IMG/VR virus record: IMGVR_UViG_2537561944_000018
Direction: 5' to 3' (one strand)
Source of the DNA: a virus
Lineage: Duplodnaviria; Heunggongvirae; Uroviricota; Caudoviricetes
Length of the DNA stretch: 23,498 bases
Numbering within the stretch: position 1 is the first letter of the stretch; the number at the start of each line of letters is the position of its first letter. The notes beneath the pieces were generated by a model. That model did not search any database, was not told where the DNA came from, and worked only from the letters and a program-made list of their open reading frames with translations. The position numbers and the translations under genes are program-made. This document shows, piece by piece, positions 1 through 23,498 of the stretch.

Positions 1-65
1 GAAAGGAGATACAGCACACAGACCACCGTACAGAAGTACAGCATTAACTGGTTCAGAAATGTCAT
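1..65 (-). CDS. N-terminal 21 codons of a hydrophobic small protein, continues past the window start
   Basis: ATG at 65-63 opens MTFLNQLMLYFCTVVCVLYLL on the minus strand; only a weak GGAAAG upstream. Speculative. Confidence 0.25.
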   Translation of the reverse strand, partial: MTFLNQLMLYFCTVVCVLYLL

Positions 66-161
66 AATTTCTTTCCGTTATTGTTGACAATAAGAACTGT
101 TTTCATTAAAAACCAGAGTACGAAAGTATCGTTCCTTTATTTTTCTCCATAGGTATCACCA

Positions 162-197
162 CCGCCAGCGTCCATTCCTGTCGCTGGCGGTTTTTTT
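162..197 (+). terminator. Intrinsic terminator-like hairpin on the plus strand
   Basis: Perfect 9-bp stem CCGCCAGCG (162-170) / CGCTGGCGG (182-190), 11-nt loop, then T7 (191-197); abuts the nanS-p-like stop at 199-201. Confidence 0.5.
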
Positions 198-198
198 A

Positions 199-2136
199 TC
201 ATGCCGCAGTGTCTGTGCTGTTCACTTCCACCGCAATGCTGTCTATCAGTACCGGGTAAGTCGCATTCCTGGTAATGTCTGTCACATGCAGTTTATCCGC
301 CGCAAATGCACTGACCGGTGACTGCGTCAGCGTGAACGGTGTGCCATCCTGACCATCAATAACCGGCGTCACCTGAAGGCTGTTATTCCCGGCAAAGCGG
401 AAAGCCAGCGTATGCCATTCGTTATCAAATGCGCCAAAGGTTCCCAGTTTCAGGTTGTTTGTCGCCACTTTCGCATTGTGGTACATCACATTCAGGTCTT
501 TTGCATCTGTCTGGATGTAGGACGCTGCCAGCAGGTTATTCCCCCCGTCTCCGGTCAGGGCAACGCCCTGTGGCAGTGAAGAGACCGGCCAGTAAAACGC
601 CATAACATACTGGTTCGCAGCCAGCGCTCCCGAAACCTTAAAGCGGCAGCGAATCTGCCCCCCTTTCTGTAACAGAGCCGCACCGTTGCCCGCGGCGTAC
701 TCCAGCACCCAGCTGCTTTTACCGGCTTCCTTGGTCAGCTTCACTGCCTTACCTCCGGTTCCCTCCGCATCGCTGACCACTTCTGCCCTGCCGCCACTGG
801 CTGACCATCCCTGTACTTTCAGGCTTCCCTCTGACTCGCTGGCAAGGTAAGAGAGCAGTGTTGTGACGCCTGTGGCTTCTGCACCGGAAGGCGATGAAGG
901 GCGCACCTCTGATACTGTCGATGATGCCCCCGCGTTTAGCGCCACTCTTCCCGCATGGCGCAAAATCGCCGTTGCCAGACGGTCGGAAATAATCCCACGG
1001 CGTGCCCAGGCGCTGAAATGGCTCGCCCTGTCCTGTGACGTCCAGGTGGCTGAGCTGTCACGCCATTTCGAACCGTAATATCCGATACCCGGAATGTCCG
1101 GGTCTTCTTCCGGTTTGTTCGTCGGCACATTCACCCCGTTCTCATCGGTCATGAACGGTACGAAATGGATATTCTTTTCCGTTTTGTTTTTATAGCTGCC
1201 GTACACCGTCTGGTACGTGGATTCGTTCTTCTGCTTCCAGAAATACGTCGTATCTCCACATATCCAGGGAACACCGCCAGCAGAGCCACCGACGCACTGA
1301 CCTGCCATATCCGCCAGGTCTGCACGGAATTTATCAACCAGCGCACCAAACTGTGCTGCGTGATTTGCCGGCGTACCGCCAAAATCAAATTCCCCCTGCA
1401 TCCACACCACGGCAAACAGCACATTTTTCGGATTCTTCTTCAGTGCTGCTTTTGTTCGACCGATAAGGTCCTTATACAGCGGCTTGTCCACACCCCAGCG
1501 GGTTGAATTCTCCGAGGCACCACTCGCGTCACTGTATGTGCCATCGGCTCCGGTGGTGAACGCTGAACCACCACGACAGCACGGAACCAGCAGAATGCCC
1601 GCATTCGCCGGTATAAACGGCAGCAATTTTTTGGCGATATGCAGCCCTTGCCCCACGGTTCCGTACTGCCCCTTTGACAGGTCCGCTTTCGGATGGTTAA
1701 GGCGGCTCATGTCCTGCACATCATGCAGACAATGGTCCGCCGGAATGATGTCGTTATATTTACAGGCGACACCGCCCGGTGTCACCGTACTGCGACGCGC
1801 CAGCTGCTTAATGCGCGGGTCCGGACGGTCATATGTCTCCGGCAGCGGAAGGCCTTCACCATATGCCATGCTGTTTGACTGCCCCGCCAGAACCACAACA
1901 AAGTAATACTCCGGGTCTCTGGTGGCGCTGATTACTGTGCCTTCTCCATCCGACGGCTTCACCAACACAGGTGTGGTGACATCACCTTCCGCCGCAATGG
2001 CCTGCATCAGAGTATAAGGCGTGATGGCCACCGGGCTGCCAAATGGCTGCCACCCCTCCTTCAGTTTTTGTGTCAGCTTTTCCGCAAGGTCTGACGGCGA
2101 CGCCGCCCTGACAACATCATAATGTTTAATCGACAT
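199..2136 (-). CDS. NanS-p-type prophage sialate O-acetylesterase (SGNH/SASA hydrolase domain), 645 aa
   Basis: 645-aa ORF with a GQSN-type SGNH motif (VVLAGQSNSMAYGEG); ATG at 2136 preceded by GGGAGAA; size and position match prophage NanS-p proteins as recalled. Confidence 0.8.
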   Translation of the reverse strand: MSIKHYDVVRAASPSDLAEKLTQKLKEGWQPFGSPVAITPYTLMQAIAAEGDVTTPVLVKPSDGEGTVISATRDPEYYFVVVLAGQSNSMAYGEGLPLPETYDRPDPRIKQLARRSTVTPGGVACKYNDIIPADHCLHDVQDMSRLNHPKADLSKGQYGTVGQGLHIAKKLLPFIPANAGILLVPCCRGGSAFTTGADGTYSDASGASENSTRWGVDKPLYKDLIGRTKAALKKNPKNVLFAVVWMQGEFDFGGTPANHAAQFGALVDKFRADLADMAGQCVGGSAGGVPWICGDTTYFWKQKNESTYQTVYGSYKNKTEKNIHFVPFMTDENGVNVPTNKPEEDPDIPGIGYYGSKWRDSSATWTSQDRASHFSAWARRGIISDRLATAILRHAGRVALNAGASSTVSEVRPSSPSGAEATGVTTLLSYLASESEGSLKVQGWSASGGRAEVVSDAEGTGGKAVKLTKEAGKSSWVLEYAAGNGAALLQKGGQIRCRFKVSGALAANQYVMAFYWPVSSLPQGVALTGDGGNNLLAASYIQTDAKDLNVMYHNAKVATNNLKLGTFGAFDNEWHTLAFRFAGNNSLQVTPVIDGQDGTPFTLTQSPVSAFAADKLHVTDITRNATYPVLIDSIAVEVNSTDTAA

Positions 2137-2449
2137 CGAATTTCTCCCGTGTACAGGAACAGAGTTAAAAAGCCGGAACCGGAATCAAATTACAGGATGG
2201 CCATCTGCCAGTGGCTGGTCGTAAAAAAAGGCCACGCCATGCGCAGCCGGAAATAAAGGGATAACGATGATAGTTTGAGAAAAACAGAAACAACACTTTT
2301 GTGGCAAAGCATGGTGCCGGGTGCCTCCCGGTGAATTCAGTATCAGCACCTGAATCCGCGATTATCCCATATACCTGGTTGCTGATCGCCCCTCCGCACA
2401 GGGGGATTCACCATGCAGAAGTGTTTTTAATAAACAGCAAACAAAAAAA

Positions 2450-2617
2450 TCAAGCATTATGCAGGCTGTTTCTTTTTATCACCGGCCACAGCAATACCAC
2501 AATGCCGCAGACCAGCACCCCATCCGCCAGCACCGACATGATTCTGCTGGTGAAATCCACCATCACCACCAGAAACAGCAGGAGTGCAGCCACAGCCAGG
2601 CGCAGTTTTACCGTCAC
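2450..2617 (-). CDS. Small hydrophobic two-helix protein (55 aa), coupled to the TerB-like gene
   Basis: GTG at 2617-2615 overlaps the TerB-like TGA (2616-2614) as GTGA; product VTVKLRLAVAALLLFLVVMV...VLVCGIVVLLWPVIKRNSLHNA; GGAG 8 nt upstream. Below the ORF-track size cutoff. Confidence 0.4.
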   Translation of the reverse strand: MTVKLRLAVAALLLFLVVMVDFTSRIMSVLADGVLVCGIVVLLWPVIKRNSLHNA

Positions 2618-3045
2618 AGGTGATTCTCCAGACGAAGACCCAGAACACCGGCAATCTCTTCCAGCACCTTGCGCTCTTCCGGCTCAATTTCGCCGTCTGC
2701 CTCCGCAATGGCCACCGCCACATCCAGCACATCTTCCGCTTCACGCGTATCGTGTTTCACATCCTCAATCTCGCGTAACGCGGCACGACGACCAATTTTA
2801 AAATTGGTATCCAGCTGACCGATAATAGTTGCGCTAATCGCATTAATTTCCGAGGTAAACGCAGACAACGCAGGCTGATTACGTAAGACCTGTTCGATCT
2901 TCGCTTTCTCGGATGCCTCGCATTCACCATCTGCATAGGCCACCAGGTATGCAGCGTTAATCACCGCCTGTGCCAGATCGCGTTTCTCAAACTTTTTAAT
3001 TTCCGCTGCCGCTCTGCGGGTTTTCTTTTTGAAGATTCCAAACAT
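2614..3045 (-). CDS. TerB-domain (tellurite-resistance TerB-like) protein, 143 aa
   Basis: Internal ATG at 3045 with AGGAA 9 nt upstream; C-terminal VAIAEADGEIEPEERKVLEEIAGVLGL resembles TerB as recalled. The track ORF begins earlier at a non-ATG codon. Confidence 0.7.
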   Translation of the reverse strand: MFGIFKKKTRRAAAEIKKFEKRDLAQAVINAAYLVAYADGECEASEKAKIEQVLRNQPALSAFTSEINAISATIIGQLDTNFKIGRRAALREIEDVKHDTREAEDVLDVAVAIAEADGEIEPEERKVLEEIAGVLGLRLENHL

Positions 3046-3177
3046 CGTGACGTTCCTTTGGGTGGGTGAGCCAACGCCCGGGAGCGATCTGCCCACAGAG
3101 AAAGTCACACTGACCACTCCGTAAGCTCACCCCCGAAAGGCTCTGTGGTTGATATGCGCCGGGCGTGGCGCAGATAC

Positions 3178-3201
3178 AAAAAAGGCCCGCCGAAGCGAGC
3201 C
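3178..3201 (-). terminator. Rho-independent terminator after the tRNA cluster
   Basis: Minus-strand RNA GGCUCGC-UUCG-GCGGGCC (7-bp stem, one G-U) followed by U6; 13 nt downstream of the tRNA-Arg(UCU) CCA end. Confidence 0.7.
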
Positions 3202-3214
3202 TGGAAAATAAGTG

Positions 3215-3291
3215 TGGCGCGTTGTAGTGGAGTCGAACCACTGACCGATTGCTTAGAAGGCAATTGCTCTGTCCGACTGAGCTAACAACGC
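3215..3291 (-). tRNA. tRNA-Arg (anticodon UCU), CCA encoded
   Basis: 77-nt cloverleaf: acceptor GCGTTGT/ACAACGC, D-arm GCTC..GAGC, anticodon stem ATTGC/GCAAT with loop CTTCTAA, T-arm AGTGG-TTCGACT-CCACT. Confidence 0.9.
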
Positions 3292-3304
3292 ATGATGCTG
3301 ATAA

Positions 3305-3381
3305 TGGACCGCCATCGGGGACTTGAACCCCGCGCAGCCAGCTTCGAAGGCTGGCGCTCTGTCCCGATGAGCTAATGGCGG
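3305..3381 (-). tRNA. tRNA-Arg (anticodon UCG), CCA encoded
   Basis: 77-nt cloverleaf: anticodon stem CCAGC/GCTGG with loop CTTCGAA, T-loop TTCAAGT; acceptor pairs CCGCCAT with ATGGCGG (C1-G72). Confidence 0.8.
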
Positions 3382-3390
3382 TATGTGATA

Positions 3391-3466
3391 TGGTGGCCCT
3401 TGCTGGATTTGAACCAGCGACCTGGCGATTATGAGTCGCTCGCTCTCACCACTGAGCTAAAGGGCC
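3391..3466 (-). tRNA. tRNA-Ile2-like (anticodon CAU; Met not excluded), CCA encoded
   Basis: 76-nt cloverleaf GGCCCTT...AAGGGCC with anticodon loop CTCATAA; closely resembles E. coli ileX as recalled; first of a three-tRNA cluster as in Stx-type phages. Confidence 0.85.
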
Positions 3467-3494
3467 GAGCCAAAAAATAATAATCAGATGAAAA

Positions 3495-4208
3495 TCAATA
3501 ATCAAGCCCTTGCCTGGATACATATCTGTCTGGCGGGAAGCCATAATAGCGGTGAAATACAGAAATAAAGTAGGACCTGCTTGAATAACCGCATTTTTCT
3601 GCTATAGCCTGTCCATATCCATGCCGGGAACATAACATATTTACAGCAACACGCATCCGCTCTTCCAGCAACAAGCGACTGAACATGCCCCCTTCATTTT
3701 TCAGTTTTGTCTTTAACAAACTCTCACTCATATGCAACTGTAGAGCAATCGCACCAAGCGTCCAGCTTGCTGATATATCTGTCTGAATTATCGCCCTGAC
3801 TTTGGCACTTATGCTGGATAAACATCCACTTAAAAACAATGACATCCGTTCATCTGTTTCAAACAGAGACAGGCAGGCCATCATAAGAAACATATCCGTG
3901 GCCTCTCCGGAAAATCCCTGGCTGGTAATTAAAGCCGCAGCCAACGCAGGATTGTTGGGTTCCAGCAACAGGTAAAGCGGAATGTCAGTCAGACGAGTCC
4001 TCGTCAGCTTATGCTGACTTTCCAGATATTGACTTACGACGGATTCGCTTATATCGACAATTTTAACTTTGCCATAATGCATAAGGAAAAGCTCCCTGAT
4101 GCATTTGGTGGCCAGAACGACTGAGCCTGGCTTAAGTGACAACGTATCCTTTTCAAGAAAAATATTAATTGGGGAGCAAACCATGATAACTGAACAGACA
4201 ACAGCCAT
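3495..4208 (-). CDS. AraC-family transcriptional regulator, AppY/GadX-like, 237 aa
   Basis: C-terminal AraC-type HTH (AIAEKCGYSSRSYFISVFHRYYGFPPDRY); N-terminus MAVVCSV resembles AppY as recalled; ATG at 4208. Confidence 0.8.
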   Translation of the reverse strand: MAVVCSVIMVCSPINIFLEKDTLSLKPGSVVLATKCIRELFLMHYGKVKIVDISESVVSQYLESQHKLTRTRLTDIPLYLLLEPNNPALAAALITSQGFSGEATDMFLMMACLSLFETDERMSLFLSGCLSSISAKVRAIIQTDISASWTLGAIALQLHMSESLLKTKLKNEGGMFSRLLLEERMRVAVNMLCSRHGYGQAIAEKCGYSSRSYFISVFHRYYGFPPDRYVSRQGLDY

Positions 4209-4330
4209 TATAATTTTACTTTCATTAGCAATTGGTTAGCTCAATTATAGCCCCAAAAGGTAAATTATCATCAACACATAAGCAAAGGACTGACAGGTGT
4301 CGCCCCCCCACCAGCCGCCCATTCACCACA

Positions 4331-4356
4331 AATAAAAAGCCTTCAGGACTGAAGGC
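4331..4356 (-). terminator. Rho-independent terminator overlapping the stop of the 65-aa gene
   Basis: Minus RNA GCCUUCAG-UC-CUGAAGGC followed by UUUUUAUUU; the stop codon at 4343-4345 lies within the stem. Confidence 0.5.
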
Positions 4357-4540
4357 GTCTGTAACAACCGCACTGATAGTCTGCCAGACCCGCCATAACA
4401 AGCTGGGTCAGTATTAACTGGCAGCGTTCGCGTGAAAGGTAAGTATTCTGCGCAACCTCCCCGACTGTCGCCGGTTCGGTAACGCTTAATTCATTAAACA
4501 CCACTCTGGCGGTTTCGGTCATATCCTGCTGTTTCAGCAT
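4343..4540 (-). CDS. Hypothetical small protein (65 aa), possibly winged-helix (PapI/FaeA-like)
   Basis: Internal ATG at 4540 with AGGGA 9 nt upstream; MLKQQDMTETARVVFNELSVTEPATVGEVAQ...; family guess is weak. The longer track ORF starts at GTG 4663 inside the tR'-like A-run. Confidence 0.4.
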   Translation of the reverse strand: MLKQQDMTETARVVFNELSVTEPATVGEVAQNTYLSRERCQLILTQLVMAGLADYQCGCYRRLQS

Positions 4541-4663
4541 GTCTTTTTCCCTTTTTCGGTTAACGTGACACACCAATAACTCTTGTCGAAAAAGCCAGCA
4601 AGCTGAAAGAACGGTATTAATAACCACCAGCGAATTTATTGCGCTGCTGTATATTACGGACAC

Positions 4664-4685
4664 AAAAAAACCACCTTCCGGTGGC
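4664..4685 (-). terminator. tR'-like terminator downstream of the Q-like gene
   Basis: Minus RNA CCACC-GGAA-GGUGG followed by U7 (plus A7 at 4664-4670), about 100 nt downstream of the Q-like stop. Confidence 0.6.
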
Positions 4686-4781
4686 TTCCTTGTGCGAAAA
4701 AACTTGCATTTCGCCTCGCGATACAGCTTTGCGAAGCTTACAGGAATTCAAGCTGTTTCTGCGTAAAAAAGCAAGCTTTTT

Positions 4782-5324
4782 TTATCGAAATGAATCGTGC
4801 ATAGGTACATAAAGCATGTGTTCAGCCACGGCTAACCAACCTGCAATACGTTTCTCACATGTGCTGAAACACCATTCCGGGTGAGTACGATTTAAACATT
4901 CTGCCATTTTTCTCTTACTCATTCCCCGTCCTTCGTACCTTTGCCGGAGAATATTGATTAGCCCGGGATATTCCCCAAGCACCTCACTGATAACGCGATC
5001 AATAATCAACGCCTCTGTGTCTGTACAATGTGACAACCAGCTCTTCTGCTTCCCTCTGGTCATATCCCGAAAAAATGCCTCAAGTTCCGGTTTTTCCAGC
5101 CCGGATTTCTTCATGCTGCGTAAAACCTCATTAACTGCTGTTTTCGTCAGCTTTTTCGAAACCAGTAACCGGTTAAACATATTTCCGGATTTACCCCCAC
5201 CGATATACGACCACCGCCCCCACATCCGTAATTTCCCCTGGATCCAGACTGCTTCCAGCGTGTTCAGGCGTAAATGTTCGCCGCTTTTGCCTGTAATTTC
5301 CGGATATATCATATTTACGCTCAC
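4782..5324 (-). CDS. Q-like late antiterminator candidate, 180 aa
   Basis: GTG start at 5324 overlaps the rusA TGA (GTGA); WGRW motif recalls the QuuD-type WGAW; sits between rusA and a tR'-like terminator. Confidence 0.5.
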   Translation of the reverse strand: MSVNMIYPEITGKSGEHLRLNTLEAVWIQGKLRMWGRWSYIGGGKSGNMFNRLLVSKKLTKTAVNEVLRSMKKSGLEKPELEAFFRDMTRGKQKSWLSHCTDTEALIIDRVISEVLGEYPGLINILRQRYEGRGMSKRKMAECLNRTHPEWCFSTCEKRIAGWLAVAEHMLYVPMHDSFR

Positions 5325-5680
5325 TCACTCTCAATTTTGTAAATCTTCACACCCAGCCGTCCACCAGATACTGGCTGACCGCGCACAATATTGATTTCAT
5401 CAAACTGCTCGTCATCAATGAGCACTTCCGCATGCGTCAGCGCATCCAGCGGTGCTTTCAGAATGTTGTCCAGGTCACGGCGGCGCTTATCCGGTGGCTC
5501 TGCAATCACCTTTATCGCCAGCCTTCCGGACAGGCTTAATTTCAGCCGCTGCTGGCGAACAATAAGCGCCACAGCCCGGCGATAACGCTTTCCCTCCTCC
5601 GAGATAAAATATGTGCTGCCACGGCGTCGCCAGTAAGTGTTCACCGTCGGCGGGTAAGGTAAAACCAAATCTATGAGCAT
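5321..5680 (-). CDS. rusA: Crossover junction endodeoxyribonuclease RusA, 119 aa
   Basis: PYPPTVNTYWRRRG ... RRRDLDN ... GGRL motifs typical of RusA; ATG at 5680 with AGAGGTGA upstream. Confidence 0.9.
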   Translation of the reverse strand: MLIDLVLPYPPTVNTYWRRRGSTYFISEEGKRYRRAVALIVRQQRLKLSLSGRLAIKVIAEPPDKRRRDLDNILKAPLDALTHAEVLIDDEQFDEINIVRGQPVSGGRLGVKIYKIESE

Positions 5681-5692
5681 CAGTCACCTCTT

Positions 5693-6739
5693 TTACCCAA
5701 GCACGCCAGTTGCAAAGGCGTGATCAAGAAAACGAAAAATTAAATCAACCTGAGAACCATGCTTTTCTTCGAACGCCAGCGGATCCGCATGAAGCTCGTT
5801 GTGATGCTCCCGACACAGCGGTAGCGTGAAAATATCGTGAGATTTTGTCCCCATTCCCCCCTGACCATGACCAATCAGGTGATGCGGATCGTCAGCAGGC
5901 TTACCACAACACGCACACGGCTGTGTCTTCACCCAGTGCGTGTATTTCTCGTTAACCCAGCGGCGACGTTTAGGTCGTTTCATGAAAGATTCCGGAGACT
6001 CAGGATCAACGGCAATGCTGACCACCGTCTTTTCCTGTGGCGGTTTTTGCTGGTGAGCGTGAGGCAGCGGCGCAAGATTTTTTGTGCGCTGCTTCAGTAT
6101 GCTGGTGGCGGTCTGCTCTCCCGGTACGATGTCGCTTTCACGGTACATTGAGCGGATTTTTTCCGCACGCAACCCCAGCGAACGACGTAATACCGCTTCC
6201 GGTAGCGCGTCCGCCACCTGATTGCGGACCGCCCACCAGGATAATTCAGCCAGAGATAATTCCCGTTCCTGTGCACCACTTATTGCGTGACGTATGACGT
6301 CAATCATCCAGGCTGTCAGATTTTGTTGAGCAAGCTGCCCGAGTGATTCGGATGTCTGGTCGCGCAGCTGGTTGTCGCAGTGCCAGCACAACACCATTGC
6401 GCCGGTACCATAACGGTGAATGACGGTTTCGCTGTGATGATAATCGCCGTGTGGCCACTGGCAGGATTTAATATGGCGCAACAGCCAGTCAGACAATGCA
6501 CCAGCACCACCAGCAGCACGAATCACCCGTGCGTTACTGAAAAACGGCAGCAATGTTTTGTCTTCCACTAGCGGCTGGCGAACGGCAGGAACAACCCCGG
6601 ACGGCAGATTACGCATGCTTTTCGGTTCCGGCTCCACCAGTACCCGGGTATTGTGGAATACCGGCATGGATTCACGACCCGGCTTAACGATCACCAGCCC
6701 GAGTTCCGGTACCAGAACAGGTCGAAGTAATACCCGCAC
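5693..6739 (-). CDS. DUF968 (YdfU-like) protein with C-terminal HNH-like Cys/His motif, 348 aa
   Basis: GTG start at 6739 one nt after the upstream TAA and preceded by GGAGG; C-terminal CACCGKPADDPHHLIGH...CREHHNELH. Confidence 0.8.
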   Translation of the reverse strand: MRVLLRPVLVPELGLVIVKPGRESMPVFHNTRVLVEPEPKSMRNLPSGVVPAVRQPLVEDKTLLPFFSNARVIRAAGGAGALSDWLLRHIKSCQWPHGDYHHSETVIHRYGTGAMVLCWHCDNQLRDQTSESLGQLAQQNLTAWMIDVIRHAISGAQERELSLAELSWWAVRNQVADALPEAVLRRSLGLRAEKIRSMYRESDIVPGEQTATSILKQRTKNLAPLPHAHQQKPPQEKTVVSIAVDPESPESFMKRPKRRRWVNEKYTHWVKTQPCACCGKPADDPHHLIGHGQGGMGTKSHDIFTLPLCREHHNELHADPLAFEEKHGSQVDLIFRFLDHAFATGVLG

Positions 6740-6740
6740 G

Positions 6741-7013
6741 TTACCTCCAGATGCGTTGCTGGAATGTGCGGGACGGACGCGGCGGGCGTTCGGAATAAAG
6801 GAGCCTGACGTAGATTATCCAGTGACGGTAGTCGAGGCTAAGGGCTTTCTTAAACTCATACCCACGTCTGCGGTAGTTATGAATCAGCCATTCGGCCTGT
6901 TCTTCAGTGCAGGGATCGTGCTGATACCAGTCATATTTGAATGTGTGAGAACACCGCCCTTGCCTGCTGGCAGGGGCGATATCAGAATTGTGATGTTTGG
7001 TATTGTGCGCCAT
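6741..7013 (-). CDS. Hypothetical protein (about 90 aa from ATG 7013)
   Basis: Stop TAA 6743-6741 abuts the DUF968 GTG, and the DUF968 SD lies in its 3' end; own start signals are weak. Confidence 0.45.
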   Translation of the reverse strand: MAHNTKHHNSDIAPASRQGRCSHTFKYDWYQHDPCTEEQAEWLIHNYRRRGYEFKKALSLDYRHWIIYVRLLYSERPPRPSRTFQQRIWR

Positions 7014-7085
7014 CGGTTTTCTCTGCTGGCGCAGCAGGTGCCAGTTGTTCAAGCTGGCGTGCGGCAATATTGTCTCTGATTTCTG

Positions 7086-7113
7086 TTGTCGTCAACAGGC
7101 AACGTGCTATCAT
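7086..7113 (+). promoter_or_regulatory. Candidate sigma70 promoter for the parDE-like operon
   Basis: TTGTCG (7086-7091), 16-bp spacer, TATCAT (7108-7113); SD GTGAGG at 7137-7142 precedes the ATG. Confidence 0.35.
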
Positions 7114-7148
7114 CGAATGGTGTTCTATCCTACTCCGTGAGGTTTACC

Positions 7149-7406
7149 ATGCGTACAACCCAACAATTCAGCATTACATTAACTAACGAAATGGCTGACA
7201 TGGTGCGCGCCCGTGTGGCTTCCGGTGCCTATGCTTCAGAAAGCGAGGTCATTCGTGAAGGGCTTCGCGCACTGAATGAGCGCGATAAAGCAATCGAAGC
7301 GTGGTTAACGCATTCAGCCGCCCCCTCTCTTGATTCTATCCGCGAAAATCCAAACAACGGACGCTCCATTTCACAGGTTCGCGCCGCGATTCGATCCGGG
7401 AAGTAA
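7149..7406 (+). CDS. parD: ParD/CopG-type RHH antitoxin, 85 aa
   Basis: ATG at 7149 with GTGAGG 6 nt upstream; ...ASESEVIREGLRALNERDKAIEAWL typical of ParD-like antitoxins. Confidence 0.75.
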   Translation: MRTTQQFSITLTNEMADMVRARVASGAYASESEVIREGLRALNERDKAIEAWLTHSAAPSLDSIRENPNNGRSISQVRAAIRSGK

Positions 7407-7411
7407 TCTGC

Positions 7412-7711
7412 ATGACATATGAAGTCATCATTACTCCTGAGGCCGAACAACAAATAATCAACCTGCACAGGTATATAACGGAGAAAGCAGGGAACGTCAT
7501 TGCTGACAATTATGCCAATGCGCTTCTTGATTATCTTGATGGGTTTTCTACATTCCCGCATCGGGGCAATAAACGCGATGATATTCGCCAGGGGATGCGG
7601 GTAACTCATTTCCGCCACAGAACGATTATTGCTTTTGCCGTTGATAGCAGAAAAGTCTTTATTGTCGGTATCTATCATGGTGGGCAAAGTTATGAAACCG
7701 ATTTCTTATAA
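7412..7711 (+). CDS. parE: ParE/RelE-superfamily toxin, 99 aa
   Basis: Starts 5 nt after the antitoxin stop; RelE/ParE fold signature (...RQGMRVTHFRHRTIIAFAVDSRKVFIVGIYHGGQSYE). Confidence 0.8.
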   Translation: MTYEVIITPEAEQQIINLHRYITEKAGNVIADNYANALLDYLDGFSTFPHRGNKRDDIRQGMRVTHFRHRTIIAFAVDSRKVFIVGIYHGGQSYETDFL

Positions 7712-7794
7712 ACTTTTACCCACATCATTCCGGTGTTAGAATTAACCGTCCGCCCCCTCTCTTACTGGCGGATTCGTAGGCTATATAAATCAAA

Positions 7795-7828
7795 GATCCC
7801 GGCTCATGTTTATGTCGGGATCTTTTTT
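7795..7828. terminator. Bidirectional terminator between convergent parDE and the minus-strand operon
   Basis: GATCCCG (7795-7801) / CGGGATC (7816-7822), 14-nt loop, T6 on plus (7823-7828); U-rich stretch on the minus side. Confidence 0.55.
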
Positions 7829-7835
7829 CGGCGAT

Positions 7836-7919
7836 TTATCCCCAGCGGCAAATCGAATACACCACCAGCGCCACCGCCATCGCAATTCCTACCGTTGTGA
7901 ATGCTTCAGGCCAGGTCAT
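7836..7919 (-). CDS. 27-aa hydrophobic peptide, coupled to the upstream gene
   Basis: ATG 7919-7917 overlaps the upstream TGA (ATGA); GGAGG 10 nt upstream; [27 protein letters not shown]; stop TAA 7838-7836 just before the terminator. Below the ORF-track cutoff. Confidence 0.4.
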
Positions 7920-8260
7920 CGTAAAATATCCTCCACGCTTATCAGTCCGTTCCGCTCCAGATAACTCATCGCCTTATCCGGTAATTTGCAGTCTGGCTTC
8001 GCTTTCCTCAGTTGCCAGGTTAACTGCTTTACCAGCATGGTTAACTCATCGACCAGACGCTGATATCCCACTGGTTTGTATTCATGCAATTTACCGGCTG
8101 GCTCTGCTGCCAGCGATACCAGTGCGATTTCCAGAACAGCAATATCCATCTTATATGTGCGGATGATGTCATGGTCGATTGTGCCCGGTATGCACAGTCT
8201 CTGTGTTTCAATAGTCTCCTCTGCGTGAGCTATTAACTGCTCTCTGGTAAAAGTCGTCAT
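7916..8260 (-). CDS. Hypothetical protein, 114 aa
   Basis: ATG at 8260 overlaps the HNH gene stop (ATGA); no family recognised. Confidence 0.6.
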
Positions 8261-8622
8261 GCCGTAGCCCCTTCTTGATATTTTTCAAACCAGAACACAA
8301 CTGGGTCAGATTTCATTTCAACCAATCCCATACGAACCAGCGCTTTGCCTTTCCCGGACGCAAGGAATTCACGACGACCATCACTGATAATTCGCCGATA
8401 ATCTTCCAGACTACTGCAATGCTTGTGCAGATTGCATGGGTGGCATGCCGGAACCATGTTGGATATATCGTCACGTTCCTGGTGAAGCATATTTCCATCA
8501 AAACGAATGACCGGTTTTACATGGTCTGCATGCCACTTTTCGCCAAGTTCGCAGCCGCAATAAGCACAGCGACCGCCGAACTTCATGCGCAGCTCTGCAC
8601 GTTGTTTTTTCGTCAGTGCCAT
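8257..8622 (-). CDS. HNH endonuclease, 121 aa
   Basis: Internal ATG at 8622 with AAGGA upstream; CAYCGCEL...HADHVKPV...CHPCN HNH motif. Confidence 0.8.
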
Positions 8623-8623
8623 A

Positions 8624-8842
8624 TCAGCTTTCCTTATACGGATTAATTTTATTGTGCAGTGTGCTGAACGACGCCCACACCACGTCGTTATACAATTCAA
8701 TAACTGGCTCAATTATTTTCACGATAAACCAGACCAGTAATAGCGGGGGTATCGGTATCATCAACACGATAAATATAATGAGAAACAAAAATTCTGTCGC
8801 TCTACTTTTTCTCGGATATTCTTTTCTGAATAATGTAGTCAT
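8624..8842 (-). CDS. Small membrane protein, 72 aa
   Basis: ATG at 8842; central hydrophobic stretch FLFLIIFIVLMIPIPPLLLVWFIVKII; stop TGA 1 nt before the HNH ATG. Confidence 0.5.
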   Translation of the reverse strand: MTTLFRKEYPRKSRATEFLFLIIFIVLMIPIPPLLLVWFIVKIIEPVIELYNDVVWASFSTLHNKINPYKES

Positions 8843-8847
8843 TTCTT

Positions 8848-8872
8848 ACCGCCCTTTCAGGCGGCCTCCTGA
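8848..8872 (-). promoter_or_regulatory. SD-hairpin element, copy 1 (structured ribosome-binding site)
   Basis: Minus RNA UCAGGAGG-CCGCCU-GAAA-GGGCGG, 6 nt before the AUG at 8842; 24/25 identical to 9920-9944. Confidence 0.5.
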
Positions 8873-8929
8873 TGTTTTGAGGGTGCAGAAATCCCTCCGG
8901 TTAAGGATTAAATTTTTAACTAAATTTAA

Positions 8930-9565
8930 TTATTCAGGCGCGATAAGCTGTTCCGCACAATCCAGCAATGCTTCTGTCGCTTCCTTAAGCGTTACTGTAT
9001 CGCTATCATCCAGTCCTGCAACTTTTTCGTACCTGACAAACGCCGCGCAAAGCTCGTTAAACAACCCCGCCCGTACTTCAGCCAGGAAAGCGTCGGTGGC
9101 CGGAGTTTCAGGAATCCGTCTCCTCATCCGTTCTATTGCATGATTGAACCCGAAATCTTCAGCAAGAGATACGTCATCCATATTGTCATTGTCGTCCTCA
9201 ATATCCCGTGGTTCTGGAATTGCAGACTTTATTACCGCATTCTCCGCCGCCAGCGCCACAAGATTAGCTTTCAGCTCTGCAATTCGTTTGTTTTGGGCTT
9301 CCCGTTCATCCAGTAGTGCCAGCGCAACATTTGGATTAAAAGCAGCAATAAATTCAGCGTTTGCATAAGCCTGAACATCTGTTTCAACCAGGCAGTTAAC
9401 ATGACATTCTGCAATTACGCCACCGGGCTCTCCTTTCCATTTTTGACAAACAAAAACTCCTGTTATATTCCCATGCTGATTGCCCGATGTATGCCCTACG
9501 ATGTAGCATCCTTTAGTTGCTTTCTCTGCTGCTTCACGCAGCGCCTGATAGTCAATCTCGCTCAT
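8930..9565 (-). CDS. Ead/Ea22-like protein, 211 aa
   Basis: N-terminal MSEIDYQALREAAEKATKG characteristic of Ea22-like proteins as recalled; ATG overlaps the upstream stop (ATGA). Confidence 0.75.
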   Translation of the reverse strand: MSEIDYQALREAAEKATKGCYIVGHTSGNQHGNITGVFVCQKWKGEPGGVIAECHVNCLVETDVQAYANAEFIAAFNPNVALALLDEREAQNKRIAELKANLVALAAENAVIKSAIPEPRDIEDDNDNMDDVSLAEDFGFNHAIERMRRRIPETPATDAFLAEVRAGLFNELCAAFVRYEKVAGLDDSDTVTLKEATEALLDCAEQLIAPE

Positions 9566-9738
9566 TCATCGCCCCACTCATCACAATATGCTTCGACCGG
9601 ATTTTTTCCTGCTTCATAATCATCACGCCATGCTTCAGCATCAGCAGCACTGCCACCACGTAACTCTGCATATTCCATTAACAGTTCATGCCATTCTTCA
9701 AAACTGACGCTGTATTTAGTTGAACCAAAATCAGCCAT
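9562..9738 (-). CDS. Hypothetical acidic small protein, 58 aa
   Basis: ATG at 9738 (4 nt before the upstream TGA), stop overlaps the Ea22-like ATG; MADFGSTKYSVSFEEWHELLMEYAELRGG.... Below the ORF-track cutoff. Confidence 0.5.
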   Translation of the reverse strand: MADFGSTKYSVSFEEWHELLMEYAELRGGSAADAEAWRDDYEAGKNPVEAYCDEWGDE

Positions 9739-9913
9739 TTTGTTCTTCCTCTTCGTCTTTTATTTCGTGATATGAATAATTGCAGTAGTTAAAGAAAATA
9801 TCTTTTGCTTCGTCATGTATTTCATCAGGCGTCGCATCATCATCCACTTCGAATTCATCCTCGAAATCTCCACCGGCTATTCCCGTTTCAATAATTATTT
9901 TAAACTTTCGCAT
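9731..9913 (-). CDS. Hypothetical acidic small protein, 60 aa
   Basis: ATG at 9913 preceded by SD-hairpin copy 2; coupled to the downstream ORF. Confidence 0.55.
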   Translation of the reverse strand: MRKFKIIIETGIAGGDFEDEFEVDDDATPDEIHDEAKDIFFNYCNYSYHEIKDEEEEQNG

Positions 9914-9919
9914 TTAACT

Positions 9920-9944
9920 ACCGCCCTTTCGGGCGGCCTCCTGA
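9920..9944 (-). promoter_or_regulatory. SD-hairpin element, copy 2
   Basis: Minus RNA UCAGGAGG-CCGCCC-GAAA-GGGCGG, 7 nt before the AUG at 9913; the loop-closing pair is C-G here versus U-G in copy 1. Confidence 0.5.
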
Positions 9945-9946
9945 CA

Positions 9947-10159
9947 TTAATCGTTGTGGTAACTCATGGCTTCATTTGCAACATCAACCGGATCAACCTC
10001 CCACCAGCAATAATTTGGTGCGTTTCCTTCAGGTGTCCACGGTTCTAATTCATTTTTTGCCGCATTCTCATCGCCAGTAATTTTAAAAATCTGCTCAGAG
10101 AATTTTCTTGCCCACTCGTTATATTTTTCCGCATTAATGGCTTTCTGTGTATTTAACAT
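9947..10159 (-). CDS. Hypothetical small protein, 70 aa
   Basis: ATG at 10159 with GGAGG 7 nt upstream. Confidence 0.55.
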   Translation of the reverse strand: MLNTQKAINAEKYNEWARKFSEQIFKITGDENAAKNELEPWTPEGNAPNYCWWEVDPVDVANEAMSYHND

Positions 10160-10209
10160 AAATATACCTCCAGTTCAGGATTAGATTTTATTTACAGCGC
10201 TAAATTTAT

Positions 10210-10566
10210 TTATTCAGTTCTGGATTTTGTCGCCCTGCGTATCCGCGCTTTCGCGTTACGTTCAATCTGAATTAACTTTTCTATATTTTTCCGCCTTTCC
10301 TGTTCCTCCTGGCGCAATAGCCTTACATCATCTGCCAGTCTGGTTTCTCTTTTCGCCACAGAGAGCATCCAGTCAAACGGCTCCACAACCGCACCGCAGA
10401 TTTTACAGCGGACCTGGCGCTCTTTTTCGTCAACCCGAACAGAGGCGTGATGACAATATGGTCTTTCCGATGGCTCATAAAGAAAATTAACCTGATTACG
10501 AGGGTCATCCTCTTTTACCGGAAATAAAACGATATTGCTTAACTCATCCTCTGGTTTTATTTCCAT
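10210..10566 (-). CDS. Hypothetical protein with Cys/His zinc-binding motif, 118 aa
   Basis: ATG at 10566 preceded by AAGGAGAGGAG; CHHASVRV...CKICG motif; start overlaps the upstream Ea22-like 3' end. Confidence 0.6.
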   Translation of the reverse strand: MEIKPEDELSNIVLFPVKEDDPRNQVNFLYEPSERPYCHHASVRVDEKERQVRCKICGAVVEPFDWMLSVAKRETRLADDVRLLRQEEQERRKNIEKLIQIERNAKARIRRATKSRTE

Positions 10567-11005
10567 GCTCCTCTCCTTTGATGCGAATGCCAGCGACGCG
10601 TAATGCGTGTTCTAGGTCAATCAGGTAAAGCCAACTGCCATTTTCTTTAGGTATCATGACATGTCGCTCATCTGCATTTATCGGGTGTCCATATCGAAGG
10701 TCGTAGCGAGTCGGTAATTGAACTTCCCGCGCATCCAGTTCAGCAATACGCTTGCTCCCATCAGAGATAACGCCTTCGTAATACTCACGCTGCTCGTTGA
10801 GTTGTGATTTTGCTTCTTCCAGTCCATCCAGCAAACCAGCGATAATATCCGCTTCCCGATGACGGATATGACGCTTAAACGCAGCAAGAGCCGCATCACA
10901 ATCCCGTTCAGCATTTGGGCTGTCCGGGGTAGCCTGATACCACGCCAGCGTCGACTGATAGTTTTGTGCTGCCTCACGAAGCGCCTCATAGTTAACCTCT
11001 CTCAT
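10544..11005 (-). CDS. Ead/Ea22-like protein (paralog), 153 aa
   Basis: N-terminal MREVNYEALREAAQ; AGGAGG 7 nt upstream of ATG 11005; ATGA overlap with the DUF4406 stop. Confidence 0.7.
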   Translation of the reverse strand: MREVNYEALREAAQNYQSTLAWYQATPDSPNAERDCDAALAAFKRHIRHREADIIAGLLDGLEEAKSQLNEQREYYEGVISDGSKRIAELDAREVQLPTRYDLRYGHPINADERHVMIPKENGSWLYLIDLEHALRVAGIRIKGEEHGNKTRG

Positions 11006-11298
11006 CGAGCCACCTCCTGATAAATCACCGCATGCCCCAGTTTCTCCGCCAGTGCCAGCTCTGCCTTAGCGCCCGCTGACCGCTGCCAGCCATTCAGCAT
11101 GTAAATCGCATCCACACAACGAATCATTGCCATGCAAATATCCATGTAGTGCGGCTGTGTCAGCCCGTCCGGAAGTACTGCCGGAGTTAAGACGGTATGC
11201 CCTTCCCGTTTCAGTTCCTCTTCCGCCTTGTGAAACGCCTCACGGTTGAAATTTTCATATCCCGTCATTGGACCGGCAATATAAACTCTCACCCTCAC
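11002..11298 (-). CDS. DUF4406-like protein (nucleoside deoxyribosyltransferase-like fold), 98 aa
   Basis: GTG at 11298 preceded by AGGAGG with 7-nt spacing and overlapping the upstream TGA (GTGA); VYIAGPMTGY motif. Confidence 0.65.
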   Translation of the reverse strand: MRVRVYIAGPMTGYENFNREAFHKAEEELKREGHTVLTPAVLPDGLTQPHYMDICMAMIRCVDAIYMLNGWQRSAGAKAELALAEKLGHAVIYQEVAR

Positions 11299-11687
11299 TC
11301 CATCACCTCCTGAAAGTTTCCCCGATAGAACGCCAGCACACGCTGCATAACTTCGCTCTGGCGGCACTCACGACAAATTATGTTCTGCCGTCTGTTGTAA
11401 CGACGTATTTCTCCGTCAGGTAACTTTCGAATCAGTGTCGGGTCAGCAGCCTTCTCCGGTGTCTTACGCCATACGCGATACGCCTGCTCTGATGGAAATA
11501 CCCCGCAACCAGAGAGCCAGACATCACCACTGGCCGCAAGCGCACCAGATAAACGACGAATAGCGGTCTTACTGACACCCGTTTTATCTGCCAGTTGTCG
11601 AAAAGTTTCTCGTCCGCTCAGGCGCACGAATTCCACAATGCGCGCCTTCACTTCTTCCCGCTCTTCTGGTGTAAATTCTTTTGCCAT
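11295..11687 (-). CDS. Hypothetical HTH-containing protein, 130 aa
   Basis: ATG at 11687 with GGAGG 5 nt upstream; HTH-like TFRQLADKTGVSKTAIRRL and a C-terminal CRECRQ. Confidence 0.6.
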   Translation of the reverse strand: MAKEFTPEEREEVKARIVEFVRLSGRETFRQLADKTGVSKTAIRRLSGALAASGDVWLSGCGVFPSEQAYRVWRKTPEKAADPTLIRKLPDGEIRRYNRRQNIICRECRQSEVMQRVLAFYRGNFQEVME

Positions 11688-12024
11688 AAGCGCCTCCGGC
11701 AATCACTTTTCCGATACAACACGGCGGGAAGAATCAGTAATCTGTCGAACAATATCCCGGTGCTTGTTCAGCTCCCGCAGCGCGGCGCAGACTCGCTCCC
11801 ACTTCTGAACCTGACCTTTTGCCCGGCGCAGCTCGCGGTTAGCCACATGCAGCGATGGTAAAATCAGACCATCCGGATGTTTTCTGGTGAACGACGGCTG
11901 TGACTGCACTGTGACCGCCACACTTTCCGTTTTTATTTCTTCCTGTGTTTCTGCTTCCCGTGAGGTAGCCTGAGTTTAACGGACACTCCTTCCTGAAATA
12001 GAATGGCATCAGAAGGAGCTAATA

Positions 12025-12327
12025 ATGAGCAGAAAAACCCAACGTTACTCTAAAGAGTTCAAAGCCGAAGCTGTCAGAACGGGTCTCGAAAATCAACTTT
12101 CGATCAGTGAAGGCGCTTCCCGATTATCTCTTCCTGAAGGCACTTTAGGACAATGGGTTACCGCCGCCAGAAAAGGGCTCGGTACTCCTGGTTCCCGCAC
12201 GGTGGCTGAACTGGAATCTGAAATTCTGCAACTGCGTAAGGCGTTAAATGAAGCTCGCCTTGAGCGAGATATATTAAAAAAAGCAACAGCGTATTTTGCA
12301 CAGGAGTCGCTGAAAAATACGCGTTAA
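12025..12327 (+). CDS. IS3-family transposase OrfA (HTH), 100 aa
   Basis: ATG at 12025; MSRKTQRYSKEFKAEAVR... typical IS3-family OrfA with a leucine-zipper-like C-terminus. Confidence 0.8.
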   Translation: MSRKTQRYSKEFKAEAVRTGLENQLSISEGASRLSLPEGTLGQWVTAARKGLGTPGSRTVAELESEILQLRKALNEARLERDILKKATAYFAQESLKNTR

Positions 12328-13181
12328 TCGAACAATGGCGACAACAATTTCCCATTGAAGCGATGTGTCAGGTATTTGGTGTATCCAGGAGCGGTTATTA
12401 CAACTGGGTACAGCATGAACCCTCAGACAGAAAACAAAGTGATGAGCGGCTAAAACTGGAGATTAAGGTGGCACATATCCGCACTCGCGAAACATATGGA
12501 ACCCGGCGGCTCCAGACGGAGCTGGCAGAGAATGGCATCATCGTTGGTCGTGACCGACTGGCACGTCTTCGTAAGGAGCTAAGGCTACGCTGTAAGCAGA
12601 AACGCAAGTTCAGAGCGACTACGAACTCGAACCACAATCTGCCAGTTGCGCCAAATCTGCTGAACCAGACGTTCGCTCCTACAGCACCAAATCAGGTCTG
12701 GGTGGCGGACCTGACGTATGTTGCCACACAGGAGGGATGGTTGTACCTCGCTGGCATCAAAGATGTTTATACGTGCGAAATTGTCGGCTACGCCATGGGA
12801 GAGCGCATGACAAAAGAGCTGACAGGTAAAGCTCTGTTTATGGCGCTCAGGAGCCAGCGCCCACCTGCCGGGCTAATCCACCACTCTGATCGAGGTTCAC
12901 AGTACTGCGCATACGATTACCGGGTCATACAGGAGCAGTTTGGTCTGAAAACATCAATGTCGCGTAAAGGTAACTGTTACGACAACGCTCCGATGGAAAG
13001 CTTCTGGGGAACGCTGAAAAATGAGAGCCTGAGCCACTATCGTTTTAATAACCGGGATGAAGCCATCTCAGTAATACGGGAATACATTGAGATTTTCTAC
13101 AATCGTCAGCGTCGTCACTCTCGTCTGGGGAATATCTCCCCGGCAGCCTTCAGGGAAAAATATCATCAGATGGCTGCTTAA
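12264..13181 (+). CDS. IS3-family transposase OrfB (DDE/rve integrase domain), made as an OrfAB fusion by -1 frameshift
   Basis: The -1 frame is open from 12264; slippery A AAA AAA G at 12276-12283 inside orfA; DDE motifs (...HHSDRGSQY...YDNAPMES...). Confidence 0.75.
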   Translation, partial: ARYIKKSNSVFCTGVAEKYALIEQWRQQFPIEAMCQVFGVSRSGYYNWVQHEPSDRKQSDERLKLEIKVAHIRTRETYGTRRLQTELAENGIIVGRDRLARLRKELRLRCKQKRKFRATTNSNHNLPVAPNLLNQTFAPTAPNQVWVADLTYVATQEGWLYLAGIKDVYTCEIVGYAMGERMTKELTGKALFMALRSQRPPAGLIHHSDRGSQYCAYDYRVIQEQFGLKTSMSRKGNCYDNAPMESFWGTLKNESLSHYRFNNRDEAISVIREYIEIFYNRQRRHSRLGNISPAAFREKYHQMAA

Positions 13182-13728
13182 AAAAAGAACAAATGGTAGT
13201 GTCCGCTATTGCCAGTACACCTCACCGAACTGGTAACGCAACACCTGCTGGCTGAGGAAAGGCTTTACCATCGGTTTCCGCTACGGATGCAGCTTCCGGC
13301 TCTGCCGGTAAATCAGCGCCCGGTATGCAGTAACGAAATTTACCGCCCTGATTCACGCGAATCAGACGCCCTTTGCTGATTACCATGGCCAGCGATGAAT
13401 TCGCCCGGCGGGAGGTAATCCCGAACATCAGTGCCAGCTCATCCGCCGTTTGTGGGCCATGTTGTTCAATCGCCTCAGTCAGCATTTGCGCTGTCACTTT
13501 CGGTACCGGTGACACCGGTTCACTTTCACCAGCCTGAATCAGCCACCACATCGACCCCTTGTTATCCGCTTCACCGCGGCGCTTCAGTTTCCACAGTTCG
13601 TTGACCGCATCTTCACGGCTGATTCCAAGGCGGGCCGCCACTACCTGTGAAGAGGCTCTTTTCAGTGCTTTCAGTGCGTCAAATACGGTTTCCATTAAAA
13701 TTTCCTCCGACAAAATCGTTTCTCAGAT

Positions 13729-14391
13729 TCAAATAAAACCAGCTGCCTTCCGGCGTTCGTATTCCTGTTTCAGCCGCTCAATTGGCGTTGGCCCTTGCGG
13801 GTGTTTCGCCCCTTCCAGTTGTCGTCGCACTGGCGGAACACTCATCCCGTTACCAACATGCTTTGCCCATTTCGTCAGTTGCCGTTCTGCAAGTAGTTTT
13901 AACTCACCCTGCGTCATCTGGCGCTCAATCCCTCTGGTACGCATTTCGAGGCAGATGTGGTACAGCACAGGCTGTGGCCACGGGTATTTATCACTCCCGT
14001 CGTATCGCCAGGATTCATTGCGCCAGCGCCGGTACTCTTCCATCACGGCATCCACCGTAAGACCAAATGGATTTGCCCCACTCTCCGAAATCAGCGCAAC
14101 AAACTCAGCCAGGTCCGGGGGCCACGTTTCACCCGCCCGGCAGCGGTCCATGCACTGACGGCAGACCAGACGGATTTGCTGTTCAGTCATCGCACCAATC
14201 TGGGCAATCCAGAGCTTCGAAGGTGCGGCCCCGTTCTTCTGAGTCCAGCGGTTCGAATACACCTCCCCCATAAGCTCCCACAGCTTCCAGGCCGTTTCCG
14301 TTGCTGATAAATCCGTTTTCACGTTCCCACTGTTCGCGTGCTGCCCGGATTTCCTGAACTGCCCGTGATGCCGTGCCACCTGATGCTGCAT
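13729..14391 (-). CDS. Lambda P-like replication protein (helicase loader), 220 aa if started at 14391
   Basis: C-terminal two-thirds resemble lambda P as recalled; ATG 14391 has AGGGGG 6 nt upstream but overlaps the O-like gene by 209 nt; in-frame ATGs also at 14271 and 14190. Confidence 0.6.
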   Translation of the reverse strand: MQHQVARHHGQFRKSGQHANSGNVKTDLSATETAWKLWELMGEVYSNRWTQKNGAAPSKLWIAQIGAMTEQQIRLVCRQCMDRCRAGETWPPDLAEFVALISESGANPFGLTVDAVMEEYRRWRNESWRYDGSDKYPWPQPVLYHICLEMRTRGIERQMTQGELKLLAERQLTKWAKHVGNGMSVPPVRRQLEGAKHPQGPTPIERLKQEYERRKAAGFI

Positions 14392-15193
14392 GGCTTACCC
14401 CCTTGCTGACTGGTTTTACCTGTGCCCTGACGTGCTGCACGTGGCGGGCAAATTTCTGCTCCCACTGAACCTGCGTGAAAACCTTCCCCTCCGCCATCCA
14501 GTAATCCCGGAATGCGGCAAGCTCAGCAGGTGTAAATTCCGGCTCAGGCAGAGCCATACCCCACACTGCTGCCCGTTGTCGAAAATCCGGCGACGGCTGC
14601 CAGACAGTAGTCATCGAAAATTTCCCGATCGGTTCGCTCAGGCCGTCCAGGTATTCAGGTTCGGCTGTCTGCAACGGCGCACCATGCGACTCACTGGTCG
14701 GAATACTCTCGCGTTCACGCACGTTATGTGTGGGGTTTAATTCTTTTAGATCTGTATCTTTATTAGTTGCTTTTGTGTTTGCGTCATGTTCAAACACAAC
14801 ACCAACATTTGTTTGAACACCTGTTAAATCTCTCTCTTGTTTTGTTTGAACATATGCTTCCTTTCTGCTTCTTCTGGCCTGAACAGATGCTTTTCCGGCG
14901 GCTGATTTTTTGGTCAATTTTTCCCTGACTGATGCCAGATCTTCCTCAATCCGAAGATGCACCCATTCATCGCTGTTATCGCAAAAAAACTCCCGCAAGG
15001 ATGGTTCCACATCAGCCCATCGCTCGTTAGTCAGACGGGAAATTTTTGCCAGCCTGTTTTTAGGTATTGGTTTCCCTGTTTGCCAGTAATTGAACATCAG
15101 CAACAAATACGCACCGTGCTCCTCTGCGGACAAATGCATGGTGTCAGCCAGGTAATCAGCTATGTACAGTTGCATGTATGGTAATGCGGCCAT
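14183..15193 (-). CDS. Replication initiator, DUF1376 N-terminal domain (O-like / YdaU-like), 336 aa
   Basis: ATG at 15193 with GAGG 5 nt upstream; MAALPYMQLYIADYLADTMHLSAEEHGAYLLL DUF1376-type N-terminus. The track ORF starts at TTG 15247. Confidence 0.7.
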   Translation of the reverse strand: MAALPYMQLYIADYLADTMHLSAEEHGAYLLLMFNYWQTGKPIPKNRLAKISRLTNERWADVEPSLREFFCDNSDEWVHLRIEEDLASVREKLTKKSAAGKASVQARRSRKEAYVQTKQERDLTGVQTNVGVVFEHDANTKATNKDTDLKELNPTHNVRERESIPTSESHGAPLQTAEPEYLDGLSEPIGKFSMTTVWQPSPDFRQRAAVWGMALPEPEFTPAELAAFRDYWMAEGKVFTQVQWEQKFARHVQHVRAQVKPVSKGVSHAASGGTASRAVQEIRAAREQWERENGFISNGNGLEAVGAYGGGVFEPLDSEERGRTFEALDCPDWCDD

Positions 15194-15279
15194 AATTGCC
15201 TCATCTTGTGACGAACCATCCTCTGGTGATATTCTGTGATTCCCCAATCAACAGAATCAGCAGGGGTCTGGCATAAATA

Positions 15280-15717
15280 TCAATGCACCACAACAGACTC
15301 GCCGGATGACCCGCCGTCGCTGAAATACGCTTTCCGGTAAACTGCCTGGACTGCATCATCATGCGCATCAATTGCCGTGCTCAACGCTTCCTGGGCCGCC
15401 AGTAATGCACGGCGCTCAACAGTGTCAAAAATACTGAGGTGATAACGCAGTTCACGCGGAAGAACAGTCAGGATAGCTGGAATTAGTGCCTGAATTTTTT
15501 CAACAGCATCAGGCGTATCCTTTTCAAGCCAGCGAAAAATATTTTGTATGTTCAATCCAATACCCTCTGTCGTAGAGGTGTCATGCATTGGTGGATAAGT
15601 CATTTCAAGCTCAAAATATGCTGTCGCTATATCATCAGCGATTTTTTTGCGCCCTACCCTCGGATAAAGCAGCCACGCATTCATCGCCATGCGGATGTGC
15701 TCATGCTTGATTTTCAT
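15280..15717 (-). CDS. YdaT-like protein (cII position), 145 aa
   Basis: ATG at 15717 overlaps the Cro-like stop (ATGA); C-terminal ...ERRALLAAQEALSTAIDAHDDAVQAVYRKA resembles Rac YdaT as recalled. Confidence 0.65.
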   Translation of the reverse strand: MKIKHEHIRMAMNAWLLYPRVGRKKIADDIATAYFELEMTYPPMHDTSTTEGIGLNIQNIFRWLEKDTPDAVEKIQALIPAILTVLPRELRYHLSIFDTVERRALLAAQEALSTAIDAHDDAVQAVYRKAYFSDGGSSGESVVVH

Positions 15718-15974
15718 GAATCAACTCCCGCCGCTGCTTGTGCGTTAGCCTGATACTCAACAGGTAAACCATCGGTTGGATTAGGGTATTTATCAGGGCG
15801 CAATTCATGCGGAGTTACTCCCCAGTCAAGCGCCTCACATGCTGGTATAACCTCCTCCGCTGGCACTCGTTTTTTAAACCACCCACTTATGGTTTGCGGT
15901 GTTTTACCAAGACGACGCCCTAATTCTGATTGGCTCATTATTGACAGGATTTTCACTTGAGTACTTTTTTGCAT
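15714..15974 (-). CDS. Cro-like HTH regulator (YdaS/DicC-type), 86 aa
   Basis: ATG at 15974 with GGAGGG 4 nt upstream; HTH SQSELGRRLGKTPQTISGWFKKR; divergent from the repressor gene. Confidence 0.75.
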   Translation of the reverse strand: MQKSTQVKILSIMSQSELGRRLGKTPQTISGWFKKRVPAEEVIPACEALDWGVTPHELRPDKYPNPTDGLPVEYQANAQAAAGVDS

Positions 15975-16100
15975 GTTTCCCTCCGAACTTTACGATGACA
16001 CCGATAATTACAAATTTAAATTTAAATTTCAACTTCTATTTGTAATGCCACTTATCAATTTTTTCTGTAGGATCGCGGAACTAGTTTACGAGGGGTGGTG
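15975..16100. promoter_or_regulatory. Divergent promoter/operator region between the Cro-like and repressor genes
   Basis: Contains AATTACAAATTTAA (16006-16019) and its inverted partner ATTTGTAA (16038-16045) flanking a TTTAAATTTAAATTT repeat; candidate -35/-10 elements on both strands. Confidence 0.5.
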
Positions 16101-16493
16101 ATGATCTTTGTAAAACGCCTTCAGCAGGTGTTGCAGGAATTGAATATAAACCAGTCAGAGCTGGGAAGACGTCTTGGTGTAAAACCCCAATCCGTGCAAG
16201 GTTGGTTGAAAGGCGTGATGCCAAGAATGGATAAACTGGAAAAATTAGCAGAGCTCTCACAACATCCCGTCCATTGGTTCTTTATGGAAGAAGAAACTCT
16301 CGGCGATAAAATGGCTGTATCCAGTAATGACAACCAACCGCAACTTACAGAACAACAACGAAAAATCATATCGCTTTTAGATGAGTTACCTCAAAGCGAC
16401 GCAGAGCAGATCATTCGTGATATGGAGCAAAAACGCGATTTCTATAAACGGAAACTTGAAGAGTTACTGCGGCAGAAAAACAAAACTGCCTGA
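16101..16493 (+). CDS. DicA-like prophage repressor (HTH-XRE), 130 aa
   Basis: ATG at 16101 with AGGGG 5 nt upstream; N-terminal HTH LNINQSELGRRLGVKPQSVQGWLKG and a DicA-like C-terminus (...LPQSDAEQ...YKRKLEELL) as recalled. Confidence 0.8.
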   Translation: MIFVKRLQQVLQELNINQSELGRRLGVKPQSVQGWLKGVMPRMDKLEKLAELSQHPVHWFFMEEETLGDKMAVSSNDNQPQLTEQQRKIISLLDELPQSDAEQIIRDMEQKRDFYKRKLEELLRQKNKTA

Positions 16494-16539
16494 TGCATTC
16501 CTTTTCTGGAACGAGCATCAGGCAAATGACTAGCAGATT

Positions 16540-16898
16540 TTATAATCCAACCAGGCTTTCCAGGGGGATACCAAATTGATTATGAAGACGGCGAATCATT
16601 GGTAACGTAAGGCTTCTGGTACCATTCAACACCTCATAAACCCGATTTTTTTTCCCAATTGCGGGTTCCAAATCTTTCACAGTCAGCCCCTGCTGTTCCA
16701 TGCGAAATCTTATAGCTTCAATTGGGGATGGTGGCTCAATGGGATAATGTTTTTTTCATATTCCTCTATTAGCAAACACATCACCTCAAAAAAATCCCCC
16801 TCAGGCGTGTCAATTTCGGGCTCATTGTCGAACATGGGTTCAACAGCACGCAACGCGGCTTCATAATCTTGCTCTGTACGAATAGGTTTGATGTTCAT
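16540..16898 (-). pseudogene. higA: HigA-like antitoxin, frameshifted at an A7 tract
   Basis: The N-terminal 62-codon ORF (16898-16710) stops shortly after an A7 run (plus T7 16750-16756); the -1 frame continues through an HTH-XRE domain to TAA 16542-16540. One extra A would give a 120-aa protein. Confidence 0.65.
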
Positions 16899-16900
16899 GC

Positions 16901-17203
16901 TTACTCCAGTTCGATGGTATCAGCATCAATAGCATCGTATTCCTTGTGGTTTCCGATGAATTTAACAAATACCCATCCTCGCTGATACGCAATTGCAACA
17001 ATTAAACGGTAATGATTACCTTTTATGTTGAATACCACGCGCCGGTTTTTCAATATACTGGCCGTTCGGTATTGTGCCTTAATGTCTGCTGGGCTTTTCC
17101 AGTCAGCTTTTGCCGCCTCATCCACCCATGCCCTTAGCGGTTGTTCTGCATCAGGATTCTCCGCCCAAAAATCCCTGAGTGTTTTAACTGAGATAATCTT
17201 CAT
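16901..17203 (-). CDS. higB: HigB-family toxin (RelE/ParE superfamily), 100 aa
   Basis: ATG at 17203; ...VVFNIKGNHYRLIVAIAYQRGWVFVKFIGNHKEYD matches the E. coli HigB motif VFNVGGNELRVV...THKEYD as recalled; toxin-first order, stop 2 nt before the higA ATG. Confidence 0.75.
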   Translation of the reverse strand: MKIISVKTLRDFWAENPDAEQPLRAWVDEAAKADWKSPADIKAQYRTASILKNRRVVFNIKGNHYRLIVAIAYQRGWVFVKFIGNHKEYDAIDADTIELE

Positions 17204-17246
17204 AACTGTATAGTAGTCCCATTTTGGGACTGATGCAACAGCCCGC

Positions 17247-17300
17247 AATTACAAATTTAATAATAAACATGTTGACCAGTTAAATTTTAATTTGTAAATT
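17247..17300. promoter_or_regulatory. Second operator-like site with candidate rightward promoter (PdicB-like) upstream of higB
   Basis: Exact 14-mer AATTACAAATTTAA (17247-17260) plus inverted ATTTGTAA (17290-17297); plus-strand TTGACC (17272-17277), 17-bp spacer, TAAATT (17295-17300). Confidence 0.45.
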
Positions 17301-17616
17301 GTATCCATAAACCCACCCCGCCCCACAGAACGCAGGGCAATACTTCGAGTTACCCGGCAGTGGTCAGGGGTTAAGTAGCCAGCCTGAGGCGTATGAACAT
17401 GACGGCGGGGATTACGTTTAACTATGCAGCAGGTTTTTTGTTCCGCTACCCCGGCGTTAAGGGGAAACAGAGGATTTCTCAGTGGGCGAAGTCAAACATC
17501 AGAATGGAAGGCATCCAGGGATCAGCAAAGAAACAGCGATGGCGCTTTATATTGATATCAGCGCCATTGCCGGACAGGTAAGAATTATCAGAGCGGTAAC
17601 TAAGCGGTATGCGCCT

Positions 17617-17817
17617 TTACTTCAGAAAGTCTCTGGTGAGTGCACCGAAGATATTGTCAACGATTTCGTCATCAAACTGCGAGGACTCATCTTCAGTTAC
17701 AAGGTGACCACAATTTTTGCAGATGGCTCCCGCGAAACTGTCAGAGCCATGCGGTTTAAAGGATGTGTCAAAGACTTCGCCACCACATACTGGGCAAGAA
17801 AACTTGATTGTATTCAT
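17617..17817 (-). CDS. Small zinc-ribbon protein (CxxC-N20-CxxC), 66 aa
   Basis: ATG at 17817 with GAGAGGAA 7 nt upstream; CPVCGG...CKNCGH. It lies antisense to a 118-codon plus-strand ORF (17482-17838), so the call is uncertain. Confidence 0.45.
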   Translation of the reverse strand: MNTIKFSCPVCGGEVFDTSFKPHGSDSFAGAICKNCGHLVTEDESSQFDDEIVDNIFGALTRDFLK

Positions 17818-17909
17818 AACCAATTTCCTCTCGAGTAACAGACCCCTCAGAGGATACCACCTCGCCTGACGTGGTTAAAAGCAGGCAGCGCTAACCACAA
17901 GGAGCCGAC

Positions 17910-18128
17910 ATGCAGAAACGAGAACCCGTCATCATCGCGCCAGACTATACCGATGATGAACTTTATGAGTGGATGCACCAGAAAATTAAGGCAGCGCAGG
18001 ACCTGAAATGGGCCAATGAAGCCAGGGCTAAGCAGGCTGAAAATCTGTCCGCTCTGGAGCAGGATATCACCAATCTGGAAAAAGCAGCGGCATTAAGCAT
18101 TGCCAGAATGATTACATACCCGCGTTAA
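17910..18128 (+). CDS. YdfC-like small protein, 72 aa (assigned by position and length only)
   Basis: ATG at 17910 with AAGGAG 5 nt upstream; sits immediately upstream of dicF as ydfC does in Qin. Confidence 0.65.
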   Translation: MQKREPVIIAPDYTDDELYEWMHQKIKAAQDLKWANEARAKQAENLSALEQDITNLEKAAALSIARMITYPR

Positions 18129-18468
18129 TAGCTAACCAACGAAGCTAAGGTTGGTAATTAAGGAGTTCTCCACGGGTGAGGTGGAGTGCGTGCGCCGGAC
18201 ACGGGTGAGCATCCGGCACTGACAGTTTACTGAAAGGATATTCCCTGAAAAGTCAGACCATAACGCGAAAGCGCACGGCGAGGTAGCTGGTTCATAGATA
18301 GCCTGTCGTTAAATTTTCGTCGACCGTGCGCTTCCGGTTGTGGCAATCCGCGAAATGGCGCGGCGGTAAGTATGGCGGGGTTATTCCTTCCCCAGTTGAG
18401 GACACCGGGTTGTCAGGTTGACCATACGCTTAAGTGACAACCCCGCTGCAACGCCCTCTGTTATCAAT

Positions 18469-18526
18469 TTTCTGGTGACGTTTGGCGGTATCAGTTTTAC
18501 TCCGTGGCTGCTCTGCCGCCCTTTTT
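18469..18526 (+). ncRNA. dicF: DicF small regulatory RNA with its U-tail terminator
   Basis: TTTCTGGTGACGTTTGGCGGTATCAGTTTTACTCCGTGGCTGCTCTGCCGCCC followed by T5; matches the DicF sequence as recalled, with one apparent A-to-G difference; lies just upstream of the dicB homologue. Confidence 0.8.
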
Positions 18527-18695
18527 AAAGTGAATTTTGTGATGCGGTGAATGCGGCTCAGCGCACGCGGAACAGTTAAAACCAAAAACAGTGTTATGGG
18601 TGGATTCTCTGTATCCGGCGTTAATTGTTAACTGGTTAACGTCACCTGGAGGCACCAGGCACCGCATCACAAAATTCATTGTTGAGGACGCGATA

Positions 18696-18884
18696 ATGGA
18701 AACGTTATTACCAAACGTTAATACGTCTGAAGGTTGTTTTGATATTGGTGTTCTGCTCAGTAACCGGGAGTTTACTGAAGATGCCATTAATATGAGGAAA
18801 TATGAGCCTTATCTGCTCAATGATAATTCCATACTTTCCCGAATTGCTCTTCTTGAACTTGGTATTTTCGGAGAACGTCAATGA
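18696..18884 (+). CDS. dicB: DicB-like cell-division inhibitor, 62 aa
   Basis: ATG at 18696 with GAGGA 7 nt upstream; METLLPNVNTSEGCFDIGV... matches the DicB N-terminus as recalled; same 62-aa length. Confidence 0.8.
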   Translation: METLLPNVNTSEGCFDIGVLLSNREFTEDAINMRKYEPYLLNDNSILSRIALLELGIFGERQ

Positions 18885-19069
18885 CTTCAGCATTTGCACT
18901 GATGATGACGGTTTTTCTTATAACGGGTGAATCACAGAATGTGATTACCGGAATTTATGCCAGTAAAGAATCCTGCCTCCAGGCAAGAGACGAGCAAAAA
19001 ATTTCTGGTGAATGCCTCCCGGTAAAAAAAGTATCGCTGTACCTGAATAACGAAACACCGGCTGGATAA
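18881..19069 (+). CDS. YdfD-like small lysis-associated membrane protein, 62 aa
   Basis: ATG overlaps the dicB stop (ATGA); N-terminal hydrophobic helix MTSAFALMMTVFLITG and ...EQKISGECLPVKKV resemble YdfD as recalled. Confidence 0.7.
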   Translation: MTSAFALMMTVFLITGESQNVITGIYASKESCLQARDEQKISGECLPVKKVSLYLNNETPAG

Positions 19070-19163
19070 CCCTCCAGCCATATTAACACCATACCAACGG
19101 ATTAAAAATGCCAGCAATGGCAGGGATTCGTTCACCCTGAAATCTGTAATGAGGTAAAACAAA

Positions 19164-21083
19164 ATGAGTAAAGTCTTTATTTGCGCCGCCATTCCGGACG
19201 AACAGGCAATAAAGGAAGAAGGTGCAGTCGCTGTAGCCACTGCCATTGAAGCCGGTGATGAACGTCGCGCCCGCGCAAAATTTCACTGGCAATTCCTGGA
19301 ACATTATCCGGCTGCTCAGGACTGCGCTTATAAATTTCTTGTTTGCGAGGATAAACCCGGTATTCCCCGCCCTGCCCTCGATTCCTGGGATGCTGAATAT
19401 ATGCAGGAAAACCGCTGGGATGAGGAGTCTGCTTCCTTTGTCCCGGTTGAGACTGAATCAGATCCGATAAACGTCACTTTTGACAAGCTGGCCCCTGAAG
19501 TACAGAACGCTGTCATGGTTAAGTTCGACACATGTGAAAACATCACCGTTGATATGGTGATTAGCGCGCAGGAACTGTTGCAGGAAGACATGGCAACATT
19601 CGACGGACATATCGTTGAAGCGTTGATGAAAATGCCAGAAGTTAACGCCATGTATCCGGAGCTTAAGCTGCATGCCATCGGGTGGGTTAAGCATAAATGT
19701 AAGCCAGGTGCCAAATGGCCCGAAATTCAGGCAGAGATGCGCATCTGGAAAAAACGTCGCGAAGGTGAACGCAAGGAAACCGGAAAATACACGTCTGTTG
19801 TTGATCTCGCCCGCGCCAGAGCCAATCAACAGCACACTGAAAATTCAACAGGAAAAATCAGCCCGGTCATTGCTGCCATTCATCGCGAATACAAGCAGAC
19901 ATGGAAAACACTGGATGACGAACTGGCCTACGCTCTCTGGCCTGGTGATGTGGATGCCGGAAACATTGACGGCAGCATCCATCGCTGGGCAAAAAATGAA
20001 GTTATCGACAACGACCGCGAAGACTGGAAGCGTATCTCGGCATCAATGCGCAAACAGCCTGATGCCCTTCGCTACGACCGCCAGACTATTTTTGGCCTTG
20101 TCCGTGAACGTCCGATCGACATTCACAAAGACCCTGTGGCACTGAACAAATACATTACTGAATACCTGACTACAAAGGGCGTGTTTGAAGATGAAGGAAC
20201 AAATCAGAGCGCAACTGATACTCTCTCGTCGCCAGTACCAGAAACTGATGCAGTGGAAACGGCAATTCCGGACAACGAAAAAACCGAATGCAAAGTGGAA
20301 GTCGAACCATCTGTAGAGCGTGAGGGGCCGTTCTACTTCCTCTTCACCGACAAGGATGGCGAAAAATACGGTCGCGCAAACAAACTTTCTGGTCTGGATA
20401 AGGCACTGGCTGCCGGGGCTACTGAAATCACGAAAGAAGAATATCTTGCCCGCAAAAACGGAACATACACGGACTTACCGCAAAATGTGGATACCGCTGA
20501 AGATTCCGTACAACCGGAGCCGGTAAAAGTTACCGCTGACGAAGTAAACAAAATTATGCAGGCAGCCAATATCAGCCAGCCTGACGCCGATAAATTGCTT
20601 GCTGCATCACGTGGTGAATTTGTTGAAGGGATTAGCGATCCGAATGATCCGAAATGGGTGAAGGGGATTGAAACCTGCGATTCTGTGAACCAGAACCAGC
20701 AAGAATCGGAACAGAACGACCAGAAAACGGAACAAAACAGCCCAAATGCGCAACAAAACGAGCCAGAAACGAAACAGGAGCCGGAAAAAGCCTGCACCGC
20801 CTGCGGTCAGACCGGCGGCGGTAGCTGCCCTGATTGTGGTGCGGTGATAAGTGACGCAACATACCAGGAAATATTCGATGAAGAGAATCAGCCTGAAGTT
20901 CAGGAAAATGATCCGGAGGAAATGGAAGGCACTGCGCATCAGCACAAGGAGAACACTGGCGGCAATCAGCATCATGCCAGCGATAGTGAAACTGGCGAGG
21001 CGTCAGATCCCTTAATTAAGGCGAACGGTCATCATAATCTCACATCACCAGCAGAGCGGGATTCATCTGATGATCGACCTTGA
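19164..21083 (+). CDS. Large YdfE-like protein of unknown function, 639 aa, acidic Q/E/N-rich C-terminus with a Cys4 motif
   Basis: ATG at 19164 with GAGGT upstream; CTACGQTGGGSCPDCG near the C-terminus; occupies the ydfE position after ydfD; no enzymatic motif recognised. Confidence 0.7.
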   Translation: MSKVFICAAIPDEQAIKEEGAVAVATAIEAGDERRARAKFHWQFLEHYPAAQDCAYKFLVCEDKPGIPRPALDSWDAEYMQENRWDEESASFVPVETESDPINVTFDKLAPEVQNAVMVKFDTCENITVDMVISAQELLQEDMATFDGHIVEALMKMPEVNAMYPELKLHAIGWVKHKCKPGAKWPEIQAEMRIWKKRREGERKETGKYTSVVDLARARANQQHTENSTGKISPVIAAIHREYKQTWKTLDDELAYALWPGDVDAGNIDGSIHRWAKNEVIDNDREDWKRISASMRKQPDALRYDRQTIFGLVRERPIDIHKDPVALNKYITEYLTTKGVFEDEGTNQSATDTLSSPVPETDAVETAIPDNEKTECKVEVEPSVEREGPFYFLFTDKDGEKYGRANKLSGLDKALAAGATEITKEEYLARKNGTYTDLPQNVDTAEDSVQPEPVKVTADEVNKIMQAANISQPDADKLLAASRGEFVEGISDPNDPKWVKGIETCDSVNQNQQESEQNDQKTEQNSPNAQQNEPETKQEPEKACTACGQTGGGSCPDCGAVISDATYQEIFDEENQPEVQENDPEEMEGTAHQHKENTGGNQHHASDSETGEASDPLIKANGHHNLTSPAERDSSDDRP

Positions 21084-21612
21084 AACCATGGGAAAAAATC
21101 CTGATGCCCCGATTATCTCAATAGGTGCAATATTTTTCGATCCGCAAACCGGAGAGATGGGGCCAGAATTCAGCAAAACTATCGATCTGGAAACTGCTGG
21201 CGGAGTCATTGATCGGGACACCATTAAGTGGTGGCTGAAACAGTCACGCGAAGCGCAATCCGCCATTCTTACCGATGAAATCCCGTTAGATGATGCACTG
21301 CTGCAATTACGGGAATTTATCGACGAAAACTCCGGTGAATTTTTTGTTCAGGTCTGGGGTAACGGTGCAACTTTCGACAACGTGATTTTACGCCGTTCAT
21401 ATGAACGGCAGGGGATCCCCTGCCCGTGGCGTTACACCAATGATCGCGATGTAAGAACGATGGTTGCTCTGGGACTGGTGATGGATTTCGACGCAAGAAC
21501 GACTATTCCATTCGAAGGTGAACGCCATAACGCTCTGAACGATGCACGTTACCAGGCGAAATACGTTTCAGCCATCTGGCAAAAACTGCTCCCGAGTCAG
21601 GCTGATTTTTGA
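21070..21612 (+). CDS. DEDDh-family (DnaQ-like) 3'-5' exonuclease, 180 aa
   Basis: Exo motifs IDLETMG, WGNGATFD and HNALNDARY; start overlaps the upstream gene by 14 nt. Confidence 0.8.
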   Translation: MIDLETMGKNPDAPIISIGAIFFDPQTGEMGPEFSKTIDLETAGGVIDRDTIKWWLKQSREAQSAILTDEIPLDDALLQLREFIDENSGEFFVQVWGNGATFDNVILRRSYERQGIPCPWRYTNDRDVRTMVALGLVMDFDARTTIPFEGERHNALNDARYQAKYVSAIWQKLLPSQADF

Positions 21613-21679
21613 TGTTCAACCCATATCGCCGCCCACCAGCTATAGTGGCGGCGGTCATGCTGTAAAGGCACGTGACCAC

Positions 21680-21922
21680 ATGTACGAATTAACTCTATCT
21701 CCAGCAGAGATTAAAGAGATCACGAAATACGAGCGATACACAAAACAGCAACACCAGTTAAGACTGCACGGCATCCCATTTGTAATCGGCCCTAAAAACG
21801 AACCCATAGTTCTCCGCAGGGATATTCCACACGGTCTGACAACGATGCCAAAAACATCTGAACTGGTTTCTGCTGAACCCGATTTTGAGGCGCTGAACAA
21901 TGGGAAGACCAAGAAAAAATAA
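21680..21922 (+). CDS. xis: Excisionase-like protein, about 80 aa
   Basis: Internal ATG at 21680; resembles lambda Xis in size and position; 3' end overlaps the int start by 23 nt. Start signals are weak. Confidence 0.55.
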   Translation: MYELTLSPAEIKEITKYERYTKQQHQLRLHGIPFVIGPKNEPIVLRRDIPHGLTTMPKTSELVSAEPDFEALNNGKTKKK

Positions 21923-22277
21923 AAAAGATAATGTACTGCCACCGCGGGTTAGATCGAATGGTTACAGTTACGTGTGGAAACCCGAAGGAAGTACAAGAAG
22001 TATAGGGCTAGGAAGAGTGCGGAAAACCAGCGTAGCTAAAGTCTGGCAAAATTATGAACTGGAAAAAGCAAAACTCCACAACATAATGACCGTAGCTAAA
22101 TTATGGCACATGTTTATGGACTCCCCTGCATTTACAGAACTGGCCCCCCGAACCCAAAAAGATTATCGACAACATCAGAAGGCGTTGCTGATGGTATTCG
22201 GAAAAGTGCTTGCTGATAATGTCAAAACTGAGCAGGTAAGAATTTTCATGGATAAACGAGGGCTTGAGAGCAAGTGA
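21900..22277 (+). pseudogene. int: Tyrosine integrase N-terminal fragment (125 codons), truncated by IS insertion
   Basis: MGRPRKNKKDNVLPPRVRSNGYSYVWKPEGSTRSIGLGR matches the lambda-Int arm-binding N-terminus; the frame ends at TGA 22275-22277, the first 3 nt of the IS terminal repeat. Confidence 0.75.
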
Positions 22278-22316
22278 ACCGCCCCGGGTTTCCTGGAGAG
22301 TATTTTATCTGTGAAC

Positions 22317-23207
22317 TCAGGCTGCCAGATCATTATTTCCGATGGAAGCATAATAAGCTTTTTCTGCTTCTGCCGGAGGAATATGGCCCAGCCTTTCCAG
22401 CAATCGTCGATTGTTATACCAGTCCACCCACGTTAGTGTGGCCAGTTCCACTTCTGTCCGGTTTTTCCAGCTATTACGGTGTATTACCTCCGCTTTGTAA
22501 AGACCATTGATGCTCTCAGCCATCGCGTTGTCATACGAGTCGCCAGTACTCCCTGTTGATGCCAGTAATCCGGCTTCCTTAAGCCGCTGCGTGTAGGCCA
22601 GCGATACATACTGAGAACCTTTATCACTGTGATGGATTGTGCCGGACGGCCGACGGGCCCACAACGCCTGCTCCAGTGCATCCAGCACGAATGTTGTTTC
22701 CATGGATGATGAGACCTGCCATCCCACGATGTATCCGGCGAACACATCAATGATAAACGCCACATAAACGAAGCCCTGCCATGTGCTGACCCAAGTAAAA
22801 TCAGCCACCCACAACTGGTCTGGACGTTCTGCCACGAACTGACGGTTTACGCGGTCGCATGCGGCAACGGCTTTCCGGCTGACGGTAGTGCGGACCTTTT
22901 TACCCCGGAGAACACCGGCAAGCCCCATAACTGCCATGAGACGTGCCACAGTGCATCTGGCCACTCTGATACCTTCCCGTAACAACTGACGCCAGACTTT
23001 ACGCACACCGTATACCTGGTGATTTTCATCGTATACGCGCTGTATCTCTTTCTTCAGCCAGTCATCGTGCTGCGCACGGGCACTGCGTTTATCCGGATGA
23101 TGTCGCTGTTGCTGACAATGGTAATACGTTGACGGGGCAATATGCAGTTCGCTGCATACCGGTCCGACCCCGTACTGCTCACGCAGCTTATCCAGCAGTG
23201 GCATCAT
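22317..23207 (-). CDS. IS629-like transposase OrfB (DDE), about 296 aa from MMPLL
   Basis: DDE/rve motifs (...HHSDKGSQY...YDNAMAES...); the frame stays open upstream to 23297, overlapping orfA for frameshift fusion. Confidence 0.75.
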
Positions 23208-23498
23208 TTTTCCAGAGGCGGTCGAACTCCGCCTTCGCAAAATAAGCGGAAGCCTGGCGAAGGATATCGTTACTGCGGCGCAGTTCACGATTTTCACGTT
23301 CCAGCTCTTTCAGACGCTGACGTTCAGCACTGGTGAGCCCACCATCACCGCCCCCGGTATCCCGCTCATGCTGGCGAACCCAGACACGCAGAGTCTCCGG
23401 CGTACAGCCAATCTTTGGGGCAATGGAACAAATTGCCGCCCACTGTGAGTCATATTCATCCTGACTTTCCAGAACCATACGAATCGCCCGCTGACGGA
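23188..23498 (-). CDS. IS629-like transposase OrfA, 5'-partial (start lies beyond the window)
   Basis: ...[39 protein letters not shown]...[26 protein letters not shown]; HTH and leucine-zipper region of IS3-family OrfA. Confidence 0.75.

Follow-up and report, generated by a model that had tools for sequence, protein, structure and literature searches.

A tciA-tciB gene pair at the stxAB position of a lambdoid prophage, preceded by a conserved, putatively structured leader RNA

Introduction

The closest described counterpart of the locus analysed here is the tciA/tciB pair of phage P1, the phage in which this gene family was first named. In P1, tciA, tciB and tciC are annotated 'by homology' only, homology being the sole basis of the name, and the pair lies between the C1-controlled Pban promoter and ban, with tRNA genes on both sides of the three tci genes. 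Each of the three genes was non-essential in a CRISPRi screen of P1, and no functional experiments on any tciA or tciB were found in the literature searched, both of which count against the explanation that we favour below. TerB, the family to which TciA belongs, has been described as an amphitropic peripheral membrane protein (PMC7823757), and TerB domains have been found in Shango, Bunzi and Dionysus, defence systems of which the last pairs its TerB protein with a transmembrane effector (10.1101/2025.09.30.679545). Phage Ter genes were proposed by Iyer et al. to act against superinfecting phages (PMC7824862).

The second point of reference is the toxin region of the Stx phages. In Stx2a_1447 the gene order is ileZ-argN-argO, stx2A, stx2B and a gene for a 645-aa esterase. 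In Stx2 phages, the small RNA STnc100 was reported at a distance of 75 nt downstream of stx2 (PMC12370729), and it is related to the PasD sRNAs, which adjoin esterase genes (10.64898/2026.05.13.724894).

Here we analyse a locus in a stretch of viral DNA of 23,498 nucleotides (IMGVR_UViG_2537561944_000018), the whole of which is referred to as the window. The locus carries the already named and annotated tciA/tciB family, so that the cassette itself is not new: the two genes have RefSeq annotations (WP_000466957.1 and WP_000216636.1) and bear the names tciA and tciB in phage JLK-2012, and the P1 homologues show 42-51% and 58% identity to them, respectively. The novelty of the gene pair is therefore low. 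What is new is a leader of roughly 125 nt with co-varying, interleaved helices, which is also found before ant and other late-region cargo genes. The value of the locus lies in this conserved structured leader, in the exact definition of the cassette at the stx site, and in a selected, coupled unit found across very different phages.

Gene order and borders of the cassette

Over a stretch of 1,341 bp comprising the tRNAs and both genes, the sequence agrees at every position (100% identity) with that of the bovine isolate E. coli E2865 from Japan (NZ_AP018808.1), and the whole window shows 99.9% identity to the E2865 prophage, except for an extra IS3-family insertion of 1.26 kb at 11961-13224. 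The same 1,341-bp stretch is covered to at least 80% in 664 of 5,426 complete E. coli genomes, or about one in eight. On the minus strand, a Q-type antiterminator gene is followed by a small ORF, an AraC/YdeO-like regulator, three tRNAs, a terminator, tciA, tciB, an sRNA and the nanS-p esterase gene, and the prophage has a separate class II holin and lysozyme about 3 kb further on from the pair. The features are as follows.

4782-5324, minus strand: Q-type late antiterminator (Pfam DUF1133, 1e-110, and Phage_antitermQ, 1.4e-8; DUF1133 family protein in RefSeq)
3495-4208, minus strand: AraC/YdeO-like regulator
3477-3505: promoter-like site just upstream of the tRNA block
3215-3466, minus strand: tRNA block of the ileZ-argN-argO type, Ile2/Met(CAT), Arg(TCG) and Arg(TCT) (ARAGORN, Rfam tRNA)
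3177-3202, minus strand: intrinsic terminator with an 8-bp GC-rich stem (3202-3183), a tetraloop and a T-run to about 3177 (terminator scan and fold)
3046-3172, minus strand: putatively structured 5' leader of tciA (conservation and covariation; no Rfam family)
2614-3045, minus strand: tciA, 143 aa, ATG at 3045, TGA at 2616-2614 (Pfam TerB, PHROG 632)
2450-2617, minus strand: tciB, 55 aa, GTG at 2617-2615, TGA at 2452-2450 (Pfam DUF3927, PHROG 1470)
2273-2445, minus strand: prophage sRNA of the STnc100 family, PasD-related (Rfam RF02076, 104.7 bits against a gathering score of 47)
2230-2248, minus strand: terminator-like hairpin and T-run between STnc100 and nanS-p (terminator scan)
199-2136, minus strand: nanS-p type esterase with DUF1737, SASA and DUF6645 domains (Pfam)

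Comparison of the window with Stx2a_1447 by blastn gives homology over 3470-3167, covering the tRNAs and the terminator, which resumes at 2434, inside STnc100, and continues into the esterase gene. From these breakpoints, the cassette (about 3166-2435) replaces stx2AB precisely. The flanks are closely similar, with a tRNA block 94.4% identical to that of Stx2a_1447 and an esterase 96.7% identical to the 645-aa protein encoded after stx2B. The right-hand border is formed by STnc100, which begins 5 nt past the tciB stop codon and the 5' part of which is common to the Stx2a phage, downstream of stx2B. We thus describe the cassette as a 'moron' made up of the leader and the two genes, inserted into a lambdoid prophage's late operon where Stx phages have stxAB, and its exact breakpoints show how cargo has been exchanged at the stx site.

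An earlier note on this DNA had placed the pair in a slot equivalent to that of stxAB, between the tRNAs and nanS-p, and the breakpoints at 3167 and 2434 bear this out. The note had also described a strong terminator at 3178-3201 ahead of the pair; this range is essentially right (the stem spans 3183-3202), but the note missed that the terminator, which lies within the segment of homology to Stx2a_1447, belongs to the tRNA block common to Stx phages, not to the cassette. The identity of the genes as tciA and tciB, the presence of STnc100 in the slot and the conserved structured leader were likewise missed.

The TciA and TciB proteins

TciA is a soluble, acidic, single-domain TerB protein with a basic N-terminal helix. 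It matches Pfam TerB (PF05099) over residues 26-138 with 60.2 bits (cut-off 24.4; E-value 2.9e-16), and PHROG 632 ('tellurite resistance') over its full length, 1-143 of 143 (1.7e-69), while a profile of its homologues matches the solved structure of Klebsiella pneumoniae TerB, 2jxu (3.3e-15). The AlphaFold2 model, based on 28 homologues, has a pLDDT of 88.6 and is all-helical, with eight helices, and its best Foldseek matches are the TerB-like proteins 2h5n and 2ou3. Each half of the domain contains one DG-x5-E motif (D39-G40...E46 and D117-G118...E124), invariant or nearly so among the 28 homologues. The basic-hydrophobic N-terminus, MFG(I/F)FKKK, is also conserved among homologues, and reads MFGIFKKK in the window. 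Sub-threshold similarity was observed to DjlA (1e-6) and DUF533 (3.4e-5). Against the PADLOC defence models, the best match of TciA was PDC-S48 with an E-value of 0.0035, which is not convincing and counts against our preferred explanation.

TciB matches Pfam DUF3927 (PF13064) with 62.3 bits (cut-off 25; 4e-17), and PHROG 1470 ('TciB-like') matches it end to end, 1-54 of 54 (4e-30). It is hydrophobic and basic (GRAVY 1.43, pI 10), with two hydrophobic stretches having Kyte-Doolittle maxima near residues 14 and 36-40 and a short turn between them, and its conserved residues are K4, D21, F22, D32, P45 and K48. TciB is thus predicted to be a membrane hairpin of two transmembrane helices (2-TM), with the conserved aspartate D32 inside the second one. 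The family is small, with 111 representative clusters among 1.84 billion proteins, and TciB has no match among the PADLOC models. The earlier note, working from the DNA alone, had read the two genes as a 143-aa TerB-domain protein, to be checked by an HMM search against PF05099, and a 55-aa hydrophobic two-helix protein; the Pfam match, the 2jxu profile match and the predicted fold agree with the former, and the hydropathy profile and the DUF3927 match with the latter.

Coupling, selection and distribution of the pair

The tciA stop codon TGA overlaps the tciB start codon GTG in the sequence GTGA at 2614-2617, exactly as the earlier note had it, and the GTG is preceded, at a distance of 8 nt, by a GGAG. 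In all 22 loci that have both genes, tciB starts between -8 and +3 nt from the tciA stop, the junction taking the form GTGA/TTGA, TAATG/TGATG, or directly abutting codons. In addition, a TerB ORF is found directly upstream of the TciB relative in 16 of the 18 species-level genome loci with TciB. Relative to the window copy, dN/dS is 0.004-0.37 for tciA and 0.10-0.48 for tciB, with a synonymous distance that is often saturated. Both genes are under purifying selection, which for the 55-codon ORF goes against a lack of conservation, one of the outcomes that the earlier note had named as contrary to its proposal, and the conservation across species, the dN/dS values well below 1 and the conserved stop/start junction together indicate that the pair is more than a chance arrangement. 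We take this pattern to show that tciA and tciB are translationally coupled, and that they are inherited together in very different phages.

There are exceptions to the pairing, since in phage 434 and in many prophages of E. coli the protein encoded ahead of TciB is a polytopic membrane protein of 247 aa, and in one locus it is a DNA methylase. The possibility that the 247-aa partner in phage 434 is a hidden TerB protein was rejected, as it has no Pfam match and an hhalign probability of 0.1. Because TciB is also found without TciA, it may act independently. Natural fusions of TerB and DUF3927 would have spoken for an interaction of the two proteins, but the apparent cases (P0124, P0186, P0248, P0290 and P0297) proved to be frameshifted or chimeric products.

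Homologues of TciA were found in 131 phage records and those of TciB in 34. The phages with TciA include lambdoid phages, P1/P7/D6-like phages and phage-plasmids, and N4-like virulent phages (Pollock, FSL SP-058/076), and the annotations of Pollock, FSL SP-058 and the Erwinia jumbo phage ChrisDB show tciA and tciB next to each other. A scan of viral contigs with TciB returned only near-identical E. coli prophages. In other Enterobacterales the neighbours are mainly Q antiterminators (of three Pfam families) and holin or lysozyme genes, which places the pair in the late operon, and not at the unrelated chromosomal loci that the earlier note had considered as an outcome contrary to its proposal. 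A tight functional link between tciAB and tRNAs is unsupported, as no more than about 10 of 27 loci have a tRNA within the 4 kb to the left or right of the pair, and those found vary in identity and lie on either side of the pair; we treat their proximity as co-residence in a cargo hot spot.

A structured leader upstream of tciA

The leader at 3046-3172 has no Rfam match at the gathering score, and only noise at E-values up to 10. From 5' to 3', its elements are H0, a, b, d, a small hairpin, a', d', b', the Shine-Dalgarno sequence and the start codon, located as follows.

3171-3167 with 3160-3156, minus strand: hairpin H0
3148-3141 (a) with 3100-3093 (a'), minus strand: helix a-a'
3131-3125 (b) with 3071-3065 (b'), minus strand: helix b-b'
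3120-3115 (d) with 3086-3081 (d'), minus strand: helix d-d'
3115-3103, minus strand: small hairpin
3059-3053, minus strand: Shine-Dalgarno sequence of tciA in an A-rich region, 3-5 nt after b'

Since a-a' crosses both b-b' and d-d', the leader RNA would either be pseudoknotted or adopt two alternative, mutually exclusive folds. The leader is kept upstream of tciA in 12 species-level prophages of other genera, in Klebsiella phage 5 and, partly, in Erwinia jumbo phages. A covariance model built from 14 copies matched 62 of 100 pattern-selected viral contigs, and also revealed that the same prophages have a second, diverged copy some 4.5 kb further downstream. The one in E2865 (63.9 bits) is just outside the window, directly before ant, between the lysozyme and Rz genes, and other copies are followed by another antirepressor-like gene, whose product begins MKEMIS, or by an uncharacterised gene of 246-268 aa.

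In the diverged copies the helix sequences differ yet stay complementary. The variants include CACAGAG/CUCUGUG, CGUAGAG/CUCUACG and CACAGAA/UUCUGUG for a/a', GGUGAGC/GCUCACC and GAUGAGC/GUUCAUC for b/b', and GGAGUG/CGCUCC, GGAUAA/UUAUUC and GGCAAA/UUUGCC for d/d'. In an alignment of 25 sequences, which was fitted to H0 and a-a', but not to b-b' or d-d', pairing is possible in 92.9% of cells, against 38-50% in slid controls. Both sides change in 15 of the 26 pairs, and none of 500 shuffles reached the observed values.

Other readings of this stretch were considered and set aside. A local hairpin sequestering b', proposed by RNAalifold, is absent in the diverged copies, whereas b-b' is kept. A coding sequence is excluded by 1-nt indels among the aligned copies, and a sigma-70 promoter within the leader was found neither by scan nor as a conserved -10 element in the alignment. 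The leader is also not a homologue of the IsrK-orf45-anrP RNA, as Gifsy-1 orf45 corresponds to Rfam C4/c4-a1b1 and the leader model matches elsewhere.

The region upstream of stx2A shares TATCTGCGCC and CCAAAAGGAAC with the window, but is without the structured core, which suggests that the ends of the leader act as recombination joints. As for the leader itself, our guess is that it serves as a translation gate or insulator on read-through transcripts. The cargo genes that share it are unrelated to one another, and if functional it would be an element by which phages control or insulate their accessory genes in general, and it could bear on the post-induction expression of genes at this site, including those next to stx.

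Expression and possible function

Scanning revealed no sigma-70-like promoter between the upstream terminator and the tciA ATG (3202-3045). As no promoter-like site is present in this interval, transcription would come from upstream, and the position of the pair suggests that tciAB is transcribed mainly by read-through, on a Q-modified late transcript formed after induction, with antitermination by Q (4782-5324) as the presumed route of transcription into the slot. The structured leader, just 5' of the ribosome-binding site, would then shape tciAB expression. At the protein level, we propose that TciB is an anchor or partner that places TciA at the inner membrane, in keeping with the hydropathy of TciB, the conserved basic-hydrophobic N-terminus of TciA and the amphitropic nature described for TerB. 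The strict coupling of TerB to a 2-TM mini-protein fits an anchor-plus-sensor complex, and the association of TerB with TerC and the TM-fused TerB domains of DjlA and YebE may, by analogy, follow the same logic.

During lytic growth, the TciAB complex could preserve the infected cell's envelope or bar it to competitors, as through superinfection exclusion or resistance to membrane-damaging agents, and it probably does not confer tellurite resistance on the lysogen. A role in lytic growth is favoured over lysogenic conversion because the pair is found in strictly lytic phages and, in P1, in a repressor-controlled operon. In our view the general picture, of an inner-membrane TciA-TciB complex that protects or closes the infected-cell envelope, stands an even chance of being correct, whereas superinfection exclusion specifically is doubtful. 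A membrane-stress or defence role, which the earlier note had put forward as a possibility, would likewise be tentative. Taking leader and cargo together, the leader would be an undescribed family of cis-acting RNAs with interleaved helices (a pseudoknot or a two-state switch), placed by enterobacterial phages before the ribosome-binding site of mobile late cargo (tciA, ant, KilA-N-type genes and others), which gates or insulates translation on read-through transcripts and has conserved ends serving as joints at which cargo of the stxAB kind is swapped, and TciAB would be a phage-borne TerB membrane sentinel for exclusion or counter-defence. This joint reading is tentative, and we judge the balance to lean somewhat against it.

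A different possibility is that the phage TerB protein is a decoy or dominant-negative subunit acting against host TerB-based immunity, by titrating a signal or membrane partner of the terZABCDEF island, which is common in STEC, or of Shango-, Bunzi- or Dionysus-like systems. Such a counter-defence role would agree with TciA being a bare TerB domain without an effector, with TerB domains being components of validated defence systems, and with the presence of the pair in virulent phages, which gain nothing by lysogenic conversion. The strict pairing with a dedicated membrane partner, however, suggests an autonomous module, and no literature on TerB anti-defence was found; we regard this role as unlikely. 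The idea behind the name 'Tci' was that the pair is expressed in the lysogen and provides resistance to tellurite, pore-forming colicins or phages. This is in line with the homology to the TerB of the ter operon, with the Te, PacB and Phi phenotypes mentioned in the P1 annotation note, and with a prophage location beside other conversion genes (the stx slot and nanS-p). We nevertheless find lysogenic conversion distinctly unlikely: the other ter genes are absent from the window, TerB alone is considered insufficient for tellurite resistance (PMC8421299), the gene is preceded by a terminator with no recognisable promoter, and the presence of the pair in lytic phages argues against a role restricted to the lysogen.

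The size of TciB, its two predicted transmembrane helices and its charged C-terminus also bring to mind a holin- or antiholin-like protein whose activity in lysis timing is modulated by TciA, and in the lambdoid late operon tciB is indeed a few genes upstream of the holin and lysozyme genes. This is very unlikely, since no holin family is among the Pfam matches of TciB or TciA, the prophage has its own class II holin, tciB does not adjoin an endolysin gene as might be expected of a holin or antiholin, and in P1, the N4-like phages and the jumbo phages the pair lies away from the lysis genes. Finally, the shortness of TciB, its GTG start, the lack of an NCBIfam model for it and the frameshift fusions among some database entries might suggest that the small ORF is not a real gene, or that the pair is decaying baggage. 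Such an explanation is hardly credible given a dN/dS of 0.1-0.48 over saturated synonymous distances, the conservation of residues, length and junction in 22 loci from several phage types, and the existence of Pfam and PHROG families for TciB. The membrane complex active in lytic growth remains our preferred reading, and the pair, widespread in temperate, virulent and jumbo phages and present in the lambdoid cargo site of greatest medical relevance, offers a cheap and well-defined experimental target.

Comparison with known systems

The stx2AB cassette takes up exactly this interval in its own phages, bordered on one side by the ileZ-argN-argO block and terminator and on the other by STnc100 and nanS-p. 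The stx2 region and the window share the left-hand sequence up to TATCTGCGCC, and a ribosome-binding region of the CCAAAAGGAAC type, but the encoded proteins are unrelated to TciAB, and the region upstream of stx2 is without the structured leader core of about 110 nt. The leader also recalls isrK-orf45-anrP of Gifsy-1 and c4-icd-ant of P1, which are RNA switches gating the translation of a late-region cargo gene. In these, as in the window, an sRNA or terminator, a structured untranslated stretch and a cargo gene lie downstream of Q, and it is the ant gene of Stx-type phages that a diverged copy of the present leader precedes. The leader is not homologous to either of them, and in Gifsy-1 its model matches instead downstream of IsrJ, with 34 bits.

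The TerB of terZABCDEF (2jxu) has the same domain as TciA, with an all-helical fold and two acidic DG-x5-E motifs. The ter operon includes terC, terD, terE and terZ, whereas tciA in the window is without such neighbours, and no other ter gene was found among the 46 annotated features of the matching region. TciA is further set apart from the ter-operon protein by a conserved basic N-terminus of its own and by having a mini-membrane protein as dedicated partner. In the N-terminal domain of DjlA and in DUF533/YebE, which show weak similarity to TciA, a fused TM segment tethers a TerB-like domain to the inner membrane, whereas in TciAB the presumed anchor would be a separate, coupled protein.

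Among defence systems, Dionysus, consisting of the TerB-like DinB, the pore-forming 4-TM protein DinC, and DinA, likewise combines a TerB protein with an adjacent membrane protein in a context of phage conflict, and the TerB systems Shango (SngA) and Bunzi (BnzA) have been named alongside it. TciAB differs from all three in having no PADLOC match to them and no third gene. The partner genes of these systems (a helicase/ATPase, or MAEBL and a pore-forming protein) are not found beside the pair, which is flanked instead by tRNAs, an sRNA and an esterase gene. In place of the 4-TM toxin of Dionysus there is a hairpin of 55 aa, TciB, and TciAB is phage-borne, not located in defence islands.

The P1 locus differs from that of the window in having a third gene, tciC, of 35 aa, whereas in the window STnc100 follows tciB instead, and no ORF of at least 30 aa starts beside the tciB stop on the same strand. 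The leader of P1 is also unrelated, with no match of the RNA model in the P1 locus. In its arrangement, however, P1 provides the closest likeness: a TerB gene of about 141-143 aa likewise immediately precedes a DUF3927 2-TM gene (about 54 aa), the start codon of which overlaps the TerB stop codon, tRNA genes adjoin the pair in both cases, and the position of the P1 pair, like that of the pair in the window, implies expression on derepression.

tciAB and tRNA genes

The tciAB pair is often found beside or within tRNA gene clusters, and this holds in unrelated phages (comparison loci L002, L004, L008, L009, L095, L097, L098 and L107-L109). In P1 (L004) the Asn and Thr tRNAs are followed by tciABC and then by the Ile2 tRNA, and in JLK-2012 the Asn, Thr and Gly tRNAs precede tciAB, while in the Erwinia jumbo phage ChrisDB (L009) the pair stands between Trp and Cys tRNAs on one side and Tyr, Gln, Ile, Met and further tRNAs on the other. 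Within the 4 kb fetched on each side of tciAB, tRNAs are present at about 10 of the 27 loci, with varying identity and side.

Mosaicism of the pair and TciB without TciA

The pair is mosaic: at two of these loci, L002 and L109, tciA matches the window copy at 97-99% identity, but the adjoining tciB at only 69-74%, a disparity that suggests recombination within the two genes or between them. The same slot can also contain TciB in the absence of TciA, as in phage 434 (L005 2500-2658) and in the E. coli matches H39-H48. The phage 434-type slot holds a gene for a 247-aa polytopic membrane protein, for which no family match was found, followed after 85 nt by TciB and then by a 62-aa ORF.

Other genes and insertion sequences of the prophage

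The remaining features of the window include regulators, toxin-antitoxin pairs and insertion sequences. Coordinates marked approx. were converted from the annotation of the matching E. coli E2865 prophage.

3495-4208, -, AraC-family regulator
approx. 7150-7715, +, type II toxin-antitoxin pair ParE/ParD
approx. 10545-11005, -, RseB-domain protein
11961-13224, IS3-family insertion sequence (HTH_Tnp_1 ORF and rve integrase-core ORF)
approx. 16540-17205, -, type II toxin-antitoxin pair, HigB/HigA-like
18470-18521, +, DicF antisense RNA (75 bits)
23133-23248, -, ALIL frameshift pseudoknot, inside a second IS3-family element

The AraC-family protein, encoded between Q and the tRNAs with its own promoter-like site at 4244-4271, is closest to YdeO and GadX, below the equivalog cut-offs. 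It is a candidate for prophage-borne regulation of acid-resistance or virulence genes in the host. DicF lies beside dicB and ydfC in the early-left region; a dicF-like region is also present in P1, in the same operon as tciABC. The first IS3-family element, which judging by its position interrupts a DUF1627 gene, is missing from the E2865 prophage, elsewhere 99.9% identical to the window, and the second splits the integrase gene.

Leader RNA and slot borders

Two RNA features flank the pair, and two further copies of the leader motif were located outside the window.

2273-2445, -, STnc100/PasD-family prophage sRNA, starting 5 nt past the tciB stop
3046-3172, -, conserved, structured RNA leader whose interleaved helices co-vary
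E2865 prophage (L001) 10845-11000, second leader copy by motif match, just beyond the window
Gifsy-1 (L228) 33233-33383, -, leader motif in degenerate form (34 bits)

The leader, which has no match among Rfam families, lies 5' of tciA, and diverged copies in the same prophages precede ant, a second antirepressor-like gene and an uncharacterised gene of 246-268 aa. The Gifsy-1 copy is flanked by the IsrJ sRNA and a tRNA-Arg, with no ORF behind it.

The STnc100/PasD-family sRNA is also found downstream of stx2B in Stx2 phages, and therefore delimits the cargo slot on the right. On the other side, the region upstream of stx2A in phage Stx2a_1447 (L110 4757-4850) shares with window 3140-3215 (-) the terminator and the TATCTGCGCC stretch, and with the tciA leader the CCAAAAGGAAC-type ribosome-binding region, but lacks the approximately 110-nt structured core of that leader. 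From this comparison of the two sequences, the ends of the leader seem to be sites of cargo exchange.

Follow-up and report, generated by a model that had tools for sequence, protein, structure and literature searches.

The AraC-family regulator gene psrB lies behind a Q-like gene and two predicted terminators in a defective lambdoid prophage of LEE-type Escherichia coli

The window, by which we mean the whole stretch of 23,498 nucleotides that was analysed, contains prophage DNA whose 3100–5400 segment is 100% identical to prophage DNA of E. coli O26:H11 11368 and O103:H2 12009, and equally to that of many further bovine and human isolates. At least 80% of the whole window is present in about 119 complete genomes. 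On the minus strand the genes follow one another in the order DUF968, RusA, Q-like, a 65-codon gene (orf65), an AraC-family gene, three tRNAs, TerB, DUF3927 and NanS-p esterase. In the O26 genome, the region beyond NanS-p continues with a holin gene, a lysozyme gene and a gene for a PerC/Pch-family regulator, then with head and tail genes. The late operon of a lambdoid prophage from LEE-type E. coli begins with this region; the prophage is defective, as its integrase and portal genes are frameshifted (O26 11368 copy). The relevant features are listed below.

199–2136, minus strand: TerB, DUF3927 and NanS-p esterase genes
3183–3202, minus strand: predicted intrinsic terminator after the tRNA cluster (8-pair stem with 6 GC pairs, then TTTTTTG)
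3215–3291, minus strand: tRNA-Arg(TCT) (ARAGORN, Rfam tRNA)
3305–3381, minus strand: tRNA-Arg(TCG) (ARAGORN, Rfam tRNA)
3391–3466, minus strand: tRNA-Ile2(CAT) (ARAGORN, Rfam tRNA)
3477–3505, minus strand: promoter-like site for the tRNA cluster (TTGATT-17-TATTAT), overlapping the 3' end of psrB
3495–4208, minus strand: psrB orthologue, AraC/XylS-family transcription factor of 237 aa
4244–4271, minus strand: promoter-like site of psrB (ATGATA-16-TATAAT, -10 box 4249–4244)
4331–4356, minus strand: second predicted intrinsic terminator (stem 4339–4356 plus T-run), overlapping the orf65 stop codon
4343–4540, minus strand: orf65, small conserved gene for a possible winged-helix protein (WP_000917770.1 in RefSeq)
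4660–4695, minus strand: tR'-like intrinsic terminator closing the Q module (core stem 4671–4684, then seven T)
4710–4758, minus strand: conserved non-coding block behind the Q gene, candidate late-promoter/Q-loading region
4782–5312, minus strand: Q-like late-gene antiterminator gene, DUF1133 family, 176 aa (RefSeq start; mechanical ORF start 5324)
5321–5680, minus strand: RusA gene
5693–6739, minus strand: DUF968 gene

The Q-like gene, the two terminators, the 65-codon ORF, the AraC-family gene and the tRNAs had all been listed by a sequence-only reading of this DNA, and each was recovered on the minus strand at, or a few bases away from, the position given there. By itself, the scan for consensus motifs did no better than chance: it gave 5 promoter-like sites where 4.3 were expected, and 8 terminator-like sites where 4.2 were expected. 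Support was therefore drawn from the z-scores of the folds and from what other phages conserve. Several other elements were noted in the window. Rfam matched the STnc100 sRNA (104.7 bits) at 2273–2445 on the minus strand, between the DUF3927 and NanS-p esterase genes and followed by a terminator at 2230–2248. It also matched the DicF antisense sRNA (75 bits) at 18470–18521 on the plus strand, near dicB in the prophage early region, and the ALIL pseudoknot (115.7 bits), a frameshift element of IS3-family insertion sequences, at 23133–23248 on the minus strand at the prophage end. A ParD/ParE-type toxin-antitoxin pair at 7086–7711 on the plus strand opposes the early-to-late transcription that leads to Q.

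The regulator encoded at 3495–4208 matches the EDL933 O-island 57 protein WP_000301797.1 (PsrB) at 234 of 237 residues (98.7% identity). The EDL933 gene occupies positions 1,905,274–1,905,987 within O-island 57, where reviews also put psrB (z2104) (PMC8565820). The three substitutions (A103V, H196Y and I201V) all fall at family-variable positions. Sakai ECs1087, which is named psrA and lies in Sp4 (PMC13502914), is 90.7% identical to both the window regulator and EDL933 PsrB, in agreement with the published PsrA–PsrB identity of 90% (PMC10877973). Like PsrB (Z2104, OI-57/CP-933O) and PsrA (Sakai ECs1087, Sp4), the window protein is 237 aa long. The product had been described from the DNA letters as an AraC-family regulator of the Psr/PatE kind, and it turns out to be PsrB itself. 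Judged by protein identity, 3495–4208 is psrB, a known regulator of lysogenic conversion and a member of an already characterised gene family in its usual location. Genes of the psr type occur in about 830 of 5426 complete E. coli genomes.

The AraC helix-turn-helix that had been supposed in this protein was recognised by Pfam, with HTH_AraC at 50.3 bits (cut-off 26.6) and HTH_18 at 39.8 bits (cut-off 33.6). The best match to a solved structure was the GadX DNA-binding domain (3mkl, 7e-19, residues 134–233), and a fold search with a low-confidence model of the regulator (pLDDT 64) matched Rns, CsvR and ToxT over the full length. Full-length identities were 37% with the PatE candidate, 35% with GadW, 31% with YdeO and 29% with AppY; the 41% identity to GadX covers the DNA-binding domain only. 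The sequence-only reading had proposed AppY, GadX and Psr/PatE-type proteins for alignment. Psr was well chosen; the closest chromosomal paralogues are GadW and YdeO, ahead of AppY. The NCBIfam equivalog cut-offs for YdeO (score 108.5, cut-off 348) and GadX (87, cut-off 500) were not reached, so the regulator is a paralogue of these proteins and not an orthologue. GadW, GadX and YdeO, which are chromosomal, and AppY and PatE, which are prophage-borne, are AraC-family acid-resistance regulators with a Rns/ToxT-type two-domain architecture that the model also suggests for the psrB product. They share a target regulon (gadE, hdeA) with Psr (PMC10877973, PMC10057817).

The Psr proteins are prophage-encoded secretion regulators, and those of O157:H7 activate gadE, yhiF and hdeA, leading to an indirect repression of type III secretion (reviews: PMC10877973, PMC8565820). 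PsrB binds the hdeA and gadE promoters (reviews: PMC10877973, PMC8565820, PMC4456613). Reviews place psrA (z1789) in OI-50/CP-933N, from which the finished sequences of Sakai Sp6 and EDL933 CP-933N differ: no AraC gene lies between Q and TerB in CP-933N/Sp6 in the finished EDL933 and Sakai sequences, and psrA was found in Sakai Sp4. The CP-933N placement possibly goes back to the first EDL933 assembly. The Sakai segment at 1.805–1.830 Mb was examined as well and held nothing relevant.

The gene upstream of this cassette, 4782–5312, had been called Q-like, and several lines of comparison bear this out. Its product belongs to Pfam DUF1133 (1e-110), also exceeds the cut-off of Phage_antitermQ (PF06530; 35.1 bits, cut-off 26), and is assigned to PHROG 753, "anti-termination protein Q-like" (3.5e-74). 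When a profile built from 27 DUF1133-family members was compared with the PDB, the Q protein of phage 21 (Q21) was the sole hit (2e-4). In a Foldseek search with an AF2 model whose pLDDT is only 66, the top 12 hits were all Q21 (probability 1.0, TM 0.55–0.68). RusA precedes the Q-like gene, and the late genes follow it. The isolated phage vB_EcoS-683R6 has a 76%-identical Q-like gene directly in front of the tRNAs and the lysis cassette, and in viable induced phages the DUF1133 family is found immediately ahead of the lysis cassette. By sequence profile, predicted fold and gene position, the protein is a distant relative of phage 21 Q; it matches PF06530 and its predicted fold matches that of Q21, but its identity to Q21 is only about 17%. 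A literature search on DUF1133 returned no papers.

Phage 21 has the succession PR', Q-binding element, pause element (SDPE) and tR', and the window Q gene is likewise followed by a conserved block and a terminator. No promoter, Q-binding element or pause element could be identified behind the window Q gene. The block itself, ...AAAC.GCTT.AAT..TA.GCTTCGCAAAGCTGTATCGCGAGGCGAA, spans about 48 nt downstream of the Q stop codon and is nearly invariant while its flanks vary (19 to 31 distinct DUF1133 modules compared); many EHEC genomes carry two to three copies of it. At 4710–4758, AAGCT occurs twice, 10 bp apart (AAGCTTCGCAAAGCTG), together with a -10-like TAnGCT. As a speculation, the AAGCT pair recalls the two directly repeated Q21 binding subsites. 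From the end of the Q gene to the first terminator, neither the scan nor a relaxed script run on 31 distinct Q modules detected a sigma-70 consensus promoter. The motifs TTGnnn-17-TT(C/G/T)AAT and TAnGCT are candidates only. A TTGGCT-18-TATATT motif within the Q coding region, the sole one to come up, was considered as the late promoter and not accepted, being found in 11 of the 31 modules and degenerate in the window. As no consensus promoter was found, a PR' behind the Q-like gene is inferred from conservation only.

Just downstream of this block, the tR'-like hairpin folds far better than expected: the RNA of 4655–4700 reaches -23.9 kcal/mol (z = -5.8), a value that none of 200 shuffles equalled. 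T-run hairpins occupy the equivalent spot in other Q modules with different stems (GCCACC/GGTGG, CCCGCC/GCGGG, CCCGC/GCGGG); the stems vary compensatorily at a fixed position, and three other Q types also have a hairpin at the equivalent place. Beyond the T-run the similarity stops at once, and at least six unrelated modules follow. The presence of a terminator closing the Q module, proposed in the sequence-only reading, is thus backed by folding and by positional conservation across Q modules. The layout is that of a Q gene with a late promoter and a tR', the hairpin being a probable terminator.

The hairpin at 4660–4695 could instead end a stand-alone prophage sRNA such as HnrS, and then would not be a late-operon tR'. 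HnrS, an sRNA of 66 nt that ends in a terminator, is encoded in multiple copies among the late genes of EHEC prophages and raises psrA and gadE expression (PMC13502914). A 66-nt RNA ending at the T-run of 4660–4695 would start 7 nt after a -10-like TAAGCT. Against this, HnrS is perfectly complementary to the end of mazF over 15 nt, while no stretch of the window complements the last 30 nt of mazF over more than 9 nt (10483–10491), and Rfam finds no RNA family in 3467–4800. HnrS was rejected as the RNA ending at 4660–4695 on account of this 9-nt maximum, and an sRNA terminator of any such kind at this position is hardly credible.

Between the two terminators lies orf65. Among 22 distinct sequences its variable sites fall 4/7/20 on the first, second and third codon positions, with no internal stops, and this third-position bias marks it as a real coding gene that is, judging from the substitution pattern, under purifying selection. 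Its product has a weak match to the winged-helix family TrmB (0.003, below the cut-off) and belongs to PHROG 331 (function unknown). The DNA of orf65 stays more than 90% identical behind four or more Q types, Stx2 phages included, and many lambdoid and Stx phages have the gene in their late leader; among the comparison loci it was also seen in L007, L008, L014, L017–L021, L104 and L107. No promoter of its own was found for orf65. The second terminator, a 7-pair stem plus TTTTTATTTG, folds at -10.5 kcal/mol (z = -3.5) and is conserved in psr- and methylase-carrying phages alike.

On the other side of psrB, the tRNA cluster at 3215–3466 is of the ileZ-argN-argO type, and the same trio stands upstream of stx2 in Stx2 phages. 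The TTG and TATTAT of its promoter-like site persist in phages whose tRNAs follow an unrelated methylase gene, although the remaining sequence differs, and the cluster would appear to have its own promoter. The post-tRNA terminator is predicted at -14.6 kcal/mol (z = -3.65).

For psrB itself, a promoter of its own had been considered possible in 4209–4330, and the predicted site at 4271–4244 lies within that interval, with a -10 box conserved throughout the clade. This box ends 36 nt before the ATG. In the upstream regions of nine Psr homologues (59–99% identity), TATA(A/C)T is invariant at five of six positions (T, A, T, A,., T), including homologues with an unrelated upstream gene, and the TATAAT of a 64% relative and the TATACT of a 39% relative end 36 and 34 nt before the ATG. 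Sequences of psr- and methylase-carrying phages diverge just upstream of ATGATA-16-TATAAT. The -35 element is poor and not conserved. Measured as a moron, psrB has the conserved -10 box of a predicted promoter, the terminator at 4339–4356 and a composition unlike its flanks (GC 0.40–0.46 over the gene, 0.50–0.57 in the flanks).

The promoter bears on whether psrB could lack a working promoter altogether and be expressed, as stx2 largely is, solely by Q-dependent read-through from the late promoter. The location of the gene within the late operon on the same strand, the terminators between Q and psrB, and the Psr homologues found directly upstream of stx2 in some phages would all fit this view. 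It does not explain why the -10 box stands at a fixed distance from the ATG, also behind other upstream genes. Moreover, deletion of psrA changes type III secretion and psrA mRNA is altered in hnrS mutants, where it responds to HnrS, in both cases in uninduced cultures (PMC10877973, PMC13502914), which implies Q-independent expression. We consider an exclusive dependence on Q very improbable. Together, the conserved -10 box and the psrA phenotypes and RNA-seq changes in uninduced cultures favour an own promoter over Q antitermination as the route by which psrB is transcribed in the lysogen.

Comparison with other prophages shows that the arrangement from Q to psr is not new but is the normal location of psrA and psrB. 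The psr prophages of EDL933 and Sakai share the window cassette (Q, orf65, psr, ileZ/arg tRNAs, TerB, NanS-p and lysis genes), and their psr upstream region, TATAAT box included, is nearly identical to that of the window. With respect to the EDL933 psrB prophage, the window differs in its Q, which is the allele of the other OI-57 prophage of EDL933, and in its host, a non-O157 LEE-type E. coli. More widely, Psr homologues of 91, 77, 64, 63, 59 and 39% identity are all encoded downstream of a Q gene, and all nine Psr homologue lineages examined occupy the same prophage region between Q and lysis. The Q genes ahead of psr belong to five families, among them DUF1133, PF06323, PF06530 and PF03589. 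The genes of PatE, AppY, GadW and YdeO lie elsewhere and not behind Q.

The same slot accepts other cargo. In Stx2 phages of the 933W/Sp5 type it is likewise bounded by Q, terminator, orf65 and terminator on one side and by ileZ-argN-argO on the other, with orf65, its terminator and the tRNAs more than 90% identical in DNA to the window, and in Stx2a phages a DNA methylase gene between orf65 and the tRNAs takes the place of psr. The EDL933 ompW prophage (locus L104, 20910–23361) encodes a Q-like protein identical to that of the window (WP_000640048.1), followed by orf65, a DNA methyltransferase gene and tRNAs, which indicates cargo swapping behind one Q module. In Stx2 phages the toxin genes follow the tRNAs, whereas the window has none and its cargo is a regulator of host genes with a conserved predicted promoter. 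Both kinds of gene meet in phiSTEC1575-Stx2k (6050–7041) and in locus L014 (4001–6329), as in several draft genomes, where the gene of a 91–92% Psr homologue is immediately followed by the tRNAs and stx2AB; there psr and stx2 would be on a shared late transcript. Transcription of this stretch in Stx phages starts at PR' and passes tR' through the action of Q (PMC7547250), in line with the general model of a constitutive PR', a tR' and Q-dependent read-through (PMC7547250; bioRxiv 10.1101/651190). Dependence on Q is proven for stx2; for psr, read-through by Q is expected from the layout.

We propose, with a probability of roughly 70%, that psrB is a cargo moron with its own promoter in the lysogen, two shielding terminators and Q-dependent read-through on induction. 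This reading combines computed elements (gene identity, architecture, conservation of the slot and of the -10 box, terminator folding) with the targets of PsrA and PsrB and their expression in uninduced cultures, both known from the literature, and with a promoter activity, a terminator function and a Q read-through that we infer. In the lysogen, psrB would most likely be transcribed from its own sigma-70 promoter with a leader of about 28 nt, and the two serial terminators (the tR'-like one and that after orf65) would shield it from transcription begun downstream of the Q gene. Upon induction, RNA polymerase modified by Q would pass both terminators. The Q module, psrB and the lysis genes follow one another on one strand, so that such a polymerase would read into psrB and transcribe it together with the tRNAs and late genes, like stx2 in Stx phages. 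From this layout, Q read-through is expected to be an additional route of psrB expression. It had been suggested that the regulator would depend either on Q antitermination or on its own promoter; the preferred reading assigns the two routes to induction and lysogeny, respectively.

An alternative is that psrB is expressed from its own promoter only, the slot behind Q being a permissive cargo hot-spot and read-through having no biological role, either because the prophage is defective or because lysis comes first. The conserved -10 box and the two upstream terminators agree with this, as do the frameshifts in integrase and portal, the unrelated cargo (methylase, tRNAs, stx) in the same region, and the phenotypes and regulation of psrA in uninduced cultures (PMC10877973, PMC13502914). 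Indeed, given the frameshifts of the O26 11368 copy, the Q of this defective prophage may never be expressed. On the other hand, the Psr clade, down to 39% identity, stays just downstream of Q through five Q families while its more distant relatives PatE, AppY, GadW and YdeO sit elsewhere, and no sequence feature was seen that would halt a Q-modified polymerase. An expression restricted to the own promoter is a serious possibility, but we judge it unlikely.

That Psr genes of 39% to 99% identity all keep this position, whichever of five Q families stands ahead of them, may reflect selection and not be incidental. Q made by the prophage itself, or provided in trans by a second resident prophage that shares the Q module, might boost psrB through both terminators. 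We advance this extension of the cargo-moron reading tentatively, and rather doubt it.

The comparative points added here, namely that the Psr clade sits in the cargo region between Q and lysis like stx2, that it has its own -10 box and that psr lies upstream of the toxin genes in some Stx2 phages, describe no new kind of system and make it easy to test whether induction raises Psr. They are useful for non-O157 strains (O26, O103 and similar), which harbour a near-identical psrB. Through Psr regulators, the prophages that an EHEC strain carries bear on its acid resistance and colonisation. If the position behind Q were indeed selected, SOS-triggered induction would switch GAD acid resistance on and type III secretion off in the induced subpopulation, which would make the defective prophage a regulatory switch that responds to Q.

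Follow-up and report, generated by a model that had tools for sequence, protein, structure and literature searches.

A probable ParD-ParE toxin-antitoxin module carried as a self-contained moron at a variable-cargo slot in an enterohaemorrhagic E. coli lambdoid prophage

The DNA analysed here, a stretch of 23,498 nucleotides (hereafter the window), represents a lambdoid prophage from enterohaemorrhagic E. coli (EHEC), and its segment 6700-8300 shows 100% identity with O26:H11 11368, O103:H2 12009 and many further genomes. The gene order was taken from the RefSeq annotation of the identical O26:H11 region, with a Pfam check of the immunity, replication and flanking genes in the window itself. 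Going leftward along the minus strand, the immunity region is followed by the replication genes, the ead/Ea22-type accessory block, an HNH gene, a 114-aa gene and the parDE cassette, which lies antisense to the phage early-right operon; to the left of the cassette come a 90-aa gene, the DUF968 gene, RusA, a Q-like region, the lysis genes and the terminase (Table 1). The original prediction described the cassette as standing beside the DUF968 gene and as holding the sole plus-strand genes of a minus-strand block. In fact the 90-aa gene stands between, with a 52-nt spacer at the cassette border, and the plus orientation of parD and parE is correct but is shared with an IS3-family element and a repressor-like gene. 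The left-hand neighbourhood is conserved, with the DUF968 gene followed by RusA and the Q-like antiterminator region, and the 114-aa gene is exchanged for DUF551 or other genes in related prophages. The 90-aa gene is present in at least 598 viral contig stretches; its assignment as Rem-like was rejected, as BLASTP gave no similarity to K-12 Rem. A 43-aa ORF (6982-7113, minus strand), annotated by PGAP as "hypothetical protein" in some genomes, overlaps the promoter, differs from the 27-codon ORF discussed below and was treated as spurious. An Rfam scan of 6500-8500 gave no credible match.

Table 1. Features at and around the parDE cassette of the window, with positions, strand and basis of assignment.
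Feature	Position	Strand	Basis or remark
DUF968 (YdfU-like, HNH-type) gene	5693-6739	-	PF06147, E 8.2e-77; RefSeq annotation of identical region
90-aa gene, left neighbour of the slot	6741-7013	-	phrog_1212, PHROG match 1.6e-35
Conserved 52-nt spacer, left anchor of the slot	7014-7065	.	91-100% identity beside the 90-aa gene whatever the cargo
Divergent promoter-like site TTGACG-18-AATATT	7066-7095	-	Scan; back-to-back with the parD promoter
parDE control region	7066-7148	+	Scan, palindrome, cross-genus alignment
Palindrome CTGTTG-4-CAACAG	7083-7098		Over the -35
Candidate -35, TTGTCG	7086-7091	+	
TG of the extended -10	7105-7106	+	
Candidate -10, TATCAT	7108-7113	+	
Conserved block GAATGGTGTTCTATCCTACT	7115-7134		
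Shine-Dalgarno (SD) GAGG	7139-7142	+	
parD, RHH antitoxin, presumed autorepressor	7149-7406	+	PF03693, TIGR02606, PDB ParD matches
parE, ParE-type toxin	7412-7711	+	PF05016, AF2 model, Foldseek
3' untranslated segment	7712-7791	+	Promoter-like site 7715-7742; hairpin 7748-7773
Bidirectional intrinsic terminator-like hairpin	7792-7828	both	10-12 bp stem; compensatory changes
27-codon small hydrophobic-peptide gene, right anchor of the slot	7836-7919	-	Homology limits; variant-site ratio
114-aa accessory gene, last of the ead/Ea22-type block	7916-8260	-	RefSeq, related prophages
IS3-family element	12025-13181	+	
Repressor-like gene	16095-16493	+	

The two predicted ORFs, of 85 and 99 aa, are present exactly where they had been placed, and their identification as ParD and ParE was borne out by HMM searches which passed the curated family thresholds for both proteins, in agreement with the fold and the conserved pairing. 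ParD matches PF03693 (E 1.6e-7, 32.1 bits, cut-off 21) and TIGR02606 (E 1.5e-14, 53.8 bits, cut-off 46.2); ParE matches PF05016 (E 4.5e-10, 40.4 bits, cut-off 23) with the whole model aligned (1-89/89). The dedicated PHROGs "moron" families phrog_6494 and phrog_5232 match ParD and ParE end to end, RefSeq already names them ParD family antitoxin and RelE/ParE family toxin, and the GenBank record of phage ArgO145 labels the pair antitoxin and toxin. A profile search retrieved 2287 representative clusters at E ≤0.001, so that ParE belongs to a large ParE subfamily. The nearest solved relatives by sequence are ParD/ParE complexes for both proteins, the match of the toxin to solved ParE being weak (E 0.011, 24% identity). 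An AF2 model of ParE built from 21 homologues (pLDDT 83.5) has a long helical hairpin at the N-terminus (H9-26/H28-47), with a three-stranded sheet after it. In the ParD model the RHH core can be superposed on solved ParD domains at 1.2-1.4 Å, and a helical C-terminal extension comes after the core.

The toxin might instead be a RelE-like, ribosome-dependent mRNA endonuclease and not a gyrase poison, since PF05016 spans the whole RelE/ParE superfamily, the RefSeq name reads just "RelE/ParE family", and K-12 carries relBE at the equivalent position. We consider this improbable. In a Foldseek search of the PDB, ranks 1-22 were all ParE-type (TMq 0.63-0.73), with PfiT as the top match and Mesorhizobium ParE3, PrpT, the Pseudomonas, Vibrio and M. 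tuberculosis ParE proteins, O157 ParE2 and Caulobacter ParE1 among them, whereas the RNase members RelE, YoeB, YafQ and HigB reached at most 0.55; moreover, the hairpin of the model is typical of ParE and the partner scores above the TIGR02606 cut-off as a ParD-type RHH antitoxin. The modelled fold is thus nearer to ParE than to the RelE/YoeB/HigB RNases.

The parD gene lies directly upstream of parE with a gap of 5 nt. In every diverged homologue checked, on a P2-like prophage of Yersinia, in an Enterobacter island that carries integrase and IS elements and at a Desulfovibrio locus, ParD was found directly 5' of ParE; the E. coli variants examined all have this order, and no toxin-only arrangement was seen. 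The N-terminal 47 residues of ParD, its DNA-binding part, are near-invariant across Enterobacterales from E. coli to Erwinia, and the C-terminal third, the toxin-binding part in solved ParD complexes, is variable in the same alignment. Of 5426 complete E. coli genomes, 371 contain the cassette, 328 at ≥80% coverage, and it is always chromosomal. A plasmid origin was rejected, the sole strong "plasmid" match being a 1.4-Mb record and the remaining plasmid matches reaching ~70% to the ParD RHH region in unrelated bacteria. Truncated or frameshifted database members (P0012, P0028-P0034), together with a toxin-less derivative common in O157, could be read as signs of an inactive relic that now lacks a function. 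This reading is highly improbable, given that the copy in the window has its full length, conservation extends to the regulatory elements, the identical protein recurs across many lineages, and dN/dS between E. coli alleles is 0.06-0.21 for parD and 0.02-0.20 for parE (0.02-0.21 over both genes). Judged from these sequence comparisons, both genes are intact and under purifying selection. No experimental work on this parDE pair was found in literature searches; it is a recognisable, uncharacterised ParDE module that annotation pipelines have already named in hundreds of E. coli genomes.

Upstream of parD, the candidate promoter TTGTCG-16-TATCAT, of sigma-70 type, lies with its TG precisely at the predicted place (7086-7113). 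It matches the consensus at 9 of 12 positions and the scan by itself is not significant (3 sites against 2.3 expected); support for its position comes from homologues, in that the extended -10 (TGnTAxxxT) is fixed in position in Yersinia and Enterobacter while the surroundings diverge. Two blocks are conserved in the E. coli/Yersinia/Enterobacter alignment as the rest of the region diverges: GTTGTCGTCAAC over the -35, which in E. coli is part of the palindrome, and AATAGTGTTCTATCCTACT between the -10 and the SD. From this conservation the blocks likely represent the ParD operator region. The palindrome GTTGTCGTCAAC holds both divergent -35 hexamers, TTGACG being its other half. On the minus strand of ArgO145, the O157 Stx2a phages and a Yersinia prophage, a TATATT precedes the start of the isrK sRNA by 7 nt (Rfam score 53 bits in locus L004, above the gathering score). 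In the window the leader of the 90-aa gene replaces isrK exactly at the -10, where the homology to ArgO145 begins, and the divergent site, a putative promoter here, faces the 90-aa gene. In ArgO145 a TΨC-like motif on the left side of the cassette was considered as a tRNA or att remnant and discarded, as ARAGORN found none and Rfam identified isrK adjoining C4 antisense RNA.

This back-to-back arrangement raises the question of whether the pair mainly regulates the prophage, by way of the ParD:ParE ratio or with ParD as repressor of the promoter toward the 90-aa gene, DUF968, RusA and Q. The location of both -35 hexamers inside the parD palindrome is consistent with such control, the same promoter pair in the three other phages faces an antirepressor-linked sRNA, and PfiT/PfiA offers a precedent (PMC13048266). 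Nevertheless, we judge regulation unlikely as the main role: the divergent -10 is degraded in the window (TATATT to AATATT), and in most phages the slot is functional with unrelated cargo, so that phage development would be independent of parDE. Furthermore, the conserved parD-proximal motif, a 15-mer, has no second copy in the window and the palindrome gave only loose matches, so additional ParD operators elsewhere in the prophage were rejected.

Downstream of parE, the bidirectional terminator originally placed at 7795-7828 was recovered as a hairpin whose perfect 10-bp arms (7792-7801 and 7816-7825) have T6 behind them on the plus strand and the U-rich TTTGATTTAT on the minus strand. Its loop, with 14 nt separating the perfect arms, exceeds the 8-nt limit of a simple scan, which had therefore missed it. 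Stem covariation among variants, comprising one compensatory change of A-T to C-G and others of G.U to A-U, supports the hairpin. In the preceding 3' segment, the loop of the hairpin at 7748-7773 repeats 14 nt of parD; the possibility that the segment is the relic of a second parD, as in Yersinia, was dismissed, no nucleotide or translated similarity extending beyond the 14-mer. The terminator would stop unmodified early transcripts before DUF968-RusA-Q, in which case these genes would depend on antitermination or on the divergent promoter.

Against the terminator sits the 27-codon hydrophobic ORF, originally described as coupled; it is coupled translationally to the upstream 114-aa ORF, the stop of which overlaps its ATG (ATGA, 7916-7919). 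Homology runs exactly from the ATG of this ORF to its TAA at 39 loci (28 distinct sequences). It follows at least five unrelated upstream gene ends, each with GGAGG 6-9 nt upstream and the ATGA stop-start overlap, and it precedes at least three unrelated downstream sequences. Its variant sites are 23 synonymous against 16 non-synonymous (expected 60:183; binomial p = 5.5e-6), and tblastn located the ORF in 90 phage records with 59-100% identity, including 933W and VT2-Sakai. A 1-nt deletion directly after the ATG occurs in 3 of the 39 loci and in phage 689R5, and the ORF is not annotated in the RefSeq records and the 933W record inspected. By these comparisons it is a real small membrane-peptide gene under purifying selection, and its homology limits place it in the conserved right flank, not in the parDE cassette. 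In 933W the ORF stands between hokW/sokW and the ead/Ea22 block; therefore toxin-antitoxin cargo also lands at the junction after this ORF in the early-left region.

The borders of the cassette, 7066 and ~7835, recur in different contexts, as seen in three comparisons. Phage 689R5 has the same flanks with hok and a 130-aa gene as cargo, ArgO145 has the same cassette and right flank with another left flank, and in the O157 Stx2a phages homology is limited to 7066-7425. The left junction at 7066 is common to ArgO145 and the O157 Stx2a phages, and homology to the hok-carrying phage stops at 7063. The slot is bounded by the 52-nt spacer beside the 90-aa gene, upstream of DUF968, and by the 27-codon ORF. 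The original statement that relBE and hokD lie beside ydfU in K-12 Qin proved accurate, the order there being ydfU, rem, hokD, relE, relB, and Qin has between ydfU and rem an unannotated copy of the 90-aa gene with 83% identity.

The suggestion of a hotspot at which toxin-antitoxin cassettes are swapped also holds, the same flanks in other phages enclosing hok, HicAB, Fic/Doc, Rosmerta or a restriction-modification pair. For a census, we inspected 3 kb upstream of the 90-aa gene in the 80 viral contigs closest to that of the window out of at least 598, a sample biased to relatives of the window; at eight loci the class may be incomplete because less than 900 nt of upstream sequence is present. 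Thirteen combinations of the probed cargo genes were found among the 80 loci. The cargo was hok alone at 26 loci, parDE at 15, a C5 methylase with an NgoMIV-type restriction enzyme at 9, hok with Rosmerta RmrT/RmrA at 8, hok with a Rem homologue at 6, hok with the 130-aa gene at 5, a 110-aa membrane coiled-coil protein at 2 and a Fic/Doc-type protein at 2 (one of them also with hok); a 153-aa membrane protein, hok with HicAB, and an antirepressor were found at one locus each, and 4 loci had none of the probed cargo. At none of the 80 loci did parDE and hok occur together. Several cargo genes of the slot have no known family. The parDE cassette thus has the features of a moron, with a promoter and terminator of its own and flanks that carry other cargo in other phages; likewise, the slot combines the conserved flanks and the diverse cargo, including known defence systems, of a defence or addiction hotspot. 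No published description of this lambdoid slot was found in literature searches.

Taken as a whole, the locus is probably a type II ParD-ParE module carried as a self-contained moron insert in a variable-cargo slot of a lambdoid prophage. The mechanism that we propose follows the established ParDE systems of RK2, Caulobacter, Vibrio and Mesorhizobium. By analogy with these, parDE would be transcribed from its own promoter in the lysogen, dimers of ParD would repress this promoter by binding its DNA with the N-terminal ribbon, and the C-terminal third of ParD would wrap and neutralise ParE. If the cassette were lost or shut off, the labile ParD would decay and ParE would be freed, which, going by its fold class, would most likely poison DNA gyrase and lead to cell arrest or death; not every ParE-fold toxin is known to act on gyrase. 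The likeliest benefit, again by analogy, would be retention of the cassette and the prophage (addiction). Judged from the other occupants of the slot, the pair might plausibly serve to exclude competing phages as well, and a PfiT/PfiA-like tuning of induction is possible by analogy.

The weighting may also be reversed, with anti-phage defence or inter-phage competition by abortive infection as the main role and prophage addiction as the secondary one. An invading phage would shut off host transcription, ParD would decay, and ParE would stop the cell before the invader finishes its cycle. The slot does hold validated defence types (Rosmerta RmrT/RmrA and the type II restriction-modification pair), and the O157 Stx2a phages have a ParD-only version, as expected if the antitoxin were a counter-defence, a possibility raised elsewhere (PMC12502783). 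On the other hand, a PADLOC scan of both proteins matched no model, no report of ParDE-mediated phage defence was found, and the link to defence systems is positional only. We consider this order of roles possible but doubtful, and retain addiction as the favoured benefit.

In the O157 Stx2a phages parE is cut to 7 codons and ParD is kept. This orphan ParD is 86% identical to that of the window and occurs in 2190 blocks of the sequence collection. In the eight contexts listed, no ParE stands next to it and it is always followed by a 65-90-aa ORF, the longest reading of which (93 aa, in L004) looks by eye like a lipoprotein; a HigA-like HTH gene comes after that ORF in most of them. A ParD 94% identical to the orphan pairs with a ParE 91% identical to that of the window. 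Orphan antitoxins in EHEC phages have been noted before, with no role assigned by the authors, and no verified case of a classical type II antitoxin as phage counter-defence is on record (PMC12502783). One could go further and regard the slot as the lambdoid counterpart of the P2/P4 defence hotspots, ParDE as an abortive-infection or exclusion module, and the orphan as a captured antitoxin with which Stx2a phages infect, or co-reside with, parDE lysogens. As a whole we consider this unlikely; if true, the orphan ParD would be the first verified classical type II antitoxin acting as phage counter-defence.

The module shares with ParD-ParE of RK2, Caulobacter (3kxe), Mesorhizobium ParD3-ParE3 (5ceg/6x0a) and Vibrio ParD2-ParE2 (7r5a) the gene order with the RHH antitoxin first, the ~100-aa ParE-fold toxin, the promoter palindrome and the same predicted folds. 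It differs in that the toxin is only 17-24% identical to solved ParE proteins, is borne by a prophage instead of a plasmid or core chromosome, and is known here from sequence and models. Among prophage systems, ParESO-CopASO of the Shewanella prophage CP4So stabilises the excised prophage (PMC8706911), and ParE systems such as PfiT/PfiA of Pseudomonas Pf4 (PDB 9w3a) stabilise the prophage or tune phage production (PMC7264888, PMC13048266). [quoted passage not shown] PaaR2-PaaA2-ParE2 of O157:H7 prophages (5czf/5cw7) is another case of an EHEC lambdoid prophage with a ParE-fold toxin (TMq ~0.71). That system has three components, an antitoxin that lacks a DNA-binding domain and a separate regulator accompanying the toxin, whereas in the window the single RHH ParD is predicted to do both jobs.

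With respect to position, K-12 Qin relBE-hokD is toxin-antitoxin cargo at an equivalent site, beside ydfU, and 933W hokW/sokW is such cargo behind the homologous small ORF, where the ead/Ea22 block ends. Their products differ (an mRNA interferase; a membrane peptide with an antisense RNA), and they are co-oriented with the phage genes whereas the parDE of the window is inverted. Defence hotspots of P2-like phages and P4-like satellites likewise have conserved flanks and interchangeable cargo, including restriction-modification, toxin-antitoxin and newer defence systems (PMC9122126); they share with the present slot the conserved flanks and swappable cargo but differ in phage group and position.

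The gene pair itself adds little and its context is more useful; the added value of the present analysis lies in the definition of the slot, the evidence for the small ORF as a gene and the link to the orphan ParD. A slot with precise anchors in lambdoid and Stx-type prophages can be mined for new defence and addiction systems, and a conserved, unannotated gene for a 27-residue membrane peptide is exposed in 933W, VT2-Sakai and many other Stx phages. The intact cognate system of the window allows the role of the O157 Stx2a orphan ParD to be tested. Finally, and as speculation, if ParE poisons gyrase, its release would trigger the SOS response and could influence the induction of Stx phages in EHEC.

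Comparison of the parDE cassette (window 7149-7711) with loci L006-L008 and L031 gave a synonymous divergence of 0.23-0.43 for parE versus 0.016-0.085 for parD at the same loci. A divergence of the toxin gene several-fold above that of the antitoxin gene between the same loci suggests the presence of recombination breakpoints inside the cassette. At the orphan ParD loci, comprising the O157 Stx2a phage LC727840 (L004) and L096-L103, parE is reduced to 7 codons; on its 3' side come a small ORF, whose product on visual inspection resembles a lipoprotein, and a HigA-like HTH gene, in that order. This orphan ParD is very common, occurring in 2190 blocks of the sequence collection, and a ParD 94% identical to it partners a ParE which is 91% identical to that of the window. 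The ParD-ParE genes of a Yersinia P2-like prophage (L090), located between the tail tube and tape-measure genes, are succeeded by a second ParD-like gene and a YafO-family toxin gene, and the set looks like another toxin-antitoxin cluster within a phage.

The segment 3' of parE (7712-7835, plus strand) resembles an sRNA gene in the arrangement of its parts, and it has no match among Rfam families. It usually accompanies parDE and is seen without the cassette in L065 and NZ_AP042500. The 14-nt repeat CCGCCCCCTCTCTT was considered as a relic of a second parD, an explanation that was rejected. On the opposite side of the cassette, the parDE promoter and the isrK sRNA promoter are back-to-back in three other phages (L002, ArgO145; L004; L090). 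Two of these, the Stx phages of E. coli, have a C4 antisense RNA and an antirepressor located beyond isrK.

Features of the cassette surroundings and of comparison loci
Feature	Location	Strand	Remarks
Divergent promoter-like site	window 7066-7095	-	-35 kept, -10 weakened; directed at 90-aa gene
isrK promoter side	L002 4059-4241; L004 2812-2994; L090 3562-3641	-	back-to-back with parDE promoter
14-nt direct repeat	window 7318-7331 and 7750-7763		exact; inside parD and in loop of 3'-UTR hairpin
3' segment	window 7712-7835	+	promoter-like site with extended -10 (7715-7742); hairpin with CU-rich loop; AU-rich linker; U6 terminator
27-codon ORF	window 7836-7919	-	hydrophobic
HNH endonuclease gene	window 8257-8712	-	two genes further right
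IS3-family insertion sequence	window 12025-13181	+	HTH_Tnp_1 and rve ORFs
YdaS/YdaT pair and HigB toxin gene	window 15280-15974 and 16901-17248	-	beside immunity region
Orphan ParD locus	L004 3001-4062		also L096-L103
ParD-ParE, second ParD-like gene (63-aa), YafO-family toxin gene	L090 3738-5848		tail region
Counterpart of 90-aa gene region	L009 (K-12 MG1655 Qin) 3200-3602		unannotated; between ydfU and rem; 83% identity to the window's

The slot upstream of the 90-aa gene holds varied other cargo in L045, L014, L036, L065, L032 and L023. Across these six loci it comprises Rosmerta (RmrT/RmrA), an NgoMIV-type R-M pair, HicAB and a Fic/Doc-type protein, together with membrane or coiled-coil proteins lacking a Pfam family, whose PADLOC matches are marginal at most. 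The 90-aa protein itself is without similarity to Rem and was ruled out as a relative of it; one phage record tags a homologue as 'toxin to Rem'.

The 27-codon ORF is a conserved small gene under purifying selection. It is found in 933W, VT2-Sakai and BP-4795, and in ~90 phage records overall, and its start overlaps the stop of the preceding gene in every case, whichever gene precedes; the RefSeq records and the 933W record inspected carry no annotation for it.

Elsewhere in the window, the HNH gene weakly matched PADLOC models of the Septu PtuB type, at E 3.3e-8 for the best of them, a similarity that probably goes no further than the HNH domain they share. The IS3-family element breaks up the minus-strand block and is not at the corresponding place in the O26:H11 11368 annotation. 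A YdaS/YdaT pair and HigB, which an HTH gene adjoins in the O26:H11 annotation, lie beside the immunity region; the prophage therefore carries more toxin-antitoxin-like modules.

Follow-up and report, generated by a model that had tools for sequence, protein, structure and literature searches.

The window, meaning the whole 23,498-nt stretch of Caudoviricetes DNA that was analysed (IMG/VR record IMGVR_UViG_2537561944_000018), contains two nearly identical copies of a short element in which a GC-rich hairpin separates an AGGAGG Shine-Dalgarno (SD) sequence from a start codon. The question raised by this arrangement is whether the hairpin forms part of a structured ribosome-binding site (RBS) or lies in front of these starts for another reason. 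Copy A (TCAGGAGGCCGCCCGAAAGGGCGGT) occupies positions 9944..9920 and copy B (TCAGGAGGCCGCCTGAAAGGGCGGT) positions 8872..8848, both on the minus strand. Direct reading of the sequence agrees with the initial annotation, which had reported two 25-nt copies at 8848-8872 and 9920-9944 with 24/25 identical nucleotides. When up to three mismatches were allowed, these two were the only matches in the window, and none was found in 100 shuffles.

The anatomy of the two copies, described initially as AGGAGG followed by a 6-bp GC stem and a GAAA tetraloop, was borne out, with a stem of 6–7 bp (all features on the minus strand). In copy A, the SD lies at 9937..9942, its first base 4 nt past the TAA (9949-9947) of an upstream 70-aa gene, and 33 nt separate this stop codon from the AUG. 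The hairpin CCGCCC-GAAA-GGGCGG follows at 9921..9936 (arms 9936-9931/9926-9921, loop 9930-9927, optional seventh pair G9937.U9920), and the 7-nt spacer UAGUUAA at 9914..9920 carries an in-frame TAA immediately 5' of the ATG. In copy B, the SD occupies 8865..8870, the hairpin CCGCCU-GAAA-GGGCGG 8849..8864 (arms 8864-8859/8854-8849, loop 8858-8855) and the 6-nt spacer UAAGAA 8843..8848. The sole difference between the 25-mers is a C>U change at the loop-closing pair, which converts C-G to U.G; the wobble is kept and the change is one-sided. The SD and the ATG are separated by 23 nt in copy A and by 22 nt in copy B, which matches the 22–23 nt noted before and exceeds the limit of about 15 nt for direct use. 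Counted from the last G of the stem, the distance is 7 nt in copy A and 6 nt in copy B, as had also been noted, and this hairpin-discounted spacing is within the functional range of 5–11 nt. The motifs GGAG, GAGG and AGGA are missing from both spacers, yet an opened stem would leave the 3' arm GGGCGGU available for pairing with the anti-SD (-8.1 kcal/mol). That pairing would be at a normal distance from the start, and the A-rich, unstructured spacer could permit SD-independent initiation; both observations count against a split RBS.

The ATG behind copy A (9913) opens a DUF7167 gene of 60 aa at 9731..9913 on the minus strand (Pfam PF23768, E = 7.9e-15, from residue 2), and that behind copy B (8842) opens a DUF4014 gene of 72 aa at 8624..8842 on the same strand (Pfam PF13198, E = 5.7e-22, from residue 1). 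In ArgO145, these ATGs are annotated as the starts of gp15 and gp12, respectively, and the Pfam N-termini together with in-frame stops within the spacer fix their positions. A small upstream ORF running through the hairpin was considered and dropped, as a start codon was absent and its stop was not consistent.

Folding of both leaders, which the initial annotation had suggested, predicted the expected hairpin in each, with minimum free energies of -15.5 kcal/mol for copy A (z = -3.4) and -12.9 kcal/mol for copy B (z = -3.6). In a 170-nt context, the predicted pairing probability of the hairpin was 1.0 in copy A and about 0.85 in copy B. The duplex of AGGAGG with the 3' end of 16S rRNA was calculated at -10.3 kcal/mol. 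The SD of copy A is predicted to be accessible, with an unpaired probability of 0.92–0.97 over its first 5 nt, and that of copy B is predicted to pair partially with upstream sequence (UCCU and a CUGA..UCAG helix). No Rfam family matched the site at the gathering threshold, and noise alone was returned at E values up to 5.

The closest known counterpart is the leader of T4 gene 38 (NC_000866), which reads UAA-GGAG-[AGGGGC UUCG GCCCUU]-CUAAAU-AUG. Its hairpin is described as a split RBS that reduces the spacing from 22 to 5 nt (Gold 1988; reviewed in PMC3014915 and PMC7297116). The likeness to T4 proposed in the initial annotation therefore extends to the whole layout: both leaders comprise an upstream stop, an SD that abuts the base of a GC stem or overlaps it, an extra-stable tetraloop, an A/U-rich spacer of 5–7 nt and the AUG. 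The linear SD-AUG distance is 22 nt in T4 and 22–23 nt here, and the predicted stabilities are similar (-15.6 kcal/mol against -15.5 and -12.9 kcal/mol). In contrast, T4 has a UUCG loop where the present unit has GAAA, and sequence homology is absent. Gene 38 is a single gene with mutational data, whereas the present unit is a repeated cassette of temperate phages, placed before at least five unrelated gene families and known from sequence comparison and predicted folds. In T4 gene 25, a hairpin between SD and AUG likewise shortens the spacing, from 27 to 11 nt, and is kept in close relatives (Nivinskas et al. 1999; Malys & Nivinskas 2009); it differs in belonging to one locus, the overlapping gene 26-25 junction, and in its longer effective spacing. 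For genes 38 and 25, this hairpin layout enhances initiation, and a destabilised stem lowers it (PMC3014915, PMC7297116). The split RBS of E. coli thrS (Sacerdot et al. 1998) and the rpmE leader illustrate further that the 30S subunit tolerates a stable hairpin in the ribosome-binding region (PMC7297116), where it positions the essential single-stranded parts. There, however, the hairpin splits an upstream enhancer from a normally spaced SD and serves as an autoregulatory operator, whereas here it splits the SD from the AUG.

A search for the 25-mer in other prophages, also put forward at the outset, located 4,816 occurrences of the unit, distributed over 2,636 of the 5,426 complete E. coli genomes searched, almost always immediately 5' of a start codon. 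The hosts of the unit are lambdoid, Rac-like and Stx prophages, and it is confined to prophage accessory regions, with up to nine copies per genome situated deep inside operons on the pL and pR sides alike. The element was absent from the K-12 Rac prophage. In a scan of species-representative genomes, DUF4014 was detected only in E. coli and Shigella flexneri. Protein-anchored sampling added little divergence, since the DUF7167 genes returned were all 100% identical. Diverged copies were not found in a fuzzy search of 1.18 Mb of loci, and a generic SD-hairpin-ATG regular expression returned only noise, the canonical unit aside. The sequence of the unit was not found in print in the papers searched, and a preprint on the Pas sRNA proved unrelated.

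The position of the unit relative to start codons was highly regular. In IMG/VR, the 19-nt hairpin sequence was found in the SD-hairpin-ATG context (GGAGG, hairpin, T- and A-rich spacer, ATG) in 124 of 125 instances, and 112 of the instances were followed by a callable ORF of 30 codons or more. One unrelated match (L022) was a genuine terminator ending in a T-run. In all 101 instances without an SD of their own, the last G of the stem lies 6, 7, 8 or 9 nt from the start. A distance of 11 nt was observed only in a family with its own GGAG 6 nt before the ATG; with this SD retained 3' of the hairpin, the family shows that an RBS role for the hairpin is not required in every case. Furthermore, DUF4014 and Ea22-like homologues without the unit have an ordinary SD 4–8 nt from the same ATG.

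Natural variation in the stem was one-sided. Among the E. coli genomes, C6>U (the copy B allele) was identified in 190 and C4>U in 221, both keeping G.U pairing, and the corresponding partner G>A changes were found in none. In IMG/VR contigs, wobble variants numbered 48, 48 and 3 against 4, 0 and 1 partner changes, and the four G1'>A contigs belong to a single lineage whose downstream gene has its own SD. The only stem variants at appreciable frequency are C>U changes in which pairing is kept as G.U. The pair-breaking change G2'>A occurs in 10 genomes with the annotated downstream gene intact, and G3>A and C2>G are other rare pair-breaking variants. No two-sided, compensated change was found in IMG/VR, the E. 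coli genomes or metagenomes; RNAalifold on 45 distinct long-form instances returned no pairs with two-sided change, and targeted scans with the partner base left free detected no compensated pair. The change between the copies, initially described as compensatory and stem-preserving, does preserve the stem through the U.G wobble, but it is one-sided, double changes were not found in these collections and pair-breakers persist, if rarely. The excess of variants in the 5' arm over the 3' arm could equally be read as sequence constraint on the 3' arm. A comparison of leader and coding diversity was discarded, as its low leader diversity arises from a sample chosen by the hairpin sequence itself. 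The variant GGGGATCCCTCAGGCCCGAAAGGGCGG, seemingly a natural deletion of the SD, turned out to be a joint produced by rearrangement, with non-coding DNA upstream, and was uninformative.

Copy B is, in addition, the 3' end of a conserved intergenic module of about 90 nt located at mosaic junctions and identified in 1,465 of the 5,426 E. coli genomes. The 5' part of this module (8871..8932, minus strand) is present with the copy B unit at its 3' end. It starts with an AT-rich hairpin, AUUAAAUUU/AAAUUUAAU (8930-8922 / 8915-8907), followed by AAUCCUUAACC. Next is a second hairpin, GAGGG/CCCUC (8897-8893 / 8883-8879), whose 5' arm contains an orphan SD-like GGAGG (8898-8894); the structure of the module was predicted from a consensus fold and a minimum free energy structure. 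The stretch AAAACA comes last, ahead of the SD-hairpin unit, and the core of the module was invariant in an alignment of 45 distinct long-form instances. The scan for promoters and terminators gave no minus-strand call at either copy or in the module; the one terminator-like call in this region is a weak plus-strand site at 8857-8872, which overlaps copy B. The same AT-rich 5' half recurs as a half-module (10160..10209, minus strand) before the 70-aa gene (ArgO145 gp16; 9947..10159, minus strand; ATG at 10159), for which no Pfam match was obtained and which forms a cassette between the 5' half of the module and the SD-hairpin unit. Here the GGAGG (10171-10167) is an ordinary SD 7 nt 5' of the ATG, and such use was observed in all but 2 of 41 short-form instances, ORF calling having failed in those two. 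Calling the element duplicated, as was done at first, is misleading: both copies represent a population-wide linker carried by roughly half of the complete E. coli genomes, and the module of about 90 nt had been missed.

We consider it somewhat probable that the 25-mer forms the 3' terminus of a portable linker between exchangeable accessory genes which acts as a split RBS of the T4 gene 38 type. As judged by sequence comparison, the fixed spacing, the SD in unit-less homologues and the wobble-keeping variants support a split RBS. The near-invariance of the element, with no two-sided change in the collections searched, the surviving pair-breakers and the partly paired SD predicted for the long module weigh against it. 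By analogy with T4, the hairpin would raise translation and would stay folded in the initiation complex. In the proposed mechanism, the GC stem with its GAAA tetraloop would fold in the early-operon mRNA, transcribed from the minus strand, and remain folded, AGGAGG, exposed at the base of the stem on its 5' side, would be bound by the anti-SD of the 30S subunit, and the hairpin would be looped out. With the hairpin looped out and the AUG 6–7 nt past its 3' foot, the effective SD-AUG distance would be about 6–7 nt instead of 22–23 nt. Since the unit folds by itself, its SD and AUG would probably be shielded from pairing with the adjoining gene, and an insulating role is suggested. The near-identical sequence of the unit would also supply homology for phage-phage recombination. 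The structured-RBS interpretation first given for this locus is upheld in layout, position, spacing and likeness to T4; its labels "duplicated" and "compensatory" are not, and the enhancement it implies would follow the T4 precedent.

Another explanation, which we regard as doubtful, is that the unit is mainly a recombination linker or hitchhiking scar whose hairpin has no role in start selection and is perhaps an element of mRNA stability or processing. The hairpin would then serve as a 3' exonuclease barrier for the upstream cistron, or as a 5' cap-like stem after an RNase E cut in the AU-rich part, and the genes would be translated by means of the A-rich spacer or of the weak GGGCGGU. At lambdoid module junctions, boundary or linker sequences are an established concept (Susskind & Botstein 1978; Clark et al. 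2001, cited in PMC3233612). As described there, such linkers share with the present unit a short conserved boundary sequence, differing flanking genes and homology blocks that end there, and they differ from it in the defined RNA anatomy found here, an SD-hairpin RBS with two further hairpins. Both hallmarks, non-homologous flanking genes and the ends of homology blocks, were observed at the unit. A matrix of upstream by downstream genes revealed one upstream gene joined to up to six downstream genes, and vice versa. In BLAST comparisons, the matches of seven phage records begin at query 257-258, corresponding to window positions 9944-9943, the first bases of copy A, and other matches stop at query 1354 (window 8847) or query 1361 (window 8840), where copy B finishes or shortly beyond it. 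Such shuffling of genes around the element, with homology blocks stopping at it, favours a linker, as does near-invariance without covariation, which is expected of recent spread or gene conversion. The hairpin retained before a gene with its own SD and the pair-breaking variants that survive with intact genes point in the same direction. A pure linker, however, needs neither an AGGAGG abutting the hairpin nor a distance of 6–9 nt to every start, and the near-match to the proven layout of T4 gene 38 would be a coincidence. Moreover, unit-less homologues always have a normal SD, and these genes therefore appear to rely on one, which argues against a linker alone.

It is improbable that the hairpin instead attenuates translation, with an SD that is too distant and acts as a decoy or standby site, either holding down a possibly toxic accessory gene or coupling the start to upstream translation. 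The linear spacing of 22–23 nt would suit such a role. The stop codon upstream of copy A, 33 nt from the AUG and 4 nt before the SD, would allow coupling in the short form, and the predicted UCCU and CUGA..UCAG pairing would partly sequester the SD of the long module. Nevertheless, for T4 genes 38 and 25 initiation is enhanced by this very geometry, and a constant spacing of 6–9 nt after the stem suits an active SD.

A GNRA hairpin could also be the operator of an RNA-binding protein, such as an N-like arginine-rich peptide with affinity for boxB-type GNRA folds or another phage translational repressor, although we give this little credence. The sequence CCU-GAAA-GGG presumably resembles the lambda boxB stem with a GNRA-type loop, and strict conservation without covariation, with a 3' arm less variable than the 5' arm, is typical of a sequence-specific protein site. 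In nut sites, boxB is a hairpin with a GNRA-like pentaloop and a boxA upstream, and it occurs once after pL and once after pR. By contrast, the present loop is a tetraloop, direct reading of the leaders revealed no boxA-like CGCUCUUA beside either copy, and up to nine copies per genome lie deep in operons on either side, pL as well as pR; the analysis did not identify a cognate protein, and Rfam gave no match. That a REP-like mobile palindrome or an intrinsic terminator stands near these starts by chance is barely credible: such elements are likewise repeated, GC-rich intergenic hairpins, the unit is a palindrome with many copies per genome and one 19-mer match (L022) is a true terminator, but the fixed pre-start position with an attached SD in 124 of 125 IMG/VR instances rules against a REP-like element at non-RBS positions, the outcome that the initial annotation had named as refuting its reading, the element is restricted to prophage accessory regions, and the tails UAGUUAAAUG and UAAGAAAUG lack a T-run or U-tract and drew no minus-strand terminator call.

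Taking the split RBS further, we tentatively propose that the unit is a plug-and-play cassette, an insulated, self-folding split RBS combined with a homology linker for the exchange of accessory genes among temperate phages of E. coli, which would express whichever gene lies downstream at a set rate, whatever its neighbours. The long module would then be an empty socket, with its orphan SD locked in the second hairpin and left behind at sites that lack a cassette like the 70-aa gene.

To our knowledge, split RBSs have so far been described at only a few individual loci (T4 genes 38 and 25, and thrS). We infer for the present unit the function of a split RBS, of which it would be a very widespread new case of a known kind. 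If it works like its T4 counterparts, it would be by far the commonest natural split RBS, with thousands of copies, spread over roughly half of the complete E. coli genomes and placed in front of many unrelated genes, and its instances would offer a natural series for measuring how the 30S subunit accommodates a looped-out hairpin. Gene callers and RBS predictors based on linear SD spacing would mis-score these starts, and the unit may find use in engineering as a compact insulated RBS. For the biology of lambdoid phages, the linker model of mosaicism would gain a molecular face, in which the recombination joint and the expression signal are one and the same sequence.

Two near-identical 25-mers are located on the minus strand of the window: copy A (9944..9920, TCAGGAGGCCGCCCGAAAGGGCGGT), before the ATG at 9913, and copy B (8872..8848, TCAGGAGGCCGCCTGAAAGGGCGGT), before the ATG at 8842. 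They were the only window matches to the 25-mer at ≤3 mismatches, and 100 shuffles yielded none (0/100); the paired copies described in the initial annotation are real and far from chance. In either copy, AGGAGG is followed by a GAAA-capped GC stem of 6 bp (7 bp if a terminal G.U is counted) and then by the ATG, with a gap between hairpin and ATG of 7 nt in copy A and 6 nt in copy B. We refer to AGGAGG plus hairpin as the unit. RNA folding returned exactly the anticipated GAAA-capped hairpin in both leaders, at -15.5 kcal/mol (z = -3.4) for copy A and -12.9 kcal/mol (z = -3.6) for copy B, with pairing probabilities in a 170-nt context of 1.0 and ~0.85, respectively. The sole difference between the copies, a C>U that turns the loop-closing pair into a wobble, is one-sided and cannot be called compensatory, as had been claimed.

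The region containing both copies showed 100% identity to Stx2 phage ArgO145 and to Stx2a-converting phages. Both copies lie in an accessory region bordered by recombination genes on one side and xis/int on the other; its genes are all on the minus strand of the window and therefore probably form one early operon. The ATGs at 9913 and 8842 are the annotated starts of ArgO145 gp15 and gp12, whose Pfam matches (DUF7167 and DUF4014, respectively) begin at residue 1-2. These starts are secure, as an in-frame TAA directly precedes the gp15 ATG and another lies one codon 5' of that of gp12. Together with gp16 (70 aa), gp15 and gp12 are the genes that follow an untranslated gap, while most neighbours overlap or abut. 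An HNH endonuclease gene (Pfam PF01844; 8257-8622, minus strand) begins 1 nt past the stop of the DUF4014 gene.

Elsewhere in the window, a full-length Rfam match to DicF RNA (18470-18521, plus strand; 75 bits, E = 3.7e-15) was observed on the strand opposite the accessory genes. By record offset, a minus-strand tRNA cluster (3215-3466), comprising tRNA-Arg(UCU), tRNA-Arg(UCG) and tRNA-Met(CAU), occupies the position of the ArgO145 integrase gene, and an STnc100 sRNA match (2273-2445, minus strand; 104.7 bits) falls beyond the ArgO145 record, so the window is unlike ArgO145 at that end. ALIL pseudoknots are frameshift signals of IS3-family transposases, and an Rfam match to one (23133-23248, minus strand; 115.7 bits) points to an insertion sequence at the window's right end.

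A scan of IMG/VR with the 19-nt hairpin as query recovered at least 120 contigs, with 125 instances among the matches listed. Within these listed matches, the context ..TC(A/G/C)GGAGG-hairpin-T-A-rich-ATG is shared by 124 instances, with an ORF of 30 codons or more callable behind 112; the one that departs from this context is a genuine terminator with a T-run and is unrelated. A REP-like repeat or terminator is thus unsupported, and the non-RBS placement that the initial annotation had named as contrary evidence was not what these matches displayed. At least five unrelated gene families follow the unit: DUF7167, DUF4014, Ead/Ea22-like, a 173-aa family and a 158-196-aa family. Of 5,426 complete E. 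coli genomes, 2,636 carry the 30-nt unit, at a total of 4,816 places (maximum nine per genome), so the proposed duplication holds as two near-identical copies but not as a local event. In a search of species-representative genomes, only E. coli and Shigella flexneri had DUF4014 together with the unit. The unit matched no Rfam family, and its sequence was not found in the literature searched.

A structured (split) ribosome-binding site is the best explanation of the unit, and one that we hold with moderate confidence. The T4 gene 38 leader (NC_000866), read directly, has the same layout, UAA-GGAG-[AGGGGC UUCG GCCCUU]-CUAAAU-AUG, at -15.6 kcal/mol and with an SD-AUG distance of 22 nt, confirming the suggested likeness to T4; the T4 case is proven, whereas for the unit we infer this role. 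In T4, the hairpin shortens the spacing from 22 to 5 nt in gene 38 and from 27 to 11 nt in gene 25, destabilising mutations in both genes lower initiation, and such sites are termed split or non-contiguous (reviews: PMC3014915, PMC7297116). In all 101 instances without an SD of their own, 6-9 nt separate the last stem G from the start; a distance of 11 nt is confined to cases where the gene carries a GGAG of its own 6 nt ahead of the ATG. In DUF4014 and Ea22-like homologues that lack the unit, an ordinary SD precedes the same ATG by 4-8 nt. The duplex of AGGAGG with the 16S 3' end reaches -10.3 kcal/mol, AGGAGG is predicted to be unpaired in copy A, and the SD core is retained in every variant seen (GGGAGG, CGGAGG, AGGAGA). 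Spacing, unit-less homologues, anti-SD pairing and SD-core retention are all consistent with a split-RBS role.

Stem variants were counted as exact 28-mer matches in complete E. coli genomes, with primed positions on the 3' arm. Changes keeping a G.U pair were present in 190 (C6>U), 221 (C4>U), 3 (C1>U) and 0 (C5>U) genomes, and pair-breaking changes in 0 (G1'>A), 0 (G3'>A), 1 (G6'>A) and 10 (G2'>A). Among IMG/VR contigs, the C6/C4/C2 wobble variants numbered 48/48/3 and their partner changes 4/0/1; the four G1'>A contigs represent a single lineage whose downstream gene carries an SD of its own. The only common variants are those that keep pairing, which is weak support for structure because few independent events lie behind the counts, no two-sided stem change was found (metagenome scan included), pair-breaking alleles persist alongside intact genes, and constraint on the 3'-arm sequence itself could also underlie the pattern. 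Conservation without covariation is also consistent with recent spread, as would be expected if the unit were a linker or stability element with no part in start selection; the retention of the hairpin before a gene with its own SD points the same way, and we regard this as a possible, though doubtful, alternative.

Copy B forms the 3' end of a conserved intergenic sequence of ~90 nt (8843-8932, minus strand), the long module, which comprises, 5' to 3', an AT-rich hairpin, AAUCCUUAACC, GGAGG in a second hairpin, a short spacer and the unit. The SD-like GGAGG lies in the 5' arm of the second hairpin (stem GAGGG/CCCUC), and a core of ~63 nt is invariant in 45 distinct instances. The long module is present in 1,465 of 5,426 complete E. 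coli genomes and in 19 records of isolated phages, of which 18 are E. coli phages (Stx, Rac-like, mEp460) and the other was deposited as an Actinobacillus phage; some of these phage copies are on the pR side, past the replication genes. Its 5' half (AT-rich hairpin plus AAUCCUGAACUGGAGG) constitutes the intergenic region 10160-10209 (minus strand) before the 70-aa gene, where GGAGG is an ordinary SD 7 nt 5' of the ATG at 10159. In the short form, in which a stop codon precedes the unit by 4 nt (copy A is an example), the 70-aa gene, itself behind the module 5' half, precedes the unit in 39 of 41 instances, and ORF calling failed in the other two. The 70-aa gene thus sits cassette-like between the two module halves and, from this arrangement, the long module looks like two cassette flanks fused, with the first SD orphaned.

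Within the long module, the orphan SD-like GGAGGG (8879-8898 region, minus strand) is paired with CCCUC in the second hairpin; pairing with the real SD, or next to it, is also predicted for UCCU (8906-8903) and a CUGA..UCAG helix. Such alternative pairings could constitute an alternative-structure switch. One variant locus (L063) exhibits a register shift of the second hairpin (GAGUG/CACUC) and no real covariation. In phage vB_EcoS-666R9 and two sister phages (L122, 1500-1567), an eight-G run replaces GGGATTT of the module and a C>G change disrupts the second stem pair; these could be true variants or homopolymer assembly errors. The long-form SD, predicted to be partly paired, would suit an attenuator or coupling device, which we consider unlikely. 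A protein operator is highly improbable: its one point of support is a presumed resemblance to boxB, and the tetraloop, the absence of boxA and the copy number of the unit argue against it.

Besides its candidate role as a split ribosome-binding site, the unit lies at a mosaic junction. Via the module, the upstream gene end ...RATKSRTE* is linked to six different genes on the downstream side, and at least eight different genes were found upstream of DUF7167. In seven phages, BLAST homology blocks start with the first bases of copy A (9944/9943), while others stop where copy B ends or just beyond it (8847 or 8840). Shuffled neighbours and homology blocks ending at the unit or module match the behaviour proposed for lambdoid “boundary sequences” (Susskind & Botstein 1978; Clark et al. 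2001), as cited in PMC3233612. In one IMG/VR locus (L132, 200-320) and two similar loci, the DUF7167 gene follows a truncated unit (GGGGATCCCTCAGGCCCGAAAGGGCGGTAGTGAAATG), with unrelated non-coding DNA in place of the SD and most of the 5' arm, which places a rearrangement joint inside the hairpin. What is new here is the scale, with thousands of copies in about half of complete E. coli genomes, the portability of the unit across gene families, and its embedding in a mosaic-junction module.

Follow-up and report, generated by a model that had tools for sequence, protein, structure and literature searches.

A conserved junction unit with two SD sequences and a hairpin links unrelated small accessory genes in E. 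coli prophages

Conserved sequences at gene boundaries, the so-called linkers, have been described in lambdoid phages (Susskind & Botstein, 1978; Botstein, 1980; Clark et al., 2001, on HK620; PMC3233612, PMC2839356). It is an old and unsettled question whether phage mosaicism arises through homologous exchange at such linkers or through random illegitimate joins followed by selection (PMC3233612). In T4-type phages, PeSL cassettes, which combine a sigma-70 promoter with a terminator stem-loop (Arbiol et al., 2010), are scattered as repeats through a hyperplastic region made up of small, functionally uncharacterized ORFs (PMC2839356, PMC4122927). The T4 genes 38 and 25 offer a translational precedent: each has a strong SD sequence 22-27 nt from the AUG, and a stable hairpin between the two restores an effective spacing of 5-11 nt (Nivinskas et al., 1999; Malys & Nivinskas, 2009; PMC3014915). 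Here, we compare with these systems an element that is present twice in a Caudoviricetes sequence of 23,498 nt, the whole of which is referred to below as the window. Linkers of this kind are already known; the particular unit is not found in the searchable literature, in which we found no paper with its hairpin sequence, the HK620 boundary sequences lying outside this comparison.

A sequence-only reading of the window had pointed to two similar stretches on the minus strand, right after the stop codons at 8930 and 10210, and they are located as it claimed. Both represent a single conserved unit of ~95 nt that sits at intercistronic junctions. On the minus (mRNA) strand, the unit consists, in this order, of the stop of the upstream gene (CTGAATAA), an AT-rich spacer, a first SD sequence (SD1, GGAGG), 22 nt, a second SD sequence (SD2, AGGAGG), a hairpin with a 7-bp GC stem and a GAAA loop, and the ATG, 5-8 nt beyond the hairpin. 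The intact copy, in what we call the empty state, was delimited by sequence to positions 8843-8937 (minus strand, as for all genes and unit parts below) and runs from the upstream stop to a 5-nt spacer, ending before the ATG at 8842. Its 5' half, A, is composed of a 5' block (CTGAATAATTAAATTTAG, 8920-8937), which includes the TAA (8930-8932) of a 211-aa Ea22-like ORF, and a 3' block (AAATTTAATCCTTAACCGGAGG, 8894-8915) with SD1 at 8894-8898. The 3' half, B1 (8847-8872), carries SD2 at 8865-8870 and the hairpin at 8848-8865; AAGAA and the ATG come next. The second copy is interrupted by a 70-codon ORF. Its 5' half, A' (10160-10217), contains the stop of a Zn-ribbon gene (10210-10212) and SD1 (10167-10171), whereas the 3' half (9914-9946) feeds a DUF7167 gene and includes B2 (9919-9944), with SD2 at 9937-9942, the hairpin at 9920-9937, AGTTAA and the ATG at 9913. 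Thus, the coordinates first proposed captured the 5' half of the unit but missed the 3' half, with its ribosome-binding site and hairpin, and the second stretch, at 10160-10217, is present but is only part of a split unit.

The motif CTGAATAAWTAAATTTAG occurs exactly twice in the 23.5-kb window (8920-8937 and 10200-10217; 0.06 occurrences expected in the pattern search), and two matches were obtained in none of 100 shuffled windows. The second block, ...AATCCTKAACYGGAGG, is confined within the window to 8894-8915 and 10167-10188 (0.00 expected in the pattern search), a pair that the repeat search of the window reports as 26 nt at 85% identity. A gapped local alignment of A and A' yields 41 identities in 47 aligned columns plus 7 gap columns, that is, 87% identity ungapped and 76% with gaps. 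The alignment score of 27.5 compares with 9.1±1.7 (maximum 17) in 2000 dinucleotide shuffles, none of which reaches 27.5, and no comparable score was found elsewhere in the window; the similarity is therefore not AT-rich low complexity, the artefact that would have undone the original observation. The B repeat, TCAGGAGGCCGCC(Y)GAAAGGGCGGTA, matches at 25 of 26 positions between 8847-8872 and 9919-9944, with 0.00 occurrences expected by chance. B, the 3' half of the same unit, is both a stronger repeat and a better-defined junction than A.

The cistrons served by B1 and B2 are, respectively, a DUF4014 gene (72 aa, 8624-8842; PF13198, 5.7e-22) and the DUF7167 gene (60 aa, 9731-9913; PF23768, 7.9e-15). 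Between them lie the Ea22-like ORF (211 aa, 8930-9565; PF13935), which ends inside A, and a 58-aa ORF (9562-9738), which overlaps its neighbours in coupled junctions devoid of the unit; the other junctions of the array in the window also overlap, i.e. are coupled. Upstream of A' are the gene for the Zn-ribbon protein (118 aa, 10210-10566), which is the gene most often found upstream of the unit (70 of 180 instances), and a second Ea22-like or RseB-like ORF (153 aa, 10544-11005). The term nin-like, previously applied to this array, fits its position downstream of the replication genes and upstream of the RusA/late region, but in the Stx2a phage ArgO145 the block is found in the leftward early 'ea' region, adjoining the RecT and exonuclease genes. 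The ORF that splits the second copy (70 aa, phrog_4659; 9947-10159, with the ATG at 10159) lies between A' and B2 and would use SD1 of A', with the B2 half feeding DUF7167. A census of the unit revealed two states only, A-22 nt-B in 105 instances and A-70-aa gene-B in about 27, the 70-aa ORF being the sole occupant; it is found joined to three different downstream genes, in each case through B. The order in vB_EcoS-813R8 is Zn-ribbon gene, A, 22 nt, B and, directly, DUF7167, and the intact unit of the window aligns end to end with this intergenic region as well as with five other contexts. As to the origin of the 22-nt filler between SD1 and SD2, it could be a remnant of the 70-aa ORF, judging from the resemblance of GGAGGGATTTCTG to GGAGGTATATTTATG with ATG changed to CTG, but the 3' part aligns unconvincingly.

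The span of the unit from stop to start holds in the window and in 180-191 instances elsewhere, and all upstream ORFs that end inside it use the same TAA. Across unrelated genes, 179 of 191 instances have 5-8 nt between the hairpin and the start codon, so that AGGAGG is separated from this codon by 22-25 nt (the 17 nt of the hairpin past the last G plus these 5-8 nt). The hairpin is predicted in every fold, with free energies of -11.8 kcal/mol for B1 and -14.4 kcal/mol for B2, and for every downstream family homology among copies ends on the 3' side ~2 nt or less from it. The unit probably starts translation of the next gene, a restart step that we infer: the hairpin would loop out 18 nt, bringing SD2 to within 5-8 nt of the AUG rather than 22-25 nt, and hence, by analogy with the T4 genes 38 and 25, it probably acts as part of a split ribosome-binding site. 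Where genes do not overlap, the unit would restart translation by itself; the DUF4014 gene of phage PA28 abuts the preceding gene exactly where the unit is absent.

In a sample of 139 instances that was anchored on A alone, the five inner pairs of the hairpin are still standard pairs in 134. Most changes in the stem are C>U on the 5' arm, at four sites, and give G.U pairs that are valid only in the RNA of this strand; there are also G>A changes at one site of the 3' arm and one double change to A-U, and the loop variants GGCA, UAAA and AAAA are tolerated. Covariation was rejected as proof of the hairpin, given that among 22 B haplotypes of closely related copies the paired fraction equals that in shuffles (92.2% versus 92.1%, with a single compensatory cell). 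What speaks for an RNA structure is therefore the thermodynamics, the wobble-tolerant changes and the spacing.

Several other identities were considered for the unit or its parts and rejected. A weak hairpin predicted further upstream (GAGGG/CCCTC, 8879-8897), which would sequester SD1, is poorly conserved and does not qualify as a conserved element, pair-breaking variants being common (GGATGG in 15 loci, CACCATC and others). The unit does not serve as a universal three-frame stop: although each of the three frames is closed by a stop in CTGAATAATTAA, the actual upstream ORFs share one TAA. Scans of the gene strand detected neither a promoter-like site in A or B nor a terminator in the unit, the hairpin being followed by AAGAAAUG or AGUUAAAUG without a U-tract; on the opposite strand, there is a weak terminator-like match at 8857-8872, within chance expectation. 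A MITE or REP transposable element is not indicated either, as no terminal inverted repeats were seen and every fetched copy is located where two genes meet and keeps a fixed distance to a start codon.

A blastn search with 98 nt detected the unit in 2622 of 5426 complete E. coli genomes (48%), at 4266 places in total and up to six per genome, and each half is present in more than 120 IMG/VR contigs. The carriers are accessory-gene arrays of E. coli lambdoid, Rac/Qin-like and Stx prophages. In these arrays, the unit joins at least eight upstream to at least five downstream gene families in 25 combinations, and the flanking families are mutually unrelated according to Pfam. The classes counted were nine upstream (the Zn-ribbon gene, the 70-aa ORF, three Ea22-like or unnamed classes, DUF977, a methyltransferase, DUF4406 and one doubtful ORF) and six downstream (DUF7167, DUF4014, the TELTKEQLIEE family, antiterminator Q (PF06530), a 43-aa ORF and one fusion). 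Represented as a bipartite graph, the combinations form 25 edges among 15 nodes with a cycle rank of 11, which, on the assumption that each family was joined to the unit a single time, implies a minimum of 11 exchanges there. All copies are close relatives of one another, from either E. coli or Shigella, and a search for diverged relatives via DUF7167 in species-representative genomes produced three loci only (E. coli-like, Shigella and a remote Bacilli MAG) and hence no diverged copies for comparison; the high conservation of the unit could reflect recent spread rather than selection.

On balance, we consider it likely, although far from assured, that the unit is a translation restart site combined with a homology patch for swapping, deleting and inserting small genes. 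Given that many prophages share 26-95 nt at equivalent junctions, we propose that homologous recombination at the unit would swap, delete or insert the flanking small genes, and every recombinant would stay correctly terminated and re-initiated, in keeping with the 'linker' idea of Botstein and Susskind. In this proposal, the pattern is what we observe and the enzymology what we infer. Against it, the 26-nt B is at the lower size limit for efficient homologous recombination, and the ORFs tested at 19164-23297 contained no RecE/RecT or Red-type domains. In its favour, the 1072-bp segment between the direct repeats B1 and B2 (8873-9944) is missing in the near-identical contig L110, in which a single B remains. 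This contig matches the window at 6724-8872 (99.7%) and 9919-11960 (96.9%), the two matches overlapping by exactly the 26-nt B, and two further contigs (L056 and L072) have the same junction; the difference could represent an insertion in the lineage of the window instead of a deletion. Breakpoints, at which similarity to related loci ends, pile up at 8840-8859, 8920-8939, 9940-9959 and 10160-10179, and the diversity of B is 0.04-0.05, compared to 0.12-0.39 in the adjoining coding sequence, although both the clustering at the edges and the low diversity are partly built in because the loci were fetched by a match to A or B. Overall, the suggestion that the stretches are linkers of the kind proposed to mediate module exchange is largely borne out by the presence of the unit in about half of the genomes, the number of gene combinations, the breakpoints at its edges and the indel bounded by B.

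The alternative that fares best, although we regard it as unlikely, is that the unit is a passenger, namely, the 3' untranslated flank of the Zn-ribbon gene plus an ordinary ribosome-binding region of the next gene, shared through recent common descent, with mosaicism generated illegitimately and then selected, as in the Hendrix model. On this view, the unit would not be favoured for crossovers and would have no special role in translation. Consistent with this possibility, the Zn-ribbon gene is the commonest upstream neighbour, and some upstream joints precede the unit by 29-58 nt, relics of the 3' end of that gene persisting there in several other contexts; such joints look like illegitimate deletions rather than linker-targeted exchanges. 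Furthermore, breakpoints also cluster at gene boundaries free of the unit (7820-7839, 7900-7919, 10580-10599 and 11280-11319), covariation in the hairpin is not significant, and the upstream hairpin and parts of A vary freely. A mere passenger, however, is hard to reconcile with the 3' edge of homology so close to the hairpin in every downstream family and the fixed position of the start codon, with the 25 combinations and their cycle rank, with the exact bounding of the L110 indel by B, with the 70-aa ORF reaching three downstream genes always through B, or with the lower diversity of B relative to the adjoining coding sequence.

It is less probable still that the GAAA-loop hairpin is an operator for a phage RNA-binding protein, be it for translational repression, for activation or as a boxB-like antitermination site, through which the genes linked to the unit would be co-regulated. 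In favour of an operator, the hairpin is nearly invariant and lies at the ribosome-binding sites of unrelated genes, and its GNRA-type loop resembles that of lambda boxB. A candidate ligand is encoded just upstream: the Zn-ribbon protein has a basic, arginine-rich C-terminus (...ERNAKARIRRATKSRTE), and its gene is the most frequent neighbour. Yet in many loci (L126, L127 and L128) the unit is present with no Zn-ribbon gene nearby, and loop variants are tolerated, as described above. A nut site comprises a boxA upstream of a boxB hairpin with a pentaloop, near the start of an early operon. Judged by inspection against this consensus, the unit is not such a site, given that no boxA-like sequence was seen beside the hairpin, the loop is a tetraloop and the unit is located deep in the operon, past the replication genes. 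Nor does it belong to a known RNA family: comparison with the covariance models of Rfam 15 yielded no match at the gathering score, with only noise (E ≥2) in positions 8700-10350.

The sequence-only reading had suggested modular duplication, on account of the repeated linker and of Ea22-like paralogues in both neighbourhoods, and in situ duplication of an Ea22-like gene with its downstream linker, followed by divergence within the prophage, would indeed account for two Ea22-family genes and two linkers in the same orientation within 2 kb. Both proteins belong to Ead_Ea22 (PF13935; 3.5e-39 and 135 bits for the 211-aa ORF, 6.2e-11 and 43.5 bits for the 153-aa ORF, against a cut-off of 27) and both match phrog_250, phrog_1667 and phrog_1138. 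They are only distant members of the family: the protein alignment that had been suggested as a check, carried out by BLASTP, is limited to residues 1-14, of which 9 are identical, with no similarity beyond. At the DNA level, the N-terminal patch of the first gene (MSEIDYQALREAAE, 9522-9565) is 82% identical to that of the second (10962-11005) over 44 nt; breakpoints cluster around the former (9500-9559), and the patch is a second, in-frame kind of junction. Duplication is contradicted by this restricted similarity and by the flanking genes, which are unrelated (the Zn-ribbon gene and the 70-aa ORF at one copy, the Ea22-like and DUF4014 genes at the other), both the B1/B2 and the A/A' repeats being bordered by unrelated genes; moreover, the linker directly follows the Ea22-like gene in one copy, whereas the Zn-ribbon gene intervenes in the other. 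Finally, each copy in the window resembles copies in other genomes more than its partner, A being ~93% identical to the copy in vB_EcoS-813R8 but 76-87% identical to A', and A' being identical to copies in at least three other fetched contigs (four occurrences including the window). We therefore hold duplication to be very improbable. That two AT-rich intergenic stretches (both ~71% A+T) resemble each other by chance is practically inconceivable in view of a score ~11 standard deviations above the shuffle mean, the 0.00-0.06 pattern matches expected and the thousands of homologous copies elsewhere.

If the unit is the restart site and homology patch that we favour, its consequences could extend further, and we tentatively entertain the bolder possibility, which we would not rate as probable, that it is a translational lambdoid counterpart of PeSL, i.e. 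a portable adaptor and preferred crossover point that drives the turnover of accessory genes. Were this so, the hairpin-bridged ribosome-binding site would plug any small gene into a long early operon, identical copies in co-resident prophages would drive gene turnover in half of E. coli strains, the genes turned over would possibly have anti-defence roles, and the unit might in addition be an operator for an RNA-binding protein. Regardless of this extension, the unit is a concrete test case for the debate on mosaicism, being abundant, short, well delimited and linked to many unrelated small genes, and it predicts a split ribosome-binding site outside the T4 group. Its recognition aids the annotation of starts and pseudogenes in prophage accessory arrays, where RefSeq contradicts itself, treating the 211-aa Ea22-like gene as a pseudogene in an O26 strain and as intact in ArgO145. 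The unit also flags possible assembly rearrangements in genomes with multiple prophages, such as those of O157 and O26, and marks places where adjacent small genes are likely to turn over.

Among the known systems, the unit shares with the lambdoid linkers its short, conserved, non-coding nature, its location at gene boundaries between differing genes, the coincidence of mosaic joints with it (in loci selected for containing it) and the correct expression context that it offers to an incoming gene. Unlike those linkers, it works at single small accessory genes instead of functional modules and has a defined anatomy of two SD sequences and a hairpin. Morons of lambdoid phages, a notion going back to Hendrix and colleagues in 2000, reportedly carry a promoter and a terminator of their own and often have the opposite orientation; the 70-aa ORF resembles them as a single small gene that comes and goes between conserved neighbours, but it is co-oriented, lacks both a promoter and a terminator and borrows SD1 of the unit. 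With PeSL, the unit has in common a repeated stem-loop motif among small ORFs, repeats that bound indels between close relatives, and direct repeats within one genome that could excise the genes between them. The unit is, by contrast, putatively translational (stop, SD, hairpin, AUG) and embedded in a long operon, with no promoter or terminator detected on the gene strand. The T4 genes 38 and 25 are matched in both the linear spacing of 22-25 nt and the predicted effective spacing of 5-8 nt; there is no sequence relationship to them, and, in the prophages, the SD-hairpin element is portable and serves several unrelated genes.

The accessory gene array studied here lies in an E. coli lambdoid prophage, in a region (8200-11400) that matches E. 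coli O26 RM8426 at 100% identity. Encoded entirely on the minus strand, the array comprises, in the order of transcription, DUF977 and DUF4406 (11002-11292), a 153-aa Ea22/RseB-like ORF (10544-11005), a 118-aa Zn-ribbon ORF (10210-10566), a 70-aa ORF (9947-10159), DUF7167 (9731-9913), a 58-aa ORF (9562-9738), a 211-aa Ea22-like ORF (8930-9565), DUF4014 (8624-8842), an HNH endonuclease (8257-8682) and a 114-aa ORF. Because replication genes are located upstream, and DUF968, RusA and the late region downstream, the position of the array is nin-like, in agreement with the sequence-only reading. Most of its junctions overlap; only those after 10210, 9947 and 8930 do not.

The block from the HNH to the Zn-ribbon gene (8200-10819) is 99.6% identical to a segment of the Stx2a phage ArgO145 (L187, 5382-8349). 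In ArgO145, the block occupies the leftward early 'ea' region, flanked by RecT, exonuclease and SSB genes on one side and int on the other, whereas in the window it belongs to the rightward operon, after the replication genes, indicating that one accessory array resides in two different operons. A ParD/ParE toxin-antitoxin pair (7086-7711, plus strand), oriented oppositely, separates the array from the DUF968/RusA genes and likewise adjoins the block in ArgO145.

The repeated post-stop linker noticed from the sequence alone is genuine. The pattern CTGAATAA(T/A)TAAATTTAG is found on the minus strand at 8920-8937 and 10200-10217, with a single mismatch, at the stops at 8930 and 10210; after a length difference of 7 nt, it is followed by AAAT(T/C)TAATCCT(T/G)AAC(C/T)GGAGG at 8894-8915 and 10167-10188. 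In the window, each pattern matches only its two sites (chance expectation in the pattern search, 0.00-0.06 matches). Gapped local alignment of the two copies, A and A', yields 41 identities over 47 aligned columns and a score of 27.5, compared to 9.1±1.7 for 2000 dinucleotide shuffles, none of which scored as high; together with the uniqueness of the patterns, this rules out AT-rich low complexity as the source of the similarity.

A stronger repeat, B, absent from the sequence-only reading, is TCAGGAGGCCGCC(Y)GAAAGGGCGGTA, a direct repeat at 8847-8872 and 9919-9944 with 25 of 26 positions matching. B1, the first copy, follows the first linker copy at a distance of 22 nt and precedes the DUF4014 ATG by 5 nt; B2, the second, directly follows the stop of the 70-aa ORF and precedes the DUF7167 ATG by 6 nt. 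In phage vB_EcoS-813R8, the order is Zn-ribbon gene, A, 22 nt, B and, immediately thereafter, DUF7167, which identifies A and B as the two halves of one unit of ~95 nt. Thus, the window carries one intact unit (8843-8937) and one interrupted by the 70-aa ORF, whose start lies 7 nt past the GGAGG of A'. Among ~130 A-containing instances in the collected contigs, only these two states occur, A-22 nt-B in 105 and A-70-aa ORF-B in ~27.

The two copies, in conjunction with Ea22-like paralogues, had been taken to suggest modular duplication. The genes adjoining the two linker copies are, however, unrelated to each other, and each copy is closer to copies in other genomes than to its partner in the window, so that in situ duplication is rejected. 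As for the Ea22-like ORFs, both match PF13935, have several PHROGs in common and share the N-terminus, but their alignment is limited to residues 1-14, which at the DNA level is a patch of 44 nt with 82% identity. It is just past this patch, at 9500-9559, that similarity to other loci often ends, and in vB_EcoS-813R8 a different protein starts with MSEVNYQ and then diverges. Hence, rather than evidence of a duplicated module, the patch looks like a second, in-frame junction. RefSeq is inconsistent on the 211-aa ORF, calling it a pseudogene ('missing C-terminus') in O26 RM8426 and an intact protein of 211 aa in ArgO145. The ORF matches different PHROGs in patches (residues 1-70, 56-91 and 154-211), which suggests a mosaic protein.

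The unit is a real, widespread and combinatorial junction element. Across the 180 instances with sufficient flanking sequence, nine classes of upstream ORFs (Zn-ribbon, 70-aa ORF, three Ea22-like or unnamed, DUF977, methyltransferase, DUF4406 and one doubtful) and six classes of downstream ORFs (DUF7167, DUF4014, a TELTKEQLIEE family, antiterminator Q [PF06530], a 43-aa ORF and one fusion) are joined in 25 combinations. By our own arithmetic, the resulting bipartite graph (15 nodes, 25 edges) has cycle rank 11, implying at least 11 exchanges at the unit, on the assumption that no family joined it more than once. On the 3' side, homology always ends within ~2 nt of the hairpin contained in B, and the 5' edge coincides with CTGAATAA where the upstream ORF ends in the unit; all such ORFs stop at one and the same TAA, which leaves them with a terminal Glu. 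Other contexts retain 29-58 nt relics of the 3' end of the Zn-ribbon gene, suggesting that the flank of this gene was the original home of the unit and that some upstream joints are illegitimate deletions. Illegitimate recombination, combined with selection, is also what the main rival explanation invokes for the mosaicism at large, the unit being a mere passenger of recent descent; we consider this unlikely.

Exchange at the unit itself has left several traces. The related contig L110 aligns with 6724-8872 of the window at 99.7% and with 9919-11960 at 96.9% identity, and the overlap of these alignments is precisely the 26-nt B; thus, what L110 lacks relative to the window is the 1072 bp between B1 and B2, a single B being retained. 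The same junction is found in two further loci (L056 and L072) with more diverged backgrounds. The predicted product of an exchange between A' and A, Zn-ribbon-unit-DUF4014, exists in five instances. Similarity ends between the window and ~185 related loci cluster at 8840-8859, 8920-8939, 9940-9959 and 10160-10179, which is supportive rather than independent evidence, these loci having been chosen for carrying A or B. Overall, a role of the unit in recombination appears well supported by this pattern. In L073 (IMGVR_UViG_2671180755_000002, 593-3114), which has two B copies, the Zn-ribbon-A'-70-aa ORF-B segment is duplicated in tandem, the copies being 92% and 99.8% identical to the window; this arrangement looks like a product of unequal exchange at the unit. 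That the free-standing HNH endonuclease encoded directly downstream of the unit-linked DUF4014 could, if of the homing type, stimulate local exchanges by its breaks is pure conjecture.

The unit probably also functions in translation. B is made up of AGGAGG and, 3' of it, GCCGCC(Y)GAAAGGGCGGU, with a predicted 7-bp stem and GAAA loop (dG -11.8 or -14.4 kcal/mol). A start codon lies 5-8 nt past the stem in 179 of 191 instances, regardless of the gene, and no second Shine-Dalgarno (SD) sequence was seen by inspection in the stem-to-start spacer. The SD-AUG distance is 22-25 nt in linear sequence and 5-8 nt with the hairpin formed, such that the hairpin would bring SD2, the SD of B, into the vicinity of the AUG as a split SD. 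In a sample anchored only on A (139 instances, 22 B haplotypes), the five inner pairs remain standard in 134 instances; most stem changes are C>U substitutions in the 5' arm (four sites), giving G.U pairs valid only in RNA of the gene strand, with G>A on the 3' arm at one site and a compensated A-U pair in one haplotype. Given that a formal pair test showed no excess over shuffles (92.2% versus 92.1%), the evidence for the structure is only suggestive. The unit occurs at non-overlapping junctions only, and in phage PA28, DUF4014 abuts the previous gene and lacks the unit; both observations agree with an independent translation restart site, as which the unit would act. Located in the A half, SD1 serves the 70-aa ORF in the units that contain this ORF; in empty units, no start codon follows SD1, and a weak hairpin able to cover SD1 is not conserved. 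The split-SD role is put forward as a reasoned prediction.

Of 5426 complete E. coli genomes, 2622 carry the 98-nt unit, which occupies 4266 places in all (at most six in one genome, and three in each O157:H7 strain), and at least 120 IMG/VR contigs match each half. Only 19 of 50,697 phage records carry the unit, all of E. coli type. 'Actinobacillus phage vB_Apl-pPE4' (PP818812.1, 11313-11414) has an E. coli-type unit (91%) and neighbour genes 92% identical; this casts doubt on the host named in the record, unless the phage originates from enterobacteria. A 3-kb scaffold of a 'Collinsella sp.' MAG (JAIHTM010000290.1, 1380-1680) contains the unit together with a DUF7167 gene of 98% identity; mis-binning of an E. 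coli prophage fragment is the probable explanation.

The prophage is of the Qin/dicB type. It encodes the DicF antisense sRNA (18470-18521, plus strand), the STnc100 sRNA (2273-2445, minus strand) and three tRNAs (3218-3466, minus strand), all matched above Rfam gathering scores. An IS3-family insertion sequence (~11960-13220), with HTH_Tnp_1 and rve ORFs (12025-12327 and 12363-13181, plus strand), splits a DUF1627 gene into 11703-11921 and 13222-13713; this gene is intact in the otherwise identical prophage of O26 RM8426. A second IS3-family transposase (22317-23297, minus strand), at the right end of the window, contains an ALIL frameshift pseudoknot (Rfam RF01497, 115.7 bits; 23133-23248, minus strand).

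The unit is neither a moron nor an intrinsic terminator, and it represents neither a nut site nor a known RNA family. On the gene strand, it has no match to any Rfam family, promoter or terminator, and a literature search found no mention of the hairpin sequence. The predicted hairpin-shortened spacing has counterparts in T4 genes 38 and 25, where a hairpin reduces an SD-AUG distance of 22 nt to 5 nt and one of 27 nt to 11 nt, respectively (PMC3014915). Like the T4 PeSL cassettes, the unit bounds indels of small ORFs, but those cassettes possess a promoter and a terminator, whereas the unit has neither on the gene strand. The sequence-only reading of the stretch as a linker of the kind proposed for module exchange is largely supported by the combinatorial flanks and by the L110 indel bounded by B, and the unit fits the concept of conserved boundary sequences of Botstein, Susskind and Clark; although not conceptually new, it offers an abundant, well-delimited test case for an old question.

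Follow-up and report, generated by a model that had tools for sequence, protein, structure and literature searches.

Insertions of IS600 and other elements of the IS3 family account for abundant strain-to-strain variation in STEC and Shigella, and insertion sequences commonly land in defective prophages. These elements have been amplified in STEC O26, O121 and related serotypes, where they give rise to insertion polymorphisms, some of them in the early regions of prophages (PMC9397093; PMC10042803), and the expansion of IS600 in Shigella is well documented (PMC7373316). In STEC O121:H19, an IS600 copy lies within lacZ, and its excision by IEE is reported to restore lactose utilisation (PMC9397093). 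An O26 Stx1 phage with IS600 inserted into its early region has also been described (PMC10042803).

The stretch of DNA analysed here (23,498 nucleotides; ‘the window’) is the whole of contig AFAI02000009.1 from the draft assembly GCA_000194725.2. Its sequence places the region in a Rac-like lambdoid prophage of an O26:H11-type E. coli, at the end of the early-right operon where the replication genes lie. Read along the minus strand, its genes follow the order HTH regulators (dicA/dicC-like), YdaS/YdaT-like, DUF1376-DnaT (O-like), lambda P-like, DUF1627, DUF977, DUF4406 and Ea22-like. The DUF1627 gene is split by an insertion sequence, and we conclude that this arrangement almost certainly arose by a single simple transposition, in which a complete 1264-bp IS600 entered codon 157 of a 241-codon gene and the trinucleotide CCG was duplicated.

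The element occupies positions 11961–13224 (plus strand), with first bases TGAGGTAGCC and last bases GTACACCTCA; the length and coordinates proposed in an initial annotation of this DNA hold in the sequence. That annotation had called the element ‘IS600-like’. It is IS600 itself, with 99.8% identity over positions 1–1264 to RefSeq copies annotated as ‘IS3-like element IS600 family transposase’. Near-identical copies annotated as IS600 are present in hundreds of E. coli genomes, and at least 80% of the element is found in 1750 records of the complete E. coli collection. The best listed matches (H1–H12) span exactly 1264 bp, with ends that coincide with the proposed ones. The IS600 copies in three other loci (L003, L004 and L008) have identical first and last bases in spite of unrelated flanks, and they carry 3-bp duplications of their own (CCC, GTG and AGT). 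Because these independent copies agree, the boundaries and the 3-bp duplication are properties of IS600 itself rather than chance features of this locus. The length of IS600 in ISfinder is 1264 bp; a literature search for a published length gave no usable value.

The transposase genes run along the plus strand, opposite to the target gene. The first, orfA (12025–12327; 100 aa), contains an HTH_Tnp_1 domain (PF01527, E = 1.6e-19). The second, orfB (12363–13181; 272 aa from its first ATG), contains HTH_21 and an rve integrase core of the DDE type (PF00665, E = 3.2e-26), and scores 334.7 bits against the NCBIfam model transpos_IS3 (cut-off 160). The Pfam domains matched by the transposase are PF01527, PF13276, PF00665, PF13683 and PF13333. 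The two genes are in the 0 and −1 frames, and a −1 shift anywhere in the run AAAAAAAG at 12276–12283 (plus strand) gives a single open OrfAB of 385 aa. From the sequence, we presume this slippery run to be the programmed frameshift site at which orfA would pass into orfB to give OrfAB; the RefSeq copies have the same 1157-nt joined CDS, annotated ‘programmed frameshift’.

Compared with every complete-genome copy, the IS600 in the window differs at two bases, G at 12083 and C at 12087, which amount to V20G in OrfA and one silent change; a 100%-identical IS600 was absent among the complete-genome copies listed. The four copies that were aligned base by base (L002–L004 and L008) have T and T at the equivalent positions, as does AFAI02000008.1, a 578-bp contig that redundantly covers window positions 11642–12219 in the same assembly. 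Because that contig contradicts them, the two bases are doubtful, and they may be assembly errors rather than a real variant.

The ends of the element have the form 5'-TG...CA-3' and carry imperfect terminal inverted repeats, in line with the initial annotation. The left repeat, IRL (11961–11987, plus strand; TGAGGTAGCCTGAGTTTAACGGACACT), pairs imperfectly with the right repeat, IRR (13198–13224, plus strand, ending in GTACACCTCA): 71% of positions are paired over approximately 27–28 nt, with 6 of 6 matches at the outer tips and 8 of 8 in an internal block, CGGACACT. The direct repeat CCG, which had likewise been proposed, is present at 11958–11960 and at 13225–13227. The left junction reads TTCTGCTTCCCG and then TGAGGTAGCC, and the right junction reads GTACACCTCA and then CCGAACTGGT. 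The chance of a 3-bp repeat by itself is 1/64; we regard this one as a real duplication because both flanks end on the same three bases in the uninterrupted reference, which has a single CCG.

The same comparison defines what happened at the site. In a pairwise BLAST alignment, window positions 1–11960 correspond to positions 301–12262 of the reference locus L008, and window positions 13225–23498 correspond to positions 12260–22538. The two flanks overlap on exactly three L008 bases, and otherwise nothing has been gained or lost. Since the flanks are contiguous in the reference apart from the 3 duplicated bp, one simple transposition accounts for the arrangement. An empty-site query of 1000 bp (500 bp of each flank, joined through a single CCG) was matched at 100% identity over its full length in at least 25 listed genomes, including O26:H11 str. 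11368 and other STEC, and at 99% or higher in 128 records among the 5,426 complete E. coli genomes. In these chromosomes the match covers genes annotated ‘DUF1627 domain-containing protein’ and ‘DUF977 family protein’. The flanking prophage DNA of the window differs by 0.06–0.12% from that of other strains. In the phage collection the relatives were only 78–85% identical, and no high-identity empty site was found there.

Joining positions 13695–13228 to 11960–11703 on the minus strand produces 726 nt without an internal stop (241 codons plus the stop codon), which confirms the earlier proposal that removal of the element restores a single frame of roughly 241 codons. An intact homologue of that frame exists: the reconstructed ORF is identical base for base (100% at the DNA level) to the CDS of WP_000450641.1 in E. 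coli O26:H11 str. 11368. The intact protein, a ‘DUF1627 domain-containing protein’ of 241 aa, is found in many other STEC genomes as well.

In the window, the 5' part of the split DUF1627/YdaW-like gene (13225–13695, minus strand) comprises codons 1–157, and the 3' part (11703–11957, minus strand) comprises codons 158–241 and the stop codon, corresponding to the remainder of a predicted linker and a long C-terminal helix. In gene calls the 3' part appears as a 72-aa fragment with a GTG start (11703–11921). On the minus strand the right-hand copy of the duplication reads CGG and still encodes Arg157; the next codon, TGA, consists of the last three bases of IRR and provides the stop codon of the truncated gene. 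The 5' fragment contains residues 1–157 with no foreign tail, and PF07789 is matched on this 157-aa product. Both neighbouring genes are intact. Immediately upstream lies the gene for a lambda P-like replication protein (13729–14190, minus strand; 153 aa, PF06992), and next downstream in the operon lies a DUF977 family gene (11295–11687, minus strand; 130 aa, PF06163, E = 2e-41). The name ‘LygF’ refers to this DUF977 neighbour; the papers found under that name deal with goose-type lysozyme.

The reconstructed protein matches the entire DUF1627 model (PF07789, model positions 1–155 of 155, residues 76–230) with 276.9 bits (cut-off 28.1), and matches phrog_630 over its full length (E = 1.3e-120). 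Its 2306 homologues are mostly 237–241 aa long (many of them 241 aa) and come mostly from E. coli or Shigella. Weak, sub-threshold similarities were seen to Ren-like exclusion proteins, MarR and AlkZ-like winged helices. A PDB sequence search with the protein returned no significant match, no NCBIfam model corresponded to it, and in the literature DUF1627 appears solely as a marker of synteny close to the PasA/PasC sRNAs.

With 44 close homologues as input, an AlphaFold2 model of the protein reached a mean pLDDT of 64.8. In this model, residues 4–40 form a three-helix bundle (with a wing region at pLDDT ~52–57), residues 69–123 form a canonical winged helix with the order H-H-H-beta-beta (pLDDT ~82–86), residues 131–190 form a disordered linker (pLDDT < 50) that contains the insertion point, and residues 193–240 form one long C-terminal helix. 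The Foldseek matches of the model were almost all winged-helix DNA-binding proteins at modest E values (7e-4 to 1e-2), and the longest alignments were with tandem-winged-helix proteins such as ScpB. The description of this protein in the initial annotation, as having ‘two winged-helix-like repeats’, is partly supported. As a structural guess for two HTH-type domains it is fair, since the model contains one clear winged helix and one HTH bundle, but a repeat at the level of sequence did not hold up: similarity between the two N-terminal segments was not significant (E = 0.88).

In the event that we propose, an IS600 transposase of the DDE type, made through −1 frameshifting between orfA and orfB, would have inserted the element into codon 157 of the DUF1627/YdaW-like gene with duplication of the 3 bp CCG, and the cut would fall in the predicted disordered linker. 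The 157-aa product would keep both predicted N-terminal domains of DNA-binding type and would lose the long C-terminal helix, which may serve in oligomerisation. The element, antisense to the operon, would add ~1.26 kb of untranslated RNA, and polarity from it would be expected to reduce transcription of the DUF977 gene and of genes further downstream. We infer that the antisense IS600 probably lowers transcription of the downstream early genes. A promoter and terminator scan of the region, in which counts were at or below the shuffled expectation, lends this polarity no support.

Several further features of the prophage were apparent. A ParD/ParE-type toxin-antitoxin pair lies at 7086–7711 (plus strand) in a nin-like region, according to the reference annotation, and together with HigBA it makes two toxin-antitoxin modules in one prophage early region. 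The higA-like antitoxin gene (16540–16899, minus strand) is frameshifted at a homopolymer near 16750–16756 (one base shorter, A7 in place of A8). Its product has 53 aa here versus 119 aa in sister assemblies and complete genomes, and the adjoining higB toxin gene is intact; the frameshift is either a draft sequencing error or a real loss of the antitoxin. Rfam matches above the gathering score comprised two sRNAs, DicF (75 bits) and STnc100 (104.7 bits), together with three tRNAs, to which the reference annotation assigns Arg, Arg and Ile; the match coordinates are 18470–18521 (plus strand), 2273–2445 (minus strand) and 3218–3466 (minus strand). DicF, STnc100 and tRNAs are typical cargo of such lambdoid prophages.

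A search of 5,426 complete E. coli genomes did not find the occupied site. At least one further draft does have it: GCA_002735005.1, from another project, encodes the exact 157-aa truncated product, on a contig that contains the right junction and 78 nt of IS600 with 0 mismatches. Because the insertion is missing from all of those complete genomes yet is present in another draft, we conclude that it is real, that a few isolates of one small sublineage share it, and that it is recent relative to the diversification of O26-type strains. Recency had already been proposed in the initial annotation, on the grounds that the frame is intact. The distribution bears out this conclusion but not the argument, because at a divergence of 0.06–0.12% fewer than one change is expected in 726 nt, and an intact frame is therefore a weak clock.

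A number of candidate occupied sites and fragment carriers were rejected. Twelve matches with 86% coverage (H56–H67) and one more (H68) carry IS600 elsewhere in paralogous prophages, and their DUF1627 gene is intact or damaged in another way. A match with 100% coverage of the window (H86) has an intact DUF1627 gene and an IS600 copy in tail gene J; its full coverage is an artefact, because separate pieces were joined. A contig from another assembly (L007; GCA_040205125.1, ABSYXI010000105.1) matched the 157-aa product only because it ends 2 nt past the insertion point; its sequence there is uninterrupted (...CGGGA). That break coincides with the point at which paralogous DUF1627 genes diverge, and the contig end is probably an assembly repeat boundary and no sign of an insertion. 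Four loci considered as carriers of the 72-aa fragment (L011–L013 and L015) lie on contigs that begin inside the gene and have a different DUF977 neighbour.

With regard to its effect, the insertion is most likely neutral and located in decaying prophage DNA, which is also the simplest reading. The prophage is probably defective because a second insertion sequence splits its integrase, and neutrality of the IS600 insertion is likely because the prophage was probably already crippled in this way. The second element, also of the IS3 family, begins at 22275 with TGAACCGCCCCGGGTTTCC and runs off the end of the contig (22275–23498); its own end may resemble that of IS629/IS1203. It contains an ALIL frameshift pseudoknot (23133–23248, minus strand; 115.7 bits). 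The gene that it splits encodes the tyrosine integrase of the prophage. The integrase is split likewise in strain 7_56_38A and many related genomes, whereas O26:H11 str. 11368 lacks the element at this position.

It is unlikely that the IS600 insertion was instead selected, with the truncated 157-aa protein or polar silencing benefiting the host (for example, by keeping the prophage locked down), and perhaps with reversal by IEE. Such a benefit would fit with the position of the cut in a disordered linker, which leaves both predicted DNA-binding domains intact and adds no foreign residues. It would also fit with the restoration of a gene by IEE-promoted excision of IS600 in STEC O121 (PMC9397093), and with the proposal that, in one O26 strain, Stx1 induction may have been lost through an IS600 insertion upstream of q (PMC10042803). 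The insertion is rare, however, with no occurrence among the complete genomes and a handful in drafts; the integrase is already split by another insertion sequence; and no independent insertion into this DUF1627 gene was seen, and where IS600 copies lie nearby in paralogous prophages, they sit in other genes. We give similarly little credence to the idea that the 157-aa double-HTH protein and polarity of the element alter prophage replication or late-gene control, with a reversible switch if iee-positive. Our preferred reading remains that of a neutral insertion, produced by one transposition into decaying prophage DNA.

Very improbable is an assembly artefact, in which an IS600 repeat consensus was misplaced in the contig and the gene is really intact. 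The draft assembly shows signs of noise: 8 positions differ between the window and the redundant 578-bp contig, and the higA-like gene carries the homopolymer-length frameshift described above. A misplaced repeat, however, would not yield an exact 3-bp target duplication, and both junctions recur: the left one is seen again in that second contig (AFAI02000008.1), and the right one is reproduced without mismatch in the independent assembly GCA_002735005.1.

We attach next to no probability to a joining of the flanks by recombination between two IS600 copies (through inversion, deletion or prophage–prophage exchange), for which a sister genome offers a precedent in an IS600 copy (L002) that lacks a matching duplication and lies between two unrelated truncated genes, because here CCG stands on both sides, the flanks are contiguous in the reference with only three of its bases duplicated and nothing else missing or added, and an annotated gene is rebuilt exactly. 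The L002 copy itself (positions 4002–5265; E. coli O26 str. RM10386) is flanked by CTG on the left and AAG on the right, and its truncated neighbours are a TerB-family gene and an eae-like gene, an arrangement suggestive of deletion or recombination mediated by the element within a paralogous prophage.

The transposition reading places this locus among insertions that are already familiar. The element has the same termini, orfA/orfB arrangement, A7G slippery run and 3-bp duplication as the known IS600 of Shigella and E. coli. The target has a homologue in phage Rac-SA53, noted there as ‘ydaW’, which, as here, follows the replication genes and precedes a DUF977 gene. As a member of the DUF1627/phrog_630 family, the reconstructed protein spans the whole Pfam model, whereas the copy in the window is interrupted and represents a natural knockout or truncation allele of a widespread, uncharacterised DUF1627/YdaW family. 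The insertion site could help to recognise a small O26-type sublineage and has little importance beyond strain typing; the insertion is an ordinary strain-level mutation of an already known kind and not a new type of feature. In the lacZ insertion of STEC O121:H19 (match H8), the same element also interrupts a gene in a STEC-type genome; that case has a lactose phenotype, whereas the target in the window is an uncharacterised prophage gene.

Follow-up and report, generated by a model that had tools for sequence, protein, structure and literature searches.

A conserved 209-nt out-of-frame overlap between the initiator and helicase-loader-like genes of a phage replication module

The window analyzed here is a DNA stretch of 23,498 nt from a tailed virus (Caudoviricetes; IMG/VR record IMGVR_UViG_2537561944_000018). 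Two replication genes are found on its minus strand: an initiator ('O-like') gene at 14183..15193 and a gene for a helicase-loader-like protein, P, at 13729..14391. The genes share 209 nt (14183-14391), with P in the +1 frame; position 1 of a P codon is thus position 2 of an initiator codon, and the wobble base of P coincides with initiator codon position 1. A YdaT-like gene flanks the pair upstream and a DUF1627 gene downstream.

The initiator has 336 aa, from ATG 15193 to the stop codon TGA at 14185-14183; matches in Pfam and PDB and the same CDS in RefSeq support this assignment. The reading frame is already open from TTG 15247 (354 codons), with ATG 15193 as the likely start. The protein carries both domains that define a DUF1376/DnaT-domain phage initiator ('YdaU family'): DUF1376 (PF07120) at residues 5-87 (90.6 bits, E-value 8.8e-26) and the DnaT-like ssDNA-binding domain (PF17948) at residues 192-258, encoded by 14420..14620 (62.6 bits, E-value 2.8e-17). 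Solved DnaT structures in PDB match the initiator at about 1e-20 (best 1.2e-20), and AlphaFold pLDDT is 76-91 over residues ∼181-260. The AT-rich stretch 14700-14860 of the initiator gene (33-38% GC) encodes a disordered linker, residues 118-175, and contains copies of TGTTCAAACA and TGTTTGAACA at 14787-14796, 14810-14819 and 14838-14853; these are candidate origin iterons, as in lambda the O gene contains the ori. In homologue P0130, this AT-rich linker region contains a tandem duplication.

The P protein has 220 aa and matches Phage_lambda_P (PF06992) over residues 58-187 (profile positions 31-161) with 56.1 bits against a cut-off of 26 (E-value 4.9e-15). Lambda P itself is a weak sequence match in PDB, and the hhalign probability is 91.6%. 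Judged by homology, P would bind the host DnaB helicase and deliver it to the initiator-origin complex. Three in-frame ATG codons come into question as the start of P: the one at 14389..14391, located within initiator codons His267-Ala268 (CAT GCA) and preceded at a distance of 6 nt by the Shine-Dalgarno sequence AAGGGGG (14398..14404; -11.8 kcal/mol in a duplex with the 16S 3′-end); the Met41 codon at 14269..14271, a possible secondary start; and the Met68 codon at 14188..14190, which is the start in RefSeq and GenBank and which we regard as an internal residue. The first-pass annotation had taken the initiator frame to 14183 and had pointed to ATG 14391 with its Shine-Dalgarno; both placements are exact, with AAGGGGG at 14404-14398 and TGA at 14185-14183. 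It also considered that P might start later or that the initiator might be frameshifted.

As for the surroundings of the module, an IS3-family insertion sequence occupies 12025-13226 of the window (plus-strand ORFs 12025-12327 and 12363-13181); RefSeq names it IS600 in a 100%-identical genome. The DUF1627 gene (minus strand, 13222-13695) is cut short by the end of the element near 13226; the intact gene, in E. coli O26 11368, encodes 241 aa. In NZ_CP074826.1 the module is found in two pieces around IS600 and the initiator appears in the annotation as two proteins, 'YdaU family' and 'DnaT-like'; thus, the initiator was split by the insertion.

Prophages with 100% identity to the stretch occur in E. 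coli O26, O103 and other strains, and the module has matches in 2,250 of 5,426 complete E. coli genomes. Loci for the comparative analysis came from species-representative genomes (37) and viral contigs (80). The comparison covered 29 distinct loci, which extend from Escherichia to Yersinia, Serratia and Erwinia, and 21 deep lineages were used in joint tests. An overlap measuring 182-224 nt recurs in some 30 species-representative genomes with P identities as low as 42-50%, in genera ranging from Escherichia to Pectobacterium, Serratia, Rahnella, Rouxiella, Yersinia and Erwinia. In these ∼30 loci an ORF of 300-395 aa in the same relative frame stops 46-61 nt before the P motif WPPDLAEF, and an ATG in the P frame precedes the initiator stop by 182-224 nt. 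Several loci depart from this layout. In Leclercia (L035) and Symbiopectobacterium (L038) the P frame is broken, and the conserved residues of the P N-terminus are encoded in a different frame; these copies are frameshifted and probably decaying. Two Erwinia genomes (L029, 2426-3052; L036, 2474-3043) have stand-alone intact P-like genes of 208 and 189 aa, adjoining what appear from sequence to be a ttcA-like chromosomal gene and a large gene for a PTS-transporter-like membrane protein; they are possibly prophage remnants or domesticated loaders. Phage vB_Apl-pPE4 (PP818812.1), with Actinobacillus pleuropneumoniae as recorded host, has a module that is 87.6% identical in DNA to the E. coli one, a closeness not expected with a Pasteurellaceae host.

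The alignment of 30 P homologues (43-91% identity) showed strong conservation from about residue 35, with residues 1-34 variable and containing indels. The conserved block reads AWxLWExMGEIYSNRWxxKNGxxPSxLWIAQIG; M41, R48, W49, K52, N53, G54, P57 and W61 are nearly invariant, and the motif AWxLWE is situated upstream of Met41. The ATG equivalent to 14391 is kept in 29 of 29 distinct loci. Its A and T belong to an initiator codon that reads CAT in 13 loci, AAT in 13, TAT in two and GAT in one; NAC was seen in none, while NAT makes up 46% of such codons in neighbouring initiator sequence, and the next initiator codon always begins with G. Since the initiator residue varies (H, N, Y or D) and the ATG is fixed, selection acts here on the start of P and not on the initiator. 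In every overlapped locus this upstream ATG has the strongest Shine-Dalgarno among the in-frame candidates (-5.0 to -12.6 kcal/mol); the values are mostly -4 to -6 kcal/mol for the Met41 ATG and about -2 kcal/mol for the Met68 ATG. The P frame is open from the upstream ATG in all lineages, with a joint chance of ∼3e-5 (the product of per-lineage values for 21 lineages, which are not fully independent). The start signals lie within the initiator linker, residues 259-275 (14369..14419), which is variable and predicted to be disordered (pLDDT <50 for residues 262-275), and which shows poor conservation in the initiator frame except for the motif GG-x-(H/N/D/Y)-(A/V/G). We conclude from these sequence comparisons that P starts at ATG 14391.

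Some other considerations on the P start gave no signal. The candidates GTG 14379 and GTG ∼14322 are unconserved, with Shine-Dalgarno energies of -0.4 and -2.8 kcal/mol, and were rejected. The region 14340-14450 around the start does not fold better than shuffled controls (z = -0.24), which gives no sign of a structured regulatory RNA. In comparison with lambda P, hhalign similarity was not found before residue 85 of P; therefore lambda cannot be used to place the P start directly.

Conceivably, P could start at Met41 (ATG 14271), giving 180 aa and an overlap of 89 nt, with ATG 14391 little used or not used. Met41 is nearly invariant, its Shine-Dalgarno-like energies range from -1.5 to -9.3 kcal/mol, many database entries of 177-181 aa begin there, and residues 1-25 of P are unconstrained and predicted to be disordered (pLDDT <50). 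However, conservation in the P frame, together with the substitution pattern described below, begins at codons 30-35, upstream of Met41; a start at Met41 would cut in half the confidently predicted helix 24-45; and in one lineage, L019, Leu replaces Met41 and a start codon is missing there. The orphan P genes of Erwinia, which have no initiator gene beside them, start 31 or 16 codons upstream of Met41 and keep a motif of AWxLWE type (PAWRLWDLM or PVWQLWDTM). The retention of the upstream ATG and its Shine-Dalgarno against initiator codon usage is also difficult to reconcile with an unused start. We thus find it unlikely that Met41 is the principal start. Still, the leader of P shows no amino-acid constraint, and what speaks for its translation is the open frame with its conserved start signals; a shorter, 180-aa P from Met41 may also be made, or may even predominate.

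At the other end of the overlap, the first stop in the initiator frame is the one at 14185-14183; with no earlier in-frame stop, ribosomes must read the initiator to 14185. Twenty-six initiator homologues, some with other N-terminal modules, finish at the same place, and in 27 of the 29 diverse loci the frame is read to about the same stop. In the remaining two (L021 and L032) the initiator stops 11 codons earlier (23 instead of 34 codons after the hand-over of constraint described below), and in a few lineages the stop is found up to five codons later. Within the overlap, residues S276, R277, A278, V279, I282, A285 and W289 are invariant; they belong to a conserved amphipathic helix, SRAVQEIRAAREQWERENG (residues 276-294; 14312-14368), the last conserved element of the initiator. 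The AlphaFold model shows, after the DnaT domain, a disordered linker (262-275), an isolated helix (277-292) and a disordered tail (296-336; pLDDT <50), which includes the sequence GGGVFEPLDSEER.

To evaluate whether the tail is kept open, we resampled synonymous codons of P in the 21 deep lineages and counted stops in the first 23 initiator codons after the hand-over. There were 0 stops in the initiator frame against 18.8 expected (joint P ∼8e-10, with lineages not fully independent). In a control on the non-overlapped part of P we observed 140 stops against 149.7 expected, thus the resampling is calibrated. Conditioned on zero stops, acidic residues in the tails number 101 (75 expected) and basic residues 41 (72 expected). 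By these tests the initiator tail is kept open and acidic by selection. Constraint on its particular sequence was not detected: P synonymous diversity is 0.086 in this part against 0.084 in the rest of P, and the entropy comparison over 21 lineages was not significant. As the P synonymous sites are here as variable as elsewhere in P, the tail would be without sequence-specific constraint.

The absence of such constraint, the predicted disorder of the tail and the earlier stops in L021 and L032 would agree with an accidental origin of the long tail, by frameshift or by loss of a stop codon in a prophage undergoing decay, with the ancestral end of the initiator near 14290-14390. Against this, nearly the same end is seen in 27 of 29 loci and in the inducible phage Rac-SA53, and the avoidance of stops, measured with a calibrated control, is accompanied by the acidic bias. 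Moreover, the conserved helix 276-294 is encoded inside the overlap, which makes an initiator end near 14391 impossible. An accidental tail is therefore a very improbable explanation, and a frameshifted initiator, one of the options of the first-pass annotation, does not agree with these data; nor did homologues show an initiator ending near 14391.

In sum, both frames are open and conserved in distant relatives, stops are avoided in both, and conserved start signals of the downstream gene reside within the upstream one. Given its recurrence and the signatures of selection at both ends, the geometry of the overlap exceeds chance. The comparative sequence evidence confirms that the overlap is real and old, and kept by selection across many enterobacterial genera, as the first-pass annotation had allowed.

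We assessed how constraint is divided between the two frames with a set of 50 distinct close relatives (88-100% DNA identity). In the first part of the overlap (14290..14391), where P codons 1-34 lie over initiator residues 268-301, diversity is 0.096 at initiator position 3, and 0.030 and 0.001 at positions 1 and 2; the initiator invariants and pLDDT values of this part agree with constraint on the initiator frame. In the second part (14186..14289), where P codons 35-68 lie over initiator residues 302-336, diversity is 0.086 at P position 3, and 0.005 and 0.001 at positions 1 and 2. The region coding for P only has a diversity of 0.084 at P position 3. Constraint thus switches frame at P codons 30-35. 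In the 21 deep lineages, synonymous sites of P vary in the overlap as much as elsewhere in P.

Purifying selection on both proteins at the same nucleotides was not seen in the overlap; constraint is partitioned, so that almost no nucleotide is bound by both frames at once. Selection in the unconstrained frame is limited to start signals, an open frame and charge. The expectation of the first-pass annotation that 69 codons would be dual-coding is correct in that both frames are open and conserved, but the partition, which leaves hardly any doubly constrained nucleotide, was unforeseen. In terms of predicted structure, each protein has a disordered extension written over the conserved segment of its partner. 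The locus is thereby a clean natural case of two old genes sharing ∼200 nt with almost no evolutionary conflict.

Public annotation treats the P gene differently. The RefSeq record NC_013361 has the same initiator CDS, but P begins there at the ATG equivalent to 14190 and has 153 aa, with an 8-nt overlap; the records of phages Rac-SA53 and vB_Apl-pPE4 likewise have a P of 153 aa and an 8-nt overlap, and the Stx2_14040/PPompW records have a P of 140 aa and zero overlap. Other database entries of P have 215-223 aa (common) or 177-181 aa. As the records differ in P length, it is clear that the P start is treated inconsistently in databases.

A start at Met68 (ATG 14190), used by PGAP and by three phage records, would place the ATG 5 nt before the initiator stop, a layout permitting termination-reinitiation, and P would be coupled to termination of the initiator as in lambda. 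Such coupling was not supported at ATG 14190, which is unconserved and has a weak Shine-Dalgarno (∼-2 kcal/mol). Position 68 is Leu, Phe or Cys in many lineages, which already contradicts Met68 as the sole start. The 153-aa protein would lose 34 strongly conserved residues that are under selection in the P frame; the Pfam P domain begins already at residue 58 (profile position 31); and lambda P has 93 residues before the block aligned to residue 85 of P. We give this start hardly any credence. More generally, selection and conserved residues in the P frame reach upstream of both 14190 and 14271, which speaks against the first-pass suggestion of a later start. RefSeq and the three GenBank phage records inspected, with a P of 153 or 140 aa, thus drop the conserved N-terminal region, and correction of the start alters the protein to be used in structural or functional work.

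Programmed frameshifting producing an initiator-P fusion, for which one might cite a 333-aa protein joining DUF1376 and Phage_lambda_P domains (P0106), has a negligible probability: P is in the +1 frame and cannot be reached by ordinary -1 slippage, a geometry on which we rejected the idea, no in-frame stop or rare-codon pause site is visible at the hand-over, P has its own conserved Shine-Dalgarno and ATG, and P0106, found in a single contig, is probably the result of a frameshift or deletion fusing initiator and P.

We consider it probable, from the sequence evidence, that both genes are translated over 14183-14391, with P starting at 14391 and with constraint partitioned between the frames. 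The initiator would be read from 15193 to TGA 14185-14183, while P would initiate in the +1 frame at ATG 14391, which together with its Shine-Dalgarno is accommodated in the variable linker of the initiator. Conflict between the frames would be avoided by the partition: ∼34 unconstrained, presumably disordered leader codons of P overlie the amphipathic helix of the initiator, and the last ∼35 initiator codons would encode a disordered acidic tail, with a sequence dictated by the conserved N-terminal region of P. In analogy to the O-P pair of lambda, the N-terminal region of P may be docked by the helix and tail of the initiator. Ribosomes translating the initiator frame would cross the start site of P, and this may set the ratio of the two proteins.

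The C-terminal part of the initiator appears to be modular. We observed that a linker-helix-tail of ∼70 residues is joined to several unrelated types of initiator, always overlapping P: DUF1376 with DnaT, as in the window; a 'replisome organizer' N-terminus with DnaT; DUF1376 with a T5orf172 insert; Phage_rep_O (L017); DUF1376 without DnaT (L019 and L022); and initiators with no Pfam match (L021, L026 and L032). By analogy, we infer that tail and P travel as a portable unit, with the tail docking P. Because the 5′-end of the P gene contains the coding sequence of this putative docking element, tail and loader would be inherited together, as a single recombination unit attachable to different origin-binding domains.

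One could speculate further that this unit is a portable coupling cassette. The last ∼70 residues of the initiator (linker, docking helix and acidic tail), being encoded in the 5′-end of the loader gene, would supply a cognate handle to any origin-binding domain recombined upstream, and the out-of-frame overlap would bar recombination from parting handle and loader. We put this forward tentatively, as a possibility that we ourselves hold to be doubtful; if true, module exchange in the replication regions of temperate phages would follow a general design rule of this kind. The sharing of the tail gives, in any case, a testable hypothesis on how lambdoid phages could keep initiator-loader specificity although their modules are constantly swapped.

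Out-of-frame overlaps of such length in phages are already known, as are both protein families; what is new is the reciprocal, partitioned overlap of initiator and loader, and its tie to the swapping of initiator modules. Neither the overlap nor the module is described in the searchable literature on DUF1376, replication protein P and lambdoid replication, and two papers on Stx-phage replication regions (PMC8044961 and PMC8951638) contain nothing on them.

Among the closest known systems are the Rac-type prophage replication genes ydaU/ydaV of Rac-SA53 (KU052037), with 90.8% DNA identity over 95% of the query (window 13700-15250, both genes). This phage also shares the neighbours dicA, dicC, a ydaT-like gene and the DUF1627 gene; its record does not annotate the long overlap.

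The lambda O-P pair has the same order, initiator and then helicase loader. Residues 94-204 of lambda P align to P, both proteins being Phage_lambda_P members, and one relative of the module (L017) has a lambda-type Phage_rep_O N-terminal domain. In lambda, the C-terminal part of O recruits P through the N-terminal part of P. However, the overlap of O and P in lambda measures just 4 nt (39582-39585), compared with 209 nt here, where the start of P is deep inside the initiator gene; the initiator here is a DUF1376 and DnaT-domain protein and not lambda O; and the N-terminal region of P has no detectable similarity to that of lambda P.

The host protein DnaT of E. coli, a 179-aa replication restart protein working with PriA, PriB and DnaC, has in common with the initiator the C-terminal DNA-binding domain. 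Unlike in DnaT, the domain is here part of a phage initiator, and behind it come a helix and an acidic tail overlapping a loader of the lambda P type.

Overprinted gene pairs are well known in phages and viruses, e.g. A/B/K and D/E of phiX174 and Rz/Rz1 of lambda. The present pair resembles them in same-strand, out-of-frame dual coding over >100 nt and, as in many such pairs, constraint at each position falls on one frame, while the other codes for a disordered segment. Unlike in those pairs, there is no embedded gene and no new protein: two old genes extend disordered ends over each other, with a single hand-over of constraint and few doubly constrained bases.

What the first reader, a model, noticed from the sequence alone, without database searches (positions are those of the whole stretch)
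15975..17300. The same 14-bp operator-like motif appears at the cro/repressor switch and 1.2 kb away upstream of higB and the dicF/dicB operon
AATTACAAATTTAA occurs exactly at 16006-16019 and 17247-17260, each with an inverted partner ATTTGTAA at 16038-16045 and 17290-17297 (half-sites 30 and 41 bp apart). The second site overlaps a plus-strand TTGACC-N17-TAAATT promoter aimed at the ydfC/dicF/dicB operon and lies in the upstream region of higB. This looks like OR/OL-type operators of the DicA-like repressor, and implies the repressor could also gate the inserted toxin module.
Basis: partly seen in the sequence, partly recalled or inferred. Interest (0 to 1): 0.55.

Follow-up and report, generated by a model that had tools for sequence, protein, structure and literature searches.

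The report
Prophage repressor operators at PR and PL
The repeated 14-bp motif is part of the matched operator sets (OR and OL) of a lambda-like prophage's repressor/Cro switch, which is a textbook arrangement, and the toxin-antitoxin genes lying between them carry their own separate promoter and operator.

Summary
AATTACAAATTTAA is exact at 16006-16019 and 17247-17260, and each copy has an inverted ATTTGTAA partner 30 or 41 bp away. A single exact 14-mer repeat is not unusual here: about one is expected in 23.5 kb and five occur. The composite pattern is well beyond chance.

The window is a lambdoid prophage of EHEC O26/O103-type E. coli. The motif is the outer half of a ~20-bp operator (ATTACAAATTTAAATTTAAA) that occurs four times:
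- Two abutting inverted copies cover PR (16007-16046).
- Two inverted copies 11 bp apart bracket PL (17248-17267 and 17279-17298).

No other good copy exists in the prophage. The operators are conserved between variable linkers. They recur at PR and PL in Salmonella, Sodalis, Arsenophonus and Serratia relatives that share the repressor's recognition helix, including loci without higBA. Heteroimmune prophages share the PL leader but carry their own motifs in place of these.

higBA is cargo in the cI–PL slot. It has its own promoter and a GTCCCA-N3-TGGGAC dyad that also accompanies plasmid copies. The OR/OL reading is therefore supported. Gating of the toxin by the repressor is not supported, but it is not excluded. 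This is a new member of a known kind, closest to CP-933P PaaR2/YdaS and Qin DicA/DicC. Interest is low to moderate.

The parts
15280..15717 (-). YdaT-family gene (CII analog), second gene of the PR operon
   Evidence: Pfam YdaT_toxin, E 1.2e-10. Annotated in O26 11368. Role as CII analog taken from PMC8630535.
15714..15974 (-). Cro-like gene (YdaS family, HTH), first gene of the PR operon
   Evidence: Pfam YdaS_toxin and HTH_3. 55% identical to the YdaS-like protein of a PaaR2-type locus.
16004..16032 (-). Predicted PR: TTGAAA (16032-16027), 17-nt spacer, AATTAT (16009-16004) preceded by TGT
   Evidence: Promoter scan. The same -35, spacer and -10 layout is conserved in 10 relatives from 5 genera. 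Coordinates verified.
16007..16026 (.). O_R1, a 20-bp operator ATTACAAATTTAAATTTAAA covering the PR spacer and -10; it contains the first 14-mer
16027..16046 (.). O_R2, an inverted 20-bp operator (reverse complement ATTACAAATAGAAGTTGAAA, 16/20 to O_R1) covering the PR -35 and abutting the putative PRM -35
   Evidence: Inverted repeat I6, 20-nt arms, 80% complementary, 0 nt apart. Also.
16045..16073 (+). Putative PRM: ATGCCA, 17-nt spacer, TAGGAT (low confidence)
   Evidence: TTCTGTAGKAT is conserved in all diverged OR regions. It was not found by the consensus scan, so this is an inference.
16101..16493 (+). Prophage repressor, 130 aa: N-terminal HTH_3 plus a helical C-terminal part, with no S24 peptidase domain (DicA/PaaR2 class)
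16540..16898 (-). higA, frameshifted in this window (T7 instead of T8 at 16750-16756)
   Evidence: The gene is intact (119 aa) in O26 11368.
16901..17203 (-). higB toxin gene
   Evidence: Pfam HigB_toxin, E 4.8e-33.
17210..17238 (-). Predicted higB promoter: TTGCAT (17238-17233), 17-nt spacer, TACTAT (17215-17210). The dyad GTCCCATTTTGGGAC (17216-17230) lies in the spacer. The ATG is 7 nt after the -10, so the mRNA is probably leaderless.
   Evidence: The same layout occurs in prophage relatives and in plasmid higBA homologs. Coordinates verified. It was not listed by the strict consensus scan.
17248..17267 (.). O_L2, a 20-bp operator ATTACAAATTTAATAATAAA (17/20 to O_R1) upstream of the PL -35; it contains the second 14-mer
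   Evidence: 15 of 20 columns are invariant in 7 loci while the flanking linkers vary.
17272..17300 (+). Predicted PL: TTGACC, 17-nt spacer, TAAATT. It is the positional homolog of Qin dicBp (TTGACC-17-TAATCT).
17279..17298 (.). O_L1, an inverted 20-bp operator (reverse complement TTTACAAATTAAAATTTAAC, 17/20) covering the PL spacer and -10
   Evidence: (I4: 18 nt, 94% complementary to the PR core).
17310..17415 (+). Conserved 5' leader of the PL transcript, shared with heteroimmune prophages; it marks the edge of the immunity-specific segment
17910..18128 (+). ydfC, the first annotated gene of the PL operon here
18470..18521 (+). DicF sRNA gene in the PL operon
   Evidence: Rfam RF00039, 75 bits.

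Best explanation
The two 14-mers belong to the right and left operators (OR and OL) of a lambdoid prophage immunity region.

The binding unit is a ~20-bp pseudo-symmetric operator (consensus ATTACAAATTTAAATTTAAA, with a strong outer half TTACAAAT). It occurs as an inverted pair at each early promoter.
- At PR, O_R1 and O_R2 abut to form a 40-bp palindrome at 16007-16046. O_R1 lies over the spacer and -10, and O_R2 lies over the -35 next to the repressor gene's own weak promoter.
- At PL, O_L2 (17248-17267) and O_L1 (17279-17298) are split by 11 bp, about one helical turn, that holds most of the -35. O_L1 lies over the spacer and -10.

In the lysogen, the 130-aa DicA/PaaR2-class repressor (16101-16493) is inferred to occupy these sites. 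That would shut off PR (Cro-like ydaS, ydaT, replication genes) and PL (ydfC, dicF, dicB, exonuclease, integrase). Cooperation or looping over the 1.24 kb between OR and OL is possible. The Cro-like protein is expected to use the same sites with the opposite preference. The repressor has no peptidase domain, so induction should go through an antirepressor.

higBA is cargo in the cI–PL slot, with its own promoter and HigA dyad.

Shown here: the sequences, their arrangement, their conservation and their co-variation with the repressor. Inferred: which protein binds, occupancy, looping and the PRM assignment.
For: 1. Architecture. The order is Cro-like/YdaT genes, a 126-bp intergenic region, the HTH repressor, higAB, a promoter aimed at ydfC-DicF-dicB-exo-int.
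2. PR and PL are homologous from the -35 to the -10. An 18-nt core is 94% complementary between 16008-16025 and 17280-17297. In an alignment of 18 promoters from 5 genera, 14 columns are invariant, most of them in the spacer.
3. The 20-mer consensus matches with 4 or fewer mismatches only at 16007-26, 16027-46, 17248-67 and 17279-98, apart from shifted copies within OR and one site at 18524. The null is 0.07 per window. There is no match in a further 47 kb of the O26 genome covering the rest of that prophage.
4. Phylogenetic footprint. Mean column identity is 0.94 for O_L2, 0.96 for O_L1 and 0.95 for the PL -35, against 0.64-0.65 for the linkers between them.
5. Relatives with the same recognition helix (KPQSVQGWLKG) keep the sites at both promoters. 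Sodalis and Arsenophonus loci have no higBA yet have both O_L sites. In Serratia, O_L2 is present in the opposite orientation.
6. Immunity specificity. The PL leader occurs in 3752 of 5426 E. coli genomes, but the segment 17236-17309 occurs only with this repressor. Rac, a PaaR2-type locus and a LexA-family-repressor locus carry their own OR motif upstream of the same leader.
7. Precedents. Qin DicA has operators at dicCp and dicBp (PMC10448788, PMC3441716). CP-933P PaaR2/YdaS repress a PL whose operators resemble OR (PMC8630535).
8. Ant and Arc antirepressor modules are annotated in the same prophage in O26 11368.
Against: - No binding, footprint or transcript-start data exist for this immunity type. 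Promoters and operators are predictions.
- Only two operators per region can be recognised, not the three of lambda and Qin.
- The 20-mer is very AT-rich and only weakly symmetric internally (about 5 of 8 positions between the halves), so the true protein footprint may differ from the 20-bp unit proposed.
- Part of the O_R1 and O_L1 conservation could reflect promoter function (TG-extended -10) rather than repressor binding.
- The degenerate 9-mer core alone is not enriched in the window.
- In the Salmonella loci L010 and L012 I could not locate a PL with these sites.
Confidence: 0.85

Rival explanations
1. Dual use. O_L2 (the second 14-mer) is an OL operator and also controls the divergent higB promoter. 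It would stand in for the distal HigA operator that plasmid copies have, so the lysogenic repressor couples toxin-antitoxin transcription to the switch.
For: - The outer end of O_L2 lies 9 bp upstream of the predicted higB -35, centred about -49.
- Plasmid higBA homologs carry a second RTCCCA-N3-TGGGAC dyad 7 nt upstream of their -35. The prophage copies lack it and have O_L2 there instead.
- The 9-nt distance from the 9-mer to the -35 is kept in 7 loci although the linker sequence varies.
- The repressor and higBA co-occur in the same number of complete E. coli genomes, 148, and sit next to each other in every locus examined.
- In CP-933P a toxin-antitoxin pair is controlled by the switch (PMC8630535).
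Against: - higBA keeps a complete promoter and the proximal dyad in the spacer, which is enough for classical autoregulation.
- O_L2 is present at the same distance from PL in Sodalis and Arsenophonus loci that have no higBA, so PL alone explains its position.
- The constant spacing may simply reflect a single ancestral insertion.
- No expression data exist.
Confidence: 0.15
2. The second site is an operator of HigA or the HigBA complex and belongs to the toxin-antitoxin cassette. Its resemblance to the OR sequence is coincidental.
For: It lies in the higB upstream region. HigA has an HTH domain.
Against: - Plasmid higBA homologs with 84-91% identical HigB have no such motif upstream. They carry RTCCCA-N3-TGGGAC dyads, one of which is also in the prophage copy's promoter spacer.
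- The motif is present at PL in loci without higBA.
- It matches OR at 17 of 20 positions.
Confidence: 0.03
3. Chance or structural similarity of AT-rich promoter DNA (UP-element-like, curved or H-NS-bound) with no sequence-specific repressor binding.
For: - The cores are only 18-22% G+C.
- About one exact 14-mer repeat is expected per window and five are seen.
- The degenerate 9-mer is not enriched.
- (AAATTT)n tracts produce many trivial self-matches.
Against: - The composition-matched probability of a shared 14-mer is about 5e-4.
- The inverted-pair pattern has 2 matches against 0.00 expected.
- The blocks are conserved between variable linkers.
- The same sites occur in 5 genera wherever the recognition helix is the same, and they are replaced by other motifs in heteroimmune prophages.
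Confidence: 0.04

Closest known systems
CP-933P (Sp12) immunity region of E. coli O157:H7: PaaR2 (CI analog), YdaS (Cro analog), YdaT (CII analog), with paaA2-parE2 between the repressor gene and PL933P (PMC8630535)
   Same: - Same gene order: YdaT, YdaS, OR, a short HTH repressor without a peptidase domain, a toxin-antitoxin pair, then PL.
- In that system OL operators resemble OR, and both PaaR2 and YdaS repress PL and PR.
- The repressor here is 32% identical over its full length to a PaaR2-type repressor, and the Cro-like protein is 55% identical to its partner.
   Different: - The operator sequence differs. CP-933P has four 18-bp palindromes with half-site GTTTAGTAA.
- The toxin-antitoxin pair here is higBA, not paaA2-parE2. 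It is transcribed convergently to the repressor gene from its own promoter with a DNA-binding antitoxin, rather than being co-transcribed from PRM with a non-DNA-binding antitoxin.
Qin prophage DicA/DicC switch and dicBp of E. coli K-12 (PMC10448788, PMC3441716)
   Same: - PL here is the positional homolog of dicBp: TTGACC-17-TAAATT against TTGACC-17-TAATCT, followed by the ydfA 5'UTR, ydfC, dicF and dicB.
- One operator lies in the spacer and -10, and one lies upstream of the -35.
- The repressor has the same domain plan and lacks the RecA cleavage site.
   Different: - Only 22% identity to DicA, with a different recognition helix.
- The DicA operator is TTGTTAG-N6-CTAACAA.
- Qin has no toxin-antitoxin pair between dicA and dicBp.
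- Qin lacks the ~100-nt conserved leader.
Bacteriophage lambda OR/OL with rexAB between cI and PL (textbook knowledge; summarised in PMC8630535)
   Same: - Matched operator sets at two divergent early promoters flank the repressor gene.
- Accessory genes sit in the cI–PL slot.
- One operator lies next to the PRM -35.
- OL-OR looping is possible.
   Different: - Two recognisable operators per region instead of three 17-bp sites.
- The sites are arranged as inverted pairs bracketing the -35.
- The repressor lacks the S24 peptidase domain, so induction is probably by an antirepressor.
- There is no N gene and no recognisable nut site.
Rac prophage RacR/YdaS/YdaT of E. coli K-12
   Same: Same module order and the same conserved PL leader. 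The operators TTAGGC-N4-GCCTAA are repeated at OR and PL.
   Different: Unrelated operator sequence and a larger repressor (158 aa).

Membership tests
Lambdoid immunity region (OR/OL operator system) | Divergent repressor and cro-like genes separated by a short regulatory region that holds PR and PRM | tested here: met
   The Cro-like gene 15714-15974 (-) and the repressor gene 16101-16493 (+) are separated by 126 bp. PR is predicted at 16004-16032.
Lambdoid immunity region (OR/OL operator system) | The same operator sequence is repeated at a second early promoter (PL) on the far side of the repressor gene, pointing away from it | tested here: met
   O_L1 and O_L2 each match O_R1 at 17 of 20 positions and overlap TTGACC-17-TAAATT, which points at ydfC/dicF/dicB.
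Lambdoid immunity region (OR/OL operator system) | Operators are immunity-specific: they co-vary with the repressor and lie inside the mosaic immunity module | tested here: met
   The leader is shared by 3752 genomes, but 17236-17309 is found only with this repressor. Rac, PaaR2-type and LexA-family-repressor loci carry their own motifs. Relatives with the same recognition helix have the same sites.
Lambdoid immunity region (OR/OL operator system) | Three tandem operators in each of OR and OL | tested here: not met
   Only two 20-bp units are recognisable at each region. A degenerate third site cannot be excluded.
Lambdoid immunity region (OR/OL operator system) | Repressor and Cro bind the operators and repress PR and PL | not testable with these tools
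   Needs EMSA, footprinting or reporter assays.
DicA/PaaR2-class short prophage repressors | About 130 aa: N-terminal Cro/C1-type HTH, a helical C-terminal part, and no S24 peptidase or Ala-Gly cleavage module | tested here: met
   The only Pfam families matched are the HTH families HTH_3 and HTH_26, both within residues 8-53 of the 132-aa ORF (GTG at 16095). The annotated protein is 130 aa (ATG at 16101). It aligns over its full length with DicA and a PaaR2-type protein, including the C-terminal LPxSD...ELL region.
DicA/PaaR2-class short prophage repressors | Significant sequence homology to DicA or PaaR2 | tested here: met
   22% identity to DicA (pairwise E 2e-7). 32% identity to the PaaR2-type repressor of locus L020 (E 2e-22). 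tblastn hits to dicA-annotated genes and to Gifsy-1 and Gifsy-2 repressors.
DicA/PaaR2-class short prophage repressors | Higher-order oligomer (PaaR2 octamer) that allows cooperative or looped binding | not testable with these tools
   Known for PaaR2 only (PMC8630535).
HigA/HigBA operator | The motif travels with higBA in unrelated genomic contexts and overlaps the higB core promoter | tested here: not met
   Plasmid homologs have RTCCCA-N3-TGGGAC dyads and no AATTACAAATTTAA. The 14-mer lies upstream of the higB -35.

The most novel reading that the evidence does not exclude
O_L2 has taken over the position of the distal HigA operator of the higBA cassette, so the prophage repressor (or the Cro-like protein) and HigA jointly set higB transcription. 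That would wire a ribosome-dependent mRNase toxin into the lysis-lysogeny switch. In this particular strain HigA appears to have lost its DNA-binding domain through a frameshift, which would leave the prophage repressor as the only regulator near PhigB.
Probability: 0.15. Interest if true: 0.5.

Novelty: new member of a known kind. Interest (0 to 1): 0.3.

Why it matters
This result defines the operator sequence and layout of one immunity type: inverted 20-bp sites that bracket the -35 of PR and PL. That type is carried by 148 of 5426 complete E. coli genomes, mostly O26, O103, O45 and O111 EHEC, and by relatives in Salmonella, Sodalis, Arsenophonus and Serratia. It predicts which prophages are homoimmune. 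It also shows how the dicF/dicB cell-division inhibitors are kept silent in these pathogens. The locus adds a second example, after CP-933P, of a toxin-antitoxin pair lodged between the repressor gene and PL. It is a textbook regulatory logic, not a new mechanism.

Tried and rejected
- A genome-contig scan with the repressor protein returned nothing. I used the protein database plus contig look-ups instead.
- The degenerate 9-mers AYTRCARWT and WYTRCAAWT are not enriched as a stand-alone motif, so I dropped them in favour of the 20-mer and the paired pattern.
- I looked for a small internal dyad (AATT-N3-AATT) as the binding unit. The spacing is inconsistent in Salmonella (AATTGCAATT has no centre base), so I rejected it.
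- I looked for a third operator. The 'middle' match in OR is probably only the PR -35 (TTGAAA).
- PRM as ATGACA-16-TAAATT from the scan is not conserved in relatives. I replaced it with the conserved TTCTGTAGKAT region, still at low confidence.
- PL could not be located in the Salmonella loci L010 and L012.
- PL leader: there is no Rfam match even at E of 10 or less. RNAalifold support is weak (-20 and -6.6 kcal/mol, few compensatory pairs). There is no second copy in the window, and nothing in the Rac paper.
- A literature search for the operator strings found only irrelevant primers.
- No paper on higBA in this slot turned up.
- A PDB sequence search with the repressor gave only a weak LexA-type HTH hit. 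I did not run structure prediction because it would not settle the oligomeric state.
Full report
**Observation.** AATTACAAATTTAA occurs exactly at 16006-16019 and 17247-17260. Each copy is followed by an inverted ATTTGTAA, at 16038-16045 and 17290-17297. The pattern TTACAAAT-N(20-36)-ATTTGTAA has exactly these two matches in the window, against 0.00 expected in 100 shuffles. The + strand promoter-like site TTGACC(17272)-N17-TAAATT(17300) is real.

One caution applies. An exact 14-mer direct repeat is not remarkable on its own. About one is expected in 23.5 kb, and five unrelated ones occur. The degenerate 9-mer core is not enriched over the whole window. The signal lies in three other results. 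First, the inverted pairs are far beyond chance. Second, two cores of this composition share a 14-mer with probability of about 5e-4. Third, the extended 20-mer described below is confined to the two regulatory regions.

**What the window is.** The stretch 15700-18200 is 99.9% identical to a prophage in E. coli O26:H11 11368, O103:H2 12009 and many other EHEC genomes. The annotation of O26 11368, Pfam and Rfam give this order:
- replication genes on the minus strand
- YdaT-like gene, 15280-15717 (-)
- Cro-like YdaS-family gene, 15714-15974 (-)
- a 126-bp intergenic region
- a 130-aa HTH repressor, 16101-16493 (+)
- higA and higB, 16540-17203 (-)
- a 700-bp region that holds the second site
- ydfC, 17910 (+)
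- DicF, 18470-18521 (+)
- dicB, exonuclease and integrase

This is the lambda immunity-region plan turned around: cro, then OR, then cI, then accessory genes, then OL/PL, then the early-left operon.

**Fine anatomy.**
- PR is predicted on the minus strand as TTGAAA (16032-16027), a 17-nt spacer, and AATTAT (16009-16004) preceded by TGT.
- PL is predicted on the plus strand as TTGACC, a 17-nt spacer, and TAAATT.
- The spacer and -10 of PR (16008-16025) are 94% complementary to those of PL (17280-17297) (I4). The two promoters are therefore homologous when each is read in its own direction.

The two exact 14-mers are not positional equivalents. The first lies over the PR -10. The second lies upstream of the PL -35.

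The repeated unit is about 20 bp long:
- O_R1, 16007-16026: ATTACAAATTTAAATTTAAA
- O_R2, 16027-16046, read on the other strand: ATTACAAATAGAAGTTGAAA (16/20)
- O_L2, 17248-17267: ATTACAAATTTAATAATAAA (17/20)
- O_L1, 17279-17298, other strand: TTTACAAATTAAAATTTAAC (17/20)

OR is thus a 40-bp palindrome of two abutting units. OL is the same pair with 11 bp (CATGTTGACCA) inserted at the centre.

With 4 or fewer mismatches, the 20-mer is found only at these places, apart from shifted self-matches in the (AAATTT)n tract and one site at 18524-18543. The null is 0.07 per window. It is absent, even at 5 mismatches, from a further 47 kb of the O26 genome that includes the rest of the prophage.

**Comparative tests.**

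(a) Co-occurrence. The repressor and higBA each occur in 148 of 5426 complete E. coli genomes, at 149 places each, and are adjacent in every locus examined. Among seven loci 94-100% identical, plus a Salmonella locus, mean column identity was measured block by block:

| Block | Mean column identity |
|---|---|
| O_L2 | 0.94 |
| O_L1 | 0.96 |
| PL -35 | 0.95 |
| higB dyad | 0.95 |
| linker between the higB -35 and O_L2 | 0.65 |
| linker between O_L2 and the PL -35 | 0.64 |

(b) More distant repressor homologs were fetched from Salmonella (70-74% identity), Sodalis (71%), Serratia (47-58%, depending on the alignment) and Arsenophonus (52%). All keep the recognition helix KPQSVQGWLKG. All show the same -35, spacer and -10 layout at PR and, where PL could be found, at PL. 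In an alignment of 18 promoters, 14 columns are invariant, most of them in the spacer, where sigma-70 promoters are not normally conserved. The cargo between the repressor gene and PL differs among these loci:
- higBA in some Salmonella loci
- a PLD-family gene in S. diarizonae
- a PaaA2-like gene in S. Javiana
- no Pfam-recognisable cargo (two small unannotated ORFs) in Serratia
- nothing in Sodalis and Arsenophonus

The Sodalis and Arsenophonus PL regions still have both O_L sites. In Arsenophonus the sequence is AATTACAAATTAAAT...TTGACA-17-TAGATT. In Serratia, O_L2 is present in the opposite orientation. That fits a pseudo-symmetric site for a dimer.

(c) The ~100 nt downstream of PL (17310-17410) occur in 3752 genomes, but the segment 17236-17309 is found only with this repressor. 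Upstream of the same leader, heteroimmune prophages carry their own OR motif:
- Rac has TTAGGC-N4-GCCTAA.
- A PaaR2-type locus has an inverted pair of ACAATWAAAAACTGT that brackets its -35.
- A locus with a LexA-family repressor has AAAACAT/ATGTTTT.

The immunity-specific DNA therefore ends just after the PL -10, as expected for OL.

(d) Plasmid higBA homologs (HigB 84-91% identical) sit in a phage-plasmid and in an IncF plasmid. They have no AATTACAAATTTAA upstream. They have two RTCCCA-N3-TGGGAC dyads, one in the promoter spacer and one 7 nt upstream of the -35. The prophage copies keep the promoter: TTGCAT at 17238-17233, a 17-nt spacer, and TACTAT at 17215-17210. The ATG follows the -10 by 7 nt, so the mRNA is probably leaderless. 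They also keep the spacer dyad GTCCCATTTTGGGAC at 17216-17230, but not the distal dyad.

**Mechanism (inferred).** The 130-aa repressor has an N-terminal Cro/C1 HTH and a helical C-terminal part, with no peptidase domain. It is 32% identical to a PaaR2-type repressor and 22% identical to DicA over its full length. It most likely binds the four 20-bp sites. Binding would block PR at O_R1 and O_R2 and block PL at O_L1 and O_L2. O_R2 abuts the -35 of a conserved weak promoter (ATGCCA-17-TAGGAT, 16045-16073), from which the repressor may autoregulate in the way lambda CI and DicA do. This last point is low confidence.

The Cro-like protein is 55% identical to the YdaS partner of the PaaR2-type locus and is expected to compete for the same sites, as shown for CP-933P. 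OL and OR are 1.24 kb apart. PaaR2 forms octamers, so looping is possible. Ant and Arc modules in the same prophage fit induction by an antirepressor, as for DicA/Rem and the Gifsy repressors.

**higBA.** The toxin-antitoxin pair is cargo in the cI–PL slot with its own autoregulatory signals. The evidence does not support the claim that the repressor gates it. It cannot be excluded either, for two reasons. The outer 9-mer of O_L2 ends 9 nt from the higB -35 in all seven higBA-bearing loci, although the linker sequence varies. O_L2 also occupies roughly the place of the plasmid copies' distal dyad. However, Sodalis and Arsenophonus show that O_L2 sits at that distance from PL even without higBA.

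**Comparison and novelty.** The closest known systems are listed here.
- The CP-933P PaaR2/YdaS/YdaT region with paaA2-parE2 (PMC8630535).
- The Qin DicA/DicC/dicBp switch (PMC10448788, PMC3441716), whose dicBp is the positional homolog of this PL.

The operator sequence, the inverted-pair layout and the convergent, self-promoted higBA are specific to this immunity type. I found no description of them in the searchable literature. The logic is textbook. This is a new member of a known kind and of modest interest.

Noticed in passing
window 17310-17415 (+): A ~100-nt leader lies just downstream of PL. It is present in 3752 of 5426 complete E. coli genomes and is always placed after the PL-type promoter of heteroimmune Rac-, CP-933P- and Qin-like prophages. 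It also occurs in Sodalis, Arsenophonus and, in part, Serratia. It is unannotated and has no Rfam match even at E of 10 or less. A hairpin GGG-CAATACTTCGAGTTA-CCC (17335-17355) changes to AGA...TCT in Arsenophonus. The leader ends in GAGG-N9-ATG of a short, non-conserved ORF. It may be a put- or nut-like antitermination or processing element. Covariation support is weak.
   Followed up: partly
window 16750-16756: The T-run is T7 here and T8 in O26 11368. This frameshifts higA after codon 49; the reading frame then ends at 62 aa and the C-terminal HTH is lost. None of the 148 complete genomes with this locus shares the change (best identity 99.9%). It is either a strain-specific mutation or a homopolymer sequencing error.
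   Followed up: partly
L027 1360-1506 and L028 1380-1506 compared with window 17204-17260: Plasmid higBA homologs carry two RTCCCA-N3-TGGGAC dyads, one in the promoter spacer and one 7 nt upstream of the -35. The prophage copies keep only the spacer dyad and have the prophage operator O_L2 in the distal position.
   Followed up: yes
L007-L015, L024, L025 (slot between the repressor gene and PL): Repressors with the same recognition helix are followed by different cargo in different hosts: higBA, a PLD-family gene (424 aa), a PaaA2-like antitoxin gene with a TM2 gene, or nothing. The slot behaves like a moron or defence-gene insertion point.
   Followed up: partly
window 18524-18543 (-): ATCACAAAATTCACTTTAAA matches the 20-bp operator consensus with 4 mismatches, immediately after the 3' end of DicF. 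It is the only such match outside OR and OL, and it may be chance.
   Followed up: no
window 16489-16525: A hairpin GCCTGATGC...GCATCAGGC lies between the convergent repressor and higA genes. It is followed by a T-run on the minus strand, so it probably terminates the higBA transcript. A comparable hairpin follows the repressor gene in relatives without higBA.
   Followed up: no
window 17424-17900: The ydfA 5'UTR (GCAGCAGG...GTTCCGCTACCCCGGCGTTAAGGGGAAA) is retained, but ydfA and ydfB are missing. A minus-strand zinc-ribbon gene of the ECs_2282 family (17617-17823) occupies the space, antisense to the PL transcript.
   Followed up: no
L029 547-1116 and 17808-19403 (O26 11368, same prophage, outside the window): An antirepressor-N-domain gene sits in the lysis region, and an Arc-Arc-Ant module sits among the tail genes. 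Both are candidates for inactivating the non-cleavable repressor.
   Followed up: no
window 4130-4157 compared with 18428 and 15514: Two adjacent exact repeats of 14 and 15 nt, inside a minus-strand ORF, match sites near DicF and inside the ydaT-like gene. They are probably chance.
   Followed up: no
window 2273-2445, 3218-3466, 23133-23248: Rfam finds STnc100, three tRNA genes (typical of the late-regulatory region of lambdoid Stx-type prophages), and an ALIL frameshift pseudoknot from an IS3-family element at the end of the window.
   Followed up: no

Follow-up and report, generated by a model that had tools for sequence, protein, structure and literature searches.

A missing adenine in a draft assembly very probably explains the split higA antitoxin gene of a prophage higBA module

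The higBA-like module beside the repressor gene of this prophage raises a simple question: is the antitoxin gene divided between two reading frames in the strain itself, as the deposited sequence has it, or was a single base lost in sequencing? The window (the whole stretch of DNA analysed, 23,498 nucleotides) is an entire draft contig, AFAI02000009.1 (GCA_000194725.2), which was identified through an exact match to a 53-aa fragment and whose sequence the window reproduces letter for letter. The window shares 99.9% identity with a prophage of Shiga-toxigenic Escherichia coli (STEC) of serogroups O26, O103, O111, O45 and O121. On the minus strand, positions 16540-17203 hold an intact higB followed by higA, the two parts of which lie in different frames and are joined at a G-A7-C run. 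The features of the locus are as follows.

16901..17203, minus strand: higB, RelE-superfamily HigB toxin gene, 100 aa, intact (from the open reading frame, Pfam and homology)
16540..16898, minus strand: higA antitoxin gene, 359 nt here and 360 nt in all relatives (from three-frame translation)
16710-16898, minus strand: the 62-aa ORF of higA as deposited, which is accompanied by a 53-aa ORF at 16540-16701
16750..16756: T7 (A7 on the coding strand), one base missing relative to the A8 of relatives (GAA AAA AAA, E-K-K)
16646..16653: second A8 run within higA (G-K-K-N), intact in the window (from the list of runs)
16095..16493, plus strand: prophage repressor gene (HTH_3, DicA/cI-like; PF01381 and PHROG transcriptional regulator/repressor families)
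17272..17300, plus strand: PL-like promoter candidate, TTGACC-17-TAAATT, with flanking AT-rich inverted repeats (9/12 consensus match)

The 62-aa ORF, read from 16898 to 16710, is HigA-like through residues 1-49, and its final 13 residues are out-of-frame junk. The helix-turn-helix (HTH) part of higA is open in the -1 frame up to the stop codon at 16540, and the frame junction on the minus strand reads GAA AAA AAC. The stop codon of higB and the start codon of higA are separated by 2 nt, and 46 nt separate the higA stop at 16540 from the repressor gene, with which higBA is transcribed convergently from the opposite strand and from a putative promoter of its own. The module lies between the repressor gene and the early-left ydfC-DicF-dicB-exonuclease operon. 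The PL-like candidate at 17272..17300 faces this operon, but its number of consensus matches is not above chance expectation, and the designation as PL-like is a weak one drawn from position. The prophages of the O26, O103, O111, O45 and O121 STEC strains have the same neighbours as the window, namely a DicA-like repressor, YdaS, YdaT, DnaT/P replication genes and ydfC-DicF-dicB.

Several other elements of the contig were recorded. Adjoining higBA are two overlapping ORFs on opposite strands, 17482-17838 (plus) and 17617-17823 (minus), on which RefSeq annotations differ: some give the plus-strand ORF as "hypothetical protein" and others the minus-strand ORF as "ECs_2282 family putative zinc-binding protein". 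Another type II toxin-antitoxin pair, annotated in the reference as a ParD antitoxin and a RelE/ParE toxin, lies at about 7149-7711 (plus) and includes a 99-aa ORF at 7412-7711. Rfam models located the DicF sRNA at 18470-18521 (plus), upstream of dicB, and the STnc100 sRNA with three tRNA genes (Ile, Arg and Arg in the reference) at 2273-2445 (minus) and 3218-3466 (minus). The contig also carries a 1264-bp IS600-like element at 11961-13224, inserted within the DUF1627 gene of the reference prophage. This site is empty in the near-identical finished prophages L003, L004 and L039, and the element matches the IS600 copy of L004 at 99.8% identity.

The identity of the two genes was established by profile and sequence comparison. 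HigB matched the Pfam family PF09907 (HigB_toxin) over the whole profile (positions 1-74 of 74) with an E value of 4.8e-33 and 113.7 bits (cut-off 27), and aligned to HigB of E. coli K-12 (5IFG_A/5YCL_B) at E 3e-7, the HKEYD motif being present in both. The gene is identical at 303/303 nt to that encoding WP_000692026.1 in O26:H11 strain 11368. After addition of one A, higA is identical at 360/360 nt to higA of the same strain, which encodes the 119-aa WP_001022415.1. The repaired HigA scored 27.1 bits against HTH_3 (cut-off 23), and its residues 6-112 aligned in a single stretch to K-12 HigA (5IFG_B/5YCL_A) at E 3e-9. This single alignment, together with the identity restored by one base, shows that the two halves are one gene and not a chance pairing. 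One continuous ORF covering both parts, although absent from the deposited window, is present in every complete genome that has the locus. These results uphold the initial annotation in its reading of a toxin-first HigB/HigA module, in its placement of the module between the repressor and the early-left operon (the slot of rexAB in lambda) and in its assignment of the N-terminal and HTH parts to different frames, split at the A7 tract, as three-frame translation confirmed. The length of 120 aa that it gave for the joined product needs correction, since the intact protein has 119 aa.

The module is a standard two-gene type II toxin-antitoxin operon that is already annotated in RefSeq; newer PGAP annotations name WP_001022415.1 "type II toxin-antitoxin system HigA family antitoxin". 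Neither protein matched an NCBIfam profile, so the HigA and HigB names of PGAP come from other evidence. When the INPHARED phage genomes were searched with a 1-kb region, only the last 90 nt of the query matched, indicating that the higBA module is absent from that collection. In E. coli chromosomes the module is plentiful, and prophages of non-O157 STEC commonly carry it, in conserved form, within their immunity region.

The abundance of the locus allowed the length of the run to be compared among many independent sequences. A 65-nt query across the run of the window gave a 66-nt match in all 148 complete E. coli genomes with the locus; that is, A8 was present in 148/148 and the A7 of the window was matched exactly in 0/148. 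Likewise, A8 was found in 20/21 IMG/VR contigs, the exception (L025) being a draft contig of DEC11C, AIGX01000087, and in 2/2 metagenome contigs. In the protein collection, the intact 119-aa protein occurred in at least 1000 contigs whereas the 62-aa fragment was counted on 15 contigs and read on 17. The NCBI drafts with A7 all have low GCA numbers (GCA_000194725.2, GCA_000250155.2, GCA_000249835.2 and GCA_000276865.1); the other sources were strain EPECa14, through a protein accession, and a small number of assemblies of Logan runs, among them those of the later runs SRR12127174, ERR4564087 and ERR7474453 and seven similar places, as well as those of SRR040459, SRR094961 and DRR002667. The A7 contigs do not form one lineage: the exonuclease mosaic of DEC11C is a different one, and SRR12127174 shows 27 differing sites over 3.7 kb. 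Significantly, both A8 runs of higA were one A short in two contigs, L027 (AKAX01000104) and L032 (ERR4564087). Such paired shortening points to length-dependent base-calling error, an artefact of the platform and not of inheritance. A scan of GTDB species representatives for the run pattern gave no match and was uninformative. Another draft-assembly frameshift in higA was seen in L087 (IMGVR_UViG_2563366977_000001), where one extra base follows the run at a distance of a few nucleotides (CATTATTCCAATT as compared with CATTACCCAATT; 358-nt match).

The remainder of the contig was compared with L003, L004 and L039, from which the window differed by 6-7 single-base deletions and 0 insertions. 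The deletion at 16750 was shared by 0/148 complete genomes, that at 18241 in the ydfC-DicF spacer by 0/3243 complete-genome records, and those at 21046 and 21058, 12 nt apart, by 0/809 complete genomes. Two further differences were rejected as private deletions: T7 at window position 191 is a natural polymorphism found in 432 complete-genome records, and the deletion at 23207 is not strictly private, A5 being present in 68/5558 E. coli records. The 22-kb region has three 8-nt homopolymers; relative to L003, two of them lacked one base, one of these two being the polymorphic site 191. In a contig that otherwise matches many finished genomes at 99.9% identity, error in sequencing or assembly accounts for the four private differences, all of them deletions, far better than mutation does.

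Two genes in this part of the contig deserve separate mention. The RecE-like exonuclease gene (19164-21612, plus strand), which encodes 816 aa in relatives, is here split into ORFs of 639 and 180 aa by the deletions at 21046 and 21058, and this split looks like an artefact of the same class as that of higA. An IS3-family transposase at 23133-23248 (minus strand) contains the Rfam ALIL pseudoknot (115.7 bits) and is a genuine programmed-frameshift element; one base of its slippery A6 run is missing from the window, which has A5 at about 23207.

Taken together, these data make it very probable that the split of higA is due to homopolymer under-calling, with one A lost from the A8 run in draft sequencing or assembly. 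One A of GAA AAA AAA would have been dropped in the production of AFAI02000009.1, and the strain most probably carries an intact 360-nt higA. Consistent with this reading, higB is intact, even though the antitoxin that goes with it would be truncated. From the accession range we infer that the GCA_000194725.2 assembly dates from the pyrosequencing era. Three points weigh on the other side. Some of the deletions in the window fall in short runs (T3, C2 and G4), which is less typical of pure under-calling. A8 runs are true mutational hot spots. Finally, A7 also appears in the later Logan runs, and accurate short reads in those runs would mean real A7 mutants.

These points lead to the strongest of the other explanations, a real, strain-private deletion of one base in A8, by which higA would be a frameshift pseudogene or a hypermutable-tract variant. 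Homopolymers of the A8 class mutate fast, and A8 is the longest homopolymer class in the region; moreover, at least three sequence backgrounds, later sequencing runs included, have A7. A cell with such a deletion would survive through an N-terminal part of 49 residues that still neutralised HigB, or through poor expression of the operon. The high mutation rate of long homopolymer runs is documented (PMC4066793) and counts for such a deletion, and in Vibrio cholerae the N-terminal segment of HigA2 alone is enough to inhibit the toxin (PMC5416850), so that by analogy a truncated antitoxin could be tolerated. However, V. cholerae HigA2 and the HigA of the window are members of different HigA subfamilies. 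Further, A7 was absent from all of the complete genomes, the contig has other private deletions with no insertions, two of them close together in the exonuclease gene, and the two contigs with both runs shortened implicate the sequencing method. A private deletion is thus unlikely, though the most credible of the explanations that take A7 to be real.

Less probable still is a related reading in which the A8 run and its twin 104 nt downstream form a genuine hypermutable or slippage-prone tract that switches expression of the module. Loss of an A in the DNA, or in some of the transcripts, would then yield an N-terminal-only HigA fragment, which might neutralise HigB yet not repress the operon. 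Were this so, a prophage toxin-antitoxin module, possibly an anti-phage one, would have a heritable or stochastic expression switch, and real variants would account for part of the A7 cases that recur in several independent assemblies. The sufficiency of the N-terminal segment of V. cholerae HigA2 for neutralisation (PMC5416850) lends this reading some plausibility too. The lack of conservation of the run among relatives argues against selection for such a switch.

Programmed recoding is the reading in which A7 is the working form of the gene. The initial annotation had raised a -1 ribosomal slip on A AAA AAC, or an extra A from transcriptional slippage, as routes to the joined protein; either would supply a small amount of full-length HigA and would fix how much N-terminal-only neutraliser there is relative to the full-length repressor-antitoxin. 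The -1 slip product would have 119 aa with K50N. The slippery motif is indeed present and in the correct frame, with the downstream part in the -1 frame, and the heptamer is a genuine one: it is a proven E. coli -1 frameshift signal in IS1, where it functions with no established stimulator (PMC4066793). However, the two-frame layout is not conserved, the gene being in a single frame in every one of the complete genomes, in all but one of the IMG/VR contigs and in both metagenome contigs. In relatives with 86-94% protein identity a single frame encodes the peptide EKKHYPI, and the run varies at synonymous sites, with codons GAG AAA AAG (A5), GAG AAA AAA (A6) or GAG AAG AAA (no run of 4 or more). 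The retention of the peptide while synonymous changes break the run indicates selection on the protein and not on the slippery nucleotide string.

The sequence GAGG is found about 6 nt upstream of the run, but it consists merely of Glu-Glu codons, and it is closer than the spacing known from dnaX to stimulate -1 shifts. Downstream RNA structure was absent: the 96 nt around and after the run had a minimum free energy of -14.3 kcal/mol, as compared with a mean of -16.2 for shuffled sequences (z +0.70). Such structure is not strictly required, as IS1 illustrates. Judged by the comparative sequence data, programmed recoding as a property of the higA family is refuted, and as an account of the window it is scarcely credible. 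The independent sequences had A8 with an intact gene, and the related intact modules lacked the homopolymer; both findings, which the initial annotation had named as refuting, speak against -1 frameshifting and transcriptional slippage alike, and the homopolymer sequencing error that the initial annotation had offered as its alternative is the explanation now favoured.

The lost adenine carries a lesson for quality control, in that one dropped homopolymer base convincingly mimicked a recoding site, complete with a proven slippery heptamer and a correct frame. Artefact and recoding can be separated by the frequency of the allele in finished genomes, by synonymous variation of the run in relatives and by the indel spectrum of the contig.

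With an intact higA very probably present in the strain, regulation of the module may be considered from the sequence upstream of higB, where two further features were placed.

17210..17238, minus strand: putative higBA promoter, TTGCAT-17 nt-TACTAT (from conservation across divergent loci)
17215-17231: palindrome AGTCCCA-N3-TGGGACT, a perfect 7+7 inverted repeat in the -35/-10 spacer

The candidate target DNA for HigA binding is AGTCCCAAAATGGGACT. In a consensus promoter scan the higBA promoter fell below threshold, so the promoter was called from its conservation in divergent loci. The arrangement of -35, palindrome and -10 is kept in divergent loci that have different flanks (L062-L067 and L074), which supports the palindrome as a candidate HigA operator. 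The higB start codon is 6 nt after the -10 element in the variant found in the window (17204-17238, minus strand), and the higB mRNA of this variant is therefore probably leaderless. L062-L067 have the same promoter and palindrome, but with a leader of about 27 nt that contains a AGAAGGAA Shine-Dalgarno sequence. The higA gene has a GGAG Shine-Dalgarno sequence. Translation of a leaderless higB and a GGAG-led higA would hold synthesis of the toxin below that of the antitoxin. By homology, HigB would act as a ribosome-dependent mRNA endonuclease and the 119-aa HigA would neutralise it through its N-terminal part; the C-terminal XRE helix-turn-helix of HigA is predicted to repress the operon by binding the palindrome in the promoter spacer.

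The closest known counterpart of the module is the pair WP_000692026.1/WP_001022415.1, to which it is nucleotide-identical except for the missing A, so that A7 in place of A8 is the sole difference between the modules. The window differs from the prophages that carry this pair by the extra IS600-like insertion elsewhere. The HigB/HigA system of E. coli K-12 (YgjN/YgjM; PDB 5IFG, 5YCL and 6KML) is more remote. It has the same toxin-first operon, a HigB of about 100 aa that belongs to PF09907 and bears a C-terminal HKEYD motif, and a HigA in which an N-terminal helical part precedes an XRE-type HTH; both proteins align end to end with those of the window. The K-12 operon is reported to have a single palindromic operator bound by a HigA dimer (PMC10135005), and a single strong palindrome is present in the window as well. 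However, the sequences are distant (E 1e-7 to 1e-9), HigA has 119 aa here and 138 aa in K-12, and the module of the window is prophage-borne, in an immunity region, with a higB mRNA that looks leaderless.

The module was also compared with the anti-lambda system PD-lambda-2. HigB matched the PADLOC profile PD-Lambda-2_A (PDLC03979) at E 1.1e-40 over positions 1-96 of 97, and the repaired 119-aa HigA matched PD-Lambda-2_B at E 2e-42 over positions 1-119 of 402. PD-lambda-2 comprises a HigB-like protein, a HigA-HTH-peptidase fusion and a P4-antitoxin-like third protein required for defence (Vassallo et al. 2022, PMC9519451). The C-terminal ImmA/IrrE-type peptidase domain of PD-lambda-2B has no counterpart in the higA of the window, which stops at 16540, and the third gene is absent, as the 46 nt before the repressor gene leave no room for it. 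With two of the three components lacking, membership in PD-lambda-2 was rejected; judged by its sequence, the higBA of the window is a two-gene relative of this validated three-gene system. In PD-lambda-2 the B protein is toxic and A rescues (PMC9519451), which calls for caution in the assignment of roles. Given that the window HigA has no peptidase domain, the canonical roles, HigB as toxin and HigA as antitoxin, appear more likely.

Two-frame organisation around the same heptamer is found in insAB' of IS1, which has A AAA AAC in the same relative frames. In IS1 both the layout and the motif are conserved, whereas in higA only a few draft assemblies show the layout, and relatives differ in the run. 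The position of the module also has precedents, paaR2-paaA2-parE2 of the cryptic prophage CP-933P and rexAB of lambda being accessory cargo beside the repressor (PMC8630535, PMC9986795). As in these, higBA lies between the repressor and the PL region of a lambdoid prophage, here one with YdaS/YdaT regulators. Those modules, however, are co-transcribed with the repressor, whereas higBA is on the opposite strand, convergent and under its own putative promoter, and the toxin family of paaR2-paaA2-parE2 is a different one. A role for higBA in prophage maintenance or phage exclusion would not be unusual.

Follow-up and report, generated by a model that had tools for sequence, protein, structure and literature searches.

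The window, a 23,498-nucleotide stretch of Caudoviricetes DNA (IMG/VR record IMGVR_UViG_2537561944_000018), contains two open reading frames (ORFs), one of which lies entirely within the other on the opposite strand (Table 1). The minus-strand ORF, which encodes a zinc-ribbon protein, has 66 codons between an ATG at 17817 and a TAA stop at 17619-17617, and its frame extends to a TTG at 17823 in the ORF listing. The plus-strand ORF has 118 codons between a GTG at 17482 and a TAA stop at 17836-17838, and shows a Shine-Dalgarno sequence, AGAGGA, at 17469-17474, 7 nt before the GTG. Codon position 2 is shared by both frames and position 1 of one is opposite position 3 of the other; in this register, plus-frame stops arise solely from sense TTA, CTA or TCA codons. 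Antisense ORFs of 60-170 amino acids are found opposite many long genes in the window, and a long ORF in such an antisense register is by itself not unusual; it is the comparative tests, and only these, which show that the pairing goes beyond chance.

Table 1. Features of the nested ORF pair and of the surrounding early operon.
Feature	Position	Strand	Basis
Candidate sigma-70 promoter of early-left/dicBF-type operon	17272..17300	+	TTGACC-17 nt-TAAATT, 9/12 in promoter scan
Conserved 5' leader, ending in the plus-ORF translation-initiation region	17307..17481	+	Kept among E. coli-type phages
Plus ORF, first cistron of the early-left operon	17482..17838	+	ORF listing; phrog_21318; selection tests
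3' hairpin of the predicted zinc-gene transcript	17525..17565	-	Arms 17560-17565 and 17541-17546; T-rich tail 17540-17525
Non-overlapped conserved part of plus ORF, residues 20-45, MALYIDISAIAGQVRIIRAVTKRYAP	17539..17616	+	Clean test of plus-frame coding
Zinc-ribbon ORF, ECs_2282 family	17617..17817	-	66 codons and stop; NF047912; omega; substitution pattern
Shine-Dalgarno AGAGGA of zinc-ribbon ORF	17826..17831	-	8 nt upstream of ATG; read from sequence
Conserved block upstream of zinc gene	17851..17886	-	Extended -10, -35-like element, palindrome
ydfC, next cistron	17910..18128	+	phrog_1744 match
DicF sRNA, downstream in the same operon	18470..18521	+	Rfam RF00039, 75 bits
dicB	about 18696-18884		

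The plus ORF occupies the slot of the first cistron after a pL/P_dicB-type promoter, and wherever the context can be read, in early-left and early-right loci alike, it has the orientation of the surrounding early operon. The sequence-only reading of the window had described two mutually antisense ORFs with good ribosome-binding sites, the plus one in the path of a transcript from the candidate promoter toward dicF/dicB. Both ORFs with their sites are confirmed by the sequence and the ORF list, the promoter was recovered by the promoter scan, and its equivalent in EDL933 (TTGACC-17-CTAAAT, with the same TTGACC -35) shows a Cappable-seq transcription start site (TSS) in all eight conditions listed in Table S5 of PMC10469882. 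The expected TSS of the candidate promoter is at about 17307; in the alignment the immunity types diverge upstream of about this position and the conserved leader begins just downstream. E. coli-type phages with differing promoters and toxin-antitoxin inserts keep this leader. Its folding energy is nothing unusual in relation to shuffled sequences (z +0.84), and an Rfam search of positions 17200-18000 found no family, even with E-values up to 1.

In the dicBF operon of K-12 Qin, the same place, between the DicA-type immunity region with its leader and ydfC-dicF-dicB, is taken by ydfA and ydfB (PMC5069750). The last 28 nt of the Qin leader are common with the window (17440-17467, 96% identity to the stretch directly before ydfA), as is the translation-initiation region of the plus ORF, and homology resumes exactly at the ydfC ATG. 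The segment between them shows no sequence similarity to ydfA and ydfB, which are two small genes on one strand and have no gene opposite them. In phages of Klebsiella and C. amalonaticus the two-ORF segment lies directly after cro, in the position of cII.

The predicted product of the minus ORF contains CPVC at residues 8-11 (Cys8/Cys11), CKNC at residues 33-36 (Cys33/Cys36) and an acidic C-terminal helix, with the four cysteines as putative zinc ligands. It is a member of NCBIfam NF047912 (ECs_2282; Sakai NP_310309.2), with the four cysteines and 66 amino acids, and residues 4-59 match positions 1-56 of the 60-position profile with 57 bits (cutoff 37, E 1.3e-15). The N-terminal ribbon also matches phrog_4852 (E 2.7e-9), and RefSeq annotates the ORF as WP_024182289.1 at a 99.8%-identical locus of O26:H11 11368. 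The name of the NF047912 family refers only to a putative zinc-binding protein, and the annotation examined is without antisense nesting, promoter block or hairpin. Furthermore, the protein weakly matches many zinc-ribbon models in Pfam and NCBIfam. Membership of the Lar family (TIGR03655/PF14354) was rejected, the scores of 17.8 and 13 bits falling below the respective cutoffs of 39.6 and 28.6; the PADLOC defence models gave nothing significant (a weak PDC-M14A match, E 6e-4, 18 bits), and the PDB sequence profiles gave a weak match to the TFIIE-alpha ribbon only (1vd4). The motif layout F.CP.C...D....G..C..C...V.EDES is common to the TFIIE-alpha-type and Lar zinc ribbons, a likeness which supports the fold class but not membership (1vd4, E 0.14; TIGR03655, 17.8 vs 39.6). 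Since AlphaFold confidence is low to moderate (56.2) and Foldseek found no PDB match with E <0.3 for the models of either the zinc or the plus protein, no function can be assigned on the basis of the fold.

Substitutions in the overlap are distributed over zinc codon positions 3, 2 and 1 in the ratio 82:16:22, and omega in the zinc frame is 0.20 (p 3e-13) and 0.29 (p 7e-8). In the 11 full-length lineages examined the zinc ORF is always intact, with 66 codons, all four cysteines, the ATG and a Shine-Dalgarno sequence, and the motif GA(G/A)(A/G)GGAA is kept at the Shine-Dalgarno position in 10 lineages. The four cysteines and the 66-codon length persist down to roughly half amino-acid identity; one variant, P0003, is without C33, and otherwise the two CxxC pairs are kept in intact full-length members. 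Judged by these comparisons, the minus ORF is certainly a gene: it encodes a zinc-ribbon protein and is clearly subject to purifying selection.

The block upstream of the zinc gene contains an extended -10, TGgTATCCT (17851-17859), a -35-like but weak element, TTTTAA (17875-17880), with an 18-nt spacer, and a palindrome, GCCTG-N13-CAGGC (17864-17886), which spans the -35 and spacer. In 10 lineages TGnTATC(C/T)T shows no variation, loci of the E. coli, Citrobacter and deeper types all keep the block, and in lineage L216 both palindrome arms show a compensatory change (GCCGGG/CCCGGC). The block may function as the zinc-gene promoter, with a predicted TSS at about 17844. It was not called by the consensus promoter scan, and the portion of the supplements examined lists no antisense TSS at the predicted position of the zinc promoter in EDL933. 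At the other end, the first codons of the plus-ORF core contain the hairpin, probably a terminator or 3'-end element, which was not among the calls of the terminator scan. For the minus-sense strand, pairing holds in 84% of cells, both sides have changed in five of nine pairs, and the covariation score is 0.296 vs 0.159 in shuffled alignments (0/500). One pair is G.U in 6 of 10 lineages, so the hairpin fits a minus-sense RNA only. The conserved promoter block and the covarying 3' hairpin would thus make the zinc gene a complete predicted transcription unit, nested antisense in the plus ORF.

The conserved core of the plus ORF begins at an ATG at 17539 (99 amino acids). Residues 20-118 match positions 1-99 of the phrog_21318 profile (E 8.6e-67), thereby covering all 99 positions, and the 99-residue form is annotated in RefSeq as a hypothetical protein (WP_001240336.1) in O157:H7 genomes, including EDL933 and strain 1130. 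The family is small, with 12 matches among 1.84 billion representatives; no family for the plus protein was found in Pfam, NCBIfam or PADLOC, the PDB sequence profiles gave nothing, and AlphaFold confidence is modest (60.5). N-terminal extensions and start positions differ among lineages, and the distance from the ORF end to the zinc ATG is 0-7 codons throughout.

Selection on the plus frame was analyzed outside and inside the overlap. In the Klebsiella/Citrobacter-type set (18 sequences), the 26 non-overlapped codons show a plus-frame omega of 0.27 (p 1.2e-5), and the other frames show values of 0.5-1.6 in the same codons; the low omega, with plus-frame codon periodicity, holds in the stretch from the zinc stop to the hairpin. 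In ungapped alignments of the non-overlapped part, the plus frame has the best BLOSUM score of the six frames in 35 of 45 lineage pairs, and the pattern TL.[VIL][DN].S[AVI][LVIM]..Q... is kept in plus members at about 35% identity. Inside the overlap, TTA, CTA and TCA are absent from the 45 Leu/Ser codon states of the zinc frame (P about 5e-5); in 330 control ORFs of these loci they account for 18% of the Leu codons and 21% of the Ser codons. This pooled test was used in place of the avoidance of A-ending codons per single lineage, which is suggestive (p 0.02-0.7); the chance that the plus frame remains open is 4-27% per lineage. Furthermore, zinc-synonymous changes are conservative in the plus frame, with a mean of 1.25 for observed transitions vs 0.56 for possible ones (P 2e-4) and 0.88 vs -0.51 for transversions (P 0.004). 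The bias is also found in the E. coli set alone (P 0.003) but not in the ydfC control. These P values are optimistic, because the lineages are related and independence was assumed.

In the E. coli-type set, to which the window belongs, plus-frame omega is 1.13 in the overlap and 0.71 (not significant) outside, which suggests that the plus frame is weakly constrained in this lineage. No within-lineage stop-creating variant was observed in the non-overlapped part against about 1.8 expected, a comparison with no statistical power. Stop avoidance, the best score of six frames and the non-overlap omega of 0.27 disagree with what a shadow ORF, a non-functional antisense frame, would show. Across the aligned lineages, the plus ORF is shown to be kept open, with purifying selection in its non-overlapped part and weaker selection in the overlap.

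Both ORFs are intact together in all 11 full-length lineages examined, which reach down to about 35-45% amino-acid identity, and the plus ORF spans the zinc ORF throughout. The sequence-only reading had given the minus ORF the more protein-like motif, a view which the NF047912 match, the omega of 0.2 and the invariant CxxC pairs bear out, and homology search of both translations placed the minus one in NF047912 and phrog_4852 and the plus one in phrog_21318. Its expectation that only one ORF would be real does not hold: four independent comparative tests, namely the non-overlap omega, the missing stop-complement codons, the conservative zinc-synonymous changes and the frame ranking in lineage pairs, show selection on the plus frame too, and the joint persistence of the ORFs in the eleven lineages speaks against an either/or choice.

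The (pro)phages that keep both frames have hosts in Escherichia, Klebsiella, Citrobacter and Enterobacter, and the segment is found in 937 of 5426 complete E. coli genomes, major EHEC lineages included. The exceptions by decay are recent: two nonsense alleles, E14* and E44*, and one frameshift breaking both ORFs. E14* of the zinc ORF is found in a large O157:H7/O111/O145 prophage lineage, in which this ORF is therefore dispensable. Scans of genome contigs with the zinc and plus protein alignments found no relatives, and scans of viral contigs with the deep plus homologs P0033 and P0034 gave nothing; the DNA of these two homologs was taken from the contigs encoding them. A distant homolog, L133, was left out of the evidence despite its open antisense ORF, because its resemblance to the plus family beyond the overlap holds only with a 7-codon gap and because it does not lie in a phage.

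Since relatives show selection on both reading frames, the locus is best described as a nested antisense gene pair and not as a gene with a chance ORF, a rare arrangement that these comparisons make well-supported. That the plus ORF is the only gene, and the zinc ORF a chance antisense frame with incidental CxxC pairs, is hardly credible. Prodigal-type callers and several phage and GenBank annotations do choose the plus ORF, and RefSeq annotates it in the many O157:H7-type genomes in which E14* breaks the zinc ORF; however, most overlap substitutions fall on plus position 1, which is zinc position 3 (82 vs 16 and 22), and this split makes a gene on the plus strand only impossible. The zinc-frame omega of 0.2-0.29, the invariance of the four cysteines, ATG, Shine-Dalgarno and 66-codon length in the eleven full-length lineages examined, the HMM match above its cutoff and the zinc gene's own conserved promoter block and 3' hairpin argue in the same direction.

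The reverse reading, in which only the zinc ORF is a gene and the plus ORF is a shadow on the early transcript without a selected product, is unlikely, but several observations agree with it: the RefSeq annotation for the window's strain, the E. coli-type omegas given above, a permissive register in which the frame stays open with a chance of 4-27% per lineage, and a plus protein with modest AlphaFold confidence and without a Pfam or NCBIfam match. In addition, the conserved plus part is co-extensive with the zinc transcription unit, so the 3' UTR and hairpin of the latter could account for part of this conservation. Nevertheless, omega of 0.27 and codon periodicity are found between the zinc stop and the hairpin, the plus frame is the best of six in 35 of 45 pairs, stop-complement codons are avoided, zinc-synonymous changes show a conservative bias missing in the ydfC control, the protein-like pattern is retained at about 35% identity, and the orientation of the plus ORF relative to the operon is constant. 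It is quite improbable that the plus ORF is translated and open only for ribosome cover of the early transcript, its peptide being functionless and its translation preventing Rho-dependent polarity or antisense silencing of ydfC-dicF-dicB. Stop avoidance while the E. coli-type overlap omega is about 1, the translation-initiation region conserved in common with ydfA of Qin, and the N-terminal extensions and start positions that vary between lineages would fit such a role; the amino-acid-level constraint in the non-overlapped part, the conservative bias in the overlap, the survival of the plus sequence pattern over deep divergence and an ORF end that stays at 0-7 codons from the zinc ATG throughout would not.

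We consider it likely that the locus is a compact two-strand cassette of lambdoid (pro)phages of Enterobacteriaceae, in which both frames are selected and expression may alternate. Both products would be made, at different times. The zinc gene would be active in the repressed prophage, read from a promoter of its own that is possibly controlled via the palindrome over the -35; once the early promoter is active, the plus ORF would be transcribed and translated head-on through the zinc unit. Transcriptional interference together with sense-antisense pairing could then produce mutually exclusive expression states. A stronger version, in which the cassette is a self-contained mobile sense/antisense switch whose two proteins oppose each other on the same decision, appears rather unlikely. 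The zinc protein would then be made from an operator-controlled promoter in the repressed prophage and the plus protein upon firing of the early promoter, the transcripts would silence each other, and the decision at stake might be lysogeny maintenance, exclusion, or the release of toxic dicF/dicB/kil functions. If so, a deeply conserved DNA segment would encode two antagonistic proteins on opposite strands.

Non-coding antisense RNAs are established in lambdoid early operons, namely OOP against cII in lambda and sar against ant in P22. The predicted zinc transcript resembles them in being short, convergent and located within an early operon, where it faces the 3' part of an early gene; unlike them, it would encode a conserved protein, and regulation by pairing is what we infer for it.

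Embedded antisense genes were described in E. coli O157:H7 for pop/ompA (PMC7103648), ano/ECs2385 (PMC5960689) and laoB (PMC5810103), likewise opposite-strand coding ORFs of which one is fully embedded. The support for those cases comes chiefly from expression data and overexpression phenotypes, and their embedded ORFs are mostly young; the pair described here rests on sequence comparison, with selection on both frames across genera. Here, moreover, the embedded zinc ORF is the more constrained partner and carries a whole predicted transcription unit, and the pair moves as one phage module. As regards ECs2282, the main texts of the literature consulted contain nothing, and the sole trace is a BLAST table row in the supplement of preprint 10.1101/2020.11.18.388249, whose Table S12 lists EDL933 1848616-1848723 (+) as an embedded antisense ORF matching ECs_2282. 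This interval is a remnant of the zinc ORF, and the entry, as given in that table, is a BLAST match and not expression.

Antisense overlapping coding genes in bacteria and phages are contested. Most candidates have been built on expression noise or overexpression phenotypes, with no evolutionary support. The present pair gives the opposite type of evidence, frame-specific selection signatures in both frames and in several genera, and the cassette heads the operon of DicF and DicB, which inhibit cell division. An annotation artefact comes to light as well: depending on the genome, RefSeq calls the ORF of one strand or that of the other, the plus ORF only where the zinc ORF is broken, other pipelines likewise switch strand between genomes, and both ORFs are never reported. 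The two frames should be cleanly separable, as the naturally occurring E14* interrupts the zinc frame and changes only a Phe to Leu in the plus frame, and a Ser codon changed to TCA, which is synonymous in the zinc frame, breaks the plus ORF.

The window is a lambdoid prophage from EHEC-type E. coli, and its positions 17250-17900 share 99.8% identity with E. coli O26:H11 11368 and also with many O26/O103 genomes. The minus ORF, which encodes a putative zinc-ribbon protein, lies entirely inside the plus ORF, and an AGAGGA site is found 8 nt 5' of the minus-ORF ATG and 7 nt 5' of the plus-ORF GTG. The sequence and the ORF list agree exactly with the description of both ORFs in the sequence-only reading. 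Second codon positions of the two ORFs coincide, and position 1 of either is opposite position 3 of the other. Because this register is the one most easily open by chance, the ORF pair alone proves nothing; comparative data are needed. Upstream, the antitoxin gene higA (16540-16898, minus strand) is frameshifted by a 1-nt deletion near 16756 in relation to the 119-aa higA of O26:H11 11368 and is split into ORFs of 62 and 53 aa; the gene for the toxin HigB (16901-17203) is intact. The frameshift may be genuine or may stem from a sequencing error.

Features of the two-ORF locus, in local order, and Rfam matches elsewhere in the window
Feature	Position	Strand	Remarks
cro/YdaS-like gene		-	first in local order
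cI/DicA-like HTH gene	16095-16493	+	
higB-higA pair		-	between cI/DicA-like gene and promoter-like site
Promoter-like site	17272-17300	+	
Plus ORF	GTG 17482 to stop 17836-17838	+	118 codons
Hairpin	17541-17565		about 50 nt 3' of zinc stop; followed by T-rich tail
Minus (zinc-ribbon) ORF	ATG 17817 to stop 17619-17617	-	66 codons; CPVC and CKNC motifs
Extended -10, invariant TGnTATC(C/T)T	17851-17859		in zinc upstream block
Palindrome GCCTG-N13-CAGGC	17864-17886		over -35/spacer
-35-like TTTTAA	17875-17880		18 nt upstream of extended -10
ydfC	17910-18128		downstream of both ORFs
DicF	18470-18521		after ydfC
dicB	~18696-18884		after DicF
DUF1482 gene, then exonuclease gene			after dicB
sRNA STnc100	2273-2445	-	Rfam, gathering threshold
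Three-tRNA cluster	3218-3466	-	Rfam, gathering threshold
ALIL pseudoknot (IS3-family frameshift element)	23133-23248	-	Rfam, gathering threshold

Each ORF is already in a database, under differing annotation schemes. A homology search of the minus-ORF translation bears out the zinc-ribbon assignment, with 57 bits against a cutoff of 37 for NCBIfam NF047912 ("ECs_2282 family putative zinc-binding protein"), and RefSeq annotates the minus ORF as the CDS at the identical locus in O26. The plus ORF, from the internal ATG at 17539, corresponds to PHROG phrog_21318 (E 8.6e-67) and is called as a gene in many assemblies and in phage Evi. In O157:H7 EDL933 and strain 1130, as well as in strain 2014C-3655, the zinc ORF carries the nonsense codon E14* (GAA to TAA; window 17776-17778), which changes Phe to Leu in the plus frame, and the RefSeq CDS of these genomes is the plus ORF (WP_001240336.1, 99 aa); therefore, the annotated strand flips between genomes. 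One widespread lineage of prophages, in O157:H7, O111 and O145, is fixed for this allele (e.g., loci L223, 1557-1856, and L226, 2003-2302). The module is found in 937 of 5426 complete E. coli genomes. In Table S12 of a preprint on embedded antisense ORFs, the EDL933 zinc-ORF remnant appears, undiscussed, as a BLAST match to ECs_2282 (10.1101/2020.11.18.388249).

The zinc ORF is almost certainly a gene. Parsimony changes in the overlap, counted on 62 aligned unique E. coli-type sequences, numbered 82, 16 and 22 at plus-frame codon positions 1, 2 and 3 (zinc-frame positions 3, 2 and 1, respectively); in a 39-sequence subset, the counts were 21, 4 and 4. A gene on the plus strand only cannot produce such an excess at its first position, which points to purifying selection on the zinc frame. 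Branch-wise counts gave zinc-frame omega values of 0.20 (p 3e-13) and 0.29 (p 7e-8) in the E. coli-type and Klebsiella/Citrobacter-type sets, respectively. Furthermore, all full-length representative lineages examined retain the ATG and its Shine-Dalgarno site as well as a length of 66 codons and the four Cys, even in the distant L216 protein, MVTINFVCQKCSCKEFD... A distant homolog (41% identity) at locus L133 (2986-3261) adjoins a large ORF that may be transposase-like, in surroundings that are not those of a phage, and is spanned by an open 91-aa antisense ORF with the same geometry as the window pair, which may reflect chance or deep conservation.

According to the sequence-only reading, only one of the two ORFs was likely to be real. 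This either/or reading is not supported: four tests indicate that the plus frame is maintained too. DNA was obtained for ten relatives besides the window, and both ORFs are intact in all eleven, the plus ORF ending 0-7 codons from the zinc ATG. The relatives fall into several lineages: the E. coli type; Klebsiella, C. amalonaticus and metagenomic locus L092; C. freundii; loci L123-L131; Enterobacter and others (proteins P0041 and P0048); P0052; P0033 and P0051; and P0034. The 25-26 plus codons outside the zinc ORF (17539-17616) allow a clean plus-frame test: among 18 unique Klebsiella/Citrobacter-type sequences, plus-frame omega was 0.27 (p 1.2e-5; 25 synonymous and 21 non-synonymous changes), with 0.5-1.6 in the other five frames. 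In the E. coli-type set, the value for this segment was 0.71 and not significant. When alignments without gaps, anchored at the stop codon of the zinc ORF, were scored by BLOSUM in six frames, the plus frame was the best in 35 of 45 lineage pairs, mostly by a wide margin, and five of the ten exceptions involve L216, which has a one-codon insertion.

A plus-frame stop can arise only from zinc-frame TTA, CTA or TCA codons. None of the 45 distinct (column, codon) Leu/Ser states over 57 unique sequences is one of these, although in 330 long ORFs from the same loci they account for 18% of the Leu codons and 21% of the Ser codons (P ~5e-5, if states are independent). Finally, the plus-frame amino-acid changes caused by 117 inferred zinc-synonymous substitutions were scored against all possible such changes, and were more conservative than these both for transitions (mean BLOSUM 1.25 observed, 0.56 possible; P 2e-4) and transversions (0.88 and -0.51; P 0.004). 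This bias also holds when the E. coli-type set is taken by itself (P 0.003) and was not seen in the ydfC control. The plus family is small, with 12 matches among 1.84 billion representatives, and its deep members retain the protein-like pattern TL.[VIL][DN].S[AVI][LVIM]..Q in the non-overlapped part. Taken over the family as a whole, the plus ORF is probably a selected coding frame, and its constraint appears weak in the window's own lineage. By these comparisons, the pair appears to be a new, unusually well-supported case of the known but rare antisense nested gene pairs. In C. freundii prophages L086/L087 (2995-3519, minus in locus), the plus ORF forms an in-frame fusion with 77 aa upstream of it that match another phage family (phrog_23433, E 5e-18), and the 174-aa fusion ORF still spans the entire zinc gene.

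AlphaFold models of the plus and zinc proteins reached pLDDT 60.5 and 56.2, respectively, and gave no Foldseek match. Residues 27-115 of the plus protein (pLDDT ~65-74) are modeled in helix-helix-helix-strand-strand-helix order after 26 disordered residues. The zinc profile has weak similarity to the ribbon of TFIIE-alpha (E 0.14), and the zinc protein matches the N-terminus of phrog_4852 (E 2.7e-9) and one PADLOC candidate, at only E 6e-4. From these AlphaFold, Foldseek, profile, PHROG and PADLOC comparisons, no biochemical role was assignable to either protein.

The zinc gene resembles a full transcription unit of its own, nested in the plus ORF. A ~70-nt block 5' of its ATG is conserved across ten lineages, deep ones included; in L216, the palindrome in this block has a change in both arms. 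In the 3' hairpin, 84% of cells pair and five of the nine pairs have changed on both sides; the covariation score reaches 0.296, compared with 0.159 in shuffles (0/500). At one pair, six of ten lineages show a G.U compatible only with minus-sense RNA. Simple consensus scans called neither the promoter block nor the hairpin, so their promoter and terminator functions are putative. The conserved module common to phages (~17525-17892) coincides with this unit, which the plus-ORF core spans. A second inverted repeat, ACCAC...GTGGT (17856-17875), is interleaved with GCCTG...CAGGC; both lie between the plus-ORF stop and ydfC, are conserved across genera, and may serve as an operator of the putative zinc-gene promoter or form a structure in one or the other transcript.

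The plus ORF is co-directional with the surrounding operon in every locus with readable context. In the early-left placement (E. coli, C. freundii, Enterobacter and metagenomic phages), it is the first ORF behind the cI-type repressor, in some cases separated from it by a toxin-antitoxin or other insert; in the early-right placement (Klebsiella and C. amalonaticus prophages and L092), it directly follows cro. In K-12, ydfA and ydfB of Qin fill the slot held here by the ORF pair, and homology restarts exactly at the ydfC ATG. The proposed position of the plus ORF on the path of an early transcript holds in EDL933: according to PMC10469882 Table S5, the equivalent P_dicB/pL-type promoter (TTGACC-17-CTAAAT) has a Cappable-seq TSS at NZ_CP008957.1 1848930 (minus), equivalent to window ~17307, in 8/8 uninduced growth conditions. 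On these data, the plus ORF lies on a real transcript in EDL933, and the dicF/dicB early-left operon is not fully silent in the lysogen. The anatomy of the locus suggests that convergent transcription and sense-antisense pairing would make expression of the two ORFs mutually exclusive, the zinc protein being produced while the prophage is repressed and the plus protein upon firing of the early promoter.

The leader (17307-17481, plus strand; ~175 nt) is conserved in E. coli-type phages behind differing promoters and immunity regions. No Rfam family matches it, and it folds with unremarkable energy. The leaders of K-12 Qin and EDL933 are shorter and have in common with it only its last 28 nt, the piece at 17440-17467 that Qin and the window have in common just before the start codon. 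Possible roles for the leader are those of a nut- or put-like site or of a regulatory element of some other kind.
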